In this document: one piece after another, positions 1 to 64,000 of the stretch | How positions within the stretch are numbered: position 1 is the stretch's first letter | How the letters are laid out: every line of letters starts with the position of its first letter | From: an uncultured delta proteobacterium | GTDB lineage: Bacteria; Desulfobacterota; Binatia; UBA9968 | DNA length: 64,000 bases | Direction of reading: 5' to 3' | Assembly: GCA_963840855.1 (NCBI GenBank) | Contig: CAWJBB010000083.1 | Span: 1-64,000 of the forward strand | The notes under the pieces: generated by a model | Databases searched by the model: none | What the model was told of the DNA's origin: nothing | What the model saw: only the letters and a program-made list of their open reading frames with translations | Made by a program: the position numbers and the translations under genes

Positions 1-688
1 GGGCAACCGGCTTTACTATCACCTCGTCGTGCGTCCGGAAATCAAGGAAGCGAAGGATCTGCGCGGCAAACGCTTCGCCGTCACTAACATCGGCGGCACC
101 ACGTGGATGGCGACCTATTTAACACTCAAGCATCTGGGATTGGATGCCACCCGCGATCGCATCAGCATCAATGGTCTCGGCAATCAGACCATTCTCGCCC
201 AGGCGGTCGAGGCGGGAAATATCGACGCGACACTGCTCGATCCCTTTCTGAGCCGCGGCCCCAAATCAAAAGGACTAACCGTGCTCGTTGATCTCTATCG
301 CGCGAAGATTCCATTCATGAGCGGCACGGTCGCTGTCAGCGGCAACTACCTGCGTGAGCATCCCGAAGTTGTCGAGGCGGTGTTGAAAGCGTTGATCGAA
401 GCGCAAGCATTCGTCGCCGCGCCGGCTAACCGCAGCGCAGTTCTCCAAACCATGTCGCGCCACATGAAGCTGAGCAATCCGGCTTTGTTGGAGGATGGCT
501 ACCAGGACTTGCAGGTGGGCGTTGAGAAAAAACCCTATGCTCAGGTGGACGGTCTGCGCAACATTCAGCGCATGATGGCGACTCTGAACCCCAAGGTTAA
601 GAGCATTCGAGTTGAAGATCTTATCGATAATCGTTTTATCCGCAAACTCGATGAGAGCGGTTATATCGACAGCTTGTATAAAGAATGA
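1..688 (+). CDS. ABC transporter substrate-binding protein, NMT1/SsuA-like (5' end outside window)
   Basis: ORF with DLRGKRFAVTNIGG...GNIDATLL...DNRFIRKLDESGYIDSLY, typical of NitT/TauT-family SBPs. Confidence 0.8.
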   Translation, partial: GNRLYYHLVVRPEIKEAKDLRGKRFAVTNIGGTTWMATYLTLKHLGLDATRDRISINGLGNQTILAQAVEAGNIDATLLDPFLSRGPKSKGLTVLVDLYRAKIPFMSGTVAVSGNYLREHPEVVEAVLKALIEAQAFVAAPANRSAVLQTMSRHMKLSNPALLEDGYQDLQVGVEKKPYAQVDGLRNIQRMMATLNPKVKSIRVEDLIDNRFIRKLDESGYIDSLYKE

Positions 689-723
689 TCCCGTCGCCCC
701 CGCGCATGAATTCGAGGTCAATA

Positions 724-2055
724 ATGAACGACACTCTTCACCCCTCAATTCTCGATCTTTCCCGTAAGATTGCGGGTTTCAGCCACGGTTTTCGTCTAGA
801 GCAAGCGCCGGCATCCGTCGTGGCGAATGCCAAGCTGGCGATCTTGGACTGTCTTGGTGTCGCGGTCTTAGCCGGGACACAGGAAATTGGCGACTGTCTG
901 CGCAGGTTTGCTCGGGCCAATATCGCGTCGGGTAATTGTACGGTCTGGGGCATGGAGATCCAAAGCAATGCCCGGGACACCGCCCTGTTAAACGGCACAC
1001 TGGCGCATGGACTCGATTATGACGACCGCAATCATTCGACGACCTACACGCTGGCGTCGTCGATCGCGTTGACTGAAGACACCAACGCCGGCGGCCGTGA
1101 AGCCTTGGAAGCTTTTATCGTCGGACGTGAAGTAAGGGCAAGTCTCGATAGCCTTTTCTCCCATCGAAGCAGCGGTATCGGCCCTGGAGCACGCGGTTGG
1201 CATTCTAACGGTATTCTCGGTCCCATCGCGGCGGCGTGCTGCGCCAGTAAAGTGCTCAAGCTCGATGCGAAACAGACTTTAGCTGCCCTCGGGCTCGCGG
1301 CAGGATCCTGCGGCGCGCTCACCCGCGACGGCGGCACCATGGCAAAGCCATTTCGTTGCGGCCATGCGGCGGCAACGGGCGTAACATCAGCGCTGCTGGC
1401 GCGAGAAGGATTCACCAGCGATGAGAACGCCCTGGAGGAGCGCTACGGGCTTTTGGAAGCCGTAGGTCCTCTGAGCGAACAAATTCTCGCATCCCTTGGG
1501 AAGGACCTTGGCGCGGTTTGGGATCTAGCCCACAGCCTCAGAATCAAGCCCTTTGCCTCCTGCACCGCGACGCACTCCGGTCTCGAAGCGATGCTGCGCC
1601 TCGTGCAGCGTGACAAAATTGCTCCAGGTGACGTCGAAGCGATGGAGTGCGACCTGCGTCCCTATCCGCTGGTGCGCGCCAAACCCACGCGCGGTTATGA
1701 AGGAAGATTCAGCATGCCTTTCTGTCTGGCGGTGGCATTAGTGTATGGCAAAGTCACGCCGGATGATTTTGTTGATGAACGGCTGCAAGAGCCGCGGATT
1801 AAAGAGTTGATCGGTCGCACCCGCCACCTGCCCAAGGAAGACGTTCTCACCGTAACCCTAAAGAACGGCAAAAAATTGTCCGAGCCTTTCCAACCGCCAA
1901 CGAATCTTACGGAGCAGTCGCAAATCAGCGAAAAATTCGCCAGATCGGTGAGCCGGGTTTTTTCACCGGAACGGACACGGGCAATTGCCGATCATGTCAT
2001 GCACCTGGAAGAGCTACGGTCGGTCACGGAACTCACGAATTTATTAAGAACGTAA
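724..2055 (+). CDS. MmgE/PrpD family protein
   Basis: ILDCLGVA, NGTLAHGLDYDD, IKPFASC, GRFSMPFCLA motifs; start could be 685. Confidence 0.9.
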   Translation: MNDTLHPSILDLSRKIAGFSHGFRLEQAPASVVANAKLAILDCLGVAVLAGTQEIGDCLRRFARANIASGNCTVWGMEIQSNARDTALLNGTLAHGLDYDDRNHSTTYTLASSIALTEDTNAGGREALEAFIVGREVRASLDSLFSHRSSGIGPGARGWHSNGILGPIAAACCASKVLKLDAKQTLAALGLAAGSCGALTRDGGTMAKPFRCGHAAATGVTSALLAREGFTSDENALEERYGLLEAVGPLSEQILASLGKDLGAVWDLAHSLRIKPFASCTATHSGLEAMLRLVQRDKIAPGDVEAMECDLRPYPLVRAKPTRGYEGRFSMPFCLAVALVYGKVTPDDFVDERLQEPRIKELIGRTRHLPKEDVLTVTLKNGKKLSEPFQPPTNLTEQSQISEKFARSVSRVFSPERTRAIADHVMHLEELRSVTELTNLLRT

Positions 2056-2105
2056 TTTATCCTTTGGCTTCCTTTCTGAGGAAGCTCTCTGAAGGAGGGA
2101 AACCC

Positions 2106-3115
2106 ATGGTCTTGCGCGCAGGCCCGAAAAAACTCATTTTGCTATTTTTCGTTTTGCATCTTCCCATACTTTGTGCTGCGCTTTTCCAACCCACAAAAGT
2201 CTTTGCCAGCAACTGGTACGAGGCAGCTAAAAGCGAAAAGCAGGCGGTGTGGTACACCTCGCTCAATGTCGCGGACAACGAGAAGATAACCGCGGCGTTC
2301 ACAAAAAAGTATCCCGGCGTCGACGTGAACGTCAATCGTCAAAGCGCCAACAGCGTCCTGCAAAAAGTCCTCACCGAGCGCCGCGCCGGCAAAGACGTTG
2401 CGGACGTTGTCCTGGTTGGAGCGGAGTATCTCGACCTGCTGCAGAACCGCGGCATTTTACAGAAATACAACTCGGCGGAGTGGAAGGCCGAAAAAGGGGA
2501 TTTCTGGACCGCGACCTACATGAGCGTTCACAGCATCGCCTACAACAAGAACCTCCTTGGCGCGGACATGGCGCCACGGCGCTACCGGACCTGCTCCAGG
2601 AGCGCTGGCGCGGCAAATTCGCCGTCAACCTGGGTAATCCGACGTGGATTTATTCCATGTTGGACTTTTTCGGCAAGGATAAAGGCTCGGACTTTCTAAA
2701 AAAGCTCGCCGCGCTGAACCCTCGCGCATACCGCGGCACCACCTTGCTCATGCAAAGTGTCATTGCCGGAGACGCAGAGATCGGCGTAGCGCTGAACCAC
2801 GACGGCGTGATCGCCTTTATCAACAAAAAGGCGCCGGTAGCATTGTCGAATATTCAGGACCCCCTCTATGCGGATGTGCACGGCATTGGCATTTTGGGAA
2901 ATGCGCAACGTCCCAACGCGGCGCGGCTGCTGGTCGACTTTATTGTCTCCAAGGAGGGTCAAACCATCCTGGCCGAGCTGGATAAGACCACGGTGCGCGA
3001 TGATGTGCCGACAAAGTATCAATTCGATCGCAAGACTCTTCGTGTCGTTGGCCCGGAGGCGCGCGCCAACGTCGAGGAGTACGACAAGATGATGGTGGCA
3101 TTGTTTACCAAATAG
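2106..3115 (+). CDS. ABC Fe3+/thiamine-type substrate-binding protein, frameshifted near 2586
   Basis: ORFs 2064-2699 and 2249-3115 join at APRRY/PDLLQERW; paralog 3138-4139 reads IPRRYVDLLRERWKGK. Confidence 0.8.
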
Positions 3116-3137
3116 CAGTGTTCGAAGGAGACGTGTC

Positions 3138-4139
3138 ATGAAGGATTGGAAAAACCGCGGCATCCGCGTTTTCGGCGCGGTCGCGCTGCTGTTGCTTTTC
3201 TCCGCTGCGATAGCTTCCGGCGCCGCCTACGAAGAAACGAAAAAGGAAGGCCAGGTGGTAGTTTACACTTCACTCAATGTGGAGGACTCGCAGCCGCTCG
3301 CCGAGGCCTTTTCCGCAAAGTATCCCGGCGTCAAAGTAGAAGTTAACCGGCAAGGGAGTTCGACCCTGGTCACCAAGATTCTGACGGAGCGCCGCGTGGG
3401 CAAAAGAGACAATGCCGATCTGGTTCTCACCGGCGCCGACTCCCTCGACTTGATGCTGATGGAAGCGCCGACCATCTTTCAGAAATACACATCGCGGGAA
3501 CGGCCGCCAGAGGAGCGCGGACTTTACAGCGGTGTCTATTTCACGATCCAAACCGTCGCGTACAATAACCGCGCGGTGACCGGAGCCGATATCCCGAGGC
3601 GTTATGTTGACTTACTGCGCGAGCGTTGGAAGGGCAAAGCGGCTATCAATCTGAACAACTACGGCTGGATCTATGCGATGTTGGATTTCTTCGGCGCCGA
3701 GAAAGGCATGGATTTTTTACGCAAGTTCGCCGCCCACAACCCCAAGCCCGGACGGGGCACAACCTTGATGGTTCAGCAATGGTTGGGCGGCGGCGAGGTG
3801 GAATTGGCGTTGCCGCTCAATCACGACGGCATCAATAAATTCAGAGAAAAAGGCCTTCCCGTTGATTGGGCACGCCTCGAAGATCCGCTTTACGCCGATC
3901 TCCACACTGTTGCGATATTGGGCATGGCGCGCAATCCCAACGCCGCCCGGCTGCTGGTGGATTTTATTTTGTCCAAAGAAGGACAGACACTGATGGCCAA
4001 GACCGGCAATTCGGTTATGCGCGACGACCTTTCCGTCAAGGACGATATCGATCGGAAGAAGCTCCGGTTCCTGTCGGCCCAAGCTCGCGCGGCCGCGGAC
4101 AAGCACCAGAAGACTATGAACGAGCTGCACAGCAAATAA
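3138..4139 (+). CDS. ABC Fe3+/thiamine-type substrate-binding protein
   Basis: Signal peptide; KEGQVVVYTS, AFSAKYPGVKV, PNAARLLVDFILSKEGQ. Confidence 0.85.
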   Translation: MKDWKNRGIRVFGAVALLLLFSAAIASGAAYEETKKEGQVVVYTSLNVEDSQPLAEAFSAKYPGVKVEVNRQGSSTLVTKILTERRVGKRDNADLVLTGADSLDLMLMEAPTIFQKYTSRERPPEERGLYSGVYFTIQTVAYNNRAVTGADIPRRYVDLLRERWKGKAAINLNNYGWIYAMLDFFGAEKGMDFLRKFAAHNPKPGRGTTLMVQQWLGGGEVELALPLNHDGINKFREKGLPVDWARLEDPLYADLHTVAILGMARNPNAARLLVDFILSKEGQTLMAKTGNSVMRDDLSVKDDIDRKKLRFLSAQARAAADKHQKTMNELHSK

Positions 4140-4187
4140 CCCAGCTTTTGCCCAGCAAGCGTGAAACCGCAGGAACAAGGAGGCATA

Positions 4188-5231
4188 GTGGAACACCAAA
4201 CCCATGAAGCGGCCCATGAGAGCCGCGAAGCATTGAAATCAAAAATTCCAATCTACGACATGGACGCTCATGTCATTGAGACCGATGACGATTTGCGCCC
4301 GCTGATGCCGGAACCCTACCGCAACAAGCAGGGCTCTCTTCTCGGCATGGACGAGTGGCACGTTCGCGTCAGGCGTCGGCCACGCGCTCCCGACGATCTG
4401 GAAAAACGCTTGGCCGTCATGAAAGAGGAAGGGATCGTCTATTCGCTGCTCTTCCCCAGCCGGGCGATGGACGTGGGAACCCAGCGCGACAAAAATTTTG
4501 CCGGCGCTTTCTGCCGCGCCTACAACGACTACATCGCCAGTGTCTGTCGTGAAGCGTCACAGCTCAAGGGTGTTGCCCTGCTCCCCTTTCAGGACGTCCC
4601 TGCCGCCGTGGCCGAGCTCAAGCGCGCCGTCGCCAAACTCGATTTGTCTGGCGTCGTGCTTTCTTCTTTCGGCCTCAAGGAGCACATCGGTTCGTCCACC
4701 TTCTGGCCCATTTATGAAGAGATGGAGCGACTCAACGTGCCGCTAATGATACACGCTTCCATTCAGGGACCGGCGGGCGACCGGCGCGCCGACACTTTCC
4801 TCTTACAGCATACCGTCGGCAGACCGGTTGCGACGTTGTATGATTGTGCGGCCTTGATCTACGGCGGCGTTGTCGAGAAATATCCGAAGCTGCGCGTTGC
4901 TTTTCTGGAAAACCGGGCGGCCTGGGTACCGTACTGGATGGATTACCTGGACGCCAAGTGGGAAAAGCGCCGCGCCGACGCGCCGCTTTTAAAAAGAAAA
5001 CCCAGCTCGTACATGACCGGAGGGAATTTTTTCTACTCGGCCGAGCCCGAAGAAAAATCGCTTCCTCACGTCCTGGAGCGCCTCGGCGGAGACCTCATTA
5101 TCTTTGCCACGGACTTCCCGCACAGCGGCTCTGCTTTCACCGCCGACCTGCTCGACCGGTCGGATATCTCAGAGGACGCCAAGAGCAAGATTCTACACGA
5201 CAACGGTAAGCGCTTATTCGGATGGGCTTGA
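4188..5231 (+). CDS. Amidohydrolase family 2 protein
   Basis: DMDAHV, RAYNDYIA, PLMIH, FATDFPH motifs. Confidence 0.9.
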   Translation: MEHQTHEAAHESREALKSKIPIYDMDAHVIETDDDLRPLMPEPYRNKQGSLLGMDEWHVRVRRRPRAPDDLEKRLAVMKEEGIVYSLLFPSRAMDVGTQRDKNFAGAFCRAYNDYIASVCREASQLKGVALLPFQDVPAAVAELKRAVAKLDLSGVVLSSFGLKEHIGSSTFWPIYEEMERLNVPLMIHASIQGPAGDRRADTFLLQHTVGRPVATLYDCAALIYGGVVEKYPKLRVAFLENRAAWVPYWMDYLDAKWEKRRADAPLLKRKPSSYMTGGNFFYSAEPEEKSLPHVLERLGGDLIIFATDFPHSGSAFTADLLDRSDISEDAKSKILHDNGKRLFGWA

Positions 5232-5282
5232 GCGCCGGGGACGTGCGACCACAGATTATCCGCAGCTTCAGGGAGGCAGAAC

Positions 5283-6341
5283 ATGGCTGACTTTTCAGTA
5301 ATCGACGCTGACGTGCATTTCATGCAAAAAACCGACGACTCCGACGTACGGCCTTTTATGGGAAGCCCATACAGCGATCAGGCAGGTCCCCTGCTACCGG
5401 CCACCGGCTGGGACGCCAGCGAATATGGCCGGATCAAGCCCGACGACTGGACTCCGGATCACTACCGTCGCGCCATGGATCAGGAAGGGGTTGACGTTTC
5501 CGTTCTCTTTCCGACGCGCGCTTTGCTAATTAGCCAAATTCCCCGCAACGGGTTGCCCACCGGCTATTCGGCCAGAGCCCGGGACGAGAACCTTGTGATC
5601 GCCTATTGCCGCGGCTACAACGACCACATCGCCGGCATCTGCAAAGCCAACCCGCGTCTCAAAGCGGCGGCCGTTGTGCCATTTCAGAACGTTGCCGCCG
5701 CGGTCACCGAGATTAAGCGCGCGGTTACAGAACTCGGTTTGGTGGGAATCGCGCTCTCTTCGCTGGGACTCCCCGAGCACGTGGGAGCGCCGACCTACTG
5801 GCCTATCTACCAGGAAATAGAACGCCTCAACGTGCCGCTGTTGATTCACAATCTATCCTACCAGGGACCGGGACAGGACCTGCGCGCGGATACTTTTCTC
5901 TTTCAAGATACGGTGGGCGGCTCGATGGAAACTTTTCATACCTGCACGGCGCTGATGTACGGCGGCATCTCTGACAAGTTCCCAAAACTTCGCATCGGCG
6001 TTTTCAACACCGGCATCGGTTGGGTTCCCTTTCTCATGGAACGAATGGATAAGGACTTCGAAGGAAGAAACCAGGAAGAGGCCCCGTGGCTCAAGAAGGC
6101 GCCCAGCGCGCACGTCACCGGAGGGAATTGGTATTTCGCTACTACCTACAATGAACAATCCTTGCCCTACGTCCTGCAAACCGTCGGCGAGGACCAGATT
6201 ATCTTCGGCTCCGCCTATCCGGAAGCGGATAACCTTTTCCCCGAGGCCGTATCAAGCATTCGCGCGCGCACGGATGTTTCCGACCAAGCCAAGAAAAAGA
6301 TCCTGGCCGAAAATGCCAAGGCGCTGTTCGGTTGGACGTAA
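5283..6341 (+). CDS. Amidohydrolase family 2 protein with degenerate active site
   Basis: IDADVH; GSAYPE replaces the usual SDYPH. Confidence 0.85.
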   Translation: MADFSVIDADVHFMQKTDDSDVRPFMGSPYSDQAGPLLPATGWDASEYGRIKPDDWTPDHYRRAMDQEGVDVSVLFPTRALLISQIPRNGLPTGYSARARDENLVIAYCRGYNDHIAGICKANPRLKAAAVVPFQNVAAAVTEIKRAVTELGLVGIALSSLGLPEHVGAPTYWPIYQEIERLNVPLLIHNLSYQGPGQDLRADTFLFQDTVGGSMETFHTCTALMYGGISDKFPKLRIGVFNTGIGWVPFLMERMDKDFEGRNQEEAPWLKKAPSAHVTGGNWYFATTYNEQSLPYVLQTVGEDQIIFGSAYPEADNLFPEAVSSIRARTDVSDQAKKKILAENAKALFGWT

Positions 6342-6406
6342 AACTGATTGCGGCTAAGCACGTAGCGTCCAAAACGGCTCAAGAAAGTTCCCGGCGATCA
6401 TAATAC

Positions 6407-7759
6407 ATGATGGTGGGTACGGATTCACAAGTGGGCGGAACACTCAACCTGTCAAAGAGACTTGCCGAGTTCTCCGCCGGCATAACTCTAAATCAGATCC
6501 CCGCTCCGGTTATTGCCAATGCCAAGCTCGCTATACTCGACTGTTTCGGCGTAGCCGTTCTTGCGACTACACACGACCCTGGAAAGAGAATCTTCCGACT
6601 GGCGGAGCAAGAAGGGTGGCGTGGCCCCTGCACTTTGTGGGGCTGGAAGCTTTCTGCCAGCGCCCGCGACGCGGCCTTCGCCAACGCTACCCTCGCGCAC
6701 CTACTTGACTATGACGACGGCGGCCACGTTTCCACATATATTCTTGCATCCGCAACCGCTCTGGCCGAGCGTGAGGCCGCGTCGGGACATAGCCTGCTCG
6801 CGGCGTTCATCGCGGGCCGCGAGGTGCGCATATCGCTGGATCCGCTTTTTGCCAACCGCTTCGAGGGAAGCGGCCCCGGCGCCCGGGGCTGGCATGCTAA
6901 CGGAATTTTGGGACCGGTAGCCGCTGCGTGCTCTGCAGGCAAGATCTTAGGTCTGAGCGTAAACTAGACTCTCAACGCCATCGGTCTCGCGGCGGGCTCC
7001 TGCGGCGCGCTCGGTCGTGACGGCGGCACCATGGCGAAACCATTGAGAGCGGGTCAAGCGGCCGCCACCGGGGTTACGTGCGCGATCATCGCGCGTGAGG
7101 GCGGCACGGGTGATACAGCGGCGCTGGAAGGGAGCCACGGCCTCTTTTCCGCTCTCGGTCCACTCGATGAAAAGATTCTCGCCCGGTTGGGCGAGAACCT
7201 TGGCCGCGAATTTGACTGGGAGAAAAACAAAGTCAAGGTAAAAAAATATTCCGCGGCGGCAGCAACCCACGCGCCGGTCGAGGCGATGCTGCGACTACTT
7301 CACAAGAATCCCTTGGCGCCCGGCGACGTTGAGCGGATCGAGTGTCACCTGAAACCCTTTCCTCTGCTCAGGCTCGCGCCCCAGAGCGGAGAAGAAGGAA
7401 GATTTAGCATGGCGTACTGCCTCGCTGTCGCTTTGGCCTACGGTCGTCTGACGCCGGAGGATTTTACCGACGAAAGATTTCGAGATCGTGAAATTATGGA
7501 ACTCATCGGTAAGGTTCACCATCATTCCGACGCAAAATCTCTGAGGGTCATATTGAAAACCGGGGAAGAGATAACCGAGCCCCTTCTGCCGGCACCGGAT
7601 CTTCAAGGCTGGGACGAAATAGTCGAGAAGTTCCAGCAATGCGCCGGCAAAAAACTAACGGGACCGCAGCGCGCTAAGGTCATTGATGCCGTGGCTCATC
7701 TTGAACAGCTAGCCTCAGTGCGTTCGTTGACGGAAGCGCTGCGGAGCAACTCTAACTAG
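6407..7759 (+). pseudogene. MmgE/PrpD family protein with in-frame TAG at 6965-6967
   Basis: Frame continues through the stop (SVN*TLNAIGLAAGSCG) and aligns with paralog DAKQTLAALGLAAGSCG. Confidence 0.85.
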
Positions 7760-7852
7760 TGTAGTGTCGCTTAATCGGGGGACTTATTTAAATGTCATTC
7801 CGGCCAAGCTGGCGACAGCTAGCGCGAGCCGGAATCCAGGGACTTCTGGATT

Positions 7853-8890
7853 CCCTAAATTCACAAACCAAGTGCAACACTTTCTGTATAAGGTGTTGCA
7901 ATGGGACAACGCTATGCACAGTTTTCGCTTGAAGAGCGCTGTACACTTTCCCGACTTAAGCAAGCCGGGAAAACAGTGCGCCAAATCGCGGCAGCTATGG
8001 ATCGCGCGCCATCGACTATAGCCCGAGAACTTAAGCGCAACAGTGGCACACAGGTCGGCTACCAGCCTGTTTACGCACAACAGCAGGCCAAAAGCCGCCG
8101 CTGGAAGGGGAGTCGATTGCTGCGTCAGCCTGAGCTTCAGAAAGAGGTCCTCAAACGGCTTGAGTATGGTTGGTCGCCCGCCCAAGTCGCTGGACGCTTG
8201 CGCAAGGAAAAAGGACGTAAGGTCATCAGCTACGAATCGATCTATCGGTTTATTGATGCCCAGATTCGCCGAACCAAAGACTACAGCTGGCGCCATTATC
8301 TTCCCCGAGCAAAAGCTAAGCGCGGTTGGCGTGGGCGCAGAGGCGGCAAGGTGGTCGACCGCATCGAGGGGCGCATCGCTATCGATCGGCGCCCGGCCTA
8401 CATTCACAAACGCCGCCAACCGGGCCATTGGGAAGCGGACCTTATGCTCTTTGCCAAGTATGGCCAGGCTGTTCTGGTTGCTCATGAAAGGCGCTCGCGC
8501 TTGCTTGTTGTGAGCCGTCAACCCAATAAGGCTGCTGAACCAGTAGCTACTAAGCTCATTGAAATGTTTCGCTCTCTACCCAAGTCGTTACGTCGAACCA
8601 TCACCTTCGATAACGGCACTGAGTTCTCCTATCACCATCGACTCCATAGATTAGAAATGCGTACCTTCTTCTGCGACCCTCATGCGCCCTGGCAAAAAGG
8701 TGGCATTGAAAACGGCATCGGAAGGATGCGCCGCGGCCTGCCTAGGAAAACTGATTTGGCGACACTCTCCGACCAACGCTTGCTGTCGCTCCTTCGTTCT
8801 TATAATCACACTCCTAGAAAGTGCCTTAACTACAAAACTCCGGCAGAGGTTTTTATCGGTGACCTGTTGCACTTCAAATGTGAATCCACC
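7853..8890 (+). mobile_element. IS30-family insertion sequence
   Basis: IRs attcacaaaccaagtgcaaca / tgttgcacttcaaatgtgaat; probable 2-bp TSD. Confidence 0.85.
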
Positions 8891-8911
8891 TTCCCGCTTT
8901 CGCGGGAATGA
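7901..8911 (+). CDS. IS30-family transposase
   Basis: HTH RAPSTIARELKRN, GHWEAD, TITFDNGTEF, PWQKGGIEN, PRKCLNYKTP. Confidence 0.95.
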   Translation: MGQRYAQFSLEERCTLSRLKQAGKTVRQIAAAMDRAPSTIARELKRNSGTQVGYQPVYAQQQAKSRRWKGSRLLRQPELQKEVLKRLEYGWSPAQVAGRLRKEKGRKVISYESIYRFIDAQIRRTKDYSWRHYLPRAKAKRGWRGRRGGKVVDRIEGRIAIDRRPAYIHKRRQPGHWEADLMLFAKYGQAVLVAHERRSRLLVVSRQPNKAAEPVATKLIEMFRSLPKSLRRTITFDNGTEFSYHHRLHRLEMRTFFCDPHAPWQKGGIENGIGRMRRGLPRKTDLATLSDQRLLSLLRSYNHTPRKCLNYKTPAEVFIGDLLHFKCESTFPLSRE

Positions 8912-9022
8912 CGATCGCGGGCCTTTCGGTTTTGTAAACGAAATTTTGAGACACGACACTAGAAGCTGCTATGAAAGGGTTTTTACTGGAGGCGCCGTCC
9001 AGATGAGAGAGGAGAAAAAGCG

Positions 9023-10549
9023 ATGCCAGTCTTGTCAAGAGCCGCAGCCACTAGCCTAACCGTCTTCTTTGCCGCCTACCTGGGTTTCCTGCCCGCCTCC
9101 AAGCTTGCCGCACAAACCAAGGGAAAAACGGTCGTTGTCGGCCACGGCGTCGATCTCGAATCCCTCAATCCCTACTGGCACAATACGACGGCGAATTACG
9201 CCGTCTGGCGCCATTTCCTCGAGCCTCTGGCCGAATACGATTTTGTCAAGAAAAGGTACGTGGGCGTCTTGGCGGAGTCCTGGTCCGGCACTGAAAAAGG
9301 ATGGACCTTCAGACTGCACAAGAACGTCAAATTTCACAACGGCGTGGAAATGACCGCCGCCGATGTCATCTATAGCCTCAAGAGATCCGTGGACCCGAAG
9401 CTCAGCCGTCAGATCAATCTCGCCAGGAGCATTCAATCGATACAGGCGCCCGACCCTTACACCGTGGTCGTTACAACGACGAAGCCTGTAGTCTCCCTTC
9501 TAGACTACCTCGACAACGCGTACATTCTGAGCGAGGCCGCCGCCAAGGAGTCCGGCGACGAAGCAACGTTTGGCAAGAAGCCGGCCGGCACCGGCCCATT
9601 CAAGTTTGTCGAATGGGTGCGCGGCGAAAGAGTCGTGGCTGAAAAAAACCCGCAATACTGGCGGGGAGCAGCCAAGGTCGACCGCATCATTTGGAAACCC
9701 GTCGCCGAAGACGCCGCGCGGTTGGCGTTGCTCGAATCTGGCCAGGCGGACCTGATTGCCAATGTTCCGCCGCACGAAATAGATCGCCTGCGGGGAAATT
9801 CAACGGTCCGACTCGAAGAAGCCAGAAGCGCAAGGATTATTTTCCTATTGCTCGACCCAGCCCACAAACCGCTTGACAACAAGCTGGTGCGCCAGGCGAT
9901 TCACTACGCGCTCGATAAAGACGCCCTCATCAAATACGTCCTGGATGGCAAAGCCTATCGCCTGGACGGCGTCTTGGGCCCGCATGGCTTCGGTGAAGAC
10001 CCATCTTACAAGCCATATTCCTACAATCCTCAGAAGGCGAAGGAGCTCTTGACCGCAGCGGGCTTTGCCAACGGGTTTGAAATCGACTTTTACACCTCGA
10101 CGGGGCGCTACACCAAGGATCGGGAAATAGCACAGGCGATCGCCGGACAGTTAGCGAAAGTCGGCATCAAAACCCGCTTCCACACTCCCGAATGGGGCAT
10201 CTTCAACGATCTGCACCGGGCCGGGAAATGTCCCGTCTGTTTCAGGGGCCGGGGAACGGTGGTCGACCCGGACGATTTTTTTAACGAATACTTTGAGACC
10301 GGAGTTTCCAAGAGACTCTCCTACTCGAATGCCCAATTCGACCGTTTGATCCAGCAGCAGCGGCAAATTTTTGATCCCGAGAAGCGCGCGCCGATCCTCC
10401 AGGCTGCCATCAAAATTCTGCTTGACGACGCTCCCATCGTGCCGCTGTACAACCCCATCGATATCTATGCGGCCAAACGGCGCCTGGTCTGGAAGCCTTC
10501 GCCAAAAGATTATATCAACGTAGCGGATGCCGACCTAGCCGAAAAATGA
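9023..10549 (+). CDS. ABC peptide/nickel substrate-binding protein (family 5)
   Basis: LAESW, VKFHNG, GTGPFKFVEW, YNPQKAKELL. Confidence 0.9.
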   Translation: MPVLSRAAATSLTVFFAAYLGFLPASKLAAQTKGKTVVVGHGVDLESLNPYWHNTTANYAVWRHFLEPLAEYDFVKKRYVGVLAESWSGTEKGWTFRLHKNVKFHNGVEMTAADVIYSLKRSVDPKLSRQINLARSIQSIQAPDPYTVVVTTTKPVVSLLDYLDNAYILSEAAAKESGDEATFGKKPAGTGPFKFVEWVRGERVVAEKNPQYWRGAAKVDRIIWKPVAEDAARLALLESGQADLIANVPPHEIDRLRGNSTVRLEEARSARIIFLLLDPAHKPLDNKLVRQAIHYALDKDALIKYVLDGKAYRLDGVLGPHGFGEDPSYKPYSYNPQKAKELLTAAGFANGFEIDFYTSTGRYTKDREIAQAIAGQLAKVGIKTRFHTPEWGIFNDLHRAGKCPVCFRGRGTVVDPDDFFNEYFETGVSKRLSYSNAQFDRLIQQQRQIFDPEKRAPILQAAIKILLDDAPIVPLYNPIDIYAAKRRLVWKPSPKDYINVADADLAEK

Positions 10550-10630
10550 GACTTGTCAGGCTTGCCTGTGGAGTAGTATTCACCAGGAAGGACCCCAGCG
10601 CGGCAGAGCCGCAATCAAAAGCCGGAGAAT

Positions 10631-10728
10631 CTCGCGCAAAGCATGTCCTGAGCAAAGTCGAAGGGACGCAAAGGCCGCAAAGGAAAACTTTGATTCCGAA
10701 CTTGGCGTTCTGGGCGGCTTGGCGCGAG
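10631..10728. repeat. Solo nonamer-arm hairpin (CGCAAAG/CTTGGCG) of the GxxExxY-flanking type, with a 23-bp insert
   Basis: ctcgcgcaaag[catgtcctgagcaaagtcgaagg]gacgcaaaggccgcaaag ... cttggcgttctgggcggcttggcgcgag. Confidence 0.7.
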
Positions 10729-10882
10729 AATAATCCTAAGTATCTGTACTAAAGGGCAAAGACTGGCGGTAAAATTGCGCAAGCCGCGAAAACTTTAAAG
10801 CAATACAAAGGTCACAAAAAAATTATCCTGCCGCCTCGCCGCGCTAGGCCCTTTGTGGCTAAAACCTAGGAGAGGTGTTGCC

Positions 10883-12202
10883 ATGTCAAAACCGATGATT
10901 CCAACAGCTCGCTTGGAAGCGCTCCATATGGCTCTAGACAGGATTAGAGTCGCCCCGGCCTATCAAACCGGCAAATGGTTCGTCGGGCCGCTAAATTTCG
11001 CGCCCGAGGTACTCGGCGCCATGAGCCTGCCCGAGCGCGTGGAGATCTGTGATGTCACGCTGCGCGAAGCGTCCCAGGGTTATTTCGGGGAAAAAGAGTA
11101 CGCCACCTTGGCGGCGGCTCTGGATGAAGCCGGCGTCGCGGTGATTCAGTTTCTCGCGCCCAAAACCGGTGGCGAAACCGACGAAGCCGTGAAGGTGCTC
11201 GACCGGCTGGGTAAAATGGGACTCAAAGCCAAGCTCCAACTTTACGGCGCCAGCTCGGAAGCGCAAATGGATCTGGCTCGGGATCACGGCGTCGAGATCA
11301 TTTCCTACACGATCTTTCCTCTGCCGGAATGGCAACCCATCTACGCCGCTTCCAGGAAGGTCGCAGAAGACTCCGAGACCGTGGCTCGATCGGCCGCAGT
11401 GGACAGCGAGGCGGCACTGCTGGAGTACGTCGAGCAGATGGCCGCGGCGATCAAAAGGCGCGGCATGCAACCGCGTCCCATCGCCAATTTCTTTTCCATG
11501 GCGTCTATTGATTTTTTGCGTAGTCTCGGACGCACGTGCGAAAGAGCCGGCGTCTACGCGCTCAACTTCGTCGACGCCGCGGGCAGTATGGGACCCGCCG
11601 CTTGTCGCTATGCGGTCGCGGAAGTCAAGAAGGTAGCGCCAGGGTTGACCATCGGCATGCACACCCACAACGATCTGGGACTCGCCACCGCCAACGCTCT
11701 AGCCGGCGTTGAGGCCGGAGCCTCGCAAGTCGATGTCACCATCAATGGCGCGGGGGCGAGAGCGGGCAACGCCACCTTGGCGGAAGTCGTCGTTGCAATA
11801 GAAGCTCTCTACGGCGTAAAAACAGGAGTCGACTTGACCAGACTCACAGGCTTGTCGAAGCTGTTTGAAGAGTTGTCACGATGGCCCACACCCAAAGACA
11901 AGCCGCTGGTGGGCAATTACGCTTTTAACGACTCGAGCGACACCCACAGTTTTCTTTTGCAGGCCGATTCGTTGTTGTTCGCGCCCGTCAGACCGGAGCT
12001 GGTCGGCAATGAAAGAAGGAGCCATCTCGACCTGAAATCCGGCATCCACACGCTCAGGATGCGCCTGCGGGAGATGGGCATGACCGTTCCGGAAGAAACC
12101 CTCCCTGAACTCTGGAAACGCATCCAGGGTGAATTGACGGTAAAGAGAAGAGCGCTCACCGAGGAGGAGATTCGCGGCTGCGTTGACGCCGTGCGGTCAT
12201 GA
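10883..12202 (+). CDS. LeuA/homocitrate synthase-like DRE-TIM metallolyase
   Basis: DVTLRE, HTHNDLGLATANALAG, GARAGNA. Confidence 0.85.
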   Translation: MSKPMIPTARLEALHMALDRIRVAPAYQTGKWFVGPLNFAPEVLGAMSLPERVEICDVTLREASQGYFGEKEYATLAAALDEAGVAVIQFLAPKTGGETDEAVKVLDRLGKMGLKAKLQLYGASSEAQMDLARDHGVEIISYTIFPLPEWQPIYAASRKVAEDSETVARSAAVDSEAALLEYVEQMAAAIKRRGMQPRPIANFFSMASIDFLRSLGRTCERAGVYALNFVDAAGSMGPAACRYAVAEVKKVAPGLTIGMHTHNDLGLATANALAGVEAGASQVDVTINGAGARAGNATLAEVVVAIEALYGVKTGVDLTRLTGLSKLFEELSRWPTPKDKPLVGNYAFNDSSDTHSFLLQADSLLFAPVRPELVGNERRSHLDLKSGIHTLRMRLREMGMTVPEETLPELWKRIQGELTVKRRALTEEEIRGCVDAVRS

Positions 12203-12222
12203 GCACAATTGATATCGTTTTG

Positions 12223-12353
12223 GATTCTGCTGAAAAACCCACCGTTCATCCTTCGAGGGCCTCAGGACGAACGGAGGAACCGTTGAAATCATTGGAGATT
12301 TGTCCGTTCATGCTGAGCCTGTCGAAGCATTCTTAGGGTTTTTCAGTAGAATC
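12223..12353. mobile_element. 131-bp MITE carrying a REP-like doublet
   Basis: IRs gattctgctgaaaaaccc / gggtttttcagtagaatc; 6-bp TSD gttttg; internal ccgttcatccttcga..tcaggacgaacgg and ccgttcatgctgagcctgtcgaagca. Confidence 0.8.
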
Positions 12354-12373
12354 GTTTTGGAGGTCTAACCCCA

Positions 12374-13312
12374 ATGGCAAAGATACTGATCACCGGCGCC
12401 AACGGCTTCATCGGTTCCCACACAACGCTGCTCATGGAAACCCTCGGTCACGAGGTCGTTCCCATCGACGTTGGGCCGCGCTCGCCGGACCTATCGCTGC
12501 TCGGTATCAAGGCATCCAGTCACATCATGAACGTCACCGACAGCGCGGCTTTCCGCGTCCTCTGCGAAAAGGGAAAGCCGACGCATATTTTTCATGCCGC
12601 CCATCCACCGCGCGATGAAACCCCCACTGTGTTGAATTATTGTTATCACGCCATGACCAATATTTTAGAAGCGGCGAAGGATCTCAAGATCCAACGCGTC
12701 GTCTATTCCAGCTCCGCGTCGATCTACGGCCCACTGCAAAAACCGGACGGCAGCCTGGTCAAAGAAGACGACGCGGTGACGATCTATCCGACCTATTTTT
12801 ACCGCGCCGCGAAGACAGTCTCCGAATGGATGGGAAATTTTTACAAAGAAAAACACGGCGTCGACTTCGTCGCCCTGCGCTACTCGTCGGTGTACGGCCC
12901 GGGCTTGTATCGGAGCATTCCGTTGGAACTCAAGAAAGGTATTCTCGGCCAGGCCTGCCGGCCCTTTCTCACCCGCCCGCTGGACGATCTGATCTATATC
13001 GACGACGTTGCCGACGCGGTGCGCCGCGCGCTATTTGCCGACAAACCGCTCAGCCGCGCCTATAACATCGGCCTGGACAAGGCCTATGCCAGTGAAGATC
13101 TGGTTCGCGCGATTGGCAATGCGTTGCCGGAGCTAAAATTCGAAATCGGCCAACATCCCAATGCCTTCGAAGTCGCCCCCCACCGCCTGCGCAGCCCGCT
13201 GGATATCTCTCTCGCCAAACGGGAACTGGGCTGGGCGCCGACGATCTATCTCGAAGAAGGCATCGCGCGCCTCGCGCAGTGGTTGAAGGAGCATAAGGCG
13301 AAATTGCGTTGA
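12374..13312 (+). CDS. NAD-dependent epimerase/dehydratase
   Basis: ITGANGFIG, SSASIYG, YRAAK, LRYSSVYGP. Confidence 0.9.
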   Translation: MAKILITGANGFIGSHTTLLMETLGHEVVPIDVGPRSPDLSLLGIKASSHIMNVTDSAAFRVLCEKGKPTHIFHAAHPPRDETPTVLNYCYHAMTNILEAAKDLKIQRVVYSSSASIYGPLQKPDGSLVKEDDAVTIYPTYFYRAAKTVSEWMGNFYKEKHGVDFVALRYSSVYGPGLYRSIPLELKKGILGQACRPFLTRPLDDLIYIDDVADAVRRALFADKPLSRAYNIGLDKAYASEDLVRAIGNALPELKFEIGQHPNAFEVAPHRLRSPLDISLAKRELGWAPTIYLEEGIARLAQWLKEHKAKLR

Positions 13313-13387
13313 CGGCTTTACACTACTCGGGAATCGTGTGCGGTCAATGATAATTAGAATCAAGGTTGGTTACTTGGTATGTGTTGC

Positions 13388-13525
13388 CGTGTCGCCGAAG
13401 ACCGCCAGGACTGCTAATGGCTTTACGTTGTCACGGGCGCCAAAGCGCAACCCACGCTCCAGGAGCCGATCAAGAATCCGGCGCGATTTCCCTGGCATGA
13501 AGTAAAAAAGGTGGATCACTATCTA
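13388..13525 (+). pseudogene. C-terminal fragment of a SNF2 helicase/DUF3883 protein
   Basis: Hand translation RVAEDRQDC*WLYVVTGAKAQPTLQEPIKNPARFPWHEVKKVDHY. Confidence 0.7.
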
Positions 13526-13539
13526 TTTTTTTTCTATTT

Positions 13540-13833
13540 TATTTTCAGGTTACCTTCCCTGGCCCCGGCGACGACATCGATCGCATCCGGGTGCCGGAGA
13601 CCCGCCTGCTAGTTACGCCATCGGTGGAGGCCCAGTTAAATGAACGACAGAAGAAAATTATGGTTCACGTTCTTACGGAAGGTTCCGTCACCAATCGTTG
13701 GTGTCGCTCCCGCTTCCATGTGGTTTACAATACCGCCTACCGGGATCTGCAAGGCTTGGTCGAGTTGGATTTGATCGACCCGGTCGGTGGTGGTCGGAGT
13801 GTGAAATATGTCCCGAAATCTGCTCATGCGTAA
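13540..13833 (+). pseudogene. C-terminal winged-helix fragment of an AlbA_2/RecG-like regulator
   Basis: FQVTFPGP...LNERQKKIM...TAYRDLQGLVELDLIDPVGGGRSVKY. Confidence 0.7.
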
Positions 13834-14349
13834 TCCATCGATAACCCATCGAAGATTTGGCGTAATCCATCGATCCGCCTCGACCGGTAATACCGCCCGG
13901 AAGCTTGACGAGTGCCAGGGCATCGTCTGCGCTAAAACGGTTCAATCCATCGATAATCCATCGATCAAACTATGGAAGCCATCGACGGATGTCTCGCCGA
14001 ATCCACCGATAATTGACCGACGAAATCGCCGAACCGACCGATCCGGCTGTCGGAATCGGAGCGTCGAATCGTCACGGAATCGTCAGATTGACTCGCCCGT
14101 GGATCGGTCAAGCGCTTCGCCGAATCGTGAAGTAATCGTTAACCGATTCGCTGTAATCGTAAACTCCGCCGCTCGGAATCTATCACCAATCCATCACCAA
14201 AACGCAGAACTCTATCACCGAGCTGGCAGGCCGCCTGCGATTCGATTGTTGGAAGCATCCGATAATCATCCGACGAAAACGAAGAAATCATCCGACCGAC
14301 TCAGCGAATCTACCGATAATCAACCGACAAATTTTCGCGATCTACCGAT
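13832..14349 (+). repeat. Array of eight triads of unit-specific 11-mers (spacing 11 then 21 bp)
   Basis: Triad starts at 13832, 13944, 14000, 14067, 14123, 14177, 14253, 14307. Confidence 0.8.
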
Positions 14350-14417
14350 CCTTCCATACGAACAAGTTGCGTGCGCAAGGTTTTCGATGTTGATTGAACA
14401 GAGAGCAAAGAACCAAT

Positions 14418-14868
14418 ATGGCCGACTACAAGAAAAAACTCCTCGAAGTCGCTTTGCCGCTTGAAGCCATTAACAAAGCTTCGGCGCGGGAGAAGTCGAT
14501 TCGGCATGGCATCCGTCGACGTTGCACTTGTGGTGGGCGAGGCGGCCGTTGGCGGCGGCACGGGCGGTGATTTTTGCGCAGATGGTGGATGATCCATCGG
14601 CGCACCCGGATATTTTCAAGACTGAGAAAGCGCAGGACAAAGAGCGGCAACGCCTTTTCAAGATCATCGAGGATCTCGTACTGTGGGAGAATACGACTAA
14701 CGATGAGGTTCTTCAGCGGGCTCGCGACGAGATCTGGCAGAGTTGGCGCGCAACCTGCGCGGAGAATGCGGATCATCCGCGCCAAAGAACTATTCGACCG
14801 GGACAAACTTCCCGCATTTTCACGATCCGTTCGCCGGTGGTGGATCGTTGTCGCTGGAGGCGCAACTG
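14418..14868 (+). pseudogene. Truncated DUF1156 adenine-specific DNA methylase (N-terminus)
   Basis: [46 protein letters not shown]...HDPFAGGGS; frameshifts, then truncation. Confidence 0.85.
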
Positions 14869-15082
14869 AATATAGAAATCATGAGGCTTTGTACGACTCC
14901 GCCAATTAGTCGCAACTCACAAGGACCTGGCCCGCAAGCTGGAAGCGCTTGAAAAAAGATACGACGCGCAGTTTAAGGTCGTCTTCGATGCGATCCGGGA
15001 ACTCATGAGGCCACCGACTCCAAAGCGCAGAAAAATCGGATTTTTGGTGGAAGAAAAAGCCGCGTCGTATGGACGGCGGTAA
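14869..15082 (+). pseudogene. C-terminal fragment of an ORF6N-domain DNA-binding protein
   Basis: [47 protein letters not shown]...RKIGF. Confidence 0.8.
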
Positions 15083-15117
15083 TGTTATCCCATGTTTCGG
15101 AATACGCGCTACGTAAG

Positions 15118-15315
15118 CACGCCCCACTCCCGCCTGTTGCCTAATGCCTCGTGCCTATTTTACATTTCGACGCTTCGGGAATTCTCGAAACGTGGAAGCG
15201 TCAGCGAGAGGGATCGGAATGGTGATCACGGCGTCCGCCTCACCCAGCCTGCCTCTTGCCAGAACAGACCCTTCTCATCTACATTGAGTCCCGCCGATGC
15301 GGCAGGCCGCCAGGG
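15118..15315 (+). repeat. ~195-bp direct repeat, copy 1 (contains the 32-bp palindrome)
   Basis: Highly similar to 19097-19290. Confidence 0.9.
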
Positions 15316-15729
15316 ATCGCCGCGCCGGGTAGCCAGGTGCATCCCCCTTCCTGGCTTTCCACTGGTGGGTCGCCGCAAACCATACTGAGAGATCAGTCGT
15401 GATCGTATTGGCGGCGATAGACGGGCTTGTGATGGAAAAAGAAGATGGTTTTTTCGCAACCCGTGTGCATTGATCGGACTACCGCAAGATCACAGACACG
15501 ACTAACGAGCCCTGCGGTCCGGGTTGCTATGATGCTAGACCCGACCCCCAAAAACGACCCCTCCTTCTGTTCAGGCCCGCCCACGGCGCCCTTCACGAAG
15601 CTCTGTCAGGTCTTTTGGCGCGATAATTCTTTTCAAAACTGTTCACTATTAGACAGCAATCCTTCCCGCGTGTGGTTACATTAATCCTGAAAGTTATTGC
15701 ATTTTCGAGAGCTGTAATGGCGCGCAAGA

Positions 15730-15809
15730 GGTAGAAGACCGGGCCACACACTCAACGGTGGCATGGACTTCGGCTCCGGTTTGACAGCGAACGTATCCCC
15801 GGTTCTGCC
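15730..15809 (+). ncRNA. Candidate structured leader RNA (multi-stem junction)
   Basis: Closing stem ggtagaa(ga)ccggg/cccggttctgcc; inner stems gccac/gtggc and gtttg/cgaac. Confidence 0.4.
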
Positions 15810-15866
15810 CCCCCCTCCCTCTTCCAATATCCAAAGGCTATCAAGAGCCTTAAAAAGGAGAGAGTT

Positions 15867-16424
15867 ATGAATCCTCTATTATTGATCGCTATCCCCGTAG
15901 GGTTGGTGATCCTGGGCATGATATTGAATAGTTTTGGACTTTCTTTCGCTTCCCCTCCAACTTCACAGGAACAAGATCCTGCTAAGAGGGTAGCGGCGGA
16001 AAAGGAATCTTACCGCAAGTTCTTTGACATCCAGAGAACCCAGTCTATGAAAAGGCAGAAACGGGTCGGCCAGTATGCCTGGTTGGTGATGGCCGCCTTT
16101 ATCGGCGCCTTCATCTGGCTGTACATGGACACCGTGAACAAGACCAGCCTTTCGAGTCGCATTGCCGGACTTCAGACATTGGGAACGGAAGAGGGCAAAC
16201 AGATGGTTCTCTCGGTGACACTGAGCGACGGGAACAATGTCAAATACCTGATCAAATTGCCCCAAGCCGACAAGTTGGATGGCGCCGTAAAAGAAGACGT
16301 TAAGATAGAAAAGGTCTCATCCTGGGAGCTGCAGAGACTGGGTACGGCTTTGAGTACCGGCGATAATCCATTGCCTATGGGTATTGCGCTGAAGATTTCC
16401 CAAGCAGCAGTCGAAGCCAGATAG
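15867..16424 (+). CDS. Hypothetical membrane protein (2 TM)
   Basis: RBS aaggag; two hydrophobic segments. Confidence 0.7.
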   Translation: MNPLLLIAIPVGLVILGMILNSFGLSFASPPTSQEQDPAKRVAAEKESYRKFFDIQRTQSMKRQKRVGQYAWLVMAAFIGAFIWLYMDTVNKTSLSSRIAGLQTLGTEEGKQMVLSVTLSDGNNVKYLIKLPQADKLDGAVKEDVKIEKVSSWELQRLGTALSTGDNPLPMGIALKISQAAVEAR

Positions 16425-16453
16425 ACGCGGGATTTCTAGAGATCCAAATCAGA

Positions 16454-16524
16454 CTTGAGGTGCCAATTAGGCACCTCAAGCCGGTGATTCATTTTGACGT
16501 TTTGAGAATTCTCAAAACATCGAA
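16454..16524. repeat. Composite palindrome: GAGGTGCC..GGCACCTC plus the 32-bp palindrome
   Basis: cttgaggtgccaattaggcacctcaag ... tttgacgttttgagaattctcaaaacatcgaa. Confidence 0.8.
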
Positions 16525-16732
16525 GTATGCTCTGCTTTCTCTGAATCACGCGTCGAACCGAAAGTGGCAGTCGGTGTGGACGTAAGGTCTCTACAACGTA
16601 AGAGTTTTTCAGGAACATGCAGGACAAACTCCTTTAAATTCTTATCTTGTTCCGTACTAGCCATTACTTGCGCACTCACTATTCAGGAATTGTTCTGACT
16701 GTGTATATACATACGAAAGAATGGGGTGTTTG

Positions 16733-17206
16733 ATGCGCAAACAGACGATCAACTCAGGTTCTGAAGCTGTCTCACGTTCAGGTGATGTGTGGTTGGATCT
16801 CGAGCGTTTAGCTCAGGTCGAGATCACCTCGGAAAGCGCCGAACATCCCATTGAGGCAGCCCTGATCTCCGATCGCGGGCCGGGATGGCGGGCGGCGCAA
16901 GCCGGGCAACAGGCGATCCGCGTCATCTTTGACCAACCCGTGAGTATCGGGCGTATCCTTCTCCGATTCGACGAAGAGGAACAGGGGCGCACGCAGGAAT
17001 TCGTGTTGCGCTGGTTACCGGAAGGCCAGCAGTCGCCTCGAGAGATCGTGCGTCAGCAGTATACCTTCAGTCCGCCTGGTACTGACCAAGAGATCGAGGA
17101 TTATTTTGTCAAGCTCAACCGAGTAACCGCGCTTGAACTAGAGATCGTTCCGGATATAAGCGGAGGCGCTGCCTACGCGTCGTTGGCGCAGATGCGTCTC
17201 GCATAA
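16733..17206 (+). CDS. Discoidin/galactose-binding-like domain protein
   Basis: EITSE..HPIE.AL...GWRAA..G.Q.IR..FD.P pattern. Confidence 0.65.
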   Translation: MRKQTINSGSEAVSRSGDVWLDLERLAQVEITSESAEHPIEAALISDRGPGWRAAQAGQQAIRVIFDQPVSIGRILLRFDEEEQGRTQEFVLRWLPEGQQSPREIVRQQYTFSPPGTDQEIEDYFVKLNRVTALELEIVPDISGGAAYASLAQMRLA

Positions 17207-17243
17207 GCGCGTTAAGGTTATTTAAAAAAGGAGGTAACTGAAG

Positions 17244-17804
17244 ATGGAAAACAATATCGAGACCAATCCCATGAACCAGGACATCTTGGCAGGAAAGTGG
17301 AAGCAAATGCGCGGCGAGCTTAAAACGTGGTGGGGTAAACTCACCGATGACGACTTCGACAGGATCGGCGGTCAGAAGGACAAGCTGATCGGTCTGATAC
17401 AAGAGAGATACGGATATACTCGCGAGCAGGCCGAGCAAGAGATTGAGCGGCGCCTCCAAGAGTACGGCGACAAGACAGGCGGGGCCGTTGGCCGTATGTC
17501 GGTCAAGGCACGAGAGCTCGGCGCGACTGCCGCGAAGAAGGCGAATGTGGCGGCACCCGTTATCGGTGAGAAGATGAAATCGCTGGCGAACGTGATCCGT
17601 GGAAAGGCGCCGCGCGAAGGCAAGATAGGCACAACGGCAACCAAAGTAGCGGGTGGGTTAGAATCTGCGAGTAGTTATCTGCAAGAGAAGAAATTCGACC
17701 ATCTGGGAGAAGACTTCAGGGGCTTGGTTCGGCGCTACCCTGTACGATCTCTATTGATCGGTCTTGGTCTAGGCTTTTTGCTCATCGGACGTAAAAAAAA
17801 GTAA
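17244..17804 (+). CDS. CsbD/YjbJ-family stress protein with ElaB-like C-terminus
   Basis: GKWKQMRGELKTWWGKLTDDD...QERYG; C-terminal VRRYPVRSLLIGLGLGFLL. Confidence 0.85.
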   Translation: MENNIETNPMNQDILAGKWKQMRGELKTWWGKLTDDDFDRIGGQKDKLIGLIQERYGYTREQAEQEIERRLQEYGDKTGGAVGRMSVKARELGATAAKKANVAAPVIGEKMKSLANVIRGKAPREGKIGTTATKVAGGLESASSYLQEKKFDHLGEDFRGLVRRYPVRSLLIGLGLGFLLIGRKKK

Positions 17805-17879
17805 TGAATGATCAGAAAAGCTATAATAGGAGTATGGAGCACCTCCAGCAAGGTTGCTGAAAAAGAAATCCAGATCAGG

Positions 17880-17957
17880 CGTGAGGTGCCGAATTGGCAC
17901 CTCACGCTCGTGACTGCCGTCATTTTCGATGTTTTGATAATTCTCAAAAACGTGGAA
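17880..17957. repeat. Composite palindrome, copy 2
   Basis: cgtgaggtgccgaattggcacctcacg ... ttcgatgttttgataattctcaaaaacgtggaa. Confidence 0.8.
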
Positions 17958-18163
17958 GTATCGGGGAGACCTTTATCTCGGCCAATCTCGCTTAACGCCG
18001 ATAAGTCAATTGCTCAGGCTCGACCCCAAATTTGCGACCCCATTGCCACCTGGCGTCGCACTCAAGTTTTCCAACTGACGCGCGGTAAAGCCGCTGCGAC
18101 TCCGGACCAACATCAAAAGCGGACGCCGTGAACCGCGCCGCGTCGAGATTGGAGGCGTGCACT

Positions 18164-18301
18164 ATGAAGGTCCTGCTAATCGAACCCATACTAGATAGAT
18201 ACGTGGCAGCGGTCCAAAGGGGCCGGAAGGAATGGAGCGCGAAAGAAGTAGAGGCGTTACTAATCAAACTAAGAGAAGAGATACTGGAGTGCCTAAAATA
18301 A
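18164..18301 (+). CDS. Small hypothetical protein (45 aa, not in the ORF track)
   Basis: RBS ggagg; MKVLLIEPILDRYVAAVQRG...EILECLK. Confidence 0.5.
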   Translation: MKVLLIEPILDRYVAAVQRGRKEWSAKEVEALLIKLREEILECLK

Positions 18302-18344
18302 GAGTTGGCTTGTGCAAGATAGCCATTAGAGGAAGGTGATTTTT

Positions 18345-18563
18345 ATGCCACATGATCACAGATTTACGATCGCGGACGATGAGGCGGTGCAGGTGCTTCT
18401 TGATAAGATGCTGGGTGGAGGAACGCGACAGAAACGCCGGGAAAAGCTCCTGAAAGCACTAGATGAGGCGTCTCGGCACTATGAAAATACCACCCAAAAG
18501 CAGAGGCAAGCTTTTTTCCATGGACTGTTAACCGGCTACGCAGTCGCGTTAAAGCTCTTGTAG
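18345..18563 (+). CDS. Small hypothetical protein
   Basis: RBS-like gaggaaggtg; 72-aa ORF. Confidence 0.55.
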   Translation: MPHDHRFTIADDEAVQVLLDKMLGGGTRQKRREKLLKALDEASRHYENTTQKQRQAFFHGLLTGYAVALKLL

Positions 18564-18649
18564 TTGAAAAAGGGCAATGTCGCGTGCCCACCGGGACGAG
18601 TACGTGTCTGGTGCTCGTGGTGCCACGTTGAGAAGCACCCTGAGCCTAA

Positions 18650-18723
18650 GATCGTTGTCGCAGCGAGTGGGGGTTAAGGAAAGAAATCGGGTTCGAGTCG
18701 GTGGAGAAATAATCGACCTATGA
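18650..18723 (+). pseudogene. C-terminal remnant of a RelE/ParE-like toxin
   Basis: GVKERNRVRVGGEIIDL* overlaps the antitoxin start (ATGA). Confidence 0.55.
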
Positions 18724-18980
18724 CTAAGATTGAATTAAAGAAAGCATCCGAGCCATTATCAAAATACGCCCAAAAGGCCAGAAAAGACCCGGTTATTGTT
18801 GTGAAGAAGGGAAAACCTTTTGCGGCAGTGGTGCCGATCCGGAACGCGGATGAAGAGAGCCTCGCGCTGAGCACCAACCGCAAGTTCCTCAAGATCATAG
18901 AGAGGTCCAGGGCCCGTGTAAAAAAAGAGGGCGCCATTTCGGCTAGCGAACTGCGCCGGCGCCTTGGTTTAGGAAAGTAG
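18720..18980 (+). CDS. Phd/YefM-like antitoxin
   Basis: LSKYAQKARKDPVIVVKKGKPFAAVV. Confidence 0.75.
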   Translation: MTKIELKKASEPLSKYAQKARKDPVIVVKKGKPFAAVVPIRNADEESLALSTNRKFLKIIERSRARVKKEGAISASELRRRLGLGK

Positions 18981-18989
18981 CTTGCTCAT

Positions 18990-19021
18990 TTCCACGTTTC
19001 CGGAATTCCGGAAACGTGGAA
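18990..19021. repeat. Perfect 32-bp palindrome
   Basis: ttccacgtttccggaattccggaaacgtggaa. Confidence 0.95.
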
Positions 19022-19096
19022 GTTCCCCCTCAGTTAGGATCAGCGAGCACCCCGGCATCTTTTCGGGTTCGGATACGATCATGATTTTTTCCCCAC

Positions 19097-19290
19097 CACG
19101 CCCACTCCCGCCCGTTGCCTAATGCCTCGTGCCTATTTTACATTTCGACGTTTCGAGAATTCTCAAAACGTGAAAGTGTCAGCGAGGGGGTCGGAACGGC
19201 GATCACGGCCACTGACCCAGCCTGCCTCTTTTGCCAGAACAGACCGTTATCATCTACATTGAGTCCCGCCGATGCTGCAGGCCGCCAGGG
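19097..19290 (+). repeat. ~195-bp direct repeat, copy 2
   Basis: Highly similar to 15118-15315. Confidence 0.9.
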
Positions 19291-19674
19291 TCGACGCGCC
19301 GGGCATCCTGGTACGAACGCGCTCGTGAACCGTGAGCGATAGGGTTTGATAGCGCGTTATCCTTGAACCTTTTAACCTTGAACTTTGAACTGCCGTAGGG
19401 CCTTGAACGGAGCGTCTGCCATGAGCGCCCCAACGCAAAGTCGAAGGGCCGTGATTGAACGACTGGAACAGGCTTCTGCTTTGAAGCGTTGAACTTTGAA
19501 CCTTGAACGTTAAACGGCGACAGGCCTTGAACCGGCGACAACCCTGGAACGGCCGCTGCCCACCGAAACGATGATAGCCCTGACTATCGAGTCCTGTGGC
19601 CTGAGTTGCTATGATGCTAGAGCTGTTGCCCTAAGGGGTCCCTTTATCCTCATGAAGCTGGTGGAGCGAACGCT

Positions 19675-19996
19675 ATGAGTGTCGAAAAGGATCGAGAAAG
19701 TGCCGAAAAGTTGAAGAAGAGGTTTCTAGCCGCTGATGGTGAACGCATTCTGCGGGTGATCCTCTATGGTTCGCGCGCCCAGGGTGGCGCCACCGAGGAG
19801 AGTGATTTTGATTTCCTGGTGGTTGAAAAGGACGCTGTCTCGAAGCGCCAGGAGATGCGGCGTCTGCGCCAAGCCGTCGCCGACCTCGATTGTCCCGTCG
19901 ACGTCTGGGTTATGGGAGAGCAGGAGTTCGATGAGACTAGGAGGTCTTGCCTATCCGGCGCATAAATACGGAGTAGTGTTGTATGAGAACCCCTGA
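19675..19996 (+). pseudogene. MNT minimal nucleotidyltransferase antitoxin (frameshift/deletion near 19937)
   Basis: LYGSRAQG..SDFDFLVV; C-terminus GGLAYPAHKYGVVLYENP lies in another frame. Confidence 0.8.
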
Positions 19997-20100
19997 GCAG
20001 GTGAAGTGGGATTTTGTACAGCAATGGCTGGACAAGGCTAGAAAAGACCTTGCGACAGCTGAGATCTTACTCAGAGAGGAATTCGAAGATTACGAGACCT
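19983..20100 (+). pseudogene. Truncated HEPN-domain toxin
   Basis: MRTPEQVKWDFVQQWLDKARKDLATAEILL, cut by ttgaac repeats. Confidence 0.7.
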
Positions 20101-20452
20101 TGAACGTTTGAACCTTGAACCGGCGAGAGCCGTGGAACGCTTGGAACGGCCCGTGGCCTAATCTCTTGGGGGCAAGTCACGAGCACGAATCACGATCACG
20201 TCTCTCTGTTTTCTTCAGCAAACGCGCGTGTCCGATTGACGAGGAGTACGAAACTAGACCTGACCCTGAAGATATCCTGAAGATATCGTTACGAATTGGC
20301 ACAGCAAATGGAACCAGAGTTGGCTCGGCAACTGCGCTCCGACGGCCTCGCTGTCTGGCAAAACTAACTCGGGCAGGTGACCTGCCAGTCGGGCAAGCAG
20401 TCGGTGTACATAGGGAAGTCGTGTGTTAGGCCCTTTTTTCTTATCGCGGGGC

Positions 20453-20839
20453 TTATCCACTTCTCGAATAATCTGCTTTGCCCGCTATCACACCACGGAC
20501 GCCCCCACGAGGATTGTTGGTATCCCCCGATCTCCGGGGAATCAGATGAATGTGGCAGTGCATGATAGTCTGTCCGGCATCGGCACCGATATTGATCCCT
20601 ACGTTGTATCCGTGGGGTTTAAAGCATTCATCGAGTAACTTCTTGCCTTCGTCGACCATAGCCCACATTGCTGTCTTCTCTTCGACCGTGAGTGAGTCAG
20701 GAACATGACGATTCAAGATGATTAACAAGTGTCCTTCGGTCACTGGGTACTTGTCCCAGCGGGCAAAACAAAGCACTGACGTCAGAACTTTCTCGCCGTC
20801 AACCGGTGAACAGAAAGGGCAGTTTACTTCTTCTCCCAA
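20453..20839 (-). CDS. HIT family hydrolase
   Basis: CPFC, YPVTEGHLLII, AGQTIMHCHIHLIPR. Confidence 0.95.
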   Translation of the reverse strand: MGEEVNCPFCSPVDGEKVLTSVLCFARWDKYPVTEGHLLIILNRHVPDSLTVEEKTAMWAMVDEGKKLLDECFKPHGYNVGINIGADAGQTIMHCHIHLIPRRSGDTNNPRGGVRGVIAGKADYSRSG

Positions 20840-21993
20840 CGATCATACCCCCGTTCTTGTATGAGAAAGTCGCACCTTTTGGAAAGCGACTGTAGAGCCA
20901 CCTCCGTAAGAAACGCCGGATCCTCAAAACCGACCAGGTCGTAGCGGACTTCTTGTTCGAAGGCCTCCGGGTAGCGACTGTGTTCCAGTTGCCAGCACGT
21001 TAAGATCCAGTCCTGCCGCCGCTTCAAAAATTCCGGCGTCGGTATGCTATCGCTTTTAGCGGAATTGCATTTCTTGCACGTCGGTAGCAAGTTCCATAGG
21101 TTGTTGTTATGGGTCTGGGAGAACGGGAGAAGATGGTCGATGTCAAGGGTTTGCGCCGACAGGCAAGTTGGGCACCACACACACAAAAGTGGTCCCTTTC
21201 GCATGGCCTCTAGGTAGCAGATTTTTGCGTCCCTGACTTGGCGGTCTTCTAGGTAAGTCTTGGTCAGCGTTTGAAAGATTTTCTGGAACGCCTCTGGGGT
21301 AAAGGGGTCCTTTTGTATTCGCGCCGTGAACTCGGCCCAATGATAGAGGATGGCGTCGGTGCCGAGAAGCAAACCACCGATCTTTTGAAAAACTTCGTAA
21401 TAGTCCCGGCGCAGCTCGAAGTTGCCAAAATTCTGGACGACCCATCCCGGCGTAAGTTGACCGACCCGAGGCGTTGACGTTTTACTTGACGAAGGCTGCT
21501 TCACGATACCATATAGACCCTTGAGGACTGACTGTCCCAGGTGTTTCATGGGCATGGTGGCGATAGTTTGTCGAAGCTTTTGCAGTAGCGCCAGGTACTT
21601 CGCCTCGTCCGACTCGCTCAACCTTCCGTTGTGATAATCGTGCTGGAATTGAGCGAAGCCGCCCCTGCGGGAGTACACGTCCGGCAGCGCCTTAAAGATC
21701 CGCCGGAAGGCCAGCGGCTTGGTCTTTTCCCCGCCGTGTTTCTGCGGTATGTCCTGCTCGACGATAGGCCAGTAGTACTGGACCCACTTTTCCACCAATA
21801 GACCGAAAGGAGCGGTAACGAAATCGGCTTCTTGTTTGATGTGCGGCGACTCGGAGGAGATCTCGATGAGGCCTCGGAGCAAAGCGAACTTGTAGGTAGT
21901 GTCTTTGGATTCGTAGCGTAGGATACGCAAAAGATTCTGGTAGATGTCTCCGGCCACGCTGCCATTTCTAATCCATGAGCTTTCGGCTGGCAA
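20824..21993 (-). CDS. HNH endonuclease with TYKFALLR N-terminal domain
   Basis: CVWC...IDHLLPFS...WNLLPTCKKCNSAKSD; start uncertain. Confidence 0.85.
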   Translation of the reverse strand: MPAESSWIRNGSVAGDIYQNLLRILRYESKDTTYKFALLRGLIEISSESPHIKQEADFVTAPFGLLVEKWVQYYWPIVEQDIPQKHGGEKTKPLAFRRIFKALPDVYSRRGGFAQFQHDYHNGRLSESDEAKYLALLQKLRQTIATMPMKHLGQSVLKGLYGIVKQPSSSKTSTPRVGQLTPGWVVQNFGNFELRRDYYEVFQKIGGLLLGTDAILYHWAEFTARIQKDPFTPEAFQKIFQTLTKTYLEDRQVRDAKICYLEAMRKGPLLCVWCPTCLSAQTLDIDHLLPFSQTHNNNLWNLLPTCKKCNSAKSDSIPTPEFLKRRQDWILTCWQLEHSRYPEAFEQEVRYDLVGFEDPAFLTEVALQSLSKRCDFLIQERGYDRWEKK

Positions 21994-22091
21994 GGCTAGA
22001 AATTTCGAAAAAAGAATTGCCGGAAAGTACGAGGTCTGGCAGAATAAGCGACAAGCCGCAAGAACAAGGCAGGGACTGAAGTTTCACGGCC

Positions 22092-23014
22092 ATGAAGCTT
22101 TACATTGGTGTAACGGATAACGACTGGTATCGGTATCTAAGCCGGTTTCCCCATGTTGACGAGGTCAACTTTTGGCAGCCGGGCGGGAGTCACTTGTTTA
22201 AAGCTCTCAGACCCGGAGAGCTTTTTCTATTCAAATTGCATAGCCCTCAAAACTTTATCGCTGGTGGAGGTTTCTTCACGCACGCATCAATACTGCCGGT
22301 AAGCTTGGCGTGGGAAGCCTTTGGCGAAAAGAATGGGGCTGCTTCCTTTACGGAGATGCGGTCAAAGATTCTGCAGTATCGGGGATCAACGACCGATTCG
22401 CGGGAGGATTTCGAAATCGGCTGCATCCTTCTTCAGCAACCCTTCTTTTTCCCCGAAAGAGAATGGATTTCCGTCCCATCGGATTTTCATCGCAATATTG
22501 TTCAAGGAAAAACGTACGACGTAGATTCGGCAACCGGACAAGACCTCTGGGACGCGGTTCAGCTCCTGCTCCGGTCACAGCCGCTTCTACAAGAGCAAGT
22601 CGGCGAAGGCGAAGTCATCTGGAGTTCAGCGTTGGTCAGGCAGCGTCTCGGTCAAGGGGCTTTCCGAATCCTGGTGACGGACACCTATGATCGCCACTGT
22701 GCTGTTACCGGCGAGAAAGCACTGCCAGCACTCGAAGCTGCTCATATCCAGCCCGTGACCCAAAAAGGAAAGCACCGAATCGATAACGGCCTCCTTCTCC
22801 GATCAGACATTCATCGACTCTTCGACTCTGGCTATGTCACGATAACTCCAGACTACAAGTTCCACGCCAGCGGAAAGTTAAAGGACGATTTCGACAACGG
22901 GGAAGAGTACTTCCGCCTTCAAGACAGTCCAATCTGGCTGCCACGCGATTCAGATAGCCGCCCTAAAAGCGGGAATTTCTAGAATGGCACTCCGATACTG
23001 TTTTTCGAGGATAG
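22092..23014 (+). CDS. Putative restriction (HNH_2) endonuclease; homopolymer frameshift near 22966
   Basis: EVNFWQP, RLGQGAFR, CAVTGE..LEAAHI, NGLLLRSDIHRLFD; expected end REFLEWHSDTVFRG is in a shifted frame. Confidence 0.9.
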
Positions 23015-23026
23015 GAAGGGTGAAAG

Positions 23027-23258
23027 ATGGCACACAAGGTGTATGGAGCAATCGTGAAAGCCATAAGATCTGGACGGCTCAAAGAACCTTTCTCGAAAAA
23101 GGATTTCGAAAATAGCTGTCCCGGCCTCGGGCACGGAACCTACAACGCATTTCTCGACAAACACGCTGTAGACAATCCCGGTGGTAATACTGAGCTTTTT
23201 CGTCCGGAAGTCACCTGGAATCTTTAGGTGTGTACGACCATTCAAGCATGGTCTTTAG
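23027..23258 (+). CDS. Small hypothetical protein (poly-T frameshift near 23200)
   Basis: Removing one T gives NTELFVRKSPGIFRCVRPFKHGL*. Confidence 0.55.
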
Positions 23259-23285
23259 TACTTAAACTCGCTGGAGAAATAATCT

Positions 23286-25898
23286 ATGGACGCTCGACCT
23301 AAAACAGTACGTGACATACTTCATACCGGCGACCAATACATAATCCCGCTGTTTCAGCGTTACTACTCTTGGCAAAAGGAACATTGGGATCGTCTGCGAA
23401 AAGACATCTGGGCGCTGATGGAGGACGAGTCGAAGCCTGTCCACTTTCTTGGTCCGCTGGTCTGTACGCCTACGTCTCATTTCCCAGGCTCAGTGCCTGC
23501 TTACCAACTGATTGACGGTCAGCAACGGCTTACAACGCTAACCTTGCTGCTTGCTGCACTTCGTAATGTCGCAATGTCGCGAGGCCTAACCAACTTGGCG
23601 GCCGAAGTTTCCGAGGATTATTTACTCCACAAGCGCAAGCAGGGTACGGAGCACTACAAAATTCTTCCCAGGCTGGGAGATCGCGAAGCTCTATCTGCGA
23701 TCATTGACGGCAATGATCTTTTTGCGCATATGGATAGCCAAATTTACGCTGCTCTAAAGTATTTTCACCGTCACGCTGAGCATTGGGCCCGTCATAGAGC
23801 TGAACAGAATCTACGTCACCTTTTGGATACGGTCACGCGGCGTCTGGCACTCGTCGTCGTGACGATAGACAGTGAAAGTCCATACGAAATATTTGAAAGT
23901 CTGAATTCCGCAGGCCTTCCACTGGAGGAAGCGGATCTTATTCGAAACTTTATCTTCATGCAGGTGCCTCTATCGAAGCAGCAGGAGTTCTTCGATCAGC
24001 ACTGGAGCGCGTTTGAAGATATGTTCGATGCGGTTGACGATCAGGAAGCTATTCCGATGACTCCTTTTTACAGGGACTATTTGATGAAAGATGGGCGCTA
24101 TTCAAAGGAAGATGCAACTTTCTTAGACTTTAAAGAGCATCAGAAACAAGCAAACCTTGCCCCTGAGCAGCAAGTTAAGGAACTTCTTCACTTCGCGACT
24201 TTAGATCTCATGTTGCGACGCCCGGAGGCTGTGACAAAGGATACCGTCTGTCGGTTACTCCGCCAAATTGAGGGCATGGAAATCTCGACGTCCTATCCGT
24301 TGCTGCTTAATCTTTTGGACCGCAATCATCGCGGCCAATTGAGCGATGGAGAGTTGGAAGGCTGCTTGCAGGATCTCGTTAGTTTTGTACTGCGCCGCTC
24401 AATTTGTGGAGAAACCACGCGTTCATACGGTCAGTGGTTCGTGGAAGCAATATCTGTGCTCCGCGATAATCCGCGGCACGATCTGCAGACCTATTGGTTG
24501 AATCGGCGCTGGCCGGATGATTCCGCGCTGAGGGATAGGTTGCGTGACTTTCCAATTTACCGGAGGGAAGGAAGAAAAGCACGAGTCATACTTGAGGCGA
24601 TCGAAGATAGTTATAAACACAAAGAGAAAGTAGATCTTCGCAGACTATCGATTGAACATGTAATGCCTCAAACCATTGGAAACAACTCTGCGGGGAGAAG
24701 TTGGAAAACTATGCTCGGAGATGGGTGGGAAGAGATCCACGAAAAATATCTTCACTCATTGGGTAACCTGACGTTGACGGGTTATAACCCAGATCTCAGT
24801 AACTCCAGCTTCGAGCGCAAAAAGGAATTATTACACGATAGCCATTTGGAGCTTAACAAGTGGTTTGATTCGCTAAAGTTTTGGACGGAAGAATCCATCA
24901 TAAAGCGCGCGGAAGGGCTCGCAGAAATCGTCGCCCGACTTTGGCCGATGCCTTCCTCCAGTATTCAGTACTCGCCGTCCCAGGAAGCCTTGCGTGAACC
25001 GGAAGGTCTGTCCGAGAGACAGAAAAAAGCTTTGGAATACTGGCGTCACCTGGATAGTCGCTTAGAGGAAAGAGGTATTCCCTCAGACATGATTGTTCCT
25101 AGGCCGTCAAATTGGTTATCCCTCGTTATTGGTACGACAGGCTCGGCCGAAATCCAGCTGACCTTTAATCAGCAGAGAAAGCAAGTGTCTGTAGGTCTCA
25201 ATTTGACGGGGGAAATCGGTGAGTCTATTGAAAGGCGTCTGTTGGACGAGAAAGAACAGATTGAGAAAGATTTAGGGTACACGCTCGAGTGGGAATCTGG
25301 TGACATCTACATCGCCGATGAAGGTATAGGGATTTGGGATCAAGAAGACTGGCCCATCCAGCATGATTGGATGGGAGATCATCTTGAAGACTATCTGCGG
25401 GTGTTCAAGCCTAGAGTGGTCAAGCTGGAGGAAGAAGTCCTACGTGATCCCGGGTTGCGGCGAAAAATTGAGAAGCGAGAGCGATTGATTGAGTACTGGA
25501 ACGCTTGTGCGATTGAACTCGCGGGGTCGCCATTGCGTTTCCGCGAGAGCGAACCGAATGCTGGCAGAATCTACTGTCGCTTCGAACAAGTCGACACCGG
25601 CATCTATTTTGGAACACAGTACTACGATTCTGATGGTGGCTGGATTTGCGTCTATTTTGGTGTGTCCAAGAAAGCAGGAAGGCGTCTACGTTCTATCTTC
25701 AAGGAACTGGTGGAAAGTCTTAGAGGGGAATTAGAAGCTCTCATGGGAGAGGAACTCGAATGGTCGGATCCCTATCTCTCGATTTATAAAGAGGCAAACA
25801 TCGAAGAAACGCAAGACTGGCCGCGGCAGCACAAGTGGATTCGAGAGAAAGGCGAAAAGCTTTTGAGGGAATTCACGAGGCGGCTAAACATCGACTGA
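23286..25898 (+). CDS. GmrSD-type (DUF262+DUF1524) restriction protein with two C-terminal DUF4268-like domains
   Basis: IPLFQRYYSW, LIDGQQRLTT, IFESLN, SIEHVMPQ, GNLTL..N; two 'EYW...LEW...DWP.QH.W' repeats. Confidence 0.9.
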   Translation: MDARPKTVRDILHTGDQYIIPLFQRYYSWQKEHWDRLRKDIWALMEDESKPVHFLGPLVCTPTSHFPGSVPAYQLIDGQQRLTTLTLLLAALRNVAMSRGLTNLAAEVSEDYLLHKRKQGTEHYKILPRLGDREALSAIIDGNDLFAHMDSQIYAALKYFHRHAEHWARHRAEQNLRHLLDTVTRRLALVVVTIDSESPYEIFESLNSAGLPLEEADLIRNFIFMQVPLSKQQEFFDQHWSAFEDMFDAVDDQEAIPMTPFYRDYLMKDGRYSKEDATFLDFKEHQKQANLAPEQQVKELLHFATLDLMLRRPEAVTKDTVCRLLRQIEGMEISTSYPLLLNLLDRNHRGQLSDGELEGCLQDLVSFVLRRSICGETTRSYGQWFVEAISVLRDNPRHDLQTYWLNRRWPDDSALRDRLRDFPIYRREGRKARVILEAIEDSYKHKEKVDLRRLSIEHVMPQTIGNNSAGRSWKTMLGDGWEEIHEKYLHSLGNLTLTGYNPDLSNSSFERKKELLHDSHLELNKWFDSLKFWTEESIIKRAEGLAEIVARLWPMPSSSIQYSPSQEALREPEGLSERQKKALEYWRHLDSRLEERGIPSDMIVPRPSNWLSLVIGTTGSAEIQLTFNQQRKQVSVGLNLTGEIGESIERRLLDEKEQIEKDLGYTLEWESGDIYIADEGIGIWDQEDWPIQHDWMGDHLEDYLRVFKPRVVKLEEEVLRDPGLRRKIEKRERLIEYWNACAIELAGSPLRFRESEPNAGRIYCRFEQVDTGIYFGTQYYDSDGGWICVYFGVSKKAGRRLRSIFKELVESLRGELEALMGEELEWSDPYLSIYKEANIEETQDWPRQHKWIREKGEKLLREFTRRLNID

Positions 25899-25994
25899 AA
25901 GAAACATGAAAAGCTAGTTTGGAAACTGTGGCAGCTGACCGTGAGTTCCGCTTTACACCCCCGGTGTGGGAGCGCGGCACTGAGGCTAAATCTT

Positions 25995-26468
25995 ATGCCA
26001 TTTAATAAAGACCTTTATCCACTCAATTGGACCCCGTTTTCAAAATACATTCGGATCGAGCGAGCGAAAGGACAGTGTGAGTGCGAAGGCGAATGTGGGT
26101 TGCATCGAACACATCCTGGCCCGCGCCGCTGCGTCGAGCGTAACGGGCAGCCAGCCAGGTTCGCGAGAGGTAAAATCATCCTTACTACCGCTCATCTGTG
26201 CAAGTGTGATCCGCTTTGCGCGAACGAAAAGCACGTGAAAGCAATGTGTCAACGGTGTCACCTCCGCGTTGACCTGCAGTTACACATCAGCAACATGAAA
26301 AAGAACGTAATAACTGCCAAGCGTCGGAAGGCAGAACTAGCCGCTTCGGATACAAAGGGAGCTCTCGAGCGCGCACGGGCGGCGTTCATGGCCGCTTGGA
26401 CACGTAAGTACGGTAAGAATGACGCTAAGAATCCGTACTCCAAGCGAAACTACAGCGAATCGGCCTAA
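25995..26468 (+). CDS. Phage-type Cys-rich HNH-like protein
   Basis: YP.NW...RA.G.CEC.GECG...LTTAHL...AMCQRCHL. Confidence 0.7.
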   Translation: MPFNKDLYPLNWTPFSKYIRIERAKGQCECEGECGLHRTHPGPRRCVERNGQPARFARGKIILTTAHLCKCDPLCANEKHVKAMCQRCHLRVDLQLHISNMKKNVITAKRRKAELAASDTKGALERARAAFMAAWTRKYGKNDAKNPYSKRNYSESA

Positions 26469-27066
26469 CTTCATAATTCCCTGCCGCCGAGCGGCGCCTG
26501 GGGTCGCCCACCCATTAGCAGGCAGGTCAACAGGCACAGACGTTCCCGTGAGAAATTTTTCTTATTCCCTTTTTCAATCCCTCGCGGAATATGTGATCCC
26601 CTGATGCTTACCAAAAACGGATCCCGTTCCAGACGTTCCAAATAGCCTGCCCTGAGTCCTATCGAAGAGGGGGTTACTTGGCCGAATCTGTAGGTGTCTG
26701 CATCTAGCTATCCAATTCCCACCGTGGATGGTTGCCACTCTCCTTAAAGAATCCGTGGAGATAACTTTCACTTATTCCAAGGTTCCAGTTGTCTCAGTTG
26801 TTCCAGTCGTCCCGCTCGCACCTCGCAACCAAACAACAGCAAACGTGAACCCTTGGCTGAGTTCCCTCATCGCCCGCGGGACCAACAGGAAGAACGAAGC
26901 CGGAGGAATCAAGTGGCGCTGTTCGGACTGCGGCTGCGCAGGATTCCAGAGCGGCTGCGCAGTTGTCGTCACCAAGGACGGAAAGCACCGGAAGCGTCTG
27001 ACTTCTACGTATCGACTAACTTGGTTAATGCTATTGGTCCTTGCCCGTGGCTTCTACGCTGGCCTG

Positions 27067-27321
27067 TCAGTCGTTTCGGGCGATCCTTGGGGCTTTCTCA
27101 ATGTCACGGACAATTTCGGGGCAGTATTGTTCGGCTGTTTCGAGAAGGATGCGCGCTTGGTCCTCGTCACAGGGAATATTGTAACCTTCAAACAGCACGC
27201 CCTCGACGGCGTGATCAATTCGCGTCGCCTTGTCGATGGCTTCACGGGCGGGAGACTCGGTGGGGATTTGACTCCGCAATCGCTGATAGTATCGAGGAGC
27301 GACTTTAATGAATATATGCAT
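27067..27321 (-). CDS. Small hypothetical protein
   Basis: RBS gaggt; 84-aa ORF; sigma54-like site upstream. Confidence 0.6.
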   Translation of the reverse strand: MHIFIKVAPRYYQRLRSQIPTESPAREAIDKATRIDHAVEGVLFEGYNIPCDEDQARILLETAEQYCPEIVRDIEKAPRIARND

Positions 27322-27384
27322 AGCATGACCTCACTCTGGTTGAACGGCTTGAACAGTTTTAAACGGTTCAAAACGTTTCGCGGG

Positions 27385-27400
27385 TGCAAATCGTGCGCCT
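27385..27400 (-). promoter_or_regulatory. Sigma54-type -24/-12 promoter candidate
   Basis: aGGcgcacgatttGCa (GG-N10-GC). Confidence 0.45.
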
Positions 27401-27451
27401 CCCCGTTTTCCAAACAGTCTGGCAAGAATCAAACTAACATAAAGGGGGAAT

Positions 27452-29061
27452 AAAGGGGACAGGCTACTTTTTCCACGTTGCTATCGCAGGCGGCTGTGTG
27501 ATAGACCCCTGCCATCGGTTGAAGGAATCTGAAGCGAGCAGTTGAAAATACGCTCGCTGCAAGGCCTGACTCTGCCAGCGACCCTCAAACAAAACATGGT
27601 GGCCCAATACATTCACTGGACAATCCCGCTCGGGATAAATTATTATGACGCCGGCGATGAATTTTGACGATTTCGTTCACACCGGACCTGGAACTCTTGC
27701 CGGGCGTTTCCTGCGGATGTTCTGGCAGCCGGTTTGTTGCTCCCATGAGCTTTCGGTTGCCCAAGCGCTGCCGATTCGGATCATGGATGAAGAGTTTACG
27801 CTCTATCGCGGCGAGAGCGGCGCGGCGCATTTAGTCGGCTATCGCTGCGCCCACCGCGGCACGCAACTCTCCGCCGGGTGGGTCGAGGGCGACTTTATCC
27901 GCTGTTTCTATCACGGTTGGAAATACGATGGCGCGGGACGATGCGTTGAGCAGCCAGCCGAAGCGGAACCCTTTGCGCCAAAGGTCCGCGTGCCTGCTTA
28001 TCCGGTGCAAGAATACCTCGGACTGATTTTCGCCTATTTTGGCGAGGGCGAGCCGCCGCCGTTGCCGCGTTACCCCAAGATGGAAAGCGCCGATATCTCC
28101 CTCGATGTCGCTGGACTCAGACGGATCTGCAACTACTTCAACAACGTCGAGAATTCATTGGATAGCGCGCATGTGCGCTTCGTGCACCGGCGCCACCGCG
28201 ATTCGGTGCAAGATCATATCGTGTTGGGCGATCCGACGATTACCGTCGAAGAATCCGAGTGGGGCGTCGAGCGCCATGCAAAATATCCCGACGGCAAGGA
28301 AGTCACCGTTTTTTTCGGCATGCCCAACATCAACTATACCAACGGTCAGGTGGTTGATCCGGAGATCAAGCGGGCCGACGTGATGTTATTTAAAGTTCCG
28401 GTAGACGATGAACGCCATATTCACTTCGAGGTGCGCGCCATCCCGCTCACAGGAGAGCGCGGACGGGTATGGATCCAAGAACGGCGGGAGATGCGGACAA
28501 AGGCGGAACTGGATCGGCCGGAGTTAGTCCGAGCCATCCTTGCCGGAAAACTTAGGCTCGACGATATCGATCCGAATCGCGTCGACTTCGTCATGCTCGA
28601 AGACGAAGTCGCGCAGACCGGTCAAGGCGCGATCGCCCCGCGCGGCAACGAACACCTCGGCCGCAGCGACCGCGGCGTGTTTCTACTGCGCAAGATTTGG
28701 GAGCGGGAGCTGAGAAATCTCAAAGAGGGTAGACCGCTCAAGCAGTGGGTTTATCGTCCGGAAATGGTGCCGACGTATCCGAAGGCGTAGGGTTTCGTGG
28801 TTGTGGGCGATGTGCGATTGAAACCGCCTAAAAGAAAGGAGATGCCTACGGGGGTGATATTTGCTATTCGTTAACCGAGGCTTTTCGAAAAACGAAAAGC
28901 AATTTCTTAAGGACTACGATCCTGCGAGCCCATAACTTTAGAAGGCCAATCAGACTGGCAGACGAAGATTGCAAGTCAGTTTGGACTTGAAAGCACCATG
29001 CGTTCACGGGGCCGACCCGCGCTGAGTGAAATGAGGAGATAAGACAAAAAAGTAGCCTGTC
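27452..29061 (+). mobile_element. Putative non-autonomous RAYT-type element carrying a Rieske gene
   Basis: Left end aaaggggacaggctacttt; RAYT C-terminal remnant (DWQTKIASQFGLESTMRSRGRP), then inverted end aaagtagcctgtc. Confidence 0.55.
27645..28790 (+). CDS. Rieske non-heme iron oxygenase alpha subunit (phthalate/vanillate-like)
   Basis: CAHRG...RCFYHGWKYD; ENSLDSAHVRFVH. Confidence 0.9.
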   Translation: MTPAMNFDDFVHTGPGTLAGRFLRMFWQPVCCSHELSVAQALPIRIMDEEFTLYRGESGAAHLVGYRCAHRGTQLSAGWVEGDFIRCFYHGWKYDGAGRCVEQPAEAEPFAPKVRVPAYPVQEYLGLIFAYFGEGEPPPLPRYPKMESADISLDVAGLRRICNYFNNVENSLDSAHVRFVHRRHRDSVQDHIVLGDPTITVEESEWGVERHAKYPDGKEVTVFFGMPNINYTNGQVVDPEIKRADVMLFKVPVDDERHIHFEVRAIPLTGERGRVWIQERREMRTKAELDRPELVRAILAGKLRLDDIDPNRVDFVMLEDEVAQTGQGAIAPRGNEHLGRSDRGVFLLRKIWERELRNLKEGRPLKQWVYRPEMVPTYPKA

Positions 29062-29962
29062 TTTCACGGCTTCTCTTACGGAGAGGAGTTGATTTATGAA
29101 GGATCGAAATGAGCGGTCACAGATAAAACTATGATCACAAATCGGCGGCCGGCGCTCGACAAATTACGCCGCGAATACGATAGCAGTCATCGCCTGGAGA
29201 AAATTCGCGCCCCGGCTTCTGCTAACTTGGCTCCCATGTTTGGCGCGCTTGAAGCGGCCAGGGATGCGGCAGCACCCGAACTAATGAAAAATGTCTGCAC
29301 GCGGTTTCTCGCTTCGCTTTCAGCCTTTTACGGCATTCCTTCGCCGAACTTAAAATTGCTCGGGCCTCGTCCGCATTCGACTTACGAAGGGCGCTTGGCC
29401 AATGAACTCTTCGGCGACTACCAGATCAAGGTTGCAAAAATTCGACTTTGGACGCGGACCCCAATGAAAAGGCAGTGGACATCGAGTAAGACGATATTGT
29501 CTACGCTTTGCCATGAATTCATGCACCACTTGGATGTGACTTCTCTCGGATTTCCAAACAGCTTTCATACCATCGGTTTTTACGAGCGGACCCACCGACT
29601 TTATCTTGCTGCCATGGGTCATCCCTACTATCCTCTTAAGTGGCGCCGGGTTGGCTTTGAAGGCCGGCAGATTATTGACTGGCAGGAGACAAAGCGACAC
29701 GGGCCGAAAGTCTTGGGGCGAAAGAAAGTGAGAGGGACCAGCTGGCAGCAGGTCAGACCAGCGCAAGCCATTGATTCACAGGAATAGGCACGAGGCGAGA
29801 GGCAACAGGCAATAGTAGGACAAGAACATTTCAGACTGCTCACTATAAGAAATACACGATGCCGCGCGTCAATCGCCATTTTCTACCTGGTCACATCTGG
29901 CACATCACTGACCGCTGTCATCAGCAGGCATTTCTACTGAAATTTGCGCGCGACCGCCGCCG
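28985..29962 (+). repeat. ~980-bp duplication, copy 1
   Basis: Near-identical to 36381-37359. Confidence 0.95.
29131..29787 (+). CDS. HExxH zinc metallopeptidase-like protein (SprT/WLM/YgjP-like)
   Basis: TLCHEFMHHLD...SFHTIGFY. Confidence 0.7.
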   Translation: MITNRRPALDKLRREYDSSHRLEKIRAPASANLAPMFGALEAARDAAAPELMKNVCTRFLASLSAFYGIPSPNLKLLGPRPHSTYEGRLANELFGDYQIKVAKIRLWTRTPMKRQWTSSKTILSTLCHEFMHHLDVTSLGFPNSFHTIGFYERTHRLYLAAMGHPYYPLKWRRVGFEGRQIIDWQETKRHGPKVLGRKKVRGTSWQQVRPAQAIDSQE

Positions 29963-30662
29963 CTATATGCACTGGATTTTCGAGGCAAAAAAACGCTTCG
30001 GTCTGTCCGTGCTCAACTATATGATCACCTCGAACCACGTTCATCTTTTGATCAAAGACACCGGGCCGAACGTCATCGCCGACAGTATGCAGTTAATTGC
30101 CGGCCGCACCGCCCAGGAATACAATCAGCGCAAAGATCGGCAGGGAGCGTTTTGGGAGGACCGCTACCATGCAACTGCAATTGAGGCCAACGAGCACTTG
30201 CACCGTTGCCTCATCTACATTGATCTAAACATGGTTCGCGCCGGTGTGGTAAGCCATGCTGGAGAGTGGGCGCACAGCGGTTATCGTGAGATACAGGAGC
30301 CGCCGAAGCGTTACGCGGTGATCGATCTAGAGGGGCTGGCGGCCATGTGTGGCTTTACGAATCCGAGAGATTTTCAAAGAGGACACCGCGAATGGGTCGA
30401 GCAAGTGATGGAAAACGGCGGTGCTCCGCGCGAGGACCGCTGGTCTGAAGCGCTCGCCGTCGGGAGCCTGACTTTTGTCGAGAGGGTCAAAAACGATCTT
30501 GGCGTCAAAGCCGCGCATCGGGAAGTGCTGGCAGCTGACGGAACTTATGCATTGCACGAGCCCAGCGAAGCTTACACTCGCAATTTGACCGGTGAAAATG
30601 AGGCTCTAAGTCCGCAAAATACTCTCCCGTGGAATGAAAGCATCGAAAACCCAAATACATAG
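29859..30662 (+). CDS. REP-associated tyrosine transposase (RAYT, Y1 HUH)
   Basis: WHITDRCH, SNHVHLL (HUH), GAFWEDRY, YIDLNMVRAG; followed by ggtccgacccc. Confidence 0.9.
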   Translation: MPRVNRHFLPGHIWHITDRCHQQAFLLKFARDRRRYMHWIFEAKKRFGLSVLNYMITSNHVHLLIKDTGPNVIADSMQLIAGRTAQEYNQRKDRQGAFWEDRYHATAIEANEHLHRCLIYIDLNMVRAGVVSHAGEWAHSGYREIQEPPKRYAVIDLEGLAAMCGFTNPRDFQRGHREWVEQVMENGGAPREDRWSEALAVGSLTFVERVKNDLGVKAAHREVLAADGTYALHEPSEAYTRNLTGENEALSPQNTLPWNESIENPNT

Positions 30663-30687
30663 CCCGGTCCGACCCCGCGAAACAAAT

Positions 30688-30939
30688 TACCGTGCCAAGG
30701 AGGCCCTCACCGAGCTATTCCAGGAAGCTAAGACCAAGAACACCCACATCATCGTGAAGCGCATCGTCACGGACATCGATGACATCGTAAAGAAGGTGCG
30801 CTTTGATGGCTGGCAAGCCACGACGCAAGGCGAGCGGTTGGTGCAGAGGGAACTCCGCCGCGCACTTCTGAAATACAAGCTGCACACGGATCAGGAATTG
30901 TTCGATAAAGCGCATGGGTATATACGGCAATACTACTAA
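30688..30939 (+). pseudogene. C-terminal fragment of type I restriction subunit HsdR
   Basis: ALTELF...IVTDIDDIVKKVRFDGWQAT..GER.V...DQELFDKAHGYIRQYY. Confidence 0.75.
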
Positions 30940-31047
30940 GGAAAAAAACAGAAATCAGCTAGTCGTAAAGAGTGAGGCGCCCAAATTTTTGGGTTGCGAT
31001 TTGAAGTCGTGAAGTTGCAACCCTTTCAGTTCTAAAAGGGTCGCTAA

Positions 31048-31374
31048 ATGGAAGACGATCGTATTAATCTAAAACAACCTTGGAAACAACTTGATGAGGC
31101 CACACGAAAACATATATTCCTGTGTATTTTTCGCGACAATCGAAACCTGATCACTCGGCTGTCGCGCGAAATGCATGGTTACACTCCCAAGGGGCTCGCC
31201 AGACGGCCGTCAACAATTGTTTCACGTATAGACGACCTGCTCTTTTCCCTCGACGGTGGTTTGTATGCTAGAGATTTTTTTAGATCCTACTTTGTTAATT
31301 GCGAGCCCACAATCAATGATCTCTATCTAATCCACTTCAAGCGCATCGCTAGAGAAGATCCGTCCAAAGTTTAA
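31048..31374 (+). CDS. Hypothetical protein (possibly truncated, low GC)
   Basis: 108-aa ATG ORF. Confidence 0.45.
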   Translation: MEDDRINLKQPWKQLDEATRKHIFLCIFRDNRNLITRLSREMHGYTPKGLARRPSTIVSRIDDLLFSLDGGLYARDFFRSYFVNCEPTINDLYLIHFKRIAREDPSKV

Positions 31375-31384
31375 GGAGGTTAAA

Positions 31385-31861
31385 ATGAAACGAAAAGCCT
31401 TGGTGCTGATTGCAAGGATTGTGTCAGTGATTACTCTCAGGATACGTGCCGTCGTGACCTTGTGCGTCGTCCTGATGTTGTCCCTGGGGCCGTTGGCCAC
31501 GCCCGTCTGGAGCGAACCGTCCCGGTCTTTCCTCGGCCTGTGGCAGGGTATCGATCCCGAAGACGGCTCGGGCGTCCTCTACTCGTTCGCCGACAACGAT
31601 CGTGACGGTGTGATCGAGATCACCGGGCGAGAAACGTTCTTCACGGCATGCGGCACGCCCGGTGGCGACGGCGTGGTCAACGGCACCGGCGTTGTTGGGA
31701 GCGGGGGCCTGCTCGTGGCGGAGGTGCTGCTCAAGTGCCGTCCCGGCCCGGAGCTCCCCGCCACGGCCACCTTTCAACTGATCGCGCGGGACGACGTCCT
31801 GATCCACCCGGATCCGGGGCTCGCGCGGTCCATCACTCTCCATCGGGTGAGCCAGCGCTAG
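31385..31861 (+). CDS. Secreted hypothetical protein
   Basis: RBS aaggagg; signal peptide; high GC3. Confidence 0.7.
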   Translation: MKRKALVLIARIVSVITLRIRAVVTLCVVLMLSLGPLATPVWSEPSRSFLGLWQGIDPEDGSGVLYSFADNDRDGVIEITGRETFFTACGTPGGDGVVNGTGVVGSGGLLVAEVLLKCRPGPELPATATFQLIARDDVLIHPDPGLARSITLHRVSQR

Positions 31862-31979
31862 GCCGACGACCTGGGTCACCTCGTCGAACGTCATGACTGC
31901 CGCACCTCCGCGGCTGCTGCTGGTTGATCCCGTTCCCGCCGTTCCCGTTCGCCGGCCGCTCTGCCCGGGGGCCGACCGC

Positions 31980-32140
31980 GGGTCGGACCAAGGCAACTTC
32001 TTGATTTGACAATATAACATGGCGTAAAAGGCATCGTTTGCTTCGCCGGTTCAAGGTTCAATGTTCGGGGCGGCCGGTCCGGGGTCGGACCAAAGCAACT
32101 TCTTGATTTAACAACATAAGATCGCGTAAAAAGCATTGTT
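31980..32140 (+). repeat. Two ~60-bp direct repeats starting GGGTCGGACC (RAYT-terminus-like)
   Basis: gggtcggaccaa.gcaacttcttgattt.acaa at 31980 and 32082; reverse complement of ggtccgacccc at the RAYT 3' end. Confidence 0.75.
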
Positions 32141-32439
32141 TAAGAGCTTAGAAGGCATTTTTTGAAGGCGAAAAGTGACCTCTAAGAAAAACGATGCCGC
32201 GCGCAAACCGTCACTTCCTGCCACATCACGCACCAACGTTGCACCTAGTCCAAACGTTCCAGTCGTTCAACCGCGTCGCGGAGCCCTGTCTGAGCTTAGC
32301 GAAGGGTTCAAGGCGTTATCCGGACAACAGCCATTCAAGGTTCGAACGCTAGCCGAGATTTCTTTGAGGGTGCCTCCTGTGCTACAAGCGCGTCAGTTCC
32401 GAGAAATCTGCATCGACTAACCGCAACAAGGAGTCAACG

Positions 32440-32928
32440 ATGAAATACCGGCTTCTAATCCTGGCCTTTGTATTGTCGATCCCGCCTTTCTTATTGAACT
32501 CGACTGTCGTTAGCTCGCGCGATACGGGAGCACAAGGCGGCTGTTTCCCCGGCACTTATCTTGTAGTCGAAGGCAGTGGCACTCAAAGCCTCTGGACACT
32601 GTCACACGACGGCGGGTTTCAGGTTACAAGCTCCGCCGAAAGGGCGTTTGGCTTCAGCCACATACAAGGTGTCTGGAAGAAAACCGGCGCTCGGGACGCG
32701 AAGGCGAGGGGCCTCGACTTCAACTTTAACGAGACTCCCGTGAACGGCGGTGTTCCACCGTCACAGATCGCCAGACTCGATATCGTAATGAGGTTCGCTG
32801 AAAAGTGTGAAGGAATGGAAGGGAGCTTCGAGTTGCGCGGTTTCAATCCCAATGATGATCCTTTGGACTCGAACAGCCCAGCCGCCGCTTCTGATACTTT
32901 CTTTGGGCGACGGGTCAGCATTGATTAG
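32440..32928 (+). CDS. Secreted hypothetical protein
   Basis: RBS aaggag; signal peptide; beta-rich. Confidence 0.7.
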   Translation: MKYRLLILAFVLSIPPFLLNSTVVSSRDTGAQGGCFPGTYLVVEGSGTQSLWTLSHDGGFQVTSSAERAFGFSHIQGVWKKTGARDAKARGLDFNFNETPVNGGVPPSQIARLDIVMRFAEKCEGMEGSFELRGFNPNDDPLDSNSPAAASDTFFGRRVSID

Positions 32929-33012
32929 TTCTCAGGTTGCGGTGTCAATAGAACCCGCCCCGGGCGGCTCCGCCCCAGCCCCGGGCTGGCAGCGTGCTGA
33001 CGAGGAGGGGCG

Positions 33013-33136
33013 ATGGACGAATTCCTGAAGGCCGCCATCGCCGAGGCGGAGGCCGGGCTGGCTGAGGGGGCATCCCGATCGGCTCCGTCCTCGTCCATGA
33101 GGGTCAGATCATCGGTCGTGGGCACAACCGCCGCGT
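33013..33136 (+). pseudogene. N-terminal fragment of a cytosine/nucleoside deaminase
   Basis: MDEFLKAAIAEAEAGLAEG/GIPIGSVLVHEGQIIGRGHNRR, cut at a RAYT-like terminus. Confidence 0.75.
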
Positions 33137-33143
33137 GGGAATT

Positions 33144-33305
33144 AAAGGGGACAGGCTACTTTTCTCCCGTTGCGATCGCATGTAGCGGTGTGATAGACGC
33201 TGCTGATGCCGAGAATCCCGCGTGGGCAGCAAGCTGGTTTTGTTTATCATGTGATCAACCGAGGAAATGGTCGCGCGACGATCTTTCATAAAGCTCAAGA
33301 CTATT
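33144..33305 (+). pseudogene. RAYT left terminus plus 5' fragment (second RAYT type)
   Basis: aaaggggacaggctacttt, then MPRIPRGQQAGFVYHVINRGNGRATIFHKAQDY from 33206. Confidence 0.8.
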
Positions 33306-33439
33306 TTGGCTTGCGCCTGTTCCAAACGTTCCAGAAGCCTGCCCTGAGACCTGTATGATGGATGTTAGGTGTAACCACAAGTCCTCTTTAGCGAGTATAG
33401 TGATTCATCAAATCGCCATTGAGCGAAGGAGGACAACAG

Positions 33440-34516
33440 ATGAACAGCAAAGCGTTTATTCCCCGCGACTACGACGTGTTTGCGGGACTGGATGTGGGCA
33501 AGAAAAGTATCTCGGTGACCTTTACCAATCAGCAAGGGTTTATTCGCTCCTTGCGCGTGCCGTATAGCGCGGAGCATCTTGTGAACCACGTGCGTAAACA
33601 TTTTCCCGATCAGAAAGTGGCCTTTGCCTACGAGGCGGGACCGACGGGCTACGGCTTGTACGATGGGATTGTGGCTCAAGATTACCCGTGCCTGATCGCT
33701 TCGCCATCGATGATCCCCAAAGCGCCCGGACAAAGAGTGAAGACCAATCGGCTCGACAGTCGAGGCATTTCGGAGAATCTTCGTGGCGGACAGCTCAAGA
33801 GCATTCATGTCCCCGCTGTCCTGTACCGTGAGCTGCGCCATTTGACTCAGCTGCGCGACACCTTTGTCAGCGCGATGGTGGCGATGAAGCAGCGCATCAA
33901 GTCGCTGTTGCTTATGGAAGGGCTGGAGTTTCCCCCGGCCCCCGCCGGTAGTCAGTGGTCGTTCATGGTGAAGGCTAAACTGAGAAAGCTTCCCTGTTCT
34001 TCGACCGTGCGTTTTGAGCTTGATCAGTTGCTTGACAGTCTGGAGTTCAACGAGAAGCAGATCGTTAAGACAACCCAACAGATCCGCCGCTTGTGTCAGA
34101 ACGATGCCGAATTGTCCCAGTGTATAAAGTACGTGATGAGCGTGTCCGGGATTGGCCAGATTGTGGCCAGTCAGCTTTTGGCTAGGATCGGCGATTGGCG
34201 TGAGCTGAGAAACGTGCGCCAACTGGGAGCCTTTCTCGGCTTGGTCCCTACCGAGAACTCCACCGGAGAGCGAACCGATCGAGGATCGATCACTCACAGC
34301 GGAGACCCGCGGCTGAGAAGCAAACTCATCCAAGCCGCCTGGTCGGCGATCCGAAAAGACGGTGAGCTGAGGGAATTTTTCCGGGCGGTGTGCCAGAGCC
34401 ATGCGCGCCCGGTGGCGTCGCGGGTGGCCATTGTGGCGGTGGCCAGAAAACTCACGGTACTGATTTCGGTGGTCTTGATGGAACAAAGACCCTATGTAGT
34501 GAGGAAAAAAGTTTAA
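33440..34516 (+). CDS. IS110-family DEDD recombinase
   Basis: GLDVGK, YEAGPTG, KTNRLDS, GLVPTENSTG, AVARKL. Confidence 0.95.
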   Translation: MNSKAFIPRDYDVFAGLDVGKKSISVTFTNQQGFIRSLRVPYSAEHLVNHVRKHFPDQKVAFAYEAGPTGYGLYDGIVAQDYPCLIASPSMIPKAPGQRVKTNRLDSRGISENLRGGQLKSIHVPAVLYRELRHLTQLRDTFVSAMVAMKQRIKSLLLMEGLEFPPAPAGSQWSFMVKAKLRKLPCSSTVRFELDQLLDSLEFNEKQIVKTTQQIRRLCQNDAELSQCIKYVMSVSGIGQIVASQLLARIGDWRELRNVRQLGAFLGLVPTENSTGERTDRGSITHSGDPRLRSKLIQAAWSAIRKDGELREFFRAVCQSHARPVASRVAIVAVARKLTVLISVVLMEQRPYVVRKKV

Positions 34517-34519
34517 TCG

Positions 34520-34715
34520 GCTCCTTTGACCCAAGAGGAGACCGTGCCCCAGGGAACGCCTCGACGATAGACAGAACCGGGAGAGACAAACTCCTGACGG
34601 TTCGATCCATGAGATAGAGAGCCCGGGGCCGAGTGCCTTAGAGAGGGGCGCATGCCAAGTCAGTGTGACGGCCATGGTGCCGTGCCACGTATAGCAGTCA
34701 GTCTCTCTTGGGTGG
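34520..34715 (+). ncRNA. Putative seek/bridge RNA of IS110 #1
   Basis: cgatagac (reverse complement of target right side), hairpin, ccatgag; caagtc, hairpin, atagcag (donor). Confidence 0.65.
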
Positions 34716-34964
34716 GGAAGGAAAAGAGTCATAAGAAAATAAGAGGGCGGTGCCGTGACTTGACATCCACATAGCAGTCTATCGAAGGGTTCAATCGCTG
34801 CGCTCCGTTCATCACGGGGGGATCAGTCCGTTCGAGCCGTTCCAATCGTTCAACCGCTTTGCTCCGTTCAAAACGTTTCCGGAATTCTTTAAACTTCGAA
34901 AGGTTCAACGAACACAAGTTGGGGGACGCGTCGCCATTGAACCGCTCACTCTAAGACACAACCG

Positions 34965-35030
34965 ATGCCGCGCGCGAATCGCCATTTTCTACCCGGTCAC
35001 CCATGGCACATCACTCACCGCTGCTATCAG
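34965..35030 (+). pseudogene. RAYT 5' fragment (same type as 29859)
   Basis: MPRANRHFLPGHPWHITHRCYQ. Confidence 0.8.
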
Positions 35031-35138
35031 AAGAAGTTTGTCGCGGTCGGCTGCACCGGTTTGACATCGATAGCGCAGTCTCTTAGCATTGGTTTGGATT
35101 ATCAATGATGGTCGAAATCATTTAGAGAGGGTTGGCTT

Positions 35139-35423
35139 ATGACAGAGTCGGCAGAGAAAATAGATCATCCCTATATCGTTTCTCGGGCGGACTACTGCGG
35201 CGGCAGTCCTGTGATCAAAGGCACGAAATTTCCCGTTCGCTCAGTCGTCAACTACGTTCTTCGCCAAGGCATCTCACCTGAAGAGTTGGTTGGAGAGTTC
35301 TCCCATCTAACCCTCGCGCAAGTATACTACGCGCTTTCGTACTACTATGATCACAAAGAAGCGGTTGACCAGGATTTTCAGGAGAACTCGCAAGAGAATC
35401 ACAGACCCGTGACCGGGGTCTAA
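35139..35423 (+). CDS. DUF433 antitoxin
   Basis: CGGSPVIKGTKFPV...LTLAQVYYALSYYYDH. Confidence 0.9.
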   Translation: MTESAEKIDHPYIVSRADYCGGSPVIKGTKFPVRSVVNYVLRQGISPEELVGEFSHLTLAQVYYALSYYYDHKEAVDQDFQENSQENHRPVTGV

Positions 35424-35519
35424 TGGCCAAGATTACCCTGCTGTTGGATGAGGATGTCCGTCCGATACTGGGCGAAATTCTCCGGCAGCGAGGGTACGAT
35501 GCCGTGCATACGAGCCATT
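35423..35519 (+). pseudogene. Truncated DUF5615 PIN-like toxin
   Basis: MAKITLLLDEDVRPILGEILRQRGYDAVH, cut at ggggccaggtcttgcaa. Confidence 0.75.
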
Positions 35520-35710
35520 GGGGCCAGGTCTTGCAATCCAACATTCCATTTAGCCTCGGTGTCTACTTGCGATAGTGGCGTTATTAAATCGATCTGTTCA
35601 ACCGGACAAGACGGGCTTAACCCGCCAACACAAAATCCGTGGAGACGACTTTCATACTCCGGAAGGGCTTTCGCGGCATGCGGAAACGCATCCTTCTAAC
35701 CCGCACCAAG

Positions 35711-35738
35711 TTGACTTGTTAGGCATGGTTATTATAAT
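35711..35738 (+). promoter_or_regulatory. Sigma70 promoter of the TA operon
   Basis: TTGACT-16-TATAAT. Confidence 0.55.
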
Positions 35739-35758
35739 GGCCATAATTGAGGCCTGGT

Positions 35759-36028
35759 ATGAAAGACATTTTCACCTATATACCCATTAGCAAGGCCAAG
35801 AGTGAACTTTTGGATATTATTCGCCGGCTGGAAAGCGTCAACGACGCCGTGGCGGTGACCAAGAACGGAGTTCCGGCTGCGGTGATTCTCAGCATGGAGA
35901 AGTACGAGGGGCTGCTGGAGACACTTGACATTTTGAGTGATGAGAAGACCATGAAATCGCTACGGACCTCAATGCGTCAGGCTCGTCGGGGAAAGTGGCT
36001 GAAGCATGAAGAGGTGTTTGGTCGTTGA
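35759..36028 (+). CDS. Phd/YefM antitoxin
   Basis: ISKAKSEL...VTKNGVPAAVILS..YEGLLETLDIL. Confidence 0.9.
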   Translation: MKDIFTYIPISKAKSELLDIIRRLESVNDAVAVTKNGVPAAVILSMEKYEGLLETLDILSDEKTMKSLRTSMRQARRGKWLKHEEVFGR

Positions 36029-36315
36029 AGAAGACCGCTTGCCGTTTCACCCCGGAAGCGGCCCGGCTAATCGCTACACTCCCGCCCGAAATCAAAAAGC
36101 TTGTTCGCTCTTCTATTGATACACTTCTGGAGAAGCCGCACACCGGTTCCGAACTGACCGGAGAGCTTGAGGGTTATCGCTCGCTCAAAGCAAAGAGATA
36201 CCGGATCATTTACCGTCTAAATGACAGTGAAACCAGTGTCGAAATATATCTTGTCGGTCATCGGCGGGATGTTTACGATACCCTTCGGTCTCTGCTCCTC
36301 GAGGTTAAACAATAA
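36025..36315 (+). CDS. RelE/ParE toxin
   Basis: LTGELEGYRSLKAKRYRIIY...VGHRRDVY. Confidence 0.9.
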   Translation: MKKTACRFTPEAARLIATLPPEIKKLVRSSIDTLLEKPHTGSELTGELEGYRSLKAKRYRIIYRLNDSETSVEIYLVGHRRDVYDTLRSLLLEVKQ

Positions 36316-36380
36316 CCGGGAGTTGAAAGCTCTCGAATCTGTGAGGAGATTTTGGGTTCGAAGGTCGCAAATCAGTTTAA

Positions 36381-37359
36381 ACTTGAAAGTACCATGCGTC
36401 CACGGGGCCGACCCGCGCTGAGTGAAATGAGGAGATAAGACAAAAAAGTAGCCTGTCTTTCACGGCTTCTCTTACGGAGAGGAGTTGATTTATGAAGGAT
36501 CGAAATGAGCGGTCACAGATAAAACTATGATCACAAATCGGCGGCCGGCGCTCGACAAATTACGCCGCGAATACGATAGCAGTCATCGCCTGGAGAAAAT
36601 TCGCGCCCCGGCTTCTGCTAACTTGGCTCCCATGTTTGGCGCGCTTGAAGCGGCCAGGGATGCGGCAGCACCCGAACTAATGAAAAATGTCTGCACGCGG
36701 TTTCTCGCTTCGCTTTCAGCCTTTTACGGCATTCCTTCGCCGAACTTAAAATTGCTCGGGCCTCGTCCGCATTCGACTCACGAAGGGCGCTTGGCCAATG
36801 AACTCTTCGGCGACTACCAGATCAAGGTTGCAAAAATTCGACTTTGGACGCGGACCCCAATGAAAAGGCAGTGGACATCGAGTAAGACGATATTGTCTAC
36901 GCTTTGCCATGAATTCATGCACCACTTGGATGTGACTTCTCTTGGATTTCCAAACAGCTTTCATACCATCGGTTTTTACGAGCGGACCCACCGACTTTAT
37001 CTTGCTGCCATGGGTCATCCCTACTATCCTCTTAAGTGGCGCCGGGTTGGCTTTGAAGGCCGGCAGATTATTGACTGGCAGGAGACAAAGCGACACGGGC
37101 CGAAAGTCTTGGGGCGAAAGAAAGTGAGAGGGACCAGCTGGCAGCAGGTCGGACCAGCGCAAGCCATTGATTCACAGGAATAGGCACGAGGCGAGAGGCA
37201 ACAGGCAACAGTAGGACAAGAACATTTCAGACTGCTCACTTATAAGAAATACACGATGCCGCGCGCGAATCGCCATTTTCTGCCTGGTCACATCTGGCAC
37301 ATCACTCACCGCCGCCATCAGCAGGCATTTCTACTGAAATTTGCGCGCGACCGCCGCCG
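36381..37359 (+). repeat. ~980-bp duplication, copy 2 (RAYT 3' remnant, HExxH gene, RAYT 5' fragment)
   Basis: Near-identical to 28985-29962; RAYT truncated after ~35 codons. Confidence 0.95.
36527..37183 (+). CDS. HExxH metallopeptidase-like protein, copy 2
   Basis: Two amino-acid differences from 29131-29787. Confidence 0.7.
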   Translation: MITNRRPALDKLRREYDSSHRLEKIRAPASANLAPMFGALEAARDAAAPELMKNVCTRFLASLSAFYGIPSPNLKLLGPRPHSTHEGRLANELFGDYQIKVAKIRLWTRTPMKRQWTSSKTILSTLCHEFMHHLDVTSLGFPNSFHTIGFYERTHRLYLAAMGHPYYPLKWRRVGFEGRQIIDWQETKRHGPKVLGRKKVRGTSWQQVGPAQAIDSQE

Positions 37360-37389
37360 TTGCGCCTCGGGCAGACTGTAGGGTCAATC

Positions 37390-37986
37390 ATGGCAAAAAT
37401 CTTGGATCCGCACGGCCTTCACGACTGGAGCGCCGAAGAATATGTCCATGATTGGGCAACGCGCCAGGATCGCTACGAGGACGAGCGACGCCCGCAATTT
37501 CAAATGATTGCAGATGCGATTCCTTTTAGCAGGGACGCGTCGATTCAGATTCTGGACGTGGGCGCCGGTTACGGCGCCCTAACCCAATTTCTCTTGGAAG
37601 AGTTTCCGAACGCTACAGCCCTCTGCCAGGATGGCTCGGACGAGATGGCCAAGCTCGGTCGCCGGCGCATGGCCAAATGGAAAGGGCGGTTTGATTATGT
37701 GATTGCGGATTTCAGTAAGCGGGGCTGGAACCGGGCGATTCATGGATCCTTCGATGCGGTCGTTTCAACCATCGCCATTCACAACGTTCGTGTTCCCGAC
37801 ATCATCGAGTCCATCTATAAAGACGTGTTTCAACTCGTAAAGCCGGGCGGCTGTTTTCTCAATCTGGACCTGGTTTTTGTTCCTTTGGCAAAACAACTCG
37901 GTTGGTTGCGGGCTGCCGGATTCAGCGATGTCAAATCGTATTGGCAAGAGCGGAGAGGAGCGTTGTTCGGGGGGAGGAAGATTTAG
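37390..37986 (+). CDS. Class I SAM-dependent methyltransferase
   Basis: ILDVGAGYG, FDAVVS, VKPGG. Confidence 0.9.
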   Translation: MAKILDPHGLHDWSAEEYVHDWATRQDRYEDERRPQFQMIADAIPFSRDASIQILDVGAGYGALTQFLLEEFPNATALCQDGSDEMAKLGRRRMAKWKGRFDYVIADFSKRGWNRAIHGSFDAVVSTIAIHNVRVPDIIESIYKDVFQLVKPGGCFLNLDLVFVPLAKQLGWLRAAGFSDVKSYWQERRGALFGGRKI

Positions 37987-38145
37987 GGGACAGTCAGAGG
38001 CGCTTCCGACAGCGTTATTGCCTCGTTGCGCGCAATTAACTCGCTACAACACGCTGGTCAAGTGCGCTTCCGGACGTCGATTTTTCGCACGCCTCGCCAT
38101 TGAACCTTTTTTGACGAGCCTGAGAAGAGAGGAGGTACGGTCGTT

Positions 38146-38499
38146 ATGCCGGAGCAAATATCGAAATATCCAGACGTAACGCTACAGGTTTTGAGAGAGA
38201 GCGGTGCCGTTTGCGGTCAAGGGGCGCCGCAAAACATCCTAAAACAATGTCCGCGGGACCGTTTCTGTTCACTTCGAACGGGGGAAATCTGTGTATATGG
38301 CATAAATGAGATTCCGAAAATGACTCAGATTACTTCCCAAGAGCTGGCTAAAGTTGTTTGTCCGCAAGCTCAAAAGACTGCCCTGTTTTCTGCGGGCATC
38401 TCGGGATTGGAAGCGGCTCTGATTTTCGCGGTGTTTCTTTCGGGACTCACCGTGGGCAAGTATCGGCGGAAACCACGGTTGCCCGTTTCGTCACACTAG
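38146..38499 (+). CDS. Cys-rich hypothetical protein with C-terminal TM
   Basis: RBS ggagg; Cys pattern; hydrophobic tail. Confidence 0.65.
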   Translation: MPEQISKYPDVTLQVLRESGAVCGQGAPQNILKQCPRDRFCSLRTGEICVYGINEIPKMTQITSQELAKVVCPQAQKTALFSAGISGLEAALIFAVFLSGLTVGKYRRKPRLPVSSH

Positions 38500-38901
38500 C
38501 TCCTCTTCTTGGAGGCGCGTGCCGGTCGCCTGCACGACGCATCGAATCATCAGCGGAAGCACGGCTACAGGGTCAGGTCTTGCAATGCAACATCCCTACA
38601 AAGATTTCGTTGTCTACTTGCGATAGTTTCGTTCTTAAGATCGATCCATTCAAAAAGACACCAGGCTTCTGCGGGAATCAATTTTTCGTAGGGCCGAATG
38701 CAAAATGACTCGGTTTGGCCGGGAGAGCGATCTTCGACGAATGCTGAACGTCAGAAAAGATGAAGGCTTCAGTCCGGACTTTTCTGGCGGTGAAAAAGGA
38801 CTTAATCGACTGTAGATTACGGGACCAGGTAGTATAATAATGACCTGGTAGCCAGGGTCGTGTGAATGCGAAGATATTTAATGCCACTTTAGGAGGCGAC
38901 G

Positions 38902-39171
38902 ATGACGTATAAAGGTGTCGCTAAGGGAAAAATAATCGAACTCGAAGAGGCTCTTCCGTATTCCGACGGGCAAGCTGTTAGCGTTTCGGTGGAGGTCTTG
39001 CATCCAGACCTTCGGCCCGGGTCGGCGCCAGCGATCCTTAGGGTGATGCGCAGTTTGCCAGATCTTAACCCGGATGACGTTGACGAATTGGAGCAATTGA
39101 TTAGGCAAGGACGATTGCCTGTGCGCATGCAGGGCGAGTTTGAAAAAGACGAAGCGGACAACGGGCGATGA
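38902..39171 (+). CDS. Putative antitoxin (DUF104-like N-terminus)
   Basis: YKGVAKGKIIELEEALP..DGQAVSV; overlaps the vapC-like start. Confidence 0.65.
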   Translation: MTYKGVAKGKIIELEEALPYSDGQAVSVSVEVLHPDLRPGSAPAILRVMRSLPDLNPDDVDELEQLIRQGRLPVRMQGEFEKDEADNGR

Positions 39172-39575
39172 TGTTTTTGCTGGACACCAACGCCTTCAGT
39201 GACTTGATGAGGAAGCATTCGAAGCTAGATGCTCGCATGACCTCTCTCGCTGCTGCGGATAGAATTGTGATTTGCACGGTTGTTCGGGGTGAAATTCGTT
39301 ATGGTATTGAGCAGCTTCCGCAAAGCAAGCGCCGTCAAGATCTGGAAGGTCAGGCGGGACCTCTATTCGCTGTTATTCCGTGCGAGTCAGTTCCTGAGGC
39401 GGCGGGCGATCATTATGCGAAGATTAAGCTAACACGCCAGCAAAAAGGATTGGTTTTGGATGAAAATGATCTTTGGATTGCTGCGACCGCTTTGGCATTA
39501 GATGCCGTGCTGATAACCCGCGATAGCGACTTCCAACAGATCCAGGGGTTGTTCGTCAACGATTGGACAGTATAG
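39168..39575 (+). CDS. vapC: VapC PIN-domain toxin
   Basis: LLDTN, GEIRYG, NDLWIAATA, LITRDSDF. Confidence 0.9.
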   Translation: MMFLLDTNAFSDLMRKHSKLDARMTSLAAADRIVICTVVRGEIRYGIEQLPQSKRRQDLEGQAGPLFAVIPCESVPEAAGDHYAKIKLTRQQKGLVLDENDLWIAATALALDAVLITRDSDFQQIQGLFVNDWTV

Positions 39576-41059
39576 CAGCCCGTGGTGAAAGTCGAGCATG
39601 TTTTAGTTGTAGCCGGTGATAAATAATCGATATGTTCGGTGTGTCGTAGTAAAGTGTTCCGCATGGCGATGGGACAAAGAACACAACAAGAGCAAGTTGG
39701 GATGTGGGTAACGGTTAGCGAGCTACCGCGGTCGGTGAGCCACCCGTTTTACGAGAAACTCAATCGGCTGTTGGCCGAGCATGGGTTCGACGACTTTGTC
39801 GAGGCGCAGTGCCGGCCGTTCTATGCCGAGAAGATGGGGCGGCCCAGTCTAGCACCGGGGCAATACTTTCGGCTTTTGTTACTTGGGTATTTCGAGGGGC
39901 TGGACTCGGAGCGCGCCATTGCGTGGCGAGCGGCGGACTCCTTGGGAGTGCGCAGGTTTCTCGGGCTGGGGCTGACCGAGGCGGCGCCGGATCACTCCAC
40001 GATATCGCGGACGCGGCGCCTGATCGACCTGGACACCCATCGGGCGGTGTTCAGATGGGTTCTTCAGTGTCTGGGCATCGCCGGCCTGGTCAAGGGGAAA
40101 ACGATTGCGATAGACGCCACGACGCTCGAAGCGAATGCGGCCCTGCGCAGCATCGTGCGCCGCGACACCGGGGAGAGCTATCACGAGTTTTTGACCAAGC
40201 TGGCTCAGGCCTCTGGCATTGAGACCCCCACGCGGGAGGATCTCGCTAAGCTGGATCGCAAGCGCAAGAAGAAAGGGTCGAACAAGGACTGGGAACATCC
40301 GCACGACCCCGACGCGCGCATCACCAAGATGAAGGACGGGCGCACCCATTTAGCGCACAAAGCCGAGCATGCGGTGGACCTGGAGACCGGTGCGATCGTG
40401 GCCGTCACGCTACAGGAGGCCGATCAGGGCGATACCACAACGATCCAGACCACGCTGCCCGAAGCGGTCGAGCAGTTGGAAGCCGTAGCCGCCGTCACCG
40501 ACGATGTGGTGAGGACGGGGGAGGAACTGGTCGCCGACAAGGGCTATCACAGCAAGCAAACCGTGCTCGATGTACAGTCCCTGGGACTGCGCAGCTACAT
40601 CAGCGAACCGGATCGGGGTCGGCAGCACTGGATCGATCAGCACGCCGAGCGCGACGCAGTGTATGCCAATCGGCGGCGCATCGAGGGTGAGCGCGGGCAG
40701 CAGTTGATGCGGCGACGGGGTGAGTTGTTGGAGCGACCCAATGCTCTCCTCTATGATACCGGCGGGATGCGGCGGACTCATCTGCGTGGGCACGGCAACA
40801 TTCTCAAACGGCTGCTCGTGCACGTGGCGGCCTGCAATCTGGGCCTGTGGATGCGCACATTGACGGGCATTGGAACGCCACGCGGCCTGCAGGACAGCCT
40901 GGCCATCGTACTGGCTTTCTTTTTTACTCTGTGGGGAGTCCTGCGCAACCGAGTAACCGCGCATCGCCGCCGAGAACTCGATCTGAGACTAATTGCGATC
41001 CCAAGTTACCGCCTCGCACAGATCGCGTCATGTGAAAAACGGACTTGTACCACGGGCTG
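39576..41059 (+). mobile_element. IS1182/IS5-like insertion sequence
   Basis: IRs cagcccgtggtgaaagtc / gacttgtaccacgggctg; 4-bp TSD atag. Confidence 0.9.
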
Positions 41060-41060
41060 A
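39663..41060 (+). CDS. DUF772+DDE transposase
   Basis: GRPSL...SER, PDHSTISR, IDATTLEANA, ADKGY. Confidence 0.9.
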   Translation: MAMGQRTQQEQVGMWVTVSELPRSVSHPFYEKLNRLLAEHGFDDFVEAQCRPFYAEKMGRPSLAPGQYFRLLLLGYFEGLDSERAIAWRAADSLGVRRFLGLGLTEAAPDHSTISRTRRLIDLDTHRAVFRWVLQCLGIAGLVKGKTIAIDATTLEANAALRSIVRRDTGESYHEFLTKLAQASGIETPTREDLAKLDRKRKKKGSNKDWEHPHDPDARITKMKDGRTHLAHKAEHAVDLETGAIVAVTLQEADQGDTTTIQTTLPEAVEQLEAVAAVTDDVVRTGEELVADKGYHSKQTVLDVQSLGLRSYISEPDRGRQHWIDQHAERDAVYANRRRIEGERGQQLMRRRGELLERPNALLYDTGGMRRTHLRGHGNILKRLLVHVAACNLGLWMRTLTGIGTPRGLQDSLAIVLAFFFTLWGVLRNRVTAHRRRELDLRLIAIPSYRLAQIASCEKRTCTTG

Positions 41061-41086
41061 TAGGGAAGGTCCACAACAGCAAAACC

Positions 41087-41545
41087 ATGAGTATTTACGC
41101 CACACTTTGGTCGCTAAAGTTTCCACGGTACGGCGATGATTACGTAGGCTGCGAATGGATCAGAGTTACCGCTCAAGGGGTTCCGGCGCACATTGGTACA
41201 CCAATTAAGGGGTTCGGCTACGAGAAAGGTGATCCATATGCTGAATTCCTGCCGCCTGCTGTGGAGGTGAACGCGGATGGGGACAGCGAGTTCATGCGGG
41301 CAGTTGTGGTCGTCACCGAAGAAACCCCCAAGGGGACCGCTCGTTCACCGCAGGAGTACGTCAACCCCTTGCTGGTTCTTTCTGGCCGAGGGTACGCATC
41401 AATCTCGTTTAGCGAACTGCACACGCGCATCTGCGACGCTTTACGCGGTGACGGTCCGGAAGTTGTCGCGCAGTCATTCACGGCTGACGGCGACATCCAG
41501 CTGATACTGTCAGACGGCCGGGTCCTCGACACGAGGAAGCGATAA
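41087..41545 (+). CDS. Hypothetical protein
   Basis: 152-aa ATG ORF (VTAQGVPAHIG, RAVV.VTE.TPKGT). Confidence 0.65.
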   Translation: MSIYATLWSLKFPRYGDDYVGCEWIRVTAQGVPAHIGTPIKGFGYEKGDPYAEFLPPAVEVNADGDSEFMRAVVVVTEETPKGTARSPQEYVNPLLVLSGRGYASISFSELHTRICDALRGDGPEVVAQSFTADGDIQLILSDGRVLDTRKR

Positions 41546-41557
41546 ATCGAGAGAGAT

Positions 41558-41895
41558 AAAGGGGTCGGGAGTCTTTTCATGAACGTTTCGGACGACCGCG
41601 GGGATTCATTGTCGACCCAAGTCCAAGCTGTTTGGCAATTTTGATCATCCAGTCTTCACTACCATACGGTCGGCCTCGCTGCGCGCTTGACCGCATATCC
41701 TCTAACTCCGATTCTTGCTCTCGCTCGTTCACGAATTGAATCCATTCCTTTGGTCGCTCCATCGGCCATTGACTCAAAATTTCAGATGACTTTTCATTCT
41801 CCCGCAATAACCGCCACAGACTCGACCACTCCCAGTATTCCGCCCGTCCAACTAACCCGGCCCGCACTGCGTTACGCTGCACATATTGTAGTGGG
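41558..41895 (-). pseudogene. RAYT C-terminal fragment plus terminus
   Basis: YVQRNAVRAGLV...WEWSS...GRPYGSEDW...STMNPRGRP, followed by aaagactcccgacccc. Confidence 0.8.
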
Positions 41896-41951
41896 ACACG
41901 CCTTGGCAACCGCCACCGCATTCCGCCAGTGTGAATTCCATCGATAGGCGA

Positions 41952-42779
41952 TCACTCGCGAGACCCCAGGTACAGGCTCAAAAACCTTGTGGCCGCGGAC
42001 CATGCCTGTTCATCTTGTTCGCCCTTGAAGCCGTGATCCCCTCCGCCGATGACCAGCAGCTCGACGTGTCGATTAGCTTTCTGAAGCGCTTCCTGCATCC
42101 TGAGGCTCTGCTCGGTTGGGACCTCTGTGTCACGGTCGCCGTGAACAAGAAGGACCGGAGCCTGGATCTGCTCTGCAACATGGACTGGGGAGTTCCAATA
42201 GCCGGTTCCGCATACCAGCGGGACATAGAAATGACGGATACCCGCGTTACTCGTCGTATCCTTCCAACGTTGAACATCAGTGATCGGGAAATACGCGACG
42301 ATGGCTTTGATTCGACCGCTCCGGGCGCCGGAGAGTAACGCCACTTGACCTCCCAGGGAGAACCCCAGAACGCCAATGGAGTCGGCATTAACGCCCGGGA
42401 GCGTTGCCAGCCAATCCGCGGCTTTTGCGACATCGTCGGGTTGCTGCGTTCCGCAGTCGTCCCATCCGCTGGAGGGCGGCCATCCTCGCATGGAGAGCGC
42501 TAGCGCTACGTATCCTTGTTCCGAAAGCCGTCGTGCCGTGCCTTCTACTCGCGGAGCGCCTAGCACGCCCGGTTGGGCCCAGCCGTGTAACACGATGATC
42601 GCTGGCAGCGGTTTCGATGTGCTGGCAGGGCGGAATAGGATCCCGCCGAGAGTCACGCCGGAGCCAGGCAAGCTGACTTCATATCGACCTGGATCGCTGA
42701 CAGTCGTGACGTCGGTAACCACCTGAGTACATCCCGCCAGCGCAAACGCTAGCAGTAATATCACCACGGTCTTAGCCAT
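41952..42779 (-). CDS. Alpha/beta hydrolase lipoprotein (S9/dienelactone hydrolase-like)
   Basis: Lipobox LAGC; GFSLGG; HGDRD; GGDHGF. Confidence 0.85.
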   Translation of the reverse strand: MAKTVVILLLAFALAGCTQVVTDVTTVSDPGRYEVSLPGSGVTLGGILFRPASTSKPLPAIIVLHGWAQPGVLGAPRVEGTARRLSEQGYVALALSMRGWPPSSGWDDCGTQQPDDVAKAADWLATLPGVNADSIGVLGFSLGGQVALLSGARSGRIKAIVAYFPITDVQRWKDTTSNAGIRHFYVPLVCGTGYWNSPVHVAEQIQAPVLLVHGDRDTEVPTEQSLRMQEALQKANRHVELLVIGGGDHGFKGEQDEQAWSAATRFLSLYLGSRE

Positions 42780-43099
42780 AGATTGCCACTCCAGGCATTG
42801 AACAACAGTGGATGCCGGCGGCGAGGAAGTCAAGAAAAAGAGAAGCAGGAAACCCATCACGACAAACGCCGATACAACCCGACACTCACAACACCGCAGC
42901 CGGCGATCATGGCAGTCATGGGAATAGCGCTTTCGGTATGCAACATTCCCAACACCGTCGAAGTGATGGCAGCGATAGAGAGGAAGGGCCACCGGGGGTC
43001 TAGTGCAGTAGCAAACGAAGAACAACTGCTTGGGGCCAAGCTTTTTAAGCTTGCGAATATTGGCCAATTCTTCCCAACCGCTACGCTCCGTCCAAATCG

Positions 43100-43188
43100 T
43101 TCAAAAACCGCCCAAACGGTATGCAGTGATCGATTACAAGGATTGGTCGCGTTATGTGGCTTTTCACAACTGGCAGATTTTCAACACG
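43100..43188 (+). pseudogene. Internal RAYT fragment
   Basis: QKPPKRYAVID../LVALCGFSQLADFQH matches QEPPKRYAVIDLEGLAAMCGFTNPRDFQR of the 29859 RAYT. Confidence 0.7.
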
Positions 43189-43396
43189 TCATGCGCCGCC
43201 GCATTTCCACGCTCTTTACGCGGAGCACGAAGCGCTGATTGACCTGCGCGACCTCGGCGTCATGCGCGGTTCTTTGCCCCACCGGGCATTGGCGTTAGTA
43301 TTGGAGTGGGCCGCGGAACACCGCGATGAACTTTTGGAGGATTGGAACCTATGCAGCCGAATGCAAACGCCGAAGGCAATCGAACCCCTGAAATAG
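43189..43396 (+). pseudogene. DUF4160 toxin lacking its N-terminus
   Basis: HAPPHFHALY...LVLEWA..HRDELLEDW...IEPL. Confidence 0.75.
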
Positions 43397-43686
43397 ACAC
43401 GACAATAAAGCATACGGTTCCCTGGCGCGTGACGTCCGTGATCGCGTTGCCTGACGCACGCTTGCAAGTGACATTTGTGGATGGCACCGGCGGCGAAATT
43501 CAGATGAAAAGATTTCTGAGTGAATCGGGTGTCGACGGCACCATCTTCGAGCCGTTGCGCGATCCGGCAATTTTCGTCCAGGCCCAAGTCGTGCTGGGGG
43601 CGGTTCAGTGGCCCAATGGCGCCGACCTCGCGCCCGATGCGATGTATGACGCTATCCGTGAACGCGGCGTTTGGATCCTGGATTAA
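43342..43686 (+). CDS. DUF2442 protein (antitoxin partner)
   Basis: LQVTFVDG..G, FEPLRD, WPNGADLAPDAMY. Confidence 0.85.
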   Translation: MEPMQPNANAEGNRTPEIDTTIKHTVPWRVTSVIALPDARLQVTFVDGTGGEIQMKRFLSESGVDGTIFEPLRDPAIFVQAQVVLGAVQWPNGADLAPDAMYDAIRERGVWILD

Positions 43687-43706
43687 AAATCAAAACGGGA
43701 GAATCC

Positions 43707-44654
43707 ATGGCGCGCTACAGAAACAACCTGCCGCAACTCGCCGGCGGTCTTTTTCTCACCGACGGCGGCATCGAGACGACGCTGATTTTTCGCGAAGGGC
43801 TTGAGTTGCCCTATTTTGCCGCGTTCGACTTGTTAAAGCACACCGAAGGCACCGCGGCGCTGCGAAGGTATTTCCAAACCTACGCCGAGATGGCCAGGCG
43901 CTATGAAATCGGCTGCATTCTCGAGAGCGCAACCTGGCGCGCCAGCATAGATTGGGGCGCGAAACTCGGCTATAGCGCCGCGGCAATGGTCGAGATGAAT
44001 CGTAAATCGATTGCGTTGCTGCACGAGATTCGAGACGAATACGAAAATGACAAAACAAAGATGATCATCAGCGGCTGTATCGGCCCGCGCGGCGATGGCT
44101 ACAACCCCGCTGCTTTGATGCGCGAAGATGAAGCCGAGCAATACCACGCCATGCAAGCGCAAGTGTTTCGTGACGCCGACGCAGACATGGTGACGGCCAT
44201 TACAATGGCCTACGCCGCAGAAGCAATCGGTCTCACAAGAGCGGCGAAAAACGCGGGCATGCCTGTGGTAATTTCCTTTACCGTCGAAACCGACGGCCGC
44301 TTGCCCACTGGACAAACGTTAGAAGACGCCATCGCGCAGGTCGATGACGCCACCGCCAAAGGGCCTGCTTACTACATGATCAGCTGCGCCCATCCGACCC
44401 ATTTCACCGGCGTGTTGGCGGCCGGCGCGCCGTGGTTGGAACGAATCCGCGGTCTCAGAGCCAACGCGTCGATCAAGAGTCACGCTGAGCTCGATGAGGC
44501 TAAAGAACTCGATGACGGCAACCCCGTGGAGCTAGGGAGCCAATACCACGAATTGAGAGAGACGCTTCACAAGCTAAACGTTCTTGGCGGTTGCTGCGGC
44601 ACCGATCATCGGCATGTCGAAGCAATCTGCAAAGCTTGCATAGCAGGCGGCTGA
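43707..44654 (+). CDS. Homocysteine S-methyltransferase family protein
   Basis: TDGGIET, GPRGDGY, CAHP, GGCCGTD. Confidence 0.9.
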   Translation: MARYRNNLPQLAGGLFLTDGGIETTLIFREGLELPYFAAFDLLKHTEGTAALRRYFQTYAEMARRYEIGCILESATWRASIDWGAKLGYSAAAMVEMNRKSIALLHEIRDEYENDKTKMIISGCIGPRGDGYNPAALMREDEAEQYHAMQAQVFRDADADMVTAITMAYAAEAIGLTRAAKNAGMPVVISFTVETDGRLPTGQTLEDAIAQVDDATAKGPAYYMISCAHPTHFTGVLAAGAPWLERIRGLRANASIKSHAELDEAKELDDGNPVELGSQYHELRETLHKLNVLGGCCGTDHRHVEAICKACIAGG

Positions 44655-44771
44655 TAAAAACCCATATGCTTCGTTGCGCTAGACCGATTTCGCGTCAACG
44701 TACAGGAAAGAGTACGCCTCCGCTCATCGATCTTCGCGCGCCTCGCCTCTGGATTCTTCTCAACCGCCTGC
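44643..44771. mobile_element. MITE-like element
   Basis: IRs gcaggcggctga / tcaaccgcctgc; internal cgtac..gtacg hairpin. Confidence 0.55.
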
Positions 44772-44793
44772 AGAGAGCTGTTTACGCAATCGG

Positions 44794-45930
44794 TTACGGC
44801 GCGCGTTCCAGGATCCGGGGGCCGTAAAGCCGGATGGCATTATCCCACAAAATTTTTCGTTTGCTCTCGTCCGAAATTGGCTGATCAGCGAACCAGGGCA
44901 AAACCTGGGCCGGGTCAGGCGCATCCGGATGGGGATAATCTGTGTTCCAGACAAGGTTCTCGTCACCCAAAAAATTGACGATAGTGTCCAGGCCAGGCTC
45001 GTCCGGGTCCGCCGAGATCACGCATTGGCGCTTGACGTACTCGCTCGGTTTCATAGGCAAACCAGCGCCCAGGATGAGCCGGCGCCCATGGGAGTGATCG
45101 TCCATGCGCGGCAGCCAGAAATTCACCCAGCCTGCGTTGGATTCGAGTATCCCGAGCCGGAGTCTGGGGAAGCGCTCCAGGACGCCGCCGAAAATAAAGT
45201 GCGCCATGGTCGCCATGTTATCCATCGGAAAGCCGATGACATGATCGAGTGCGCTGAAAATCGTCTCCTTGCGAAGCGCCCGAAACGGCGCGGCCCTCAC
45301 GTGGCGAGACTCGCCGTGGACGGAGATCGGGAAATCAAGATCGCTGGCAAGCTGCCACAAGGCATCGTATTCGGGTTCGTGCAGCCAATTGCCGTTGGGC
45401 AACAGTGGATTACGCATTGAGACAGCGCCGAGCTTCTCCACCGCGCGACGCGCTTCCGCAGCCATTGCTTGAGGGTCGCCCGCAGGCAAAGTGGCGGTGA
45501 ATTTCAGGCGCTTCGAGTCGATACTTGCATAGTCGTAACACCAGTTGTGGTACGCTCGCGCCATGGCGAACGCGATCTCCGGATCTTCGAGACCGACTTC
45601 CATGATGCGGTTCCCGTTGGTCGAAAGAATGACCTGTATGTCCCACCCATAGCGATCCATGTCCTTGAGACGAATGTCGGGAGACCACCATCTGTCATAA
45701 GCCTCGCCATACTTCTCCGCCATCCACTTGTCGTGATGGTCGGGAATGAACTGACCCGATTCGATCGAGGCGAACGCTTTCGCGTCTTGCGCATAGACAA
45801 AGAAATTGCGCCGCATGCCAATGACCCTGGGCACACGGTCCTTGAATTCTGGCTCTAAGTAGCGGGCCCATAGATCCTGGGGCTCATGATGGTGAGCATC
45901 CGCATCGATAACTTTGAAACCGTTCCACAT
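44794..45930 (-). CDS. Amidohydrolase family 2 protein
   Basis: IDADAH, ISVH, LESNAGW, NTDYPH. Confidence 0.9.
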   Translation of the reverse strand: MWNGFKVIDADAHHHEPQDLWARYLEPEFKDRVPRVIGMRRNFFVYAQDAKAFASIESGQFIPDHHDKWMAEKYGEAYDRWWSPDIRLKDMDRYGWDIQVILSTNGNRIMEVGLEDPEIAFAMARAYHNWCYDYASIDSKRLKFTATLPAGDPQAMAAEARRAVEKLGAVSMRNPLLPNGNWLHEPEYDALWQLASDLDFPISVHGESRHVRAAPFRALRKETIFSALDHVIGFPMDNMATMAHFIFGGVLERFPRLRLGILESNAGWVNFWLPRMDDHSHGRRLILGAGLPMKPSEYVKRQCVISADPDEPGLDTIVNFLGDENLVWNTDYPHPDAPDPAQVLPWFADQPISDESKRKILWDNAIRLYGPRILERAP

Positions 45931-46019
45931 TGCTATTTCCTCCAGGTAAAAATGTCGCGCTGCGCATAGGCACGAGGCGAGAGGCAACAGGCGTCAGCCT
46001 GATCCTTCTTTCCCGCGCC

Positions 46020-46367
46020 TCAAGCCTCTCGCCTCACGCCTCTTCTCACTTTGGCCAGAGTCCGATCGATGCTTTCCCCTATCTGCTCGGCGAGCTGAAA
46101 CGTCTTTGAATCATCCGAGCCCTTGGCCTCGCCGAAGAATCGAGCTGTCTGTTTTTGCGTTTTCAAGAAAGGCTGGGCCTTGTCGAGAAAATCTTCGCTG
46201 TACTTGGCCCGCTTCGCGACCTTGAAGCTCACCCGGGAAATGAGCTTGGCGGTAGCGCCACTGCCGCACTGAGCGCAGGTTACGGCGTGGTTTTCAGCCC
46301 CGACGTGCAGGATAAGGACCTCGGTTACTGCTTCACATTTTATGCATCGGAACTCAAACAATGGCAT
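46020..46367 (-). CDS. FmdB-family zinc ribbon protein
   Basis: MPLFEFRCIKC...CAQCGS..KLIS. Confidence 0.85.
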   Translation of the reverse strand: MPLFEFRCIKCEAVTEVLILHVGAENHAVTCAQCGSGATAKLISRVSFKVAKRAKYSEDFLDKAQPFLKTQKQTARFFGEAKGSDDSKTFQLAEQIGESIDRTLAKVRRGVRREA

Positions 46368-46393
46368 GGGTTGTCCTCAGGCATTCCTTTCAG

Positions 46394-47521
46394 CTACTGA
46401 ACCTTATACTCCTTCGCCGCGTCTTCGTTGAGATCGAGTCCCAGTCCCGGCCTGTCGGTTAAAGTCACCCAACCGTTCACTGGATTGGGTGGATCTCTAT
46501 AGATAACGTTAGCGGCCAACCAGTTAGGCACACGAAACTCGGTTCTCCATCCATTGGGGACCGCCCCATGCAAATGAAGATCGTAGTAGTCGCCGTTGCC
46601 AATCGGAAGATTGAAGGCCTGAGCCACAGCCGCCACCTTCATGCCCATCGTGAAGCCGCCAACCGCGCCGACATGGGGTTGCAAAAAGTCGACCGACCGC
46701 TCCGTGGCTAATTCACATAGTTTGGAGAAATTCTCTCGTTGTCCGGCGCCGATGGGAATGCTCGTGCGTTTGCGCAACTCGGCCAGCAAGCGAGTATCGT
46801 TGTACAAGATTGGCTCCTCGAACCACATCAGGTTATAGGGCTCTAGACGCTTGCACCAACGCAGCGCCGCGTCGAACTTCATCAGGCAATTGGCGTCGAC
46901 CATCAACTCAACGTCGTCGCCAACGGCCTCCCTGACCGCCTTGACGCGGGCTTCATCTTCGGCCGGATTATCTTCCCGATGCTCGATACTGGCGCCGGAA
47001 CTGTCCACCTGGCCGCGAATGTTTAACCGGCCCACGACGATCTTGAGCCTCTTGTGCCCTTGCGCCACGAAGTGCTTGGCCGCTTCAACCAATTCTTCCT
47101 GCGAGTAATTCCTGAAACCATACGTGAAGTAGGCCGGCACAGATCTTTGCGCGCCTCCCAGCAGACGCCAAACAGGAATATTGAAGTACTTTCCCTTGAT
47201 GTCCCAGAGCGCGACGTCGATGGCGCTGACGGCGGAGCTCCATACCCCCGCATGGGCCCGGGTGTTGAAGTTCCACAACATCTCCTGCATCAGACGCTCG
47301 GTATCTAGCGGGTCTTTCTCCTTGAGAAATGGAGCGAGATCCTGCTGGATAAACGAAACGGTGGTCCGCAGCATCGTGCCGCTGATCTGAGAGATCCCGA
47401 TAATTCCATCGTCTGTTTTGACCTTCAGCAGAGCAACCGATTGGAACATCGGCGATTTGAACAACGGCGGCGAGACCGGAATGTTGGCGAGCTCAAGTGT
47501 TTCTATTGCAGCGATTTTCAA
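46394..47521 (-). CDS. Mandelate racemase/muconate lactonizing enzyme family
   Basis: SAIDVALWDIKGK, MVDAN, WFEEP, PGLG; TTG start after RBS aaggag. Confidence 0.9.
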   Translation of the reverse strand: MKIAAIETLELANIPVSPPLFKSPMFQSVALLKVKTDDGIIGISQISGTMLRTTVSFIQQDLAPFLKEKDPLDTERLMQEMLWNFNTRAHAGVWSSAVSAIDVALWDIKGKYFNIPVWRLLGGAQRSVPAYFTYGFRNYSQEELVEAAKHFVAQGHKRLKIVVGRLNIRGQVDSSGASIEHREDNPAEDEARVKAVREAVGDDVELMVDANCLMKFDAALRWCKRLEPYNLMWFEEPILYNDTRLLAELRKRTSIPIGAGQRENFSKLCELATERSVDFLQPHVGAVGGFTMGMKVAAVAQAFNLPIGNGDYYDLHLHGAVPNGWRTEFRVPNWLAANVIYRDPPNPVNGWVTLTDRPGLGLDLNEDAAKEYKVQ

Positions 47522-47538
47522 TGGCGGTCTCCTTTCAA

Positions 47539-48375
47539 TTATTTTGCATGGCGGCCGATGAATTCGAGCACCGTGCGGTTGAAGAATTCGGGGCGCTCCC
47601 AGTAGGACGAATGCCCGCACTCGGCTGCGACCACGACCTCGTTGTCGGGGACATGGCGCGCGATCATCCGCATGATGGACGGAGGGGTTGCCAGGTCGGC
47701 CGCGCCGGCAATCAGGAGAGCCGGAACTTTCAAGGTCTCCAGCTTTGCCGGCGTAACTACGTTGGCTACCTTTTGCCGGGCTCCCTTGCCGGTCTCGGAC
47801 TTGTGGTTGAGCTCCTTCCATCGCTCGACGCCCTCGGGGTTGGCGGCGCGGTACGAAGGGCCGAGTTCCCAATACCACCGCGGCAGGCTTTCCGTCTCCT
47901 TGGGCCTGATCATGGCGGCTGTCTCGGCAATGTAGCCGTTGCGCGCGGCGAGATTGTTGCTGGATACGGTCAGGCTCAGTAGCCGCTCCGGGTGCGAGAA
48001 CGCATAATCCGTGGCGACGCTGCCGCCGGCGGCCGAGCTCACCGCATGGAACCTCGCCACGCCCAGCAATTCGATCAGGTTGTGCAGGTCTTCCGAGCCG
48101 ATCCCTGGGTTATCCTCGGCAGCCAGGTCGGAGTTGTAATGGTTGCGGCGCGAATAAGCGATCACGCGATAGCCGGCCTTGGCGAACACCGGTTGCTGGT
48201 ATAGCCAAACCAGCGCGCTGCCCGACGCCGGATGCAGGAACACGACTGGAGTTCCGTCGCCACCGGTGTCCCAATACCCAAGGCGGGTGCCCGGGAGTTC
48301 AGCCATTCCTTCCTTGGCCGGCACCTGTTGCGGAATTGGAACGGGTATCATGGGATCGTCGATCTGTTGTGCCAT
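47539..48375 (-). CDS. Alpha/beta hydrolase
   Basis: VFLHPASG, SAAGG (non-canonical nucleophile elbow), GHSSYWE. Confidence 0.85.
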   Translation of the reverse strand: MAQQIDDPMIPVPIPQQVPAKEGMAELPGTRLGYWDTGGDGTPVVFLHPASGSALVWLYQQPVFAKAGYRVIAYSRRNHYNSDLAAEDNPGIGSEDLHNLIELLGVARFHAVSSAAGGSVATDYAFSHPERLLSLTVSSNNLAARNGYIAETAAMIRPKETESLPRWYWELGPSYRAANPEGVERWKELNHKSETGKGARQKVANVVTPAKLETLKVPALLIAGAADLATPPSIMRMIARHVPDNEVVVAAECGHSSYWERPEFFNRTVLEFIGRHAK

Positions 48376-48435
48376 TATCTTCCCTCCTTTTACCGCATTG
48401 GTCACTTTGTGCGACAGCCAACAGCGGCGTAATTA

Positions 48436-48451
48436 TGGTATACTACTTGCA
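48436..48451 (+). promoter_or_regulatory. Sigma54-type promoter candidate upstream of the FecR-domain gene
   Basis: tGGtatactacttGCa (GG-N10-GC). Confidence 0.5.
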
Positions 48452-48573
48452 CCTGCCTTTAGTCGAACCGATTGAGCGAAAATATACTGTTGAAGCGCGT
48501 TGCCCGTGCTTGATAGAAGGTGGGGTTGGCTTTCGCGCTGAGCGACAAATTTTGCAGTTTGGAGGAAACCGAA

Positions 48574-49023
48574 ATGAGATTTATCCATCGCGCATTGCCG
48601 GTAATTTTATTCGGCTTATTAGTTTGCGGATTCAATCGTGCCGCATGGGCGGAAATCGGCCAGATCAAGAACGTCTCGGGGCAAGTATCAGTGTGGCGTA
48701 ACAATGTGCAACAACCTGCCAAGGCTGGCGATCTGCTCGAACAAGCGGATGTGCTGACAACGGGTGCCAATAGCTCCGTCGGCGTCACGTTCATCGATAA
48801 TTCCCGGTTATCGGCCGGGCCGAATAGCCGGGTCGAGCTCAAACAGTTTCGCTTCGATCCAACCACCAACAACGGTGAATTTCTCGCCGACATGCAACGC
48901 GGCACCCTCGCCATTGTGTCCGGGCAAATCGCCAAACGATCCCCCGATGCCATGAAAGTCAAAACTCCGACGACGATCCTCGGCGTCCGCGGCACAACCT
49001 TCGCTGTAAAGGTAGAGGAGTAA
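48574..49023 (+). CDS. Secreted FecR-domain protein
   Basis: Signal peptide; TGANS.VGVTFIDNS; TPTTILGVRGT. Confidence 0.85.
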   Translation: MRFIHRALPVILFGLLVCGFNRAAWAEIGQIKNVSGQVSVWRNNVQQPAKAGDLLEQADVLTTGANSSVGVTFIDNSRLSAGPNSRVELKQFRFDPTTNNGEFLADMQRGTLAIVSGQIAKRSPDAMKVKTPTTILGVRGTTFAVKVEE

Positions 49024-49035
49024 TCGGTCATTCGC

Positions 49036-49650
49036 ATGCGCGTCATGTCACAAAGGGTGCTGTATTCTTGCATTATCCCCGCAGCGTCCGCGCTGCTTCT
49101 TGCCAGCTGCGCCAGTGTCAAAACCTTCGTCGTCCTTCTACCTGAAGAGACCGGTGTGCGCAGCGCCGTGACCGTCGGTGAGGGCGACCGTCAAACGATT
49201 CTAGAAGTCCCGCTGAGCGCGGCGGCCGTCGATGCGCGCGGAAACGTCGAAAAGTCAACCGTCACAACGGAAGAAATCAATCGCACCTTCGCCGACGCCC
49301 TCGCCGCGCAACCACCCAAGAGCATCAGCTTTACGCTCTATTTCGACACCAAAAGCACGGAAGTAAGCGCGGCTTCGCAGCCCGCGTTGGCCGAGCTCCT
49401 TGCCGAAGTGGCTAAACGGGCCGCGGCCGAAGTGCAGGTCACTGGACATACCGACCGCGTCGGCGCGGACACCGACAACGACCGCTTGTCATTGGAGCGC
49501 GCCGAAGCCGTGCGCGCCATGCTGATTCAAAGGGGCATCAAAGCGAGCTTCATTCGTGCCGTGGGGCGCGGCGAACGAGAACCATTGGTACCCACCCCGG
49601 ACGAACAACCGGAACCCCGCAATCGGCGCGTCGAAATTATCGTGCGCTAG
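49036..49650 (+). CDS. OmpA-family lipoprotein
   Basis: LASC lipobox; GHTD.VG..NDRLSLERA; NRRVEI. Confidence 0.9.
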   Translation: MRVMSQRVLYSCIIPAASALLLASCASVKTFVVLLPEETGVRSAVTVGEGDRQTILEVPLSAAAVDARGNVEKSTVTTEEINRTFADALAAQPPKSISFTLYFDTKSTEVSAASQPALAELLAEVAKRAAAEVQVTGHTDRVGADTDNDRLSLERAEAVRAMLIQRGIKASFIRAVGRGEREPLVPTPDEQPEPRNRRVEIIVR

Positions 49651-51806
49651 TTTTCGCCCGGCGGTGCCATGAAGCGAAGGGCCATAATCGTAATATCGTC
49701 CGACACCGGCGCGCCCTGGGTAAAACGCTTGACGTCCGCGTAGAGTTTTTCACAGACAACCGTGGCGCTATGACCCCGCCCATTCCCGGAAAAACATTGC
49801 AACAGCCGCGCCGAGCCATACATGTTGTATTGCTGATCCGTGGCCTCGGTAATCCCGTCGGTCATCAATAGCAAAATATCGTTGGACTCAAGCTTGATCT
49901 GTCCAGGCTCGTACGGAAAGTCATCGATGACGCCCAGGGGGGGTCCGCGGGCTTCTTCCAGGAATTGCGGCGGCTGATTGACGCGTAAAAGGACCGGCGC
50001 GTCGTGACCCGCATTGCACAGATCCACTGCGCCGCTGCGGACGTCGATAACGCCGATCACAGCGGTGACAAACATGAACGCGGGATTGTCCCGCGAAATG
50101 TCTTCGTTGACCGAGCGCAGCAATTGCCCCAGAGGGACTTGTTCACGCCGCGCCAGGCTTTTGCAGAGCGTCTTGGTTAAGGCCATGAAGAGCGAAGCGG
50201 GCACGCCTTTTCCGGAAACATCGCCGATTAGAAAGCAAAAGCGATGGTCATCGAGCATAAAGCCGTCGTAGAGATCGCCGCCCACTTCTTGAGCGGGCTC
50301 GAGCATGGCGAAAAATTCCACATTGCCCGGCAGCCCTTCGATTGACTTGGGATCGGGCAACATGCCCATTTGAATTTCTCGGGCAGCGCGCAATTCTCCG
50401 GCGATGCGGAAACGCTCGACCCGCGCCGCTTCCAATGCCGCGTCGAGCTCACGCCGGCGCCGGTCCGACGCCGAGAAGCCGGCCGTTAGCAAGAGTGCGA
50501 CGATGAGACCGTTGCCCGCCGCCGGCAAAGTAGGATCGTAAAGAACATTGAAGTGATGAAAAGACAACCAACTGATCAGCCCCAGTACCACGGCCCCCGC
50601 GAAATAGATCACCACACCGTAAATCGGCGCAAGCCGCGGCAGAAACAAAATCAGCAGCAGCGCCAGTACCACGAAGCCCAGTAACTCCAACCGCCGCGCC
50701 ACGTCCGGCCGCTGTAACCGCGTTCCATCAAGGATATTCTCAATCACCTGAGCCTGGATATCGACGCCATCCATACGCGCCGCCACCGGCGTGGCCGCGA
50801 CATCACTGATCCCCACTGCCGTTACGCCGATGATCGCCACTTGATTGGCCAGCGCGCCATGCGCCAGCTCGCCGCGCAGAATCGCCGCGGCCGACACCCG
50901 CCGCGCCGCATAAGCGGGAGAATAGCGGAGTCGAATCCCGCCATCGGCATCCGTCGGAATAAATGACTCGCCGACCTGTATGCCAAGCATCCCTTCGACG
51001 CTGCTTTGAACGGTGTAGTAGGTTTCGTGCGTGGCCACGCGCAGGAGCTCCAGGGCAAATGTCGGCGCTAGCTCGCCGCGCACTGCGATCACGAGCGGCA
51101 TGGCGCGCACGACGCCATCGCCATCGCGCGTGTCATTAAGATAGCCAAGTCCGGCGGCCGCGGCTTCCAGCTCGGGAATATTGCTCAGATGGCCTTTAAA
51201 GGATGGCAGATACGCTAGCGGCGATTCCCCGGCGATCACCACGGGAGTTTGCTTGCGGCTGGCAACATCTTGCGCCAACTCCTCGGTCAACGCCGCCCGC
51301 GAAATCACCGCGGGCAACCGGCGCAACGTGTCAGCCAAAACAGCGTCATTGGACGGCAGGGAAGCGAGCGCGCCGCGCAACGCTGCGCTGACGTCCGGTC
51401 TATCGCCGGCAACCTTAGCCGGCGATAGGTCATCGGCTTCCGGCATGATTAGGTCGAGCCCCACGGCGAGAGCGCCCAGACGATGGGTTTCCTCCATGAG
51501 CCGGGCCAGTCGGGTGCGCGGCCATGGCCAGCGCCCAAAGAGGGCCGAGCTTCGATCATCGATATCGACGATCACCACCTTATCGTGGGACATTTGCCGC
51601 GGCATGAGCCGCTGGTAAGCATCGAAAAGGAGATTCCGCACCGGGGTCCACGCTTGTTCGCCGATCCCATGGTGACAGAGCGCGAGAATCAGCAACAGGC
51701 CAGCCGCCGCGGCTCGGCCATGCCCCGCGCTCAAGCGCACGATCCATAGTTTCGACGACCAGCCGCGCGCGGCGCTGTTTTCGAGACCGTCTTGGAGCGC
51801 CGCCAC
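49647..51806 (-). CDS. CHASE2-domain PP2C/SpoIIE phosphatase
   Basis: VDIDD.S..GRWPWPR, DGDGVVR; 3 TM; VGGDLYD, GDVSGKG, TDG, DDIT. Confidence 0.9.
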   Translation of the reverse strand: MAALQDGLENSAARGWSSKLWIVRLSAGHGRAAAAGLLLILALCHHGIGEQAWTPVRNLLFDAYQRLMPRQMSHDKVVIVDIDDRSSALFGRWPWPRTRLARLMEETHRLGALAVGLDLIMPEADDLSPAKVAGDRPDVSAALRGALASLPSNDAVLADTLRRLPAVISRAALTEELAQDVASRKQTPVVIAGESPLAYLPSFKGHLSNIPELEAAAAGLGYLNDTRDGDGVVRAMPLVIAVRGELAPTFALELLRVATHETYYTVQSSVEGMLGIQVGESFIPTDADGGIRLRYSPAYAARRVSAAAILRGELAHGALANQVAIIGVTAVGISDVAATPVAARMDGVDIQAQVIENILDGTRLQRPDVARRLELLGFVVLALLLILFLPRLAPIYGVVIYFAGAVVLGLISWLSFHHFNVLYDPTLPAAGNGLIVALLLTAGFSASDRRRRELDAALEAARVERFRIAGELRAAREIQMGMLPDPKSIEGLPGNVEFFAMLEPAQEVGGDLYDGFMLDDHRFCFLIGDVSGKGVPASLFMALTKTLCKSLARREQVPLGQLLRSVNEDISRDNPAFMFVTAVIGVIDVRSGAVDLCNAGHDAPVLLRVNQPPQFLEEARGPPLGVIDDFPYEPGQIKLESNDILLLMTDGITEATDQQYNMYGSARLLQCFSGNGRGHSATVVCEKLYADVKRFTQGAPVSDDITIMALRFMAPPGEN

Positions 51807-51810
51807 GACC

Positions 51811-52773
51811 TTACACTTCGATGGCTAAACCGTCGTAAGCCGTGGAAACCTGGAGCAGGTGATCCTCGCCCACGATTTCGGCGTAGCGCCGCGTTTCTCC
51901 GAGCACGGCGTGAATCGTTTCGTCGCCGTAGGCCGGCTCGTGATGAAACATACAGTAGTGCTTGGCTTTGGCGCGTACGCAAAGATCGACGCCCACCACG
52001 TTGCTCGAATGTCCCCAATCTTGCTTCGCAGTAATCATCTCATTGAGCGAATACATGGCGTCGAAAACCACCAGATCCGCGTTGCGATAGAAATCGATCA
52101 TCGCTTGAGTCTCTGTTTCCGATTGCTGCTTGTGCTCGGCGTCGGTTGAATACACGAACGCTTTACCGTCCTTTTCAAAACGGTATCCGTAGGAATCACC
52201 CGGATGAGGTTGGAGCTTCGCTTTAACGCTCAGGCCGTCGATCTCGTACCAACGCCCGGTTTCCAGGTGGACGAAACTGATATTCGCCCGCAACTGATCC
52301 CAATCGACCGGAAAACAGGGGTTGGACTGCTGGCGGCGAAACGCTTCTTCGAGGACGGCGAGCGAATGGCCGCCATGAATCACAATCGTATTGCCGGGAA
52401 TATAGGCGGGGGTGAAAAAAGGGAAACCCATGATGTGGTCCCAATGCACGTGCGACATGAAGAAGTTGTAAACCTGCGGTTGGCCCGGGCCAGTTTTCTG
52501 CATGACTTGCTGGCCAAAACAACGCAGGCCGGAACCCATGTCGCACAGCGTGTATCGCTCGCCGCCGATGATCTCCACGCAGGAAGAGTTGCCGCCATAG
52601 CTATGACGGATGGAGAAGTCGAGTTCAGCGTCAATAAAACGCTCCACGTCGGTTTCGTTGTCAAACCGCCGGCCATTGGCTTTGAGCAAGGCCTGTTTGA
52701 TTTTTTGACGTATTACCGCGCCGTCCGGCCCAACCGGCAGTGAACCTCGCGTACCCCAAAAATACACACGCAT
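51811..52773 (-). CDS. MBL-fold metallohydrolase (phosphodiesterase-like)
   Basis: WGTRGS, YGGNSSC, SHVHWDHIMG, WGHS, FHHEP. Confidence 0.9.
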   Translation of the reverse strand: MRVYFWGTRGSLPVGPDGAVIRQKIKQALLKANGRRFDNETDVERFIDAELDFSIRHSYGGNSSCVEIIGGERYTLCDMGSGLRCFGQQVMQKTGPGQPQVYNFFMSHVHWDHIMGFPFFTPAYIPGNTIVIHGGHSLAVLEEAFRRQQSNPCFPVDWDQLRANISFVHLETGRWYEIDGLSVKAKLQPHPGDSYGYRFEKDGKAFVYSTDAEHKQQSETETQAMIDFYRNADLVVFDAMYSLNEMITAKQDWGHSSNVVGVDLCVRAKAKHYCMFHHEPAYGDETIHAVLGETRRYAEIVGEDHLLQVSTAYDGLAIEV

Positions 52774-52820
52774 CGTTCCTCCCCAGTCGACGCTAACATC
52801 GCCGCTGGATCGCTTGCCAT

Positions 52821-53267
52821 CTAACGCTCCGCCCGCACAATCAAACGCAATATGTTCCGGTTTCCCTCCCGCTTGTAGCTCGCCTCGTCAACCATGGCGC
52901 GGATCAGCGGCACACCGAGGCCGCCCGGTTCACGCTGGTCGAGGTCTACTGTGAGATCCGGCGCCGGCGCAGCGAGAATATCGAAGGGGCGGCCGCCGTC
53001 GATGAATTCCAGCAGTAACCGTTGCGTATCGACGGGCCGGCAACGAAGCTCCATCTGTCCCGGTTGATCGTCATAGCCATGGCGGCAGATATTGGTGACA
53101 ACCTCTTCCACCACCAGCTCGATTTCACACAATCGCGAGGGCGTAAAGCCGGCTTCCACGGCACGCGCGGTGACAAACTCAGTGCACTGCGACAGCACGT
53201 CGATTCTGGCGGGAACGATCAGGCTCGCGCTCTCGGCGGCTGGCATCGCTTTGTTAGCGGCGTTCAT
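52821..53267 (-). CDS. RsbW-like anti-sigma factor kinase
   Basis: EEVVTNICRHGY, DGGRPFD, GGLG. Confidence 0.9.
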   Translation of the reverse strand: MNAANKAMPAAESASLIVPARIDVLSQCTEFVTARAVEAGFTPSRLCEIELVVEEVVTNICRHGYDDQPGQMELRCRPVDTQRLLLEFIDGGRPFDILAAPAPDLTVDLDQREPGGLGVPLIRAMVDEASYKREGNRNILRLIVRAER

Positions 53268-53622
53268 AGGCAGCGGCGGCGGCGGGAGAAATTGCTTCCA
53301 AAGCCGCCCGCACCGAGGGAAATACTTCAAACACGGTATCAAAACGGCCAATGCGGAAAATCTCCTGTATCGTCGGCTGCAGCGCCGCCAACACCATTTT
53401 GCCGTTTTGCTGGCGGCACCGTTTGGCCGCGATCATGAGCACGCGCAGCCCGGCGCTGCTCATGTAAGCTAAACCGCTGCAATCGAGCAGCAACTTCTTC
53501 TCTTCGCCGGTGCACCCTTCGACTTGTGGCAACAATTCGCTTTCAAACACCGGCGTCGATATATGGTCGATGCGCCCCTCGACTTTGACCAGCGCGACAT
53601 TTGCGAGAGTCTCTATTTCCAT
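53254..53622 (-). CDS. STAS anti-sigma factor antagonist
   Basis: GRID, LDCSGLAYMSSAGLRVL. Confidence 0.9.
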   Translation of the reverse strand: MEIETLANVALVKVEGRIDHISTPVFESELLPQVEGCTGEEKKLLLDCSGLAYMSSAGLRVLMIAAKRCRQQNGKMVLAALQPTIQEIFRIGRFDTVFEVFPSVRAALEAISPAAAAAYERR

Positions 53623-53779
53623 AGCGCCACCTCATTCCGACAGGCGAACTAAGGACGGTTTGTAAACCCGCAACGACCGGCGATCGTTGCCTGCCGGTGC
53701 CGTACCCTATGACAGAGAACCAGGAGTGTCAACTTATTCGGAGTCCGGGGAAAACCAAGAGTCTCGGTTTATTTTTGGA

Positions 53780-53808
53780 TTGACAGGAACCGCTGTAATT
53801 CATAGCAT
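53780..53808 (+). promoter_or_regulatory. Sigma70 promoter candidate
   Basis: TTGACA-17-TAGCAT. Confidence 0.5.
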
Positions 53809-53841
53809 CCACTGCTCAAAGATCCGACAAAGGAGGCAACC

Positions 53842-54921
53842 ATGTCGCTGCTTCGAGTTATTCGAACGGCAGGTATTTCACTTACCTTCGCGATTTCAAC
53901 GTTCACGGCGACAAATGCGTTTGCCGCCAGCCCGCCCATGTCGATTTCCCAACTGGCGCTGTATCAAGGCGCCGACCGAGAAAAGGTTCTTATCGAAGGC
54001 GCCAAGAAAGAGGGCGCTTTTACGCTCTACGGCTCGCATACCTGGTATCGGACCGTCGCTAAGGAGTTCGAGAAGAAATTTCCGTTCATCAAAGTTTCCG
54101 AGTTCCGCACCGATGGCAGGAACCTCATCAAGCGGGCGCTCGAAGAGATCAAGGCGGGCCAATATATCGCGGACGTCATCGCGACCACCGGCGAACAGAT
54201 GGATATCATGAAACGGGAGGGCGTATTTCTAGAACACTATATTCCGGATGCGAGTCAATACCCGGATGAAGTCAAAATGAAAGGGAAAAACGGGTTTTAC
54301 TTTATCGGGCACTACGAGACCTACAACAGCTTGGGGTTCAACACCTCGCTGATTCCTCCCGGCGAGGCGCCAAAAACGATGAATGATCTATTGAACCCGA
54401 AATGGAAAGGAAAAATGTCGATTGTCAGTACCACCACGGGGACTCGGTGGATCGGCAGCACGCTGGAATCCGTGGGACGTGAGTTCCTGGAGAAGATGGC
54501 GGATCAAGATGTGCAGGTTCAAAACATGTCGGGCGCGGCTTTGGCGGGCCTGGTTGTATCCGGCGAGGTGCCGTTATCGCCGACGATTTTCGACGCCAAC
54601 ATCACGCAGGCAAAACAGAAAGGCGCGCCGGTGGAATGGCGGCCGTTAGAGCCCGTCGTGACCACGGTCGCCTATTCCGGTATGACCTTGAAGGCACCCC
54701 ATCCCCATGCTGCCCTTCTATTCCTCGACTATCTTCACTCCAAAGAAGGACAGCAGCTAATCATGAAGGGCGGGCTCTGGTCGCCGCGCAATGATATTGG
54801 TTCGCTGGCACAGAGATTCAAAAAGTCCTACATCGACGAAAAGTACTCGGTCGAGGAGGCGGAGAAAAAATACGCCGAGTGGGATGGCCTCATGCAGCGG
54901 CTATTCATTCGCAGAAAGTAG
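53842..54921 (+). CDS. ABC Fe3+/thiamine-type substrate-binding protein
   Basis: GAKKEG, LLNPKWKGK, APHPHAALLFLDYLHSKEGQ. Confidence 0.85.
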   Translation: MSLLRVIRTAGISLTFAISTFTATNAFAASPPMSISQLALYQGADREKVLIEGAKKEGAFTLYGSHTWYRTVAKEFEKKFPFIKVSEFRTDGRNLIKRALEEIKAGQYIADVIATTGEQMDIMKREGVFLEHYIPDASQYPDEVKMKGKNGFYFIGHYETYNSLGFNTSLIPPGEAPKTMNDLLNPKWKGKMSIVSTTTGTRWIGSTLESVGREFLEKMADQDVQVQNMSGAALAGLVVSGEVPLSPTIFDANITQAKQKGAPVEWRPLEPVVTTVAYSGMTLKAPHPHAALLFLDYLHSKEGQQLIMKGGLWSPRNDIGSLAQRFKKSYIDEKYSVEEAEKKYAEWDGLMQRLFIRRK

Positions 54922-55135
54922 GCTGCTCAGGGTAGTTTCGAGTCTCGGGTCTAGAGTCTCGAGTTAACTCGAAATCACAAACCGCCTCTAGTGGGTTTGA
55001 ACTGCCCCTCCTTCATCCCGCAACGAGACTGCGTGGCAATCCGCGAAAGCGCGCTGATGTCATGCTGATTATTATGAAAGCGATGGATTCCGTAACGGCT
55101 GTGATTAATATAACGGATCGAGGAGGAAAGCAGTT

Positions 55136-56176
55136 ATGGAAAACATCGCACTGGACGTTCATAAGAAGTATACCTGGGCACGAGTAGAGAATACCAAAGG
55201 AGACCGCTTGTACGAATGTCGATTGGTGCATGCTCATGGAACGATCAAGAACTTTGTTAAACGATGGACTGCAGGATCTCCTGTGGCCGTGGAGACGGTG
55301 GGGAACTGGTACTGGGTGGTCGATGAGATCGAAACCGGAGGAGGAAAGCCGCAACTGGTCAACGCGCGGTTGGCGAAGCTGATGATGGGCAACGTCAACA
55401 AGAGCGACAAGCTGGATGCTAAAGGGATGAACCATCTGCAAAGAAACGGGACTTTGCCGACGGTTTGGATCCCTCCTTCTTCGGTTCGCGATGCCCGGGA
55501 GTTGCCGCGCACGCGCATGGTGCTCAGTAGGCAGCGTACCCAACTGAAGAACCGGGTGCACGCCACACTGGGTAAGTACGGTTTGGTGGTCGAAGGAGCA
55601 ACCGATGCCTTTGGCAAGCGCGGGCGTAAGATCATGAGCGCGCTTATGGCCGGGCTTCCGCCCCATACTCAACAAGGGCTTGAACGTGTGCTCGACCAAC
55701 TGGATCACATCGAAGAGAATCTCGAAATCATTGAACGACAAATGCAGGAGGTCTTTGCGCCGTGTGCTGAAACTAACTGGCTTAAAACCCTGCCCGGGGT
55801 AGGTGATATCCTGGCCGTGGTGCTTTGGACCGAGATCGGTACCATTGAGCGCTTCGGCCGTGCCGAACAACTGGCGAGCTACGCCGGGTTGGTGGCGCGG
55901 GAGCACTCCAGCGGCGGCAAGATTCGCTTTGGAGCGGTGCGCCGCGATGTCAACGTGTATCTGAAGTGGGCCTTTGTGGAAGCGGCCAACAGCTCGATCC
56001 TTAATTGCGAGCGTTGTGGCTATGGTCATATCAGCCGACTTTACCAACGGATCAAAGCCCGCCGAGGTCACGGCAAGGCCAAGGTGGCCGTGGCCCGCCA
56101 CCTCGCTGAGGCCAGTTTTTGGATGCTTAAGAAAGGAGAACCCTATCGGGAACCGATGTCGTCCACACAACGCTAA
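55136..56176 (+). CDS. IS110-family DEDD recombinase
   Basis: ALDVHK, AVET, KSDKLDA, SYAGLV.REHSSGG, AVARHL. Confidence 0.95.
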   Translation: MENIALDVHKKYTWARVENTKGDRLYECRLVHAHGTIKNFVKRWTAGSPVAVETVGNWYWVVDEIETGGGKPQLVNARLAKLMMGNVNKSDKLDAKGMNHLQRNGTLPTVWIPPSSVRDARELPRTRMVLSRQRTQLKNRVHATLGKYGLVVEGATDAFGKRGRKIMSALMAGLPPHTQQGLERVLDQLDHIEENLEIIERQMQEVFAPCAETNWLKTLPGVGDILAVVLWTEIGTIERFGRAEQLASYAGLVAREHSSGGKIRFGAVRRDVNVYLKWAFVEAANSSILNCERCGYGHISRLYQRIKARRGHGKAKVAVARHLAEASFWMLKKGEPYREPMSSTQR

Positions 56177-56310
56177 GCGCGCCCTGCTCATGGGTCCACC
56201 GAGACCCGCATGCTGATTGCGACAGCGTTGTGAAATATTTCTCTGCCGCACAAGACGGCGAATAGATGAGTCCGATAACATCGGGTTAGAATTACGGACG
56301 ACGGGAATAG
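56177..56310 (+). ncRNA. Putative seek/bridge RNA of IS110 #2
   Basis: ctgctca, hairpin, catgctga (target); hairpin, atagatga (donor). Confidence 0.75.
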
Positions 56311-56383
56311 GTTTGCGCAGAAACATTTTAGGAGTGCTCGATTCGGGAATTAACAGCCACCTTGACAAAGCTTTCATAGATGA

Positions 56384-56477
56384 GCGGAGCGAAGCATCTC
56401 GCATTTTCAAGGTGTTACGAAGACGAGATTCTTCGGCGGAGTTTATCCTGAGCGTGTCGAAGGGCCTCAGAATGACA
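56384..56477. repeat. Right part of the REP-like target, with a nested CCTGAGC-N3-TCGAAGG unit
   Basis: gcggagcgaagcatctcg...cgagattcttcg[..atcctgagcgtgtcgaaggg]cctcagaatgaca. Confidence 0.75.
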
Positions 56478-56540
56478 ATGCCATACAGCCTCCAAGCGAG
56501 GGAGGAAAGAGGTGGCGCGACGGTAAGACTCAAAAATCAA

Positions 56541-57881
56541 TTAGGTGATCGCCAGAGTTTTAATTAGCCGCAAAAAATATTTCTCATGAAGGCCCAGGGC
56601 CTTTGCAGCCGCCGCGCGATTCCCGTTCGATTGCTCCAGGGCTTGAGAAACCAACTCACGCCGGGCCGTCTCCATCGCTGCGCGATAGGAACGCGTATCC
56701 GGCGTCACACGCGAATCTGTCCCGATGAACCGGCTGGGTAAATCTTTGACAGAAATTTCCGGTCCCCGGCCAAGCACCACCGCCCGCTCGATAGTGTTGG
56801 CGAGCTCGCGCACGTTTCCCGGCCACGCGTATGCTGAAAGTTTTGCCATCCCCTCGGAGGTTATCTCCAGGAATTTCTTTTTTGACTCCCGCGCGTAGCG
56901 GCGCATGAAGTGTTGAGCGAGAGCGGGAATGTCCTCGGTTCTTTCCCGCAACGGCGGCAGCGTGATCGGAATGACGTTCAGACGATGATAGAGGTCTTCG
57001 CGGAATCGCCCTTCCGCTACGGCGTTTTCCAATTCTCGATTCGTTGCCGCAACGATCCGCACATTGACTCGGATTGGAGCCCTTCCGCCCACCCGATCGA
57101 ATTCGCGCTCCTGGAGAAACCTCAGAAGCTTCGTCTGCAGTTCCGGCGAAACATCGCCGATCTCATCGAGGAAAACCGTACCGCCGTTGGCCAACTCCAT
57201 CTTTCCCTTCTTGAGCTGATTGGCTCCCGTGAAAGCGCCTTTTTCATGCCCGAAAAGCTCGCTTTCCAATAATTCTTTCGATAGACCCACACAATTAATG
57301 GCCACGAAGGGCCGCTCTTTTCTTTCGCTCCAGTTATGAATGGCGCGAGCGAATATCTCTTTTCCAGTGCCGCTCTCTCCCAAGAGCAATACCGTGGCAT
57401 TGCTGGCGGCGGCCTTTCGCGCAGTTTCAGTGGCTTCGGCAATTTTGTTGCTTTGTCCGATAATGAGCCGATGGCGGTTGTCGGTCTCTTCTGTGAGCAA
57501 TTCCAAGCTGCGCTTCAATCCCTCTCTTTCCAGGGCTTTGCGCACAACGATATCGAAGTGATTCCCATCCACGGGCTTGGTAATGAAGTCATAGGCTCCC
57601 TCCTTCATCGCCTCAACCGCAGTTTCTATGGAACCATGTGCGGTAATTACTATAACCGGAACATCGATTCCCTCGTTGCGCAACGCGCGGAGCACTTCGA
57701 TCCCGCCCATTTTGGGCATTTGCAGATCGAGCAACACCAAATCCGGCACTTCCTTCCGGATTGCCGCGACCGCCTGCTCGCCGTTGCCGGCGGTAGCCAC
57801 GTCGCATTCCAGCGGACGCAGTCTCACCTCCAAGAGACGCCGCGAAGCGGGGTCGTCATCGGCAATCAGAACTCTGTTCAT
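56541..57881 (-). CDS. Sigma54-dependent NtrC-family response regulator
   Basis: REC domain; GESGTGKE; GAFTGA; WPGNVREL; Fis HTH. Confidence 0.95.
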   Translation of the reverse strand: MNRVLIADDDPASRRLLEVRLRPLECDVATAGNGEQAVAAIRKEVPDLVLLDLQMPKMGGIEVLRALRNEGIDVPVIVITAHGSIETAVEAMKEGAYDFITKPVDGNHFDIVVRKALEREGLKRSLELLTEETDNRHRLIIGQSNKIAEATETARKAAASNATVLLLGESGTGKEIFARAIHNWSERKERPFVAINCVGLSKELLESELFGHEKGAFTGANQLKKGKMELANGGTVFLDEIGDVSPELQTKLLRFLQEREFDRVGGRAPIRVNVRIVAATNRELENAVAEGRFREDLYHRLNVIPITLPPLRERTEDIPALAQHFMRRYARESKKKFLEITSEGMAKLSAYAWPGNVRELANTIERAVVLGRGPEISVKDLPSRFIGTDSRVTPDTRSYRAAMETARRELVSQALEQSNGNRAAAAKALGLHEKYFLRLIKTLAIT

Positions 57882-58204
57882 CTGTGAAAACCTGGATACC
57901 TGGCGCTGGGTGCTATTATCGCACCACGATCCTCCAGCACGGCCTCTGCAATCCGTACATTTCGGACCTTGAGCGCGCGCTTGCGCGGTCTAGGCTTACG
58001 CTTGGCCGGCCGGAGCAAACCCTTTTCGACCAATGAGTTCAGCGCTTCTTCGGCGTCCTTGCCCCGCGCTCCAATCGGGATCACCTTGGCGACGGGCCGA
58101 TTGCGCACCGTAACAGTCAGACTGTCGCCCGCCTCAACCGCGCGCAAGTAATGGGCGAGTTGAGTCTGCAATTGTCGTAAACTGACGTATTTCACTGTGG
58201 CCAT
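57878..58204 (-). CDS. Orphan Phd/YefM-type antitoxin
   Basis: LRQLQTQLAHYLRAVEAGDSLTVTVRNRPVAKVIP. Confidence 0.75.
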   Translation of the reverse strand: MATVKYVSLRQLQTQLAHYLRAVEAGDSLTVTVRNRPVAKVIPIGARGKDAEEALNSLVEKGLLRPAKRKPRPRKRALKVRNVRIAEAVLEDRGAIIAPSARYPGFHR

Positions 58205-58224
58205 TCACGCGACGCCGCGATCTT

Positions 58225-58620
58225 CTATCCTGCATCCTCGATCTTCGACTTGGCTCCCAACCGCGCCGCTACTTCTTCGATGAATATATTCTTGTCGATG
58301 GGCTTGGTGACATAACCGGCACAGCCCGCAGCCAGCGCTTTCTCCCGATCGCCCTTCATGGCATAAGAGGTTACGGCGATTACCGGAATATCAGCGGTAT
58401 TTGGTTGCTCCTTGAGCTTCCTCGTGGCTTCAAGCCCATCTATTCCGGGAAGTTGAATGTCCATCACGATGAGATCCGGGTGTTCCGTCCGCAGGATCTC
58501 GAAGGCCTCTATTGCTGAAGTCGCCTCGCGCACCTGATAGCCTTGCGAGCGAAGCAGAAAACCCGCCAGACGACGGTTGACCTCATTGTCCTCAACCAGC
58601 AAAATTTTCTTTTCATTCAT
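58225..58620 (-). CDS. Single-domain response regulator (DivK-like)
   Basis: VEDNEVN, MDIQLP, AMKGDREKAL.AGC.GY.TKPI. Confidence 0.9.
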   Translation of the reverse strand: MNEKKILLVEDNEVNRRLAGFLLRSQGYQVREATSAIEAFEILRTEHPDLIVMDIQLPGIDGLEATRKLKEQPNTADIPVIAVTSYAMKGDREKALAAGCAGYVTKPIDKNIFIEEVAARLGAKSKIEDAG

Positions 58621-58630
58621 AAAGATTTTT

Positions 58631-59455
58631 CCCGCCAAGGCGCAAAGACGCTAAGTTTTAGAAGACTTAACGAAGATTGTCCATAAGCTAATCCTCCGAA
58701 CCTTTGCGCCTTCGCGTCTTTGCGGGAGTATACTCTTCTCCCCGGAATCGGATTTATCTCCCGCCAAGGCGCCAAGACGCAAAGGTTCATTCATCATCGA
58801 GTCCATTCACTACACGCGCGATGCCACGTTTCATTAGCGCTTCACCAAAGTTGAGCAAGAAACCCAGCTTGCATCCGGTTAACCGCAGATAAGTCTGCAC
58901 CTGTTTTTTATGAGCCTCACTTACTCGTTCAACGGACTTTAACTCTACAATTACCTTCTCCTCTACGACAAGATCGGCTCGAAACGCTTCGTCGAAGGTC
59001 ATGCCTTTATAGCGGATCGTGACAGGCACCTGCCGTTCCACTGAAAGTCCACGTTGCAGTAACTCAGCCGCTAAGACAGCCTCGTAAACACTCTCAAGTA
59101 GCCCAGGCCCAAGCTCCCGATGCACGGCGAACGCCGAGTCCAGAGCTATCTTGCCGATCTCGTTTTCAGTCATAACTTAGCGCCTTTGCGCCTTTGCGCG
59201 AGTATACTCTTCTCCGGAATCGGATTTATCTCCCGCCAAGTCGCCAAGGCGCTAAGTTTGGGAAAAGACATCTTATCTCTGAACAATCCGTGCTTTACCT
59301 TGGCGCCCCTTCGACCTTGCTCAGGACATGCTTTGCGCCTTTGCGGGAGATAATCTTTTGCCGATTCGGATTTTATCCCGCCAAGTCGCTAAGTTTAAAA
59401 AATCCACAAGAAGTACCCACCAACAGACGCTCCAAACTTTGCGCCTTTGCGGGAG
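58631..59455. repeat. Array of four nonamer-arm hairpins with conserved ~28-bp linkers
   Basis: Arms cccgccaaggcgc(c/a)aag / ctttgcgcctttgcgggag; linker tatactcttctccggaatcggatttat. Confidence 0.9.
58787..59173 (-). CDS. GxxExxY protein (PD-(D/E)XK nuclease-like)
   Basis: LGPGLLESVYE, FRADLVVE..VIVELKS, QVQTYL, GFLLNF. Confidence 0.95.
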   Translation of the reverse strand: MTENEIGKIALDSAFAVHRELGPGLLESVYEAVLAAELLQRGLSVERQVPVTIRYKGMTFDEAFRADLVVEEKVIVELKSVERVSEAHKKQVQTYLRLTGCKLGFLLNFGEALMKRGIARVVNGLDDE

Positions 59456-59462
59456 AATATCC

Positions 59463-64000
<4,538 letters not shown>

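Follow-up and report, generated by a model that had tools for sequence, protein, structure and literature searches.

Winged-helix regulators of the OmpR/PhoB family read tandem direct-repeat operators of the 'pho box' type, and plasmid partition centromeres can lie behind the gene of their binder, as sopC does after sopB and parS after parB. The array described here, which we observe in a window of 64,000 nucleotides (the whole stretch of DNA analysed), is built of repeat triads that invite comparison with both. As in OmpR/PhoB operators, direct repeats of 11 bp line one face of the DNA, where a recognition helix and wing presumably read them head-to-tail. Unlike those operators, the triads have a 0, 11, 32 layout and lie directly 3' of the putative binder's own stop codon rather than in a promoter, there is one cluster per genome, and the putative binder is an immune effector whose specificity diversifies allele by allele. 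As with plasmid centromeres, the gene for a DNA-binding protein is followed by phased direct repeats and specificity diverges between systems, and AspA of pNOB8 (PDB 5k5q) is among the matches to our model of the wHTH domain. In contrast to partition systems, however, there is neither a ParA-type partner nor a plasmid, the protein carries NADase/Schlafen-like effector domains, and the motif differs among the units of one array in the window's family. Integron attC sites share with the triads a variable sequence within a conserved architecture, a position 3' of cassette ORFs, and stacking where defence cassettes collect, but an attC site is an imperfect inverted repeat, folded as a single strand and dependent on IntI, whereas the triads are direct repeats with no fold signal and no integrase.

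The genes that adjoin triads belong to the prokaryotic Schlafen-HisKinase-HTH and DUF4062/NIR NADase families, with domain matches to HATPase_c_4, DUF4062 or AlbA_2, plus a wHTH. In the portions of the literature consulted, pSlfn proteins with HisKinase and HTH domains account for 19.2% of 5,930 pSlfn proteins (bioRxiv 10.1101/2025.07.24.666596), the combination of Schlafen, minimal histidine kinase, and wHTH is reported from BREX-related loci, with such effectors beside BREX-type loci in at least 1017 taxa (PMC12839542), and DUF4062 is described as a TIR-like NADase (2026 preprints). The same portions of the Schlafen-HisKinase-HTH accounts propose the fused domains as infection sensors and mention no cognate DNA site, and literature searches on DUF4062, HATPase_c_4/AlbA_2, DIP2311, and the Schlafen anti-phage winged helix brought up no description of such sites. 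In the MANTIS preprint, 'direct repeats' refers to how methylation target sites are oriented, which is unrelated to the triads. Judging from the sequence comparisons below, this widespread effector family most likely keeps its own matching DNA site directly after the stop codon, an arrangement for which we found no earlier description. Of the architectures in bacterial immunity that await characterisation, one of the commonest is the NADase/Schlafen-like effector that has a HisKinase-like middle and ends in an HTH. If the arrangement is as we propose, the HTH ligand would be predictable for many members and could be checked by gel shift in a day, nature would have provided a residue-to-base recognition table for this wHTH class, and a role of the site as tether, latch, or roadblock would become a sharply posed question on how effectors are kept off.

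The element that makes up the array is a triad of two abutting 11-mers with a third copy 21 bp further on, a phasing that places all three copies on one face of the DNA. Within 13832-14349, we resolve six such units (1, 2, 3, 5, 6, and 8) by a strict test, which tolerates no more than 3 mismatches at offsets 11 and 32, and eight when weaker units are included, all of them where the sequence-only reading had placed them. Comparison of the units shows that each 11-mer consists of a constant AATC followed by 7 variable bases. Successive units start 112, 56, 67, 56, 54, 76, and 54 bp apart. In the region 13800-14400, 11-mer self-matches with at most 2 mismatches are found at 24 positions for offset 11, 12 for offset 21, 6 for offset 22, 35 for offset 32, 13 for offset 54, and 12 for offset 56, with zero at nearly every remaining offset in the range 1-79. 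The strict test matches 31 positions in the 64-kb window, every one inside 13829-14310. In the whole assembly (7,096,277 bp), it returns 30 clusters, 6 of which are this array and 24 scattered singles, many of these homopolymer-like; the clustering of triads is confined to 13832-14349 within the 7.1-Mb genome.

All eight units lie on the forward strand, and for seven of them the motif class is found elsewhere directly behind an intact gene with a distinct helix. Units 1 (13832..13874) and 2 (13944..13986) are of class CATCGAT, which is the putative cognate of the adjoining wHTH allele; the second has an orthologous unit with the same spacer in G016. Unit 3 (14000..14042) mixes CACCGAT and GACCGAC, and the GACCGAT class adjoins an intact gene in L147. 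Unit 4 (14067..14109; GTCACGG/GTCAGAT) has a good doublet and a decayed third copy, already noticed as weak in the earlier reading, and the GTCAGAT class adjoins an intact gene in L021. The exception is unit 5 (14123..14165), whose GTGAAGT/GTTAACC/GTAAACT class is never directly behind an intact gene among the loci examined; the differences among its three copies are conserved across genera. Unit 6 (14177..14219) is of class TATCACC, which adjoins an intact gene in L025. In unit 7 (14253..14296), the first copy begins with AAGC and the third is displaced to +33; its class, ATCCGAC, adjoins an intact gene in L105, L139, L153, L159, and L221. Unit 8 (14307..14349) is TACCGAT/AACCGAC, with the TACCGAT class adjoining an intact gene in nine loci. 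The array tail (14350..14418, forward strand) is a conserved stretch up to the start of hmaB that can be aligned with the tails of G093 and L102. No sigma-70-like promoter is predicted in this tail, and promoter and terminator scans of 13300-14600 returned none.

What surrounds the array is a wrecked Hma defence locus of 1.3 kb, with the 3' remnant of an effector gene on one side and a stub of hmaB on the other. Hma (the PADLOC name, equal to the type-1 DUF499-centred BREX-related system) is the host locus of the array, and the array is not part of it. The effector-gene remnant (13540..13833, forward strand) comprises the last 97 codons with the C-terminal wHTH domain, and its TAA at 13831-13833 overlaps the AATC of unit 1, as had been noted from the sequence at the outset. 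It corresponds to residues 416-512, the only part of the binder left in the window, of the intact 512-aa L025 protein (68% identity by tblastn), has a weak Pfam match to DIP2311-like_C, and derives from a gene with a DUF4062/Schlafen-like-HATPase_c_4-wHTH architecture. The first ~415 codons are lost; tblastn finds neither this upstream part nor a second copy in the genome. AT-rich junction DNA lies at about 13500-13550, near the 5' edge of the remnant, and the upstream neighbour is an NAD-dependent epimerase gene (12374-13312). On the other side, the hmaB 5' stub (14394..14819, forward strand) covers residues 1-142 of the DUF1156 adenine methylase of Hma, with a Pfam match to DUF1156 and 87-92% tblastn identity split over two frames by a frameshift near 14510. 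Of the two flanks named in the sequence-only reading, the DUF1156 remnant is thus real, and the SNF2/DUF3883 remnant is not borne out by a tblastn search with HmaA over 9000-26000. Neither HmaA nor HmaC is found by tblastn in 9-26 kb of the window, which therefore holds no complete Hma operon; in the intact relative L025, HmaA, HmaB, and HmaC are all matched at E = 0 (PADLOC). Since the effector gene is truncated and hmaB frameshifted, the window array is most likely a relic without a binder. Only one (L058) of 61 HmaB loci from many other phyla carries triads, so the array is not needed by Hma, and we reject it as a core part of that system.

A DNA-pattern scan of metagenomes, made without protein information, yielded 80 loci, 77 of which have at least one unit. 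Among the 70 pattern-found loci with at least 150 nt upstream, to which the adjacency count is restricted, a wHTH-family gene ends within 80 nt of the first unit in 45, which is the association with wHTH homologues that had been anticipated, and the other 25 have triads without an adjoining intact gene. Where an ORF end is recognisable (40 loci), the stop codon that overlaps AATC is TAA in 15 and TGA in 14, and the other 11 have their stop 3-7 nt ahead of the unit. Stand-alone effector genes outside any cassette host show the same succession of gene and triad. The cognate 11-mer occurs only 3' of the gene and on the coding strand in 42 loci, save for 2 stray single matches, and an operator 5' of the effector gene is rejected for this reason. 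Genome-wide in G229 and G315, the sole cluster of cognate 11-mers is the one behind the gene. The window follows the same plan, with at least two direct repeats of a 9-11 bp motif that begin, on the coding strand, no more than ~30 nt past the stop codon. In L144, TACCGAT units follow a gene with a different C-terminal domain. Genes downstream of the triads are mutually unrelated (among them Fic, methylases, HsdS/HsdR, a second Schlafen gene, and housekeeping genes), and a conserved downstream partner gene is rejected. The mean mismatch sum rises from 1.6 in first-ranked units (n = 45) to 5.9 at rank 2 (n = 32) and 6.1 at rank 3 (n = 16), a rank effect that is biased because the scan pattern required one well-formed unit; the window and L025, the two long arrays that did not come from the pattern, have a first unit no closer to perfect than the rest.

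Across these loci, the motif class changes in step with residues at the N terminus of the predicted recognition helix, the covariation that the sequence-only reading had suggested looking for. The helix YNTAYRD pairs with CATCGAT, and the remnant in the window (class YNTAYRDLQ) conforms to this pairing, as do L111, L127, L129, L146, and L220. The helix [RK]DTA[HYN]RD pairs with [AG]TCCGAT, YDTIRRD with TACCGAT, YDTANRD with TTCCGAT, and SPQAVY[EK]D with ATCAAC, and the helix pairings of GTCAGAT, TATCACC, and GACCGAT are known from single cases. Five residues, just before and in the first turn of helix 3 (model positions 65-70, leaving out the invariant T68), combine high class information with low within-class entropy; the choice of A or G at the first variable base is not predicted by them, and exceptions exist. 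An AlphaFold model of the domain (mean pLDDT 81) predicts the recognition helix at residues 66-78 and has a generic wHTH fold, with matches to MarR, ArsR, and HlyU and a superposition of 1.1 A over 57 columns on PDB 3lmm (DIP2311). When pairs sharing at least 4 of the 5 helix residues are compared with other pairs, stratified by identity over the rest of the domain, the motif is shared in 3/5 versus 0/199, 10/25 versus 13/417, and 20/31 versus 18/175 pairs, counts that treat phylogenetically related and hence non-independent pairs as separate. The division into motif classes follows the protein clades for the most part, so that the 43 data points amount to roughly 10 independent classes, and as the wHTH domain is directly joined to the first unit on the DNA, co-inheritance alone yields much of the covariation.

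We consider it probable, on these sequence comparisons, that the triads are cognate docking sites of the C-terminal wHTH alleles encoded upstream, and that the window array is a palimpsest of such sites, left as a relic without a binder. The earlier proposal of wHTH operators with different specificities agrees with this reading, in that the triads follow homologues and their motif tracks the helix; the wHTH presumably binds the triad, and each triad would take up three protomers. The upstream protein is an immune effector that starts with either DUF4062, a TIR-like NADase, or a Schlafen N-lobe, continues with HATPase_c_4, and ends with the wHTH. Each wHTH allele would read its own 7-mer and bring a matching triad at its own stop codon, and swaps of the wHTH domain together with the proximal site, as well as unequal crossing-over between look-alike units, would have stacked units that differ in specificity in the space from the effector gene to hmaB of the Hma operon. 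A clean example of such a swap is the pair L103 and L025, in which the gene bodies (83% over 1014 nt) and the distal units (74%) are alike and the wHTH domain and proximal unit(s) differ, with the breakpoint inside the gene, and it speaks for the record of successive exchanges that had been suspected from the window alone. Unit order and spacing are conserved across genera, with a common core order in the window and G016, and variation in order is found mainly at the gene-proximal end, other orders occurring in metagenome arrays. Five genomes with arrays hold 0-3 wHTH genes of the family (none in G047, one for nine units in G093), which fits the relic status of the distal units and leads us to reject the array as a hub for many paralogous binders.

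Parts of this pattern could be read in other ways. The triads abut the stop codon of a cassette gene as attC does, and Hma is known for its many embedded cassettes (62.7% of 1485 systems; bioRxiv 10.1101/2024.01.29.577857, consulted in part). The text of that preprint does not address traces of cargo exchange ('recombin' and 'intergenic' have 0 matches), and the stacked arrays and hmaB stubs seen here provide such traces at the sequence level. Upstream genes join arrays at different units, always at AATC; in G047 and G102, two different cargo genes are joined at one point inside the last unit; and the two-unit arrays of L058 and L161 are flanked by hmaB 5' stubs. Such junctions would suit attC-like cassette-boundary sites at which a recombinase inserts, deletes, and stacks cassettes inside Hma. 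We nevertheless regard sites of this kind as quite unlikely, given that the repeats are direct and not inverted, that the RNA folding energy equals that of 100 shuffles (z = -0.17), that no conserved recombinase lies near the triads, that it is the wHTH domain, not the whole gene, that covaries with the motif, with an intragenic breakpoint between L103 and L025, and that stand-alone genes outside cassette hosts have the same arrangement; junction coincidences can also arise through microhomology between look-alike units. A true integron attC or cassette array is rejected on the direct repeats, the folding result, and flanks without an integrase, and the integrase arm-type sites offered as an alternative in the sequence-only reading are not supported by either a recombinase or an inverted-repeat architecture. 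Long arrays of several motifs might instead be working platforms, either a phased scaffold or regulator ahead of hmaB or a decoy library for phage DNA-binding proteins. Hints of such a function of their own are the regular 54-56 bp spacing and cross-genus order, the stop-free frame that runs through long arrays, the orphan triads on four IMG/VR contigs, the concerted change of all three copies in the slot of unit 6 (ATCACC in the window and G047, ATCAA in G092 and G093), and the persistence of arrays in G047 and the window without a wHTH gene (a remnant only in the latter). A platform is unlikely in our judgement, with triads in just the one Hma locus of the 61 from other phyla, later units more degenerate than gene-proximal ones, and, across the five genomes searched, no set of binders to match; common descent or transfer would also preserve order and spacing among related arrays in the absence of selection.

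The stop-free frame just mentioned spans 218 codons in the window (13808..14464, forward strand) and covers the whole array, which raises the question of a protein-coding gene, or of a bridge ORF that is translated into a product of consequence. Of 9 long arrays, 7 have a forward frame without any stop and an eighth has one interrupted by a single stop, with frame-jitter p values of 0.0005 to 0.18 for each of those eight; in L025, the ORF fills the gap until 16 nt before hmaB, and in many loci the start codon, as judged by eye, overlaps the effector stop or lies 5-6 nt before it. Substitutions, however, are even across codon positions (257/259/278), non-synonymous changes outnumber synonymous ones by about 3:1 among the altered codons, the indels that separate the window from L103 do not come in multiples of three, orthologous DNA is partly in different frames between arrays (99/175 nt for the window and L025), and the 218-aa ORF has no Pfam or PADLOC match. 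We thus hold a functional product to be very improbable, reject a conserved protein, and suggest that at most translation itself may be selected, for example by avoiding operon polarity. The purifying selection on this ORF that would have spoken against protein-binding sites is absent, even if the stop-free frame is oddly kept. A protein-coding tandem repeat is rejected as well, on the periods of 11, 21, and 54-56 together with the codon-position and frame evidence. Most improbable of all is a structured or processed non-coding RNA such as a guide-like array. HmaC carries a HEPN RNase domain, and the array, being on the coding strand inside an operon, is probably transcribed, but Rfam 15 gives 0 matches at E up to 1 over 12500-15500, folding is as in the shuffles, direct repeats cannot pair mutually, 11/21 phasing is a property of duplex DNA, and 60 of the 61 other Hma loci do without the array. 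A CRISPR array is rejected, as the repeated part varies between units and only AATC (4 bases) is constant, and replication iterons or an oriV are rejected, as the motif is not constant among the units and a Rep gene is absent.

Returning to the docking sites of wHTH alleles, our guess is that they provide the effector with a private DNA ligand that it requires in the cell, and this ligand could serve as a cis tether or latch that holds the effector silent or positioned, or as an autoregulatory roadblock ahead of the next gene. A more specific version, which we find rather unlikely, is that of a DNA latch, in which the NADase/Schlafen-like effector, a single-protein system, would be caught during synthesis by its private site behind its own gene and stay silent or poised on it, the DNA would act as an antitoxin, and loss, degradation, or competition at the time of infection would free the effector. 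An arms race with decoy triads carried by phages would then lie behind the allele-by-allele changes of specificity, and the stacked arrays would be its fossil record. The viral contigs that could be cited for decoys are four of ten IMG/VR matches, which carry orphan triads with uninformative neighbours (an integrase, an HNH gene, and proteins without assignment); the other six are an unrelated palindromic element, and a viral origin of the triads is rejected.

Beyond the AATC family, we also observe repeats behind more distant homologues. In a protein-first sample of 28 loci, with homologues at 26-74% identity, at least 3 copies of some 9-mer occur within 150 nt after the stop codon in 14 loci, versus 77 of 1238 control windows (6%). 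Such 3' repeats, read by eye, are seen in 0 of 7 homologues with a different C-terminal domain. The repeat motifs of the distant homologues are unrelated to AATC, and they are common to loci with the same helix in the pairs L226/L233, L229/L234, and L227/L230.

The triad pattern of the eight-unit array (13832-14349), in which two abutting 11-mers (AATC plus seven variable bases) are followed 21 bp later by a third copy, is confirmed far beyond chance. Reading 13500-14700 directly, we find the units listed in the sequence-only reading. For 11-mer self-matches (at most 2 mismatches, 600 bases around the units), offsets 11, 21/22, 32 and 54/56 stand out, and nearly every other offset in the range 1-79 gives none. 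Under a strict test that tolerates no more than 3 mismatches at offsets 11 and 32, 31 positions match in the 64-kb window, all inside 13829-14310; the 7,096,277-bp assembly holds 30 clusters, six being the window array and the remaining 24 isolated and largely low-complexity. Unit 4 fails this test because its third copy has decayed, and unit 7 because its third copy lies at +33. The window and nine related loci yield 41 units, 40 of which were used to derive the consensus: AATCnWCCGAT, AATCnWCCGAC, a 10-base spacer beginning with GA, and AATCnWCCGAT. Five of the 41 belong to two unpublished genomes, G015 and G067, on which only these units and the L027 and L028 arrangements described below rest.

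Upstream of the array, an NAD-dependent epimerase gene (12374-13312) is followed by the 3' remnant of an effector gene (13540-13830), the last 97 residues only of a larger protein, which match residues 416-512 of the 512-aa protein of an intact relative (L025, from G093) at 68% identity. As had been noted from the sequence, the TAA stop of this winged-helix (wHTH) remnant overlaps the first AATC, and a DUF1156 methylase (hmaB) stub lies downstream, comprising the first 142 codons (14394-14819) and split by a frameshift near 14510. The SNF2/DUF3883 remnant proposed at the same time was not found by tblastn with HmaA in window 9-26 kb; nor were an HmaC remnant in the same interval or a second effector-gene copy in the window's genome. 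The array thus sits in a 1.3-kb wreck, and a nearby IS30-like transposase (HTH_38 and rve, 7901-8911), two HNH endonuclease genes (20824-22982) and an 870-aa GmrSD-DUF4268 protein (23286-25898) place this wreck in a defence and mobile-element neighbourhood. The junction at which the 5' part of the effector gene was lost is marked by an AT-rich stretch (13500-13550) carrying an 11-12-bp tandem (TRF score 43).

Public contigs were scanned with a DNA pattern encoding the triad geometry alone, yielding at least 120 metagenome stretches, 80 of which were fetched, plus 10 viral stretches. By a unit detector, 77 of the 80 contain one or more units, and in 45 of 70 loci with at least 150 nt of upstream sequence, the C-terminus of an effector homologue lies within 80 nt of the first unit. 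Among 40 clear ORF ends, AATC is overlapped by a TAA stop in 15 and by a TGA stop in 14; in the other 11, the stop lies 3-7 nt ahead of the first unit. Some of these loci are within the defence system Hma, some are beside type I/type III restriction genes or DUF1156 methylases, and others precede housekeeping genes; no common downstream partner gene was found among them. In 42 loci, the cognate motif was not found upstream of the effector gene, two stray single hits aside, and genome-wide it clusters behind the gene only (12 matches with 3 clustered in G229; 8 with 3 clustered in G315).

The sequence-only reading had proposed testing whether triads behind homologues co-vary with the recognition helix, and the 7-mer of the first unit does follow the start of helix 3. 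In an AlphaFold model of the wHTH (mean pLDDT 81; helices 38-50, 55-62 and 66-78, then a beta-hairpin wing), on which PDB 3lmm (DIP2311) superposes at 1.1 Å over 57 columns, the segment tracked comprises the residues immediately preceding the third helix, the predicted recognition helix of the winged helix, together with this helix's first turn. YNTAYRD is paired with CATCGAT (six loci including the window, and L220 from a genome search), [RK]DTA[HYN]RD with ATCCGAT or GTCCGAT, YDTIRRD and variants with TACCGAT, YDTANRD with TTCCGAT, and SPQAVY[EK]D with ATCAAC; GTCAGAT, TATCACC, GACCGAT, GCCCGAT and TACTACC have one helix case each. The exceptions mainly involve A versus G at the first variable base. 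Across 43 domains, high class information combines with low within-class entropy at five positions of the helix-3 segment; scaffold and wing do not vary, and the tail differs even between members of one class. When domain pairs are stratified by identity over the rest of the domain, those with at least four of the five helix residues in common have a motif in common in 3/5, 10/25, 20/31, 35/36 and 11/11 cases, against 0/199, 13/417, 18/175, 0/4 and 0/0 for pairs below this criterion in the same order of strata; as pairs are non-independent and classes largely coincide with clades, we count about ten independent classes.

The association extends to distant homologues. Protein-first sampling of 401 genomes from the phylum gave a homologue at E ≤ 1e-20 in 54, and the matches listed include 30 loci, 28 with usable gene ends. 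Behind homologues at just 26-37% identity, a 9-11-bp motif with no relation to AATC occurs in 2-5 direct copies immediately after the stop, and the same helix again goes with the same motif (L226/L233, L229/L234 and L227/L230). At least three copies of some 9-mer occur in the 150 nt after the stop in 14 of the 28 loci versus 77 of 1238 control windows, and, as judged by eye, in none of seven homologues with a different C-terminal domain. In the AlbA_2-type relatives in G092 (L023, ~8150-8190), L102 and L113, the stop is followed by tandem 11-bp motifs of their own, of the ACACGCAA and GTGCAAATC classes; G067 (L027) retains a GTGCAAATC-class motif without its gene. The effector protein families are already known, with phage defence shown for some relatives, DUF4062 described as a TIR-like NADase (2026 preprints) and bacterial Schlafens treated in bioRxiv 10.1101/2025.07.24.666596; in the main texts searched, no cognate DNA site is described at the 3' end of the gene.

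BLAST with the region and a related array detects arrays of this kind in 3 of 41 relatives' genomes and in 8 of 90 from the same family, the window's own genome being counted each time. In L025, the cleanest relative, the order is HmaA (SNF2, Helicase_C, NOV_C), the 512-aa DUF4062-HATPase_c_4-wHTH gene, a nine-unit array, HmaB (DUF1156) and HmaC (HEPN_Swt1 and DUF499), all three Hma proteins being matched by PADLOC at E = 0. Hma and the embedding of cassettes in it are already described in PMC8565338 and bioRxiv 10.1101/2024.01.29.577857, and PMC12839542 renames it a DUF499-centred BREX-related system. The array is not part of Hma: triads occur in only 1 of 61 HmaB loci from many phyla (L058), where two units separate a duplicated hmaB 5' stub from the true start of hmaB. 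In this locus (7020-7216) and in L161 (~1500-1560), the stub of ~22 codons runs straight into a TTCCGAT triad ahead of the true start, which looks like a scar of cassette stacking. The cargo flanking arrays differs among other relatives (an MNT/HEPN pair, CBASS genes, NYN, a TIR-like protein); in the unpublished G067 (L027), the array lies between GmrSD and DUF6119, and in G015 (L028), a two-unit fragment adjoins a type I HsdS gene.

Seven of the eight window units belong to classes found elsewhere immediately after an intact gene that has a helix class of its own. Family arrays have the hmaB-side end in common (GTCAGAT, GTAAAG-type, CATCA-type, ATCCGA, TACCGAT, then a tail) and diverge on the side of the gene; the first unit there corresponds to the resident allele. 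Between L103 and L025, the gene body is 83% identical over 1014 nt and the distal units 74%, but the wHTH domains and proximal units differ, a swap of the wHTH domain plus its site. Gene-proximal units have a mean mismatch sum of 1.6 versus 5.9 and 6.1 for later units, an outcome that the scan pattern favours; a better-preserved proximal unit is not seen in the window or L025 arrays. Five array-bearing genomes have none to three wHTH genes of this family each, and distal units there are thus without a binder. Together, class membership, proximal-end differences, the L103/L025 swap, unit decay and the few binders lead us to read the array as a palimpsest, which module swaps and unequal crossing-over between look-alike units would produce, and the window array as a relic. 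An integron-like reading, with the triads as recombination sites, keeps some appeal from the cargo junctions common to different arrays, but the triads lack inverted repeats, there is no recombinase, and covariation with the wHTH domain is left unexplained.

Transcribed or translated products were also considered. A stop-free forward frame runs through seven of nine long arrays, with a single stop in an eighth. These eight are window 13808-14464 and the arrays of L025, L103, L026, L023, L024, L102 and L135, and their individual frame-jitter p values range between 0.0005 and 0.18. A conserved protein is rejected, as substitutions are even over codon positions (257/259/278), changed codons are ~3:1 non-synonymous and orthologous DNA is partly in different frames; purifying selection on the 218-aa ORF, which the sequence-only reading had set against its own proposal, finds no counterpart in amino-acid-level constraint. 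The open frame may serve translation itself, perhaps avoiding polarity inside an operon. In many loci, a start codon overlaps the effector stop (NTGA) or lies 5-6 nt ahead of it (ATGnnTAA), suggesting translational coupling into the array. A structured RNA is likewise rejected, the folding energy of the array being that of shuffles; an Rfam search of the region gives no match, and neither promoter nor terminator is predicted there.

Some arrays also contain another triad, built on a 10-bp unit, TATCCGCAAC at 0, 10 and 32 (L026 (G016:C195) 420-480, L025 ~6300-6360, and equivalents in L023 and L027), which has no AATC start and resembles a DnaA-box-like 9-mer; no adjoining gene was found. Orphan AATC-type triads of the GTCCGAT, TTCCGAT and TACCGAT classes are present on IMG/VR contigs (L092, L093, L096 and L099, each ~2001-2043) without a nearby wHTH-family gene, one beside an integrase gene, and could be relics, mis-binned host DNA or decoys. 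Six near-identical IMG/VR loci (L090, L091, L094, L095, L097 and L098, ~2001) match the pattern through a different, unrelated palindromic element, in which a G-run, AATC and a C-run are repeated and followed by a run of short GACC/GGAC-type repeats.

Follow-up and report, generated by a model that had tools for sequence, protein, structure and literature searches.

Elements of the IS200/IS605 group and their PATE- and MITE-like derivatives are small, encode only a Y1 transposase and have distinct subterminal hairpins as their ends. Integron arrays consist of short genes, mostly on the same strand and including toxin-antitoxin pairs, with recombination-prone repeats between them and a variable content. 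Members of the IS110 family target repeats, among them REP and attC. The following are described in the accessible parts of the cited papers: IS110-family RNA-guided insertion sequences (PMC11208160), REPtrons or the REPIN-RAYT system (PMC3333891, PMC5581495, PMC3116915, PMC3337134), and TIRtrons with their TIRYT genes, in which the TIRs carry GGGGWSAS (Di Nocera et al. 2013, PMC3733652).

The window discussed here is a stretch of 64,000 nucleotides from an uncultured delta proteobacterium (GCA_963840855.1, CAWJBB010000083.1:1-64000), whose draft assembly comprises 93 contigs with an estimated contamination of ca. 8.3%. It is probably a graveyard of decayed Y1 (HUH)/RAYT-type transposon copies in a hypervariable island, where leftover ends now flank ordinary genes and the remnants were later shuffled by ordinary processes, the head-to-tail frames being accidental juxtapositions. 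A sequence-only reading had proposed that hollowed RAYT1 genes, each with a left end (head) and an inverted right end (tail), serve as frames which take up cargo and are moved, head to tail, by a RAYT acting in trans; on the comparisons below this is very improbable. The features from which it was built (the 13-mer, what remains of the RAYT gene at its 5’ and 3’ ends, the pair of HExxH genes, the RAYT of another type and the cargo as listed) were all recovered where it had placed them.

The RAYT1 element and its remnants

The 13-mer GACAGGCTACTTT occurs four times in the window, at 27458 and 33150 on the plus strand and at 29049–29061 and 36445–36457 on the minus strand, against 0.95 expected by chance, and none of 100 shuffles reached four. 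The longer GGGGACAGGCTAC is found in the window only at 27455 and 33147. Read directly from the sequence, the left ends lie at 27452 and 33144, and the right ends extend to 29061 and 36457. The 7.1-Mb genome contains nine copies of the 10-mer GACAGGCTAC, eight of them within the extended repeat context, and 36 RAYT-related loci detected by tblastn, 17 of which are located in two islands.

GGGGACAGGCTACTTT is the terminal inverted repeat (GGGGWSAS type) of an IS-like element of ca. 740 bp, of the TIRtron/REPtron type. This element is made up of a left repeat, a leader of ca. 55 nt, the gene for a Y1 transposase of ca. 215 aa (RAYT1), and a right repeat starting just past the stop codon. It is present in many phyla: RAYT genes with 57–59% identity to the RAYT1 query (uninterrupted tblastn) and the same 16-mer inverted on both sides were found in records of TA06, Bipolaricaulota, Bacillota and one unclassified bacterium (L107/108, L144/145, L118, L115). 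A relative, G104, carries five copies of ca. 740 bp (one partial), 92–97% alike, in one orientation and all within 15 kb. Their homology is limited to the sequence from repeat to repeat, giving multiple copies with discrete ends such as IS200/IS605 elements have, and RAYT1 multiplies in this relative as a discrete unit. In both copies which were read, RAYT1 is nearly complete, has frameshifts and retains an HFH motif; matches are to Pfam Y1_Tnp (PF01797; 2.8e-17 and 3.3e-17) and to NF047646 (80.7 bits, cut-off 80). GGGGACAG is inverted at both ends in G104, L107, L115 and L144 and fits GGGGWSAS. The ends in the window are real ends of a RAYT-type Y1 element, as had been claimed; it is the element family that encodes the RAYT-like Y1 transposase, whereas the window itself keeps just 33 plus 32 or 26 RAYT1 codons. 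Doublets of the motif, 26–151 nt apart, account for 33 pairs among 80 loci; one of them folds significantly (z = -3.59, equalled by none of 200 shuffles), and single ends fold no better than shuffles (z = -1.39, -0.72 and +0.21).

Neither this genome nor any of 90 genomes from its family yielded an intact RAYT1. Among the 90, 25 matches to the N-terminal stub, distributed over 16 genomes, have open frames of 44–189 aa. Hollow copies, the second element of the earlier claim which stands, retain both ends around an internally deleted transposase in the manner of MITEs and PATEs; they are located in C40 (103419–103779, ca. 350 bp, with codon ~55 fused to the last ~25 codons) and in G017:C280 (695 bp). 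G103 has another of ca. 380 bp, also with both ends. RAYT1 elements leave internally deleted miniature copies, and other DNA can insert in their transposase gene. These hollow elements lend some support to frames bounded by head and tail; no complete one was found twice.

The Rieske cassette

Homology with other genomes begins exactly at head 1 (27444–27513, plus strand), which consists of the left terminal repeat (motif 27452–27470) and the RAYT1 leader as far as the AT of the start codon, and which shows 84% identity with head 2 across 62 nt. Head 1, a 140-nt 5’ region, the first cargo gene (a Rieske protein; CDS 27645–28790; PF00355, 1.9e-19) and 24 nt make up a discrete 1,371-bp unit (27444–28814, plus strand). 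This unit is 98.8% identical to G045:C7 and 99.1% identical to the metagenome contig L236, and it occurs with the same fixed ends in three flank contexts, at 98.8–99.5% across genera. Other Rieske matches in the family are 65–81% identical and, save for a second G045 copy, span the coding part only. In L236 the left flank is followed by the Rieske unit and head 2; in G045 the same flank is joined to a head, and the Rieske unit lies 1.18 kb upstream. These form an occupied/empty pair plus a second site. Since fixed ends in three contexts, and 99.5% identity in the unit where its flank is 94.2% identical, are not explained by random rearrangement, a site- or end-specific process is implied. The left end and Rieske gene together are a transposase-less derivative, with a left end only, which behaves as a discrete movable cassette; as candidate processes, a Y1 enzyme supplied in trans may cleave and join it, or it may recombine at heads.

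To this extent the idea of mobile cargo holds, for one unit, but the unit has no tail. It stops at 28814, 122 nt short of the tail start, and the tail is absent in G045 and in all three metagenome contigs, which argues against movement from head to tail.

A different proposal is that the head is itself a functional site, and that a gene with one head can leave its place and enter another head or site, either by Y1 single-strand cleavage and joining in trans or by head recombination, in integron-like arrays swapped between genera. TIRtron-type left ends would then be portable boundaries of transposase-less cassettes of a head and one gene, with the Rieske unit as the first case; a Y1 enzyme in trans would excise such cassettes on ssDNA and reinsert them, often directly 5’ of another head. 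If true, genera of soil bacteria would be exchanging metabolic and toxin-antitoxin genes by way of integron-like arrays. We consider both the proposal and this form of it unlikely, but they have points in their favour: the near-identity of the Rieske unit in this genome, G045 and L236, the occupied/empty pair with its second site, and the position of the right end of the unit, which adjoins a head in G045a, in 3/3 metagenome contigs and in three of four runs. In G045, G092 and G103, heads or N-terminal stubs of RAYT1 are repeated at intervals of a few kb, all facing the same way, and TnpAREP of E. coli can cleave single strands that carry REPs and recombine them in vitro, according to the accessible part of PMC3333891. 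A point against the shuffling reading is that breaks or insertions recur at the left edge of heads: the Rieske unit is situated between the left flank and a head, and block I1 (below) between the Rieske unit and head 2. On the other side, there is just one such cassette, and in two of its three flank contexts no head comes next. Neither a repeat nor a significant hairpin was found at its right end, the sequence 5’ of heads is not conserved, and the point at which head gives way to cargo is not constant (start codon, codon 33, codon 55, +22, +43). Loss by recombination between direct head repeats accounts for the empty site equally well, and the lack of an intact cognate RAYT1 in this genome and the 90 family genomes weighs against head-bounded cassettes as it does against frames. 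Decay followed by ordinary shuffling remains the preferred reading.

The duplicated block and the simpler alleles

The order of left end, cargo, RAYT1 tail, HExxH gene and second RAYT type does occur twice, as had been noticed, but the right-hand side of both is a single duplicated block. Tail 1 (28936–29077, plus strand) contains the last 32 RAYT1 codons (28944–29039), the right repeat (29049–29061) and 16 nt to its outer edge; homology to the C40 copy begins at 29078. Copy 1 of the duplication (28963–29962: tail, HExxH gene and first 35 RAYT2 codons) is 98.2% identical over 1,001 bp to copy 2 (36359–37359: tail 2, second HExxH gene and RAYT2 stub), both on the plus strand. Since both right ends lie within this duplication, they represent neither two captures nor two independent observations. 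A third copy, at C40 83097–83981 (98.9%), is without the tail. The HExxH genes (29131–29787 and 36527–37183, plus strand) encode a protein of 218 aa with a weak WLM match (E 0.0013, below the cut-off) and no NCBIfam match. RAYT2 (29859–30662, plus strand) belongs to a second type and has an open frame for a Y1 transposase of 267 aa (PF01797, 6.6e-11), which scores 67.7 bits against NF047646 (REP_Tyr_transpos), under the cut-off of 80. The second copy of this gene is cut after 35 codons (37256–37360, plus strand) and is followed by a SAM methyltransferase gene (37360–37986, plus strand), a junction also present in C40.

Tail 1 is part of block I1 (28815–33136, plus strand; 4,322 bp), which comprises a spacer, the tail, the first HExxH gene, RAYT2, three small ORFs, repeats, a RAYT2 5’ stub of ~12 codons leading into GTTCCA-type filler (32194–32232, plus strand), a 162-aa ORF and a deaminase fragment. 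The block is absent in simpler alleles: 28811/28814 is joined straight to 33135/33137 in contigs of three of the four runs and in 3/3 true metagenome homologs, and none of the other data sets examined contains the window junction 28814|28815.

An assembly artefact, in which repeats caused the 1-kb duplication or block I1 to be joined chimerically in a community-derived draft, is improbable. Given 93 contigs with the contamination noted above, some chimerism may be present; no run contains more than 44% of the words of the stretch, several other joins are found in nature at precisely these positions, and one G045 contig ends inside a head, which indicates that such repeats break assemblies. Yet the junction 28814|28815 is outside any repeat, where chimeric joining is not expected, about 18 positions as well as the flanks distinguish the 1-kb copies, and a contig from another study spans ParE into tail 2 (35858–36415).

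The head 2 module (33137–33347, plus strand) is composed of the left repeat (33144–33162), the leader, RAYT1 codons 1–33 (33206–33304) and the start of filler. It is 95–97% identical in G045 (two copies), L236, L262 and L283, with different left flanks at the four copies compared. That this pseudogene stub is so alike across genera, when the adjacent diverged Rieske copies are 81–82% identical, suggests recent spread or constraint. Cargo 2 consists of an IS110 transposase, DUF433, and Phd with a ParE/RelE-type toxin, then a truncated DUF5615 gene. The IS110-family insertion sequence (33345–34779, plus strand; transposase 33419–34516; PF01548/PF02371; NF033542, 1.4e-60) has three other copies at ≥99.8% and is a recent insertion into filler. 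Empty-site alleles exist: the IS110 site is unoccupied in G045 and at joints in three of the four runs, and the Rieske site in G045. A RAYT2 stub of 26 codons, DUF433 (35139–35423; PF04255) and the first ~29 codons of DUF5615 follow (34965–35509, plus strand), a region 97.3% identical to C40 82227–82789, where DUF5615 is complete. Block I3 (35510–36473, plus strand; 964 bp), with a Y repeat (35521–35601), Phd (35747–36028), the ParE/RelE-type toxin (36025–36315) and tail 2 (~36359–36457, plus strand; last 26 RAYT1 codons, 36358–36435, and right repeat), stands in place of 307 bp of the simpler allele and cuts DUF5615 short. C40-type junctions at 35509 are present in all four runs and in L236/L262. 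It is correct that module 2 holds both 5’ codons (33206) and 3’ codons (36358–36435) of RAYT1 with cargo between them.

The simpler alleles L236/L262 read head 1-Rieske, head 2-stub-DUF433-DUF5615, HExxH, with no right ends, IS110 or Phd-ParE; as in the C40 paralog, the DUF433 module and HExxH gene are the same, no tail lies between them and DUF5615 is intact. Relative to these, the window has the extra 4.3-kb block, the IS110 and the 964-bp replacement, and the head-to-tail frames would thus be secondary juxtapositions. Judging by alleles of other organisms rather than of its own lineage, the ancestor was probably head 1-Rieske, head 2-stub-filler-RAYT2 stub-DUF433-DUF5615, HExxH-RAYT2 stub-methyltransferase. 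The window probably arose from it when RAYT-rich paralogous loci recombined or underwent conversion, for which the repeated ends and the HExxH copies offered homology, plus one IS110 insertion.

Two further structures might be taken to favour frames. Block I3 is a derived insertion with a head-like repeat of RAYT type at one edge and a RAYT1 tail at the other. In G045 a head, a toxin-antitoxin pair, most of RAYT1 and a mutated right repeat (exact 10-mer unmatched; 90% identical to window 28948–29057) span 1.7 kb, the order being RAYT1 codons 1–33, filler, DUF433-DUF5615, filler, and RAYT1 from ~codon 55 to the end. A toxin-antitoxin pair inside an otherwise nearly complete RAYT1 points, however, to disruption of the gene by insertion. 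No cargo-bearing head-to-tail unit was found twice, module 2 was not found elsewhere as a unit, and no cargo was seen with both ends at two or more sites, the pattern that a cargo transposon would give. A Clostridia record has the same repeats 1,528 bp apart around a 462-aa ORF, read by eye as a TolC-like outer-membrane efflux gene, which suggests that repeat pairs can enclose genes without capture. Genes do lie between RAYT remnants; that frames capture or carry them is not supported, given the end of the Rieske unit, the duplicated tails, the tail-less alleles and the G045 insertion.

Comparison with known systems

With integron cassette arrays the locus shares a same-strand gene array, toxin-antitoxin pairs, a recurring repeat and a content differing between relatives. 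The repeat here is, in contrast, a transposon end, just one unit has cassette-like fixed ends, and no Phage_integrase match, as would mark an integron integrase or tyrosine recombinase, was found in scans of 20 + 47 ORFs from all over the window. The IS110 copy sits in repeated sequence, with similar flanks in three of four copies, as is known for its family, but it is a passenger outside the RAYT scaffold. Like IS200/IS605 elements and their miniatures, RAYT1 is a small Y1-only element with one-orientation copies and deleted non-autonomous copies which keep both ends; it differs in that its ends are inverted repeats and that no target motif shared 5’ of eight heads was seen beside the left end (compared by eye), where IS200/IS605 elements have a fixed short target and insert 3’ of it.

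REPtrons and the REPIN-RAYT system, as presented in the accessible parts of the papers cited above, resemble this family in having a Y1 enzyme of the RAYT clade (NF047646), inverted GTAG repeats flanking the gene and hairpin-forming doublets elsewhere. REP is a high-copy imperfect palindrome with a 5’ GTAG; the repeat here contains GTAG, but a single repeat is not palindromic, so that each end is half a hairpin, and the copy number is 8, not hundreds. Moreover, RAYTs are said there to be typically single-copy and E. coli REPtrons not to transpose as a unit, whereas the G104 element, with its five discrete copies, does. The likeness to the TIRtrons (PMC3733652) is that a RAYT-like Y1 gene lies between GGGGWSAS inverted repeats, here GGGGACAG, that dimers and small families of the repeats exist too, and that several gene and repeat types are present per genome. 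Elements that are multi-copy with discrete ends (G104), nearly all broken as in the window, or with the left end fused to a metabolic gene as a movable unit are not described in the accessible part of that paper.

Repeated parts and RAYT genes in the source genome

The sequence-only reading had listed a motif, RAYT remnants, HExxH genes, a second RAYT and cargo, and all of these were found in the sequence. Pfam matches in the window include the Rieske protein, the IS110 transposase, DUF433, Phd, a ParE/RelE-type toxin and the Y1 transposase at 29859; both HExxH ORFs could be read. The motif GACAGGCTACTTT occurs four times (27458 and 33150 on the plus strand, 29049-29061 and 36445-36457 on the minus strand) against 0.95 copies expected by chance, a count of four being reached in none of 100 shuffles. 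The 13-mer GGGGACAGGCTAC is restricted, within the window, to both left ends. Each left terminal repeat and its leader form a head (head 1 at 27444, head 2 at 33137), and the RAYT1 3' codons, present ahead of each right end, form with the right repeat a tail. The 5' codons of RAYT1 (n = 33) are at 33206, and a stub of 35 codons of RAYT2, the second Y1 type, is at 37256.

The source genome is a 7.1-Mb draft of 93 contigs (56% G+C, 94% complete, 8% contamination), the window being its contig C83. It contains nine matches to the 10-mer GACAGGCTAC, eight of them within the extended repeat context: four in the window, three on contig C40, which comprise a 350-bp miniature element with both ends and one solo left end, and one on contig C41. 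Intact RAYT1 is absent from this genome, the nearest intact-looking relative being 45% identical. The first 45 residues of RAYT1 gave 25 matches in 16 of the 90 family genomes searched, with every open frame 44-189 aa long. Some family-genome counts, among them those for the 16-mer, the N-terminal stub and the Rieske matches, include unpublished G015, G009 or G067; the structural claims are independent of these. When tblastn was run with four queries (the N- and C-terminal parts of RAYT1, RAYT2, and a third type of ~313 aa) 36 RAYT-related loci were revealed in the source genome, mostly fragments, and 17 of them fall in two islands, at 79.7-107.8 kb of C40 and at 28.9-41.7 kb of the window. 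The latter includes a RAYT1-like C-terminal remnant (41580-41744, minus strand, 51% identity over 55 aa).

Truncated RAYT genes adjoin GTTCCA-type repeats at various codons: RAYT1 at codon 33, and RAYT2 at about codon 12 and, in metagenome contigs only, at about codons 17, 18 and 128 (joints 29909, 30241 and 37310). An intact same-strand gene comes after each RAYT2 stub of the window (32194, 34965 and 37256). The repeats belong to arrays of 9-nt GTTCAA/GTTCCA-NNN units, often inverted, which give 464 overlapping matches in the genome versus none for the reversed control; in the window they lie at 19360-19414, 27340-27379, 32239-32279, 33311-33334 and 34782-34875. Sequence of this array type makes up the "filler" that comes after RAYT stubs, and a subtype ending ...CGCTGCGCTCCGTTCAA borders a toxin-antitoxin pair of G045, a relative's genome, on both sides. 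We considered these arrays as the repeats of ~300-aa RAYT genes and rejected the idea, as they are mostly absent from the flanks of nine Y1 loci; one Y1 locus (C40:79766) has them downstream.

Origin of the two modules

Hollowed RAYT frames were thought to have captured cargo twice, a Rieske gene in module 1 and IS110, DUF433 and Phd-RelE in module 2. The comparisons made do not support this model, which we consider very improbable: the right halves are one duplication, module 2 is derived, and the Rieske homology ends before the tail.

Positions 28963-29962 and 36359-37359 are 98.2% identical over 1,001 bp, and the block extends from the tail and right repeat through the HExxH gene into RAYT2, of which it holds the first 35 codons. 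Because the stretch from tail to RAYT2 is a single duplicated block, the right halves of both frames represent one event. A third copy, on C40, begins just beyond the right repeat (at 29078/36474) and is without the tail.

The C40 locus has the RAYT2 stub and DUF433 as in the window (97.3%), with DUF5615 complete behind them and the HExxH gene 50 nt further along. The window's DUF5615 is broken at about codon 29, and 964 bp (35510-36473: a repeat, Phd, ParE and tail 2) replace 307 bp of C40. Since a whole gene cannot descend from a truncated one, the window form of module 2 is, to judge by these alleles, the derived one. Two metagenome contigs (L236 and L262) carry the whole simple allele, in the order head 1, Rieske gene, head 2, 33 codons, filler, RAYT2 stub, DUF433, DUF5615 and HExxH gene, without IS110, Phd-ParE or tail. 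Contigs of four runs from four studies show the same joints, the C40-type joint at 35509 occurring in all four, in two of them with the intervening 308 letters. No run contained over 44% of the window's sequence words, and the four compared left parts of the window uncovered. G045 has an otherwise nearly whole RAYT1 gene in which a DUF433-DUF5615 pair separates codon 33 from about codon 55. The DUF433 of this pair is only 29.6% identical to that of the window and the pair is bordered on both sides by GTTCCA-type repeats; it is an insertion into the transposase gene. As a control, the terminal repeats were found paired 1,528 bp apart in a Clostridia record, enclosing a 462-aa ORF that looks, on reading by eye, like an outer-membrane efflux (TolC-like) gene.

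The IS110-family element (33345-34779) has four copies in the genome with at least 99.8% identity, and the flanks of three of the four are alike (...CTGCCC before, TATCGAAGG after). An unoccupied look-alike of the target lies at 26636-26662, and empty sites, with IS110-free joints, occur in G045 and in three of the four metagenome runs. The 80-nt repeat (35521-35601 and 38570-38653, 80% alike, starting GGGYCAGGTCTTGCAAT), each copy of which lies 12-15 nt past the end of homology to C40, resembles sequence ~45 nt upstream of ~320-aa RAYT genes on contigs C85, C1 and C82 (GGGTCAGGC.TGC) and is possibly the left end of the third RAYT type. Joints and loose ends in metagenome runs show that the 21-nt repeat AATCCGTGGAGA..CTTTCA (26750-26770, 35634-35654 and about 80.96 kb of C40, there followed by GTTCCA filler) marks the left boundary of the Phd-ParE block.

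The Rieske-region homology runs from 27444/27447 to 28814/28817 (98.8% to G045, 99.1% to L236), ending 122 nt ahead of tail 1. Since 28814 directly adjoins head 2 in three of four runs, in all three metagenome contigs that are true homologues and in a G045 copy diverged to 81% identity, the 4,322 bp at 28815-33136, tail 1 included, are extra in the window; the junction 28814/28815 is found in this assembly only. We considered whether the 121-nt spacer 28815-28935 holds a degenerate head, so that tail 1 would belong to a miniature element of its own, and rejected this: local alignment of the spacer with three heads was no better than that of 383, 567 and 870 of 1,000 shuffles, and MAFFT did not align it to the heads. 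Within the extra block an ORF at 33013-33136 runs straight into the left edge of head 2. By eye it reads as the start of a nucleoside/nucleotide deaminase-like protein, with no Pfam family found, and it appears to be a gene cut off by an element or rearrangement. A 162-aa ORF (32440-32928) has no family match and is 87% identical in DNA to a gene of another genus (G103), there about 1 kb from a miniature RAYT1 element; it appears to belong to a shared variable gene pool. The block also contains two 73-nt direct repeats (31967-32039 and 32069-32141, 84%) that include the GC-rich hairpin GGCCGACCGCGGGTCGGACC. A related 36-nt sequence is found ahead of RAYT2, where each HExxH gene has its 3' end, and the repeats are possibly RAYT2's own end repeat.

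Just upstream, 20824-25898 carries defence-type genes (two HNH proteins and a GmrSD-family enzyme with a DUF4268 tail). Downstream, an antitoxin-like ORF and PIN toxin (38888-39575, 92% identical to G045) and a segment at 41077-41547 (81%) are contiguous in G045, where they follow a head 2 module; the window has them split by an IS5-like DDE transposase gene (39639-41060). Pfam matches to housekeeping-type genes (NMT1, MmgE/PrpD, amidohydrolase 2) border the variable stretch and are also found near arrays in G045 and in another relative, G104.

The most likely history, which we infer from alleles of other organisms and from an assembly that is a community draft, would be as follows. Copies of RAYT1, RAYT2 and the third type would have piled up in the island and then decayed through internal deletion and insertions, and one head would have fused to the Rieske gene. 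Paralogous RAYT-rich loci may then have undergone recombination or conversion at the homology that heads, tails and HExxH copies provide, which would have delivered the 4,322-bp and 964-bp blocks and made the 1-kb duplication. IS110 would have come afterwards, into filler. The window is a worked example of how decay, duplication and recombination can yield misleading "frames".

The Rieske unit as a mobile candidate

The Rieske unit (27444-28814, 1,371 bp) opens with head 1, whose leader is retained as far as the AT of the RAYT1 start codon; the Rieske gene follows, preceded by a 5' region of its own, and a further 24 nt complete the unit. The same pair of ends recurs in three settings. In the window the unit comes after ...CATAAA and is followed by the spacer and tail. 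In G045 it is preceded by ...AACGCT, and on its other side are 110 nt and then a segment that the relative G017 has after a RAYT1 right end. In L236 it is placed between a flank, flankL, and head 2. In G045 flankL is joined straight to a head, an empty site, and the unit lies 1.18 kb upstream. The L236 and G045 copies of the unit share 99.5% identity, their flankL sequences 94.2%. Further Rieske matches, present in 54 of the 90 family genomes, have 65-81% identity and cover the coding part alone, except for a second G045 copy. Across genera the head 2 module, whose 211 bp end in a pseudogene stub, shows 95-97% identity, and its left flank differs at each of four copies compared. These fixed ends and the identity pattern point to some end-specific process at the heads.

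The window thereby offers one concrete candidate for gene movement, a left end fused to a gene that looks to have travelled as a unit between sites and genera. On the same facts rests a rival reading, which we consider improbable, that heads generally bound gene cassettes. Part of these facts is explained by loss through recombination between direct head repeats. The right end of the unit is not the element's right repeat and no structure was found in it; its 18-mer occurs in 105 metagenome stretches, with chance matches in 77 of the 80 fetched. A search of four related genomes for an empty site of the G045 copy matched only the coding part and dispersed repeats. Were the unit moved by an enzyme, this would amount to a new way of exchanging genes through single-strand HUH chemistry.

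Comparison with known Y1 elements

Named genome records of many phyla, including Aminicenantes, Nitrospirota, Myxococcota, Clostridia, Elusimicrobia, TA06 and Bipolaricaulota, contain the exact 16-mer of the terminal repeat in at least 138 stretches. If one mismatch is allowed, it occurs in 24 of 41 related genomes, the source genome counted in; the reversed pattern gave at most one match per genome. Among 80 fetched stretches there are 33 inward-facing doublets spaced 26-151 nt, a count inflated by overlapping loci, and wider pairs spaced 676-1,016 nt. Four distinct wide pairs (L107/108, L115, L118 and L144/145) enclose RAYT genes, scored as uninterrupted tblastn matches, with 57-59% identity to the RAYT1 query. 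One doublet forms a hairpin with two mismatches (z = -3.59, equalled by none of 200 shuffles); the single ends of the window fold no better than shuffles. Known RNA families gave no match in 26000-40000 at E up to 0.1, and a sigma-70 consensus scan no promoter site within head 1 or head 2.

The best-preserved close copies are in G104 (n = 5, one partial; ~740 bp, 92-97% alike), with similarity limited to the repeat-to-repeat stretch. Both copies read contain a frameshifted RAYT1 of ~215 aa with an HFH motif, and the N-terminal part scores above the cut-off of the NCBIfam REP-associated tyrosine transposase model (80.7 versus 80 bits). All five copies lie in a single orientation inside 15 kb, among unrelated metabolic and defence genes. 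In the IS200/IS605 group a single copy orientation is known where elements insert into the lagging-strand template.

RAYT and TIRYT enzymes have been described as mobilizing short repeats or themselves and nothing else. Our full-text literature search found no report of gene carriage by them, and a search of PMC6006769 for passenger genes or truncated copies gave one passage, which is not relevant. According to a passage of Di Nocera et al. (PMC3733652), GGGGWSAS is the consensus in the inverted repeats around "TIRYT" genes, in structures named TIRtrons, and the window motif agrees with it; the figures and additional files of that paper may list this repeat. The GTAG tetranucleotide, which a passage of PMC3333891 gives as required by the E. 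coli REP enzyme, is present in the motif too. From these matches, the G104 copies and the RAYT genes between repeats, it follows that the "scaffold" is an ordinary Y1 element of the TIRtron/REPtron kind, consisting of left repeat, leader, transposase gene and right repeat.

Follow-up and report, generated by a model that had tools for sequence, protein, structure and literature searches.

The window, by which we mean the whole stretch of 64,000 nucleotides analysed here, carries an insertion sequence set into a repeated hairpin. The following features define the element and its site, and all lie on the plus strand.

55025-55068, plus strand: left part of the interrupted repeat unit, by comparison with uninterrupted copies at C10 and C2
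55069-56383, plus strand: insertion sequence of 1315 bp, right-hand TGA counted in, ends fixed by uninterrupted repeats in the same genome
55074-55081, plus strand: left subterminal inverted repeat ATGAAAGC, 8 bp, reverse complement of 56370-56377
55136-56176, plus strand: tnp, encoding a 346-aa IS110-family DEDD/serine transposase (PF01548, PF02371, NF033542), stop codon at 56174-56176
56370-56377, plus strand: right subterminal inverted repeat GCTTTCAT, 8 bp, with aga and the right-hand TGA next to it; unchanged in all 48 homologues
56384-56492, plus strand: right part of the interrupted repeat unit, by comparison with uninterrupted copies

The element and the repeat that it occupies

Protein profiles and layout both place the element in the IS110 family and make it IS1111-type, the assignment already given in an earlier note on this DNA. 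The tnp product matches PF01548 (E 1.4e-10) and PF02371 (Transposase_20, E 4.7e-19), and scores 216 bits against a cut-off of 140 for the NCBIfam model NF033542, 'IS110 family RNA-guided transposase'. The residues D7, E53, D91 and D94 and the SG motif S258-S259-G260 are candidates for catalysis. In the alignment (E 5.7e-11) to 8wt6, the transposase of IS621, this motif, S259-G260 within EHSSGG, falls on the SG of ESG in IS621 in a strong C-terminal stretch; E53, D91 and D94 are aligned only in a weak stretch of 4.6 bits, and D7 was read by eye. IS1111 transposases are described as having 330-350 aa and a motif GL-P----S(t)G (PMC11187229); the length of 346 aa lies inside this range and the motif reads GLVAREHSSG, with an A replacing the P. 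Relatives are numerous, with 6558 proteins at E <= 0.001 from 8000 candidates scored and, among the matches listed, 120 clusters that share 81-97% of residues and almost always have the same length of 346 aa; a listed cluster with 97% identity occurs elsewhere. Among the best 5000 records from a plasmid collection, protein identity does not exceed 34%, and the annotation of these hits is IS110 family, in some cases ISGsu4-like or ISMch4-like.

As in IS1111 elements, tnp is followed by the longer of the two non-coding regions, with 207 bp 3' of its stop versus 67 bp 5' of its start. Subterminal inverted repeats of IS1111 elements usually measure 11-13 bp (PMC11187229) within a range of 7-17 bp (PMC11208160) that includes the 8 bp found here. 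The unique flanks are separated from these repeats by tgattatt at the left end and by aga at the right, which makes 11 bases if the core is counted once. This is one more than the IS1111 terminal extensions of 7 (or 6) bases left and 3 right, and the split depends on how the core is assigned.

The empty site reconstructed in the earlier note exists in the same genome, where gcgcgctgatgtcatgcTGAgcggagcgaagc is found without the element at C10:64474-64602 and C2:64410-64490. When aligned to these empty sites, the query splits at bases 29 and 1342 and its parts overlap there by 3 bases. The left repeat part ends in the left target and core, gtcatgcTGA (55059-55068; GTCATGCTGA at C83:55059), and the right part comprises the remainder of the first hairpin, gcggagcGAAGCATC, and a second, inverted hairpin unit, GTCATTCTGA (minus strand, 56476). 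By sequence comparison the exchanged core is TG, its third base being ambiguous in this copy; the exchange was placed within TG because in homologues the left side reads TGA and the right side TGG.

The target itself is a short, repeated, palindromic and extragenic hairpin and hence REP-like, as had been proposed. Of 76 GTCATNCTGA sites, 30 are followed within 45 nt by GAAG(N')ATC with a complementary N', and none by one with a non-complementary N'. The 186-bp repeat unit matches 24 places in the genome, and the occupied copy sits between convergent genes at 53842-54921 (plus strand) and 56541-57881 (minus strand). The description of the target as multi-copy thus stands as far as the repetition of the hairpin is concerned, but it overstated the number, as the genome holds only about four spare hairpins of the matching class (GTCATGCTGAGC). 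In the 7.1-Mb genome the element itself occurs intact once, and a second, decayed and mosaic copy lies on contig C87.

A covarying RNA fold with two probable target guides

A structured RNA module of about 120 nt, at 56166-56286, lies 3' of tnp and begins within its last codons. It consists of the following parts.

56166-56232, plus strand: first RNA module with the target-binding loop (RNAalifold consensus, covariation)
56166-56174 with 56224-56232, plus strand: outer stem of the first module, overlapping the tnp stop codon 56174-56176
56178-56181 with 56218-56221, plus strand: inner stem of the first module
56182-56190, plus strand: guide T, CCCTGCTCA, 9 nt, 5' side of the first internal loop, co-varying with the right flank
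56191-56208, plus strand: central hairpin of the first module
56209-56217, plus strand: guide B, CATGCTGAT, 3' side of the first internal loop, co-varying with the left flank
56233-56286, plus strand: second RNA module, with a loop (56233-56243), a hairpin (56244-56260), ATAGATGA (56262-56269) and a further hairpin (56271-56285)

A covariance analysis of homologous non-coding regions, the check put forward in the earlier note, returned a conserved fold. The RNAalifold consensus of 44 homologous sequences contains 29 pairs in 5 helices, with 99.3% of cells paired. Seven pairs are changed on both sides (31 cells), compared with a shuffled mean of 2.7 and none of 500 shuffles as high, while slid controls gave 0-3 such pairs. 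Compensatory changes fall in two of the five helices. The single-sequence fold of the first module agrees with the consensus (z = -2.4). Helices 4 and 5, those of the second module, are invariant and therefore neither supported nor contradicted by covariation; the second module is conserved as well as the first, and conservation falls past alignment column 125. The motifs singled out earlier are all at the positions given for them: CTGCTCA at 56184-56190, GGGTC at 56192 and GACCC at 56203, CATGCTGA at 56209-56216 (identical to 55061-55068), GCCG at 56245 and CGGC at 56256, and ATAGATGA at 56262-56269, which has the same letters as the right end (56376-56383).

A permissive Rfam scan of 54500-57000 gave no match at E up to 1, so that no curated RNA family covers the module. 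Our own RNA model, R1, matched only the two insertion sequence copies in this genome and gave matches in 8 of 100 related genomes, and no solo RNA modules were found with it in either set. Contigs from one RNA library cover 55808-56013 and 56053-56389, but with 4 and 7 differences and running into other flanks, and they therefore stem from a related copy. Note that they are no proof of transcription, as they may reflect DNA carry-over.

The two sides of the first internal loop face the two flanks of the insertion. Guide T is complementary to the top strand of the core and right flank, TGAGCGGAG (56381-56389), through seven Watson-Crick pairs, one G:U pair and one C-A mismatch. The first 8 bases of guide B are identical to the top strand of the left flank and core (55061-55068), and guide B would therefore pair with the bottom strand. 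This order, with the complement of the top strand 5' of that of the bottom strand, is the one described for IS1111 seekRNAs (PMC11187229). Chance was assessed with 5000 mononucleotide shuffles of the 185-nt non-coding region of this element alone. The 8-nt match to the left flank and core is reached in 53 of the 5000, whereas 2905 reach the complement of guide T to the core and right flank (5 exact bases, then G:U), which is not significant in this single element. Support for the right-flank guide comes from the comparison with homologues.

For this comparison 139 sequences were scanned, namely the window, C87 and the loci L021-L157, which are homologous copies from other genomes and metagenomes; 59 of them showed the subfamily landmarks. 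L030, L126 and L140 were left out of the guide-flank test because their register differs, and C87 as a known exception. Guide T and the right flank formed 47 distinct pairs, in which on average 4.87 of 7 variable positions were identical versus 3.15 when shuffled, and guide B and the left flank formed 21 distinct pairs with a mean of 4.38 of 6 versus 3.25 in shuffled pairings. Neither value was reached in any of 5000 shuffles. Many of the T-guide matches are imperfect, with 7/7 in 3 of the 47 pairs, 6/7 in 13 and three or fewer in 6. Matches exceed the shuffled level only inside the loop, at T positions 3-9 and B positions -5 to -7, and for guide T this excess ends at target position 10, the loop edge. 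B positions -5 and -6 follow the flank in fractions of 0.90 and 1.00 (0.38 and 0.57 shuffled); position -5 is identical in 32 of 35 loci, and the remaining 3 place a U opposite the bottom-strand G. An unbiased scan for mutual information between every RNA column and every position of the flanks and ends yields the same register, its top pairs being column 51 and left -5, column 50 and left -6, and column 25 and right +3. The base that follows TG is complementary to RNA column 27 in all of 47 loci.

Individual loci illustrate the rule. L033 and L065 carry tgagcaggc and match in 9 of 9 positions, L021, L023 and L111 combine tggatgc with aaccTGA, and the T guide of L034 matches in 8 of 9. L030, with 55% protein identity, sits at an unrelated site, gaaacTG/tcatagg, that is matched by its own guides gaaattga and gctgtgaca. 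Target swaps in the family track a single type of hairpin through its variants ATGCT, ATTCT and ATCCT, and extend to a second hairpin family (aaccTGgatgcc). On the sequence evidence, the guides change together with the insertion sites across relatives, the exception being the C87 copy, and the earlier proposal of a guide RNA aimed at the flanks is borne out by guides on two sides of one loop in a covarying RNA. The view that the matches are flank DNA copied into the element was rejected, as they occupy fixed loop positions and one of them is a reverse complement.

The C87 copy has lost part of its left end, carries a frameshift and is a mosaic, with a 5' part that hardly differs from the 55069-56383 copy and an RNA module from another subfamily. 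It sits in a GTCATGC/TGA hairpin that its own guides, ggaaccca and taacctga, do not fit (2 of 7 T positions match), but that fits the guides of the 55069-56383 copy; the predicted 12-base target of the C87 RNA occurs exactly twice in the same genome, within a different hairpin repeat. The earlier note had regarded other copies at unrelated sites as an observation that would speak against guidance. Homologues with other guides are found at other sites that match those guides, in favour of guidance, and the C87 copy points the other way; we rejected it as a refutation of RNA guidance in view of its truncated, frameshifted and mosaic state. An exchange of guide modules between co-resident elements, or their use in trans, might lie behind it, although we consider this rather unlikely.

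The mismatch between the C87 guides and their site, together with the chance-level match of guide T in the present element alone, would also fit a target picked by the protein alone. The downstream region would then be conserved for mRNA 3' end stability, as a transposase binding site or for another reason, and its matches to the flanks would be incidental. This is very improbable and strongly disfavoured, as both loop sides vary with the flanks while the surrounding stems stay paired by compensatory changes, the signal starts and stops at the loop borders, and the distant relative L030 obeys the same rule at a different site. RNA guidance has moreover been shown experimentally for related insertion sequences (PMC11187229, PMC11208160), and for 93% of IS1111 elements a bridge RNA was predicted at the right end (PMC11208160). 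We are thus confident that the locus holds an IS1111-type element of the IS110 family with its own guide RNA of the seekRNA/bridge type, inserted at the stem-loop border of a REP-like hairpin between convergent genes.

Donor ends, predicted circle junction and proposed mechanism

Two further features on the plus strand lie at opposite ends of the element.

55070-55075, plus strand: TATTAT, -10 half of the predicted junction promoter; TATTAT, TAATAT, TACTAT or AATTAT in homologues
56362-56367, plus strand: TTGACA, -35 half of the predicted junction promoter; TTGAC and its spacing from the end the same in all 48 aligned homologues

Sixteen bases follow TTGACA up to the right end and one precedes TATTAT, so that a circle junction would separate them by a 17-nt spacer, exactly the TTGACA-17-TATTAT arrangement that had been predicted. 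Junction promoters have been described for IS1111 elements (PMC11187229), and circles of ISPpu10 form a strong hybrid promoter (PMC12288879). For the integrated copy, no sigma-70-like promoters or terminators were found in 54900-56600. The back-joint of a circle was not listed in the contigs of four public runs, although contigs cannot show rare circles. Joints that skip the element do occur in these contigs, over 1315 bases (X1, X15), 1312 bases (X2) and 1318 bases with 3 other letters between (X15), with short sides of 26-41 letters; they may be other uninterrupted repeat copies and are therefore no evidence of excision.

These observations bear on the question whether the copy still moves. 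It could be a resident relic in this organism with its machinery otherwise as described, in line with the single intact and single decayed copy in 7.1 Mb, the circle junction missing from the public-run contigs, the integrated state in which no promoter was found, and the C-A mismatch and G:U pair of guide T at the occupied site. We nevertheless hold this to be unlikely. The tnp frame is full length, with 346 aa as in its relatives, and a 97% identical cluster exists elsewhere; the two ends, the promoter halves and every RNA helix are preserved, and rare circles would be invisible in contigs. The 55069-56383 copy is probably still active.

The second RNA module raises the matter of the donor ends. 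No more than 45 of 5000 shuffles equal the 8-nt identity between its ATAGATGA and the right end with core, and ATAGATGA adjoins a hairpin in the same arrangement as guide B. The distant relatives L030 and L034 have AGAGATGA in the second loop along with a cAGAGATG right end, which may be one event. For the core and left end, in contrast, the longest complement in the non-coding region is 4 nt, a length reached in 4874 of 5000 shuffles, and the second module's 5' loop (alignment columns 72-82) shows no co-variation with left-end variants. It is possible, though doubtful, that the first module alone is the working seekRNA of about 70-80 nt and serves target finding, with the second module and its ATAGATGA acting as scaffold or precursor part and the donor ends read by the protein via the subterminal inverted repeats. 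Besides the missing left-end signal, the invariance of helices 4 and 5, which lack covariation support, is compatible with such a division; seekRNAs of 82-96 nt suffice for ISEc11, ISKpn4 and ISPa11, and end recognition may differ in IS1111 (PMC11187229). The right-end match, its joint change in L030 and L034 and the equal conservation of both modules argue for a donor function of the second loop.

We accordingly prefer a model in which both modules take part. The element would leave as a circle closed at the TG(A) core, where the right end meets the left end, and the junction would set TTGACA 17 nt from TATTAT and so create a promoter reading through tnp and the downstream non-coding region. 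The 3' part of the transcript, from the last tnp codons on, would fold into the seekRNA/bridge-type RNA of about 120 nt, be processed and be bound by the transposase. In the first loop, the 9-nt 5' side would pair with the top strand of the core and right target and the 8-nt 3' side with the bottom strand of the left target and core, while the second loop, with its 8-nt copy of the right end and core, would probably hold the donor junction. The DEDD/serine transposase loaded with this RNA would then exchange strands at TG.

Relation to known systems and significance

A close parallel is ISPa11, an IS1111-family element of Pseudomonas aeruginosa with a 96-nt seekRNA. It shares the transposase family and size class, the non-coding region downstream of tnp, an RNA with the top-strand complement 5' of the bottom-strand complement and a REP hairpin target, and a circular intermediate has been reported for it (PMC11187229). 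It differs in host lineage and repeat family, and the likeness is one of description, RNA and activity being predicted in the present case. Natural re-direction is known from the pair ISEc11 and ISXne4, in which the stems are kept and the target-matching loop bases are swapped with the insertion site (PMC11187229). The present family does the same at many loci, with dozens of natural insertions, by sequence comparison, as against one pair.

The core of IS621 is CT, unlike the TG seen here. Shared with the bridge RNA system of this IS110-group element (8WT6-8WT9) are a DEDD and serine recombinase, a dinucleotide core and a REP target (PMC11208160; reference 13 of PMC11187229), as well as internal loop sides that read opposite strands left and right of the core and a second loop with a donor match (PMC11208160). 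In contrast to IS621, the RNA is located at the 3' rather than the 5' end of the element, the two guides come in the opposite order, the subterminal inverted repeats, at 8 bp, are long, and just one donor guide is recognisable. Two IS110-family elements of Pseudomonas putida KT2440, ISPpu10 and ISPpu9, also occupy REP sequences. ISPpu10 belongs to a set of six elements for which a bridge RNA was predicted (PMC11208160). ISPpu9 has a separable small-RNA module that also occurs alone, a difference from the present element, for which the RNA model finds two insertion sequence copies and no solo copies.

In the light of these precedents, the earlier description of a compact new recombinase-RNA pair has to be toned down. 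A protein of 346 aa with an RNA of about 120 nt is ordinary for the family, and 'new' is too strong where published work already covers RNA-guided IS1111 elements, among them some that target REP sequences. The element is a well-supported further example of a mechanism first described in 2024, and its value therefore lies in the example and the data set. The family is abundant in soil metagenomes, where the 16-base motif of the second RNA loop was found in at least 120 stretches of the metagenome scan. Its natural insertions mark the target-reading RNA positions base by base, 9 on one side and 7-8 on the other, and they show a TG core whose third base is read differently by the two guides. These findings could guide the choice or engineering of IS1111-type recombinases, and the fact that no RNA match to the left end was found bears on how IS1111 elements recognise their donor ends. 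If the C87 insertion was guided by the RNA of the other element, or if its loop was replaced by gene conversion, this soil-bacterial family would be a natural record of the reprogramming of RNA-guided recombinases, and also of the way in which they track compensatory variants of a hairpin repeat that is common to several phyla.

Boundaries and gene content of the element

Searching the genome with positions 55040-56500 recovered the element, a single diverged copy on contig C87 and numerous short matches to the flanks. Two empty sites, at C10:64474-64602 and C2:64410-64490, have the two flanks directly joined with a 3-base overlap, and both read gcgcgctgatgtcatgcTGAgcggagcgaagc. The joined flanks place the element at 55069-56383, a length of 1315 bp with TGA at both junctions. 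Each motif coordinate of the earlier note was confirmed in the sequence.

Features of the element and its predicted RNA (helices from the RNAalifold consensus)
55074-55081: left subterminal inverted repeat ATGAAAGC, 8 bp
55136-56176 (+): transposase gene, 346 aa, the sole long open frame
56166-56174 with 56224-56232: outer stem, its 5' arm overlapping the last codons and the stop codon
56178-56181 with 56218-56221: inner stem
56182-56190: T guide CCCTGCTCA, 5' side of the first internal loop
56191-56208: central hairpin
56209-56217: B guide CATGCTGAT, 3' side of the first internal loop
56244-56260 and 56271-56285: two hairpins of the second module
56362-56367: TTGACA, 16 bases from the right end
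56370-56377: right subterminal inverted repeat GCTTTCAT, 8 bp

The transposase contains the domains PF01548 (DEDD_Tnp_IS110) and PF02371 and scores 216 bits against NF033542, 'IS110 family RNA-guided transposase' (cut-off 140). An alignment of the C-terminal domain to the IS621 transposase (PDB 8wt6, E 5.7e-11) places the SG of EHSSGG on that of IS621. Residues 122-263 (window 55136-56173) also gave a weak match to NF052498, 'TIGR-Tas system RNA-guided endonuclease', which at 35 bits stays below the cut-off of 100. Non-coding DNA amounts to 67 bp 5' and 207 bp 3' of the gene; subterminal repeats and a longer non-coding part downstream are described for IS1111 elements in passages of PMC11187229 and PMC11208160, and the layout here is of this type.

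Two further IS110-family transposase genes were observed in the genome. One, at 33488-34495 (+) of the window, is 25% identical to the element's transposase and is presumably the 'element #1' of the earlier note; tblastn matches with equal statistics lie at C7:88050-89057, C27:133391-132384 and C40:4783-5790. The other is present in three copies (C2:18251-19348, C2:25046-23949 and C3:100983-99886), with 26% identity over 379 aligned positions.

RNA fold and guide-target matching

When 48 distinct downstream regions were aligned, columns 1-125 were conserved and the next ~75 variable, while TTGAC and the final 22 bases were again invariant. RNAalifold, run on 44 of the 48 regions (omitting L029, which has a deletion, L108 and L123, which duplicate kept rows over the aligned stretch, and L156, which does not), yielded a consensus of five helices in which 99.3% of cells pair. 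The covariance check of homologous non-coding regions that the earlier note had called for did reveal covariation: seven pairs (31 cells) are changed on both sides against a shuffle mean of 2.7, a value attained by none of 500 shuffles, and sliding the partners by 1-3 columns left 0-3 such pairs. Five of these pairs lie in the outer stem and two in the central hairpin; the other three helices are invariant and thus neither supported nor contradicted. The window copy's own sequence adopts the same fold (z = -2.4).

The T guide can pair with the top strand of core and right flank, TGAGCGGAG, through seven Watson-Crick pairs and one G:U, leaving one C-A mismatch; the B guide has the same sequence as the top strand of left flank and core, CATGCTGA. 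The order, with the top-strand complement first, is the one that a passage of PMC11187229 gives for IS1111 seekRNAs. Within the element alone the B match was reached in 53 of 5000 shuffles and the T match in 2905, so that the latter by itself proves nothing. At the level of sequence it is the comparison of homologues, not the single element, that decides for guide-flank matching. This was carried out without L030, L126 and L140, whose register differs, and without the C87 copy, a known exception. T guide and right flank agree at a mean of 4.87 of 7 variable positions in 47 distinct pairs (shuffled 3.15), B guide and left flank at 4.38 of 6 in 21 distinct pairs (shuffled 3.25); for both guides, none of 5000 shuffles came up to the agreement observed. 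The per-position excess covers right target positions 3 to 9 and left positions -5 to -7 and ends at the loop borders. As evidenced by a mutual-information scan of all RNA columns against all flank and end positions, the predicted pairs rank top: columns 51 and 50 are identical to left -5 and -6 in 91% and 100%, column 25 is complementary to right +3 in 87%, and column 27 is complementary to the base following TG in 47 of 47 loci.

Individual homologous loci illustrate the match. L033 and L065 carry guide gcctgctca at site tgagcaggc (9/9) and cctctga at cctcTGA; in L021, L023 and L111 the site tggatgc goes with guide gcatcca, and aaccTGA with aacctga. Pairing in L027 extends across 9 positions with two wobbles, the T guide of L034 matches 8/9, and L030, at 55% protein identity, has guides gaaattga and gctgtgaca at site gaaacTG|tcatagg.

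Seven loci (L021, L023, L045, L064, L070, L095, L111) read TGA at the left and TGG at the right junction, and their T guide follows with C in place of T; the exchanged core is thus TG, and the third base (A) in the window copy could be assigned to either side. The invariant last A of the B guide matches the element's first base in these loci, not the target; a role for it after strand exchange is speculation.

The target repeat and a mosaic copy

The insertion lies in the spacer between convergent genes at 53842-54921 (+) and 56541-57881 (-), putatively periplasmic-binding-protein-like and response-regulator-like from translations read by eye. The genome contains 24 matches to the interrupted unit (55025-55068 plus 56384-56492), whose core is a hairpin, GTC-ATNCT-GAG...GA-AGN'AT-C. 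Among 76 GTCATNCTGA sites, GAAG(N')ATC with complementary N' follows within 45 nt in 30 (17 T, 9 C, 4 G) and with non-complementary N' in none; changes in the stem are thus compensatory. Of the three classes, the B guide fits the least common, G. The 'multi-copy' target of the earlier note is therefore a modest one: the repeat is real, but matching sites are few, the exact 12-mer CATGCTGAGCGG occurring in the genome only at the two empty sites and CATGCTGAGC being common to ~4-7 more.

The T and C classes of the hairpin flank homologues from other phyla, and the B guides there follow the class. GTCAT(T/C/G)CTGAG...GAAG(A/G/C)ATC was seen beside L025-L029, L032, L048 and L051-L116, from MAGs labelled Nitrospirales and Binatia and many soil metagenome contigs; the repeat family appears common to distant lineages.

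The C87 copy (140877-142159) lacks ~52 left-end bases, and its gene lies in two frames. Over its first 300 bases it shares 94-99% identity with the window copy, and in its middle part 66-83% with every sequence compared; the RNA region shows 93-95% identity to an 'aacc' subfamily versus 84-87% to the window copy. By this profile it is a mosaic whose RNA module stems from another subfamily. Its guides predict the target AACCTG|GGTTCC, found exactly twice in the genome (chance expectation for a 12-mer ~0.85 in 14.2 Mb, both strands), within a different hairpin repeat. The copy actually sits in a G-class hairpin, gtcatgc|...TGAgcccgcgggcGAAGCATC, which the guides do not fit; gene conversion between elements, or an insertion that the other element's RNA guided in trans, would each explain this misfit. 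The second repeat, AACCTGG(A/G)TTCCGGC...GCCGGAA (e.g. C34:36020 (-), C41:57736 (+), C27:148119-148862), contains the predicted 12-base target and resembles 'aacc'-subfamily insertion sites in other genomes. Another IS110-like remnant lies ~2 kb upstream of the C87 copy (C87:138075-139032).

Donor ends, relatives and relation to known systems

The second module carries ATAGATGA (56262-56269), equal to right end plus core, a match reached in 45 of 5000 shuffles. It adjoins a hairpin in the manner of the B guide, and among close relatives neither it nor the right end varies. Both segments read AGAGATG in L030 and L034, a shared change that may be one event. Complement search, shuffles and a co-variation scan found no RNA counterpart of the left end in the non-coding region; this end may be recognised via inverted repeats or protein.

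TATTAT starts one base inside the left end, and from the half-site distances a circle would give TTGACA-17-TATTAT, as the earlier note had proposed; both hexamers and the spacing are borne out by the sequence. All 48 aligned homologues share TTGAC, and the left hexamer is TATTAT, TAATAT, TACTAT or AATTAT. A simple scan detected no sigma-70-like promoter in the integrated copy. Promoters that form at the junction and read tnp together with the sequence downstream are reported for this family in passages of PMC11187229 and, for ISPpu10, PMC12288879.

Part of the stretch is present in 20 of 24 listed public sequencing runs from 12 studies, mostly soil metagenomes. Contigs from four runs were inspected: one run holds a 1371-base contig over 55040-56410 with 27 differences, and no circle junction was listed. 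Short contigs that join across the element, with sides of only 26-41 letters, may be other empty repeat copies. One RNA library has contigs from a related copy that span the 3' portion of its gene and all of the region downstream; this is no proof of transcription.

Scanning one genome per species for a protein pattern turned up 17 loci at 48-87% identity, by record title from MAGs of Candidatus Binatia, Nitrospirota/Nitrospirales, Chloroflexota, Planctomycetota and others. Transposase clusters listed at 81-97% identity number at least 120; almost all have 346 aa, and many lie on contigs of 1.2-1.5 kb. Among the best 5000 records of a plasmid collection all are below 60% identity and the top listed places at most 34%, annotated IS110 family, some ISGsu4-like or ISMch4-like. 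In metagenome contigs, at least 120 stretches contain a 16-base motif from the second RNA loop. Subfamily landmarks are present in 59 of 139 sequences scanned by script (window, C87, L021-L157); ~80 of 137 fetched loci (within L038-L157) have the motif without the other landmarks, some because the locus is too short, and conservation of the motif may extend to wider IS1111 subfamilies.

On the points that sequence can answer the element agrees with the family, with three deviations: the motif GL-P----SG has A in the position of P, the repeats are 8 bp long and the terminal extensions are one base longer. Compared with IS621 and its bridge RNA, which it resembles more broadly, it has the IS1111 arrangement, in which the RNA lies downstream, the guide order is reversed and the repeats are subterminal. 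Passages of PMC11187229 and PMC11208160 already report that IS1111 elements are guided by RNA, that REP sequences serve as targets and that re-direction occurs naturally. The reading as an RNA-guided IS1111-type element is well supported, its RNA and activity being predicted from sequence here, in the likeness of ISPa11 and ISEc11 with their seekRNAs.
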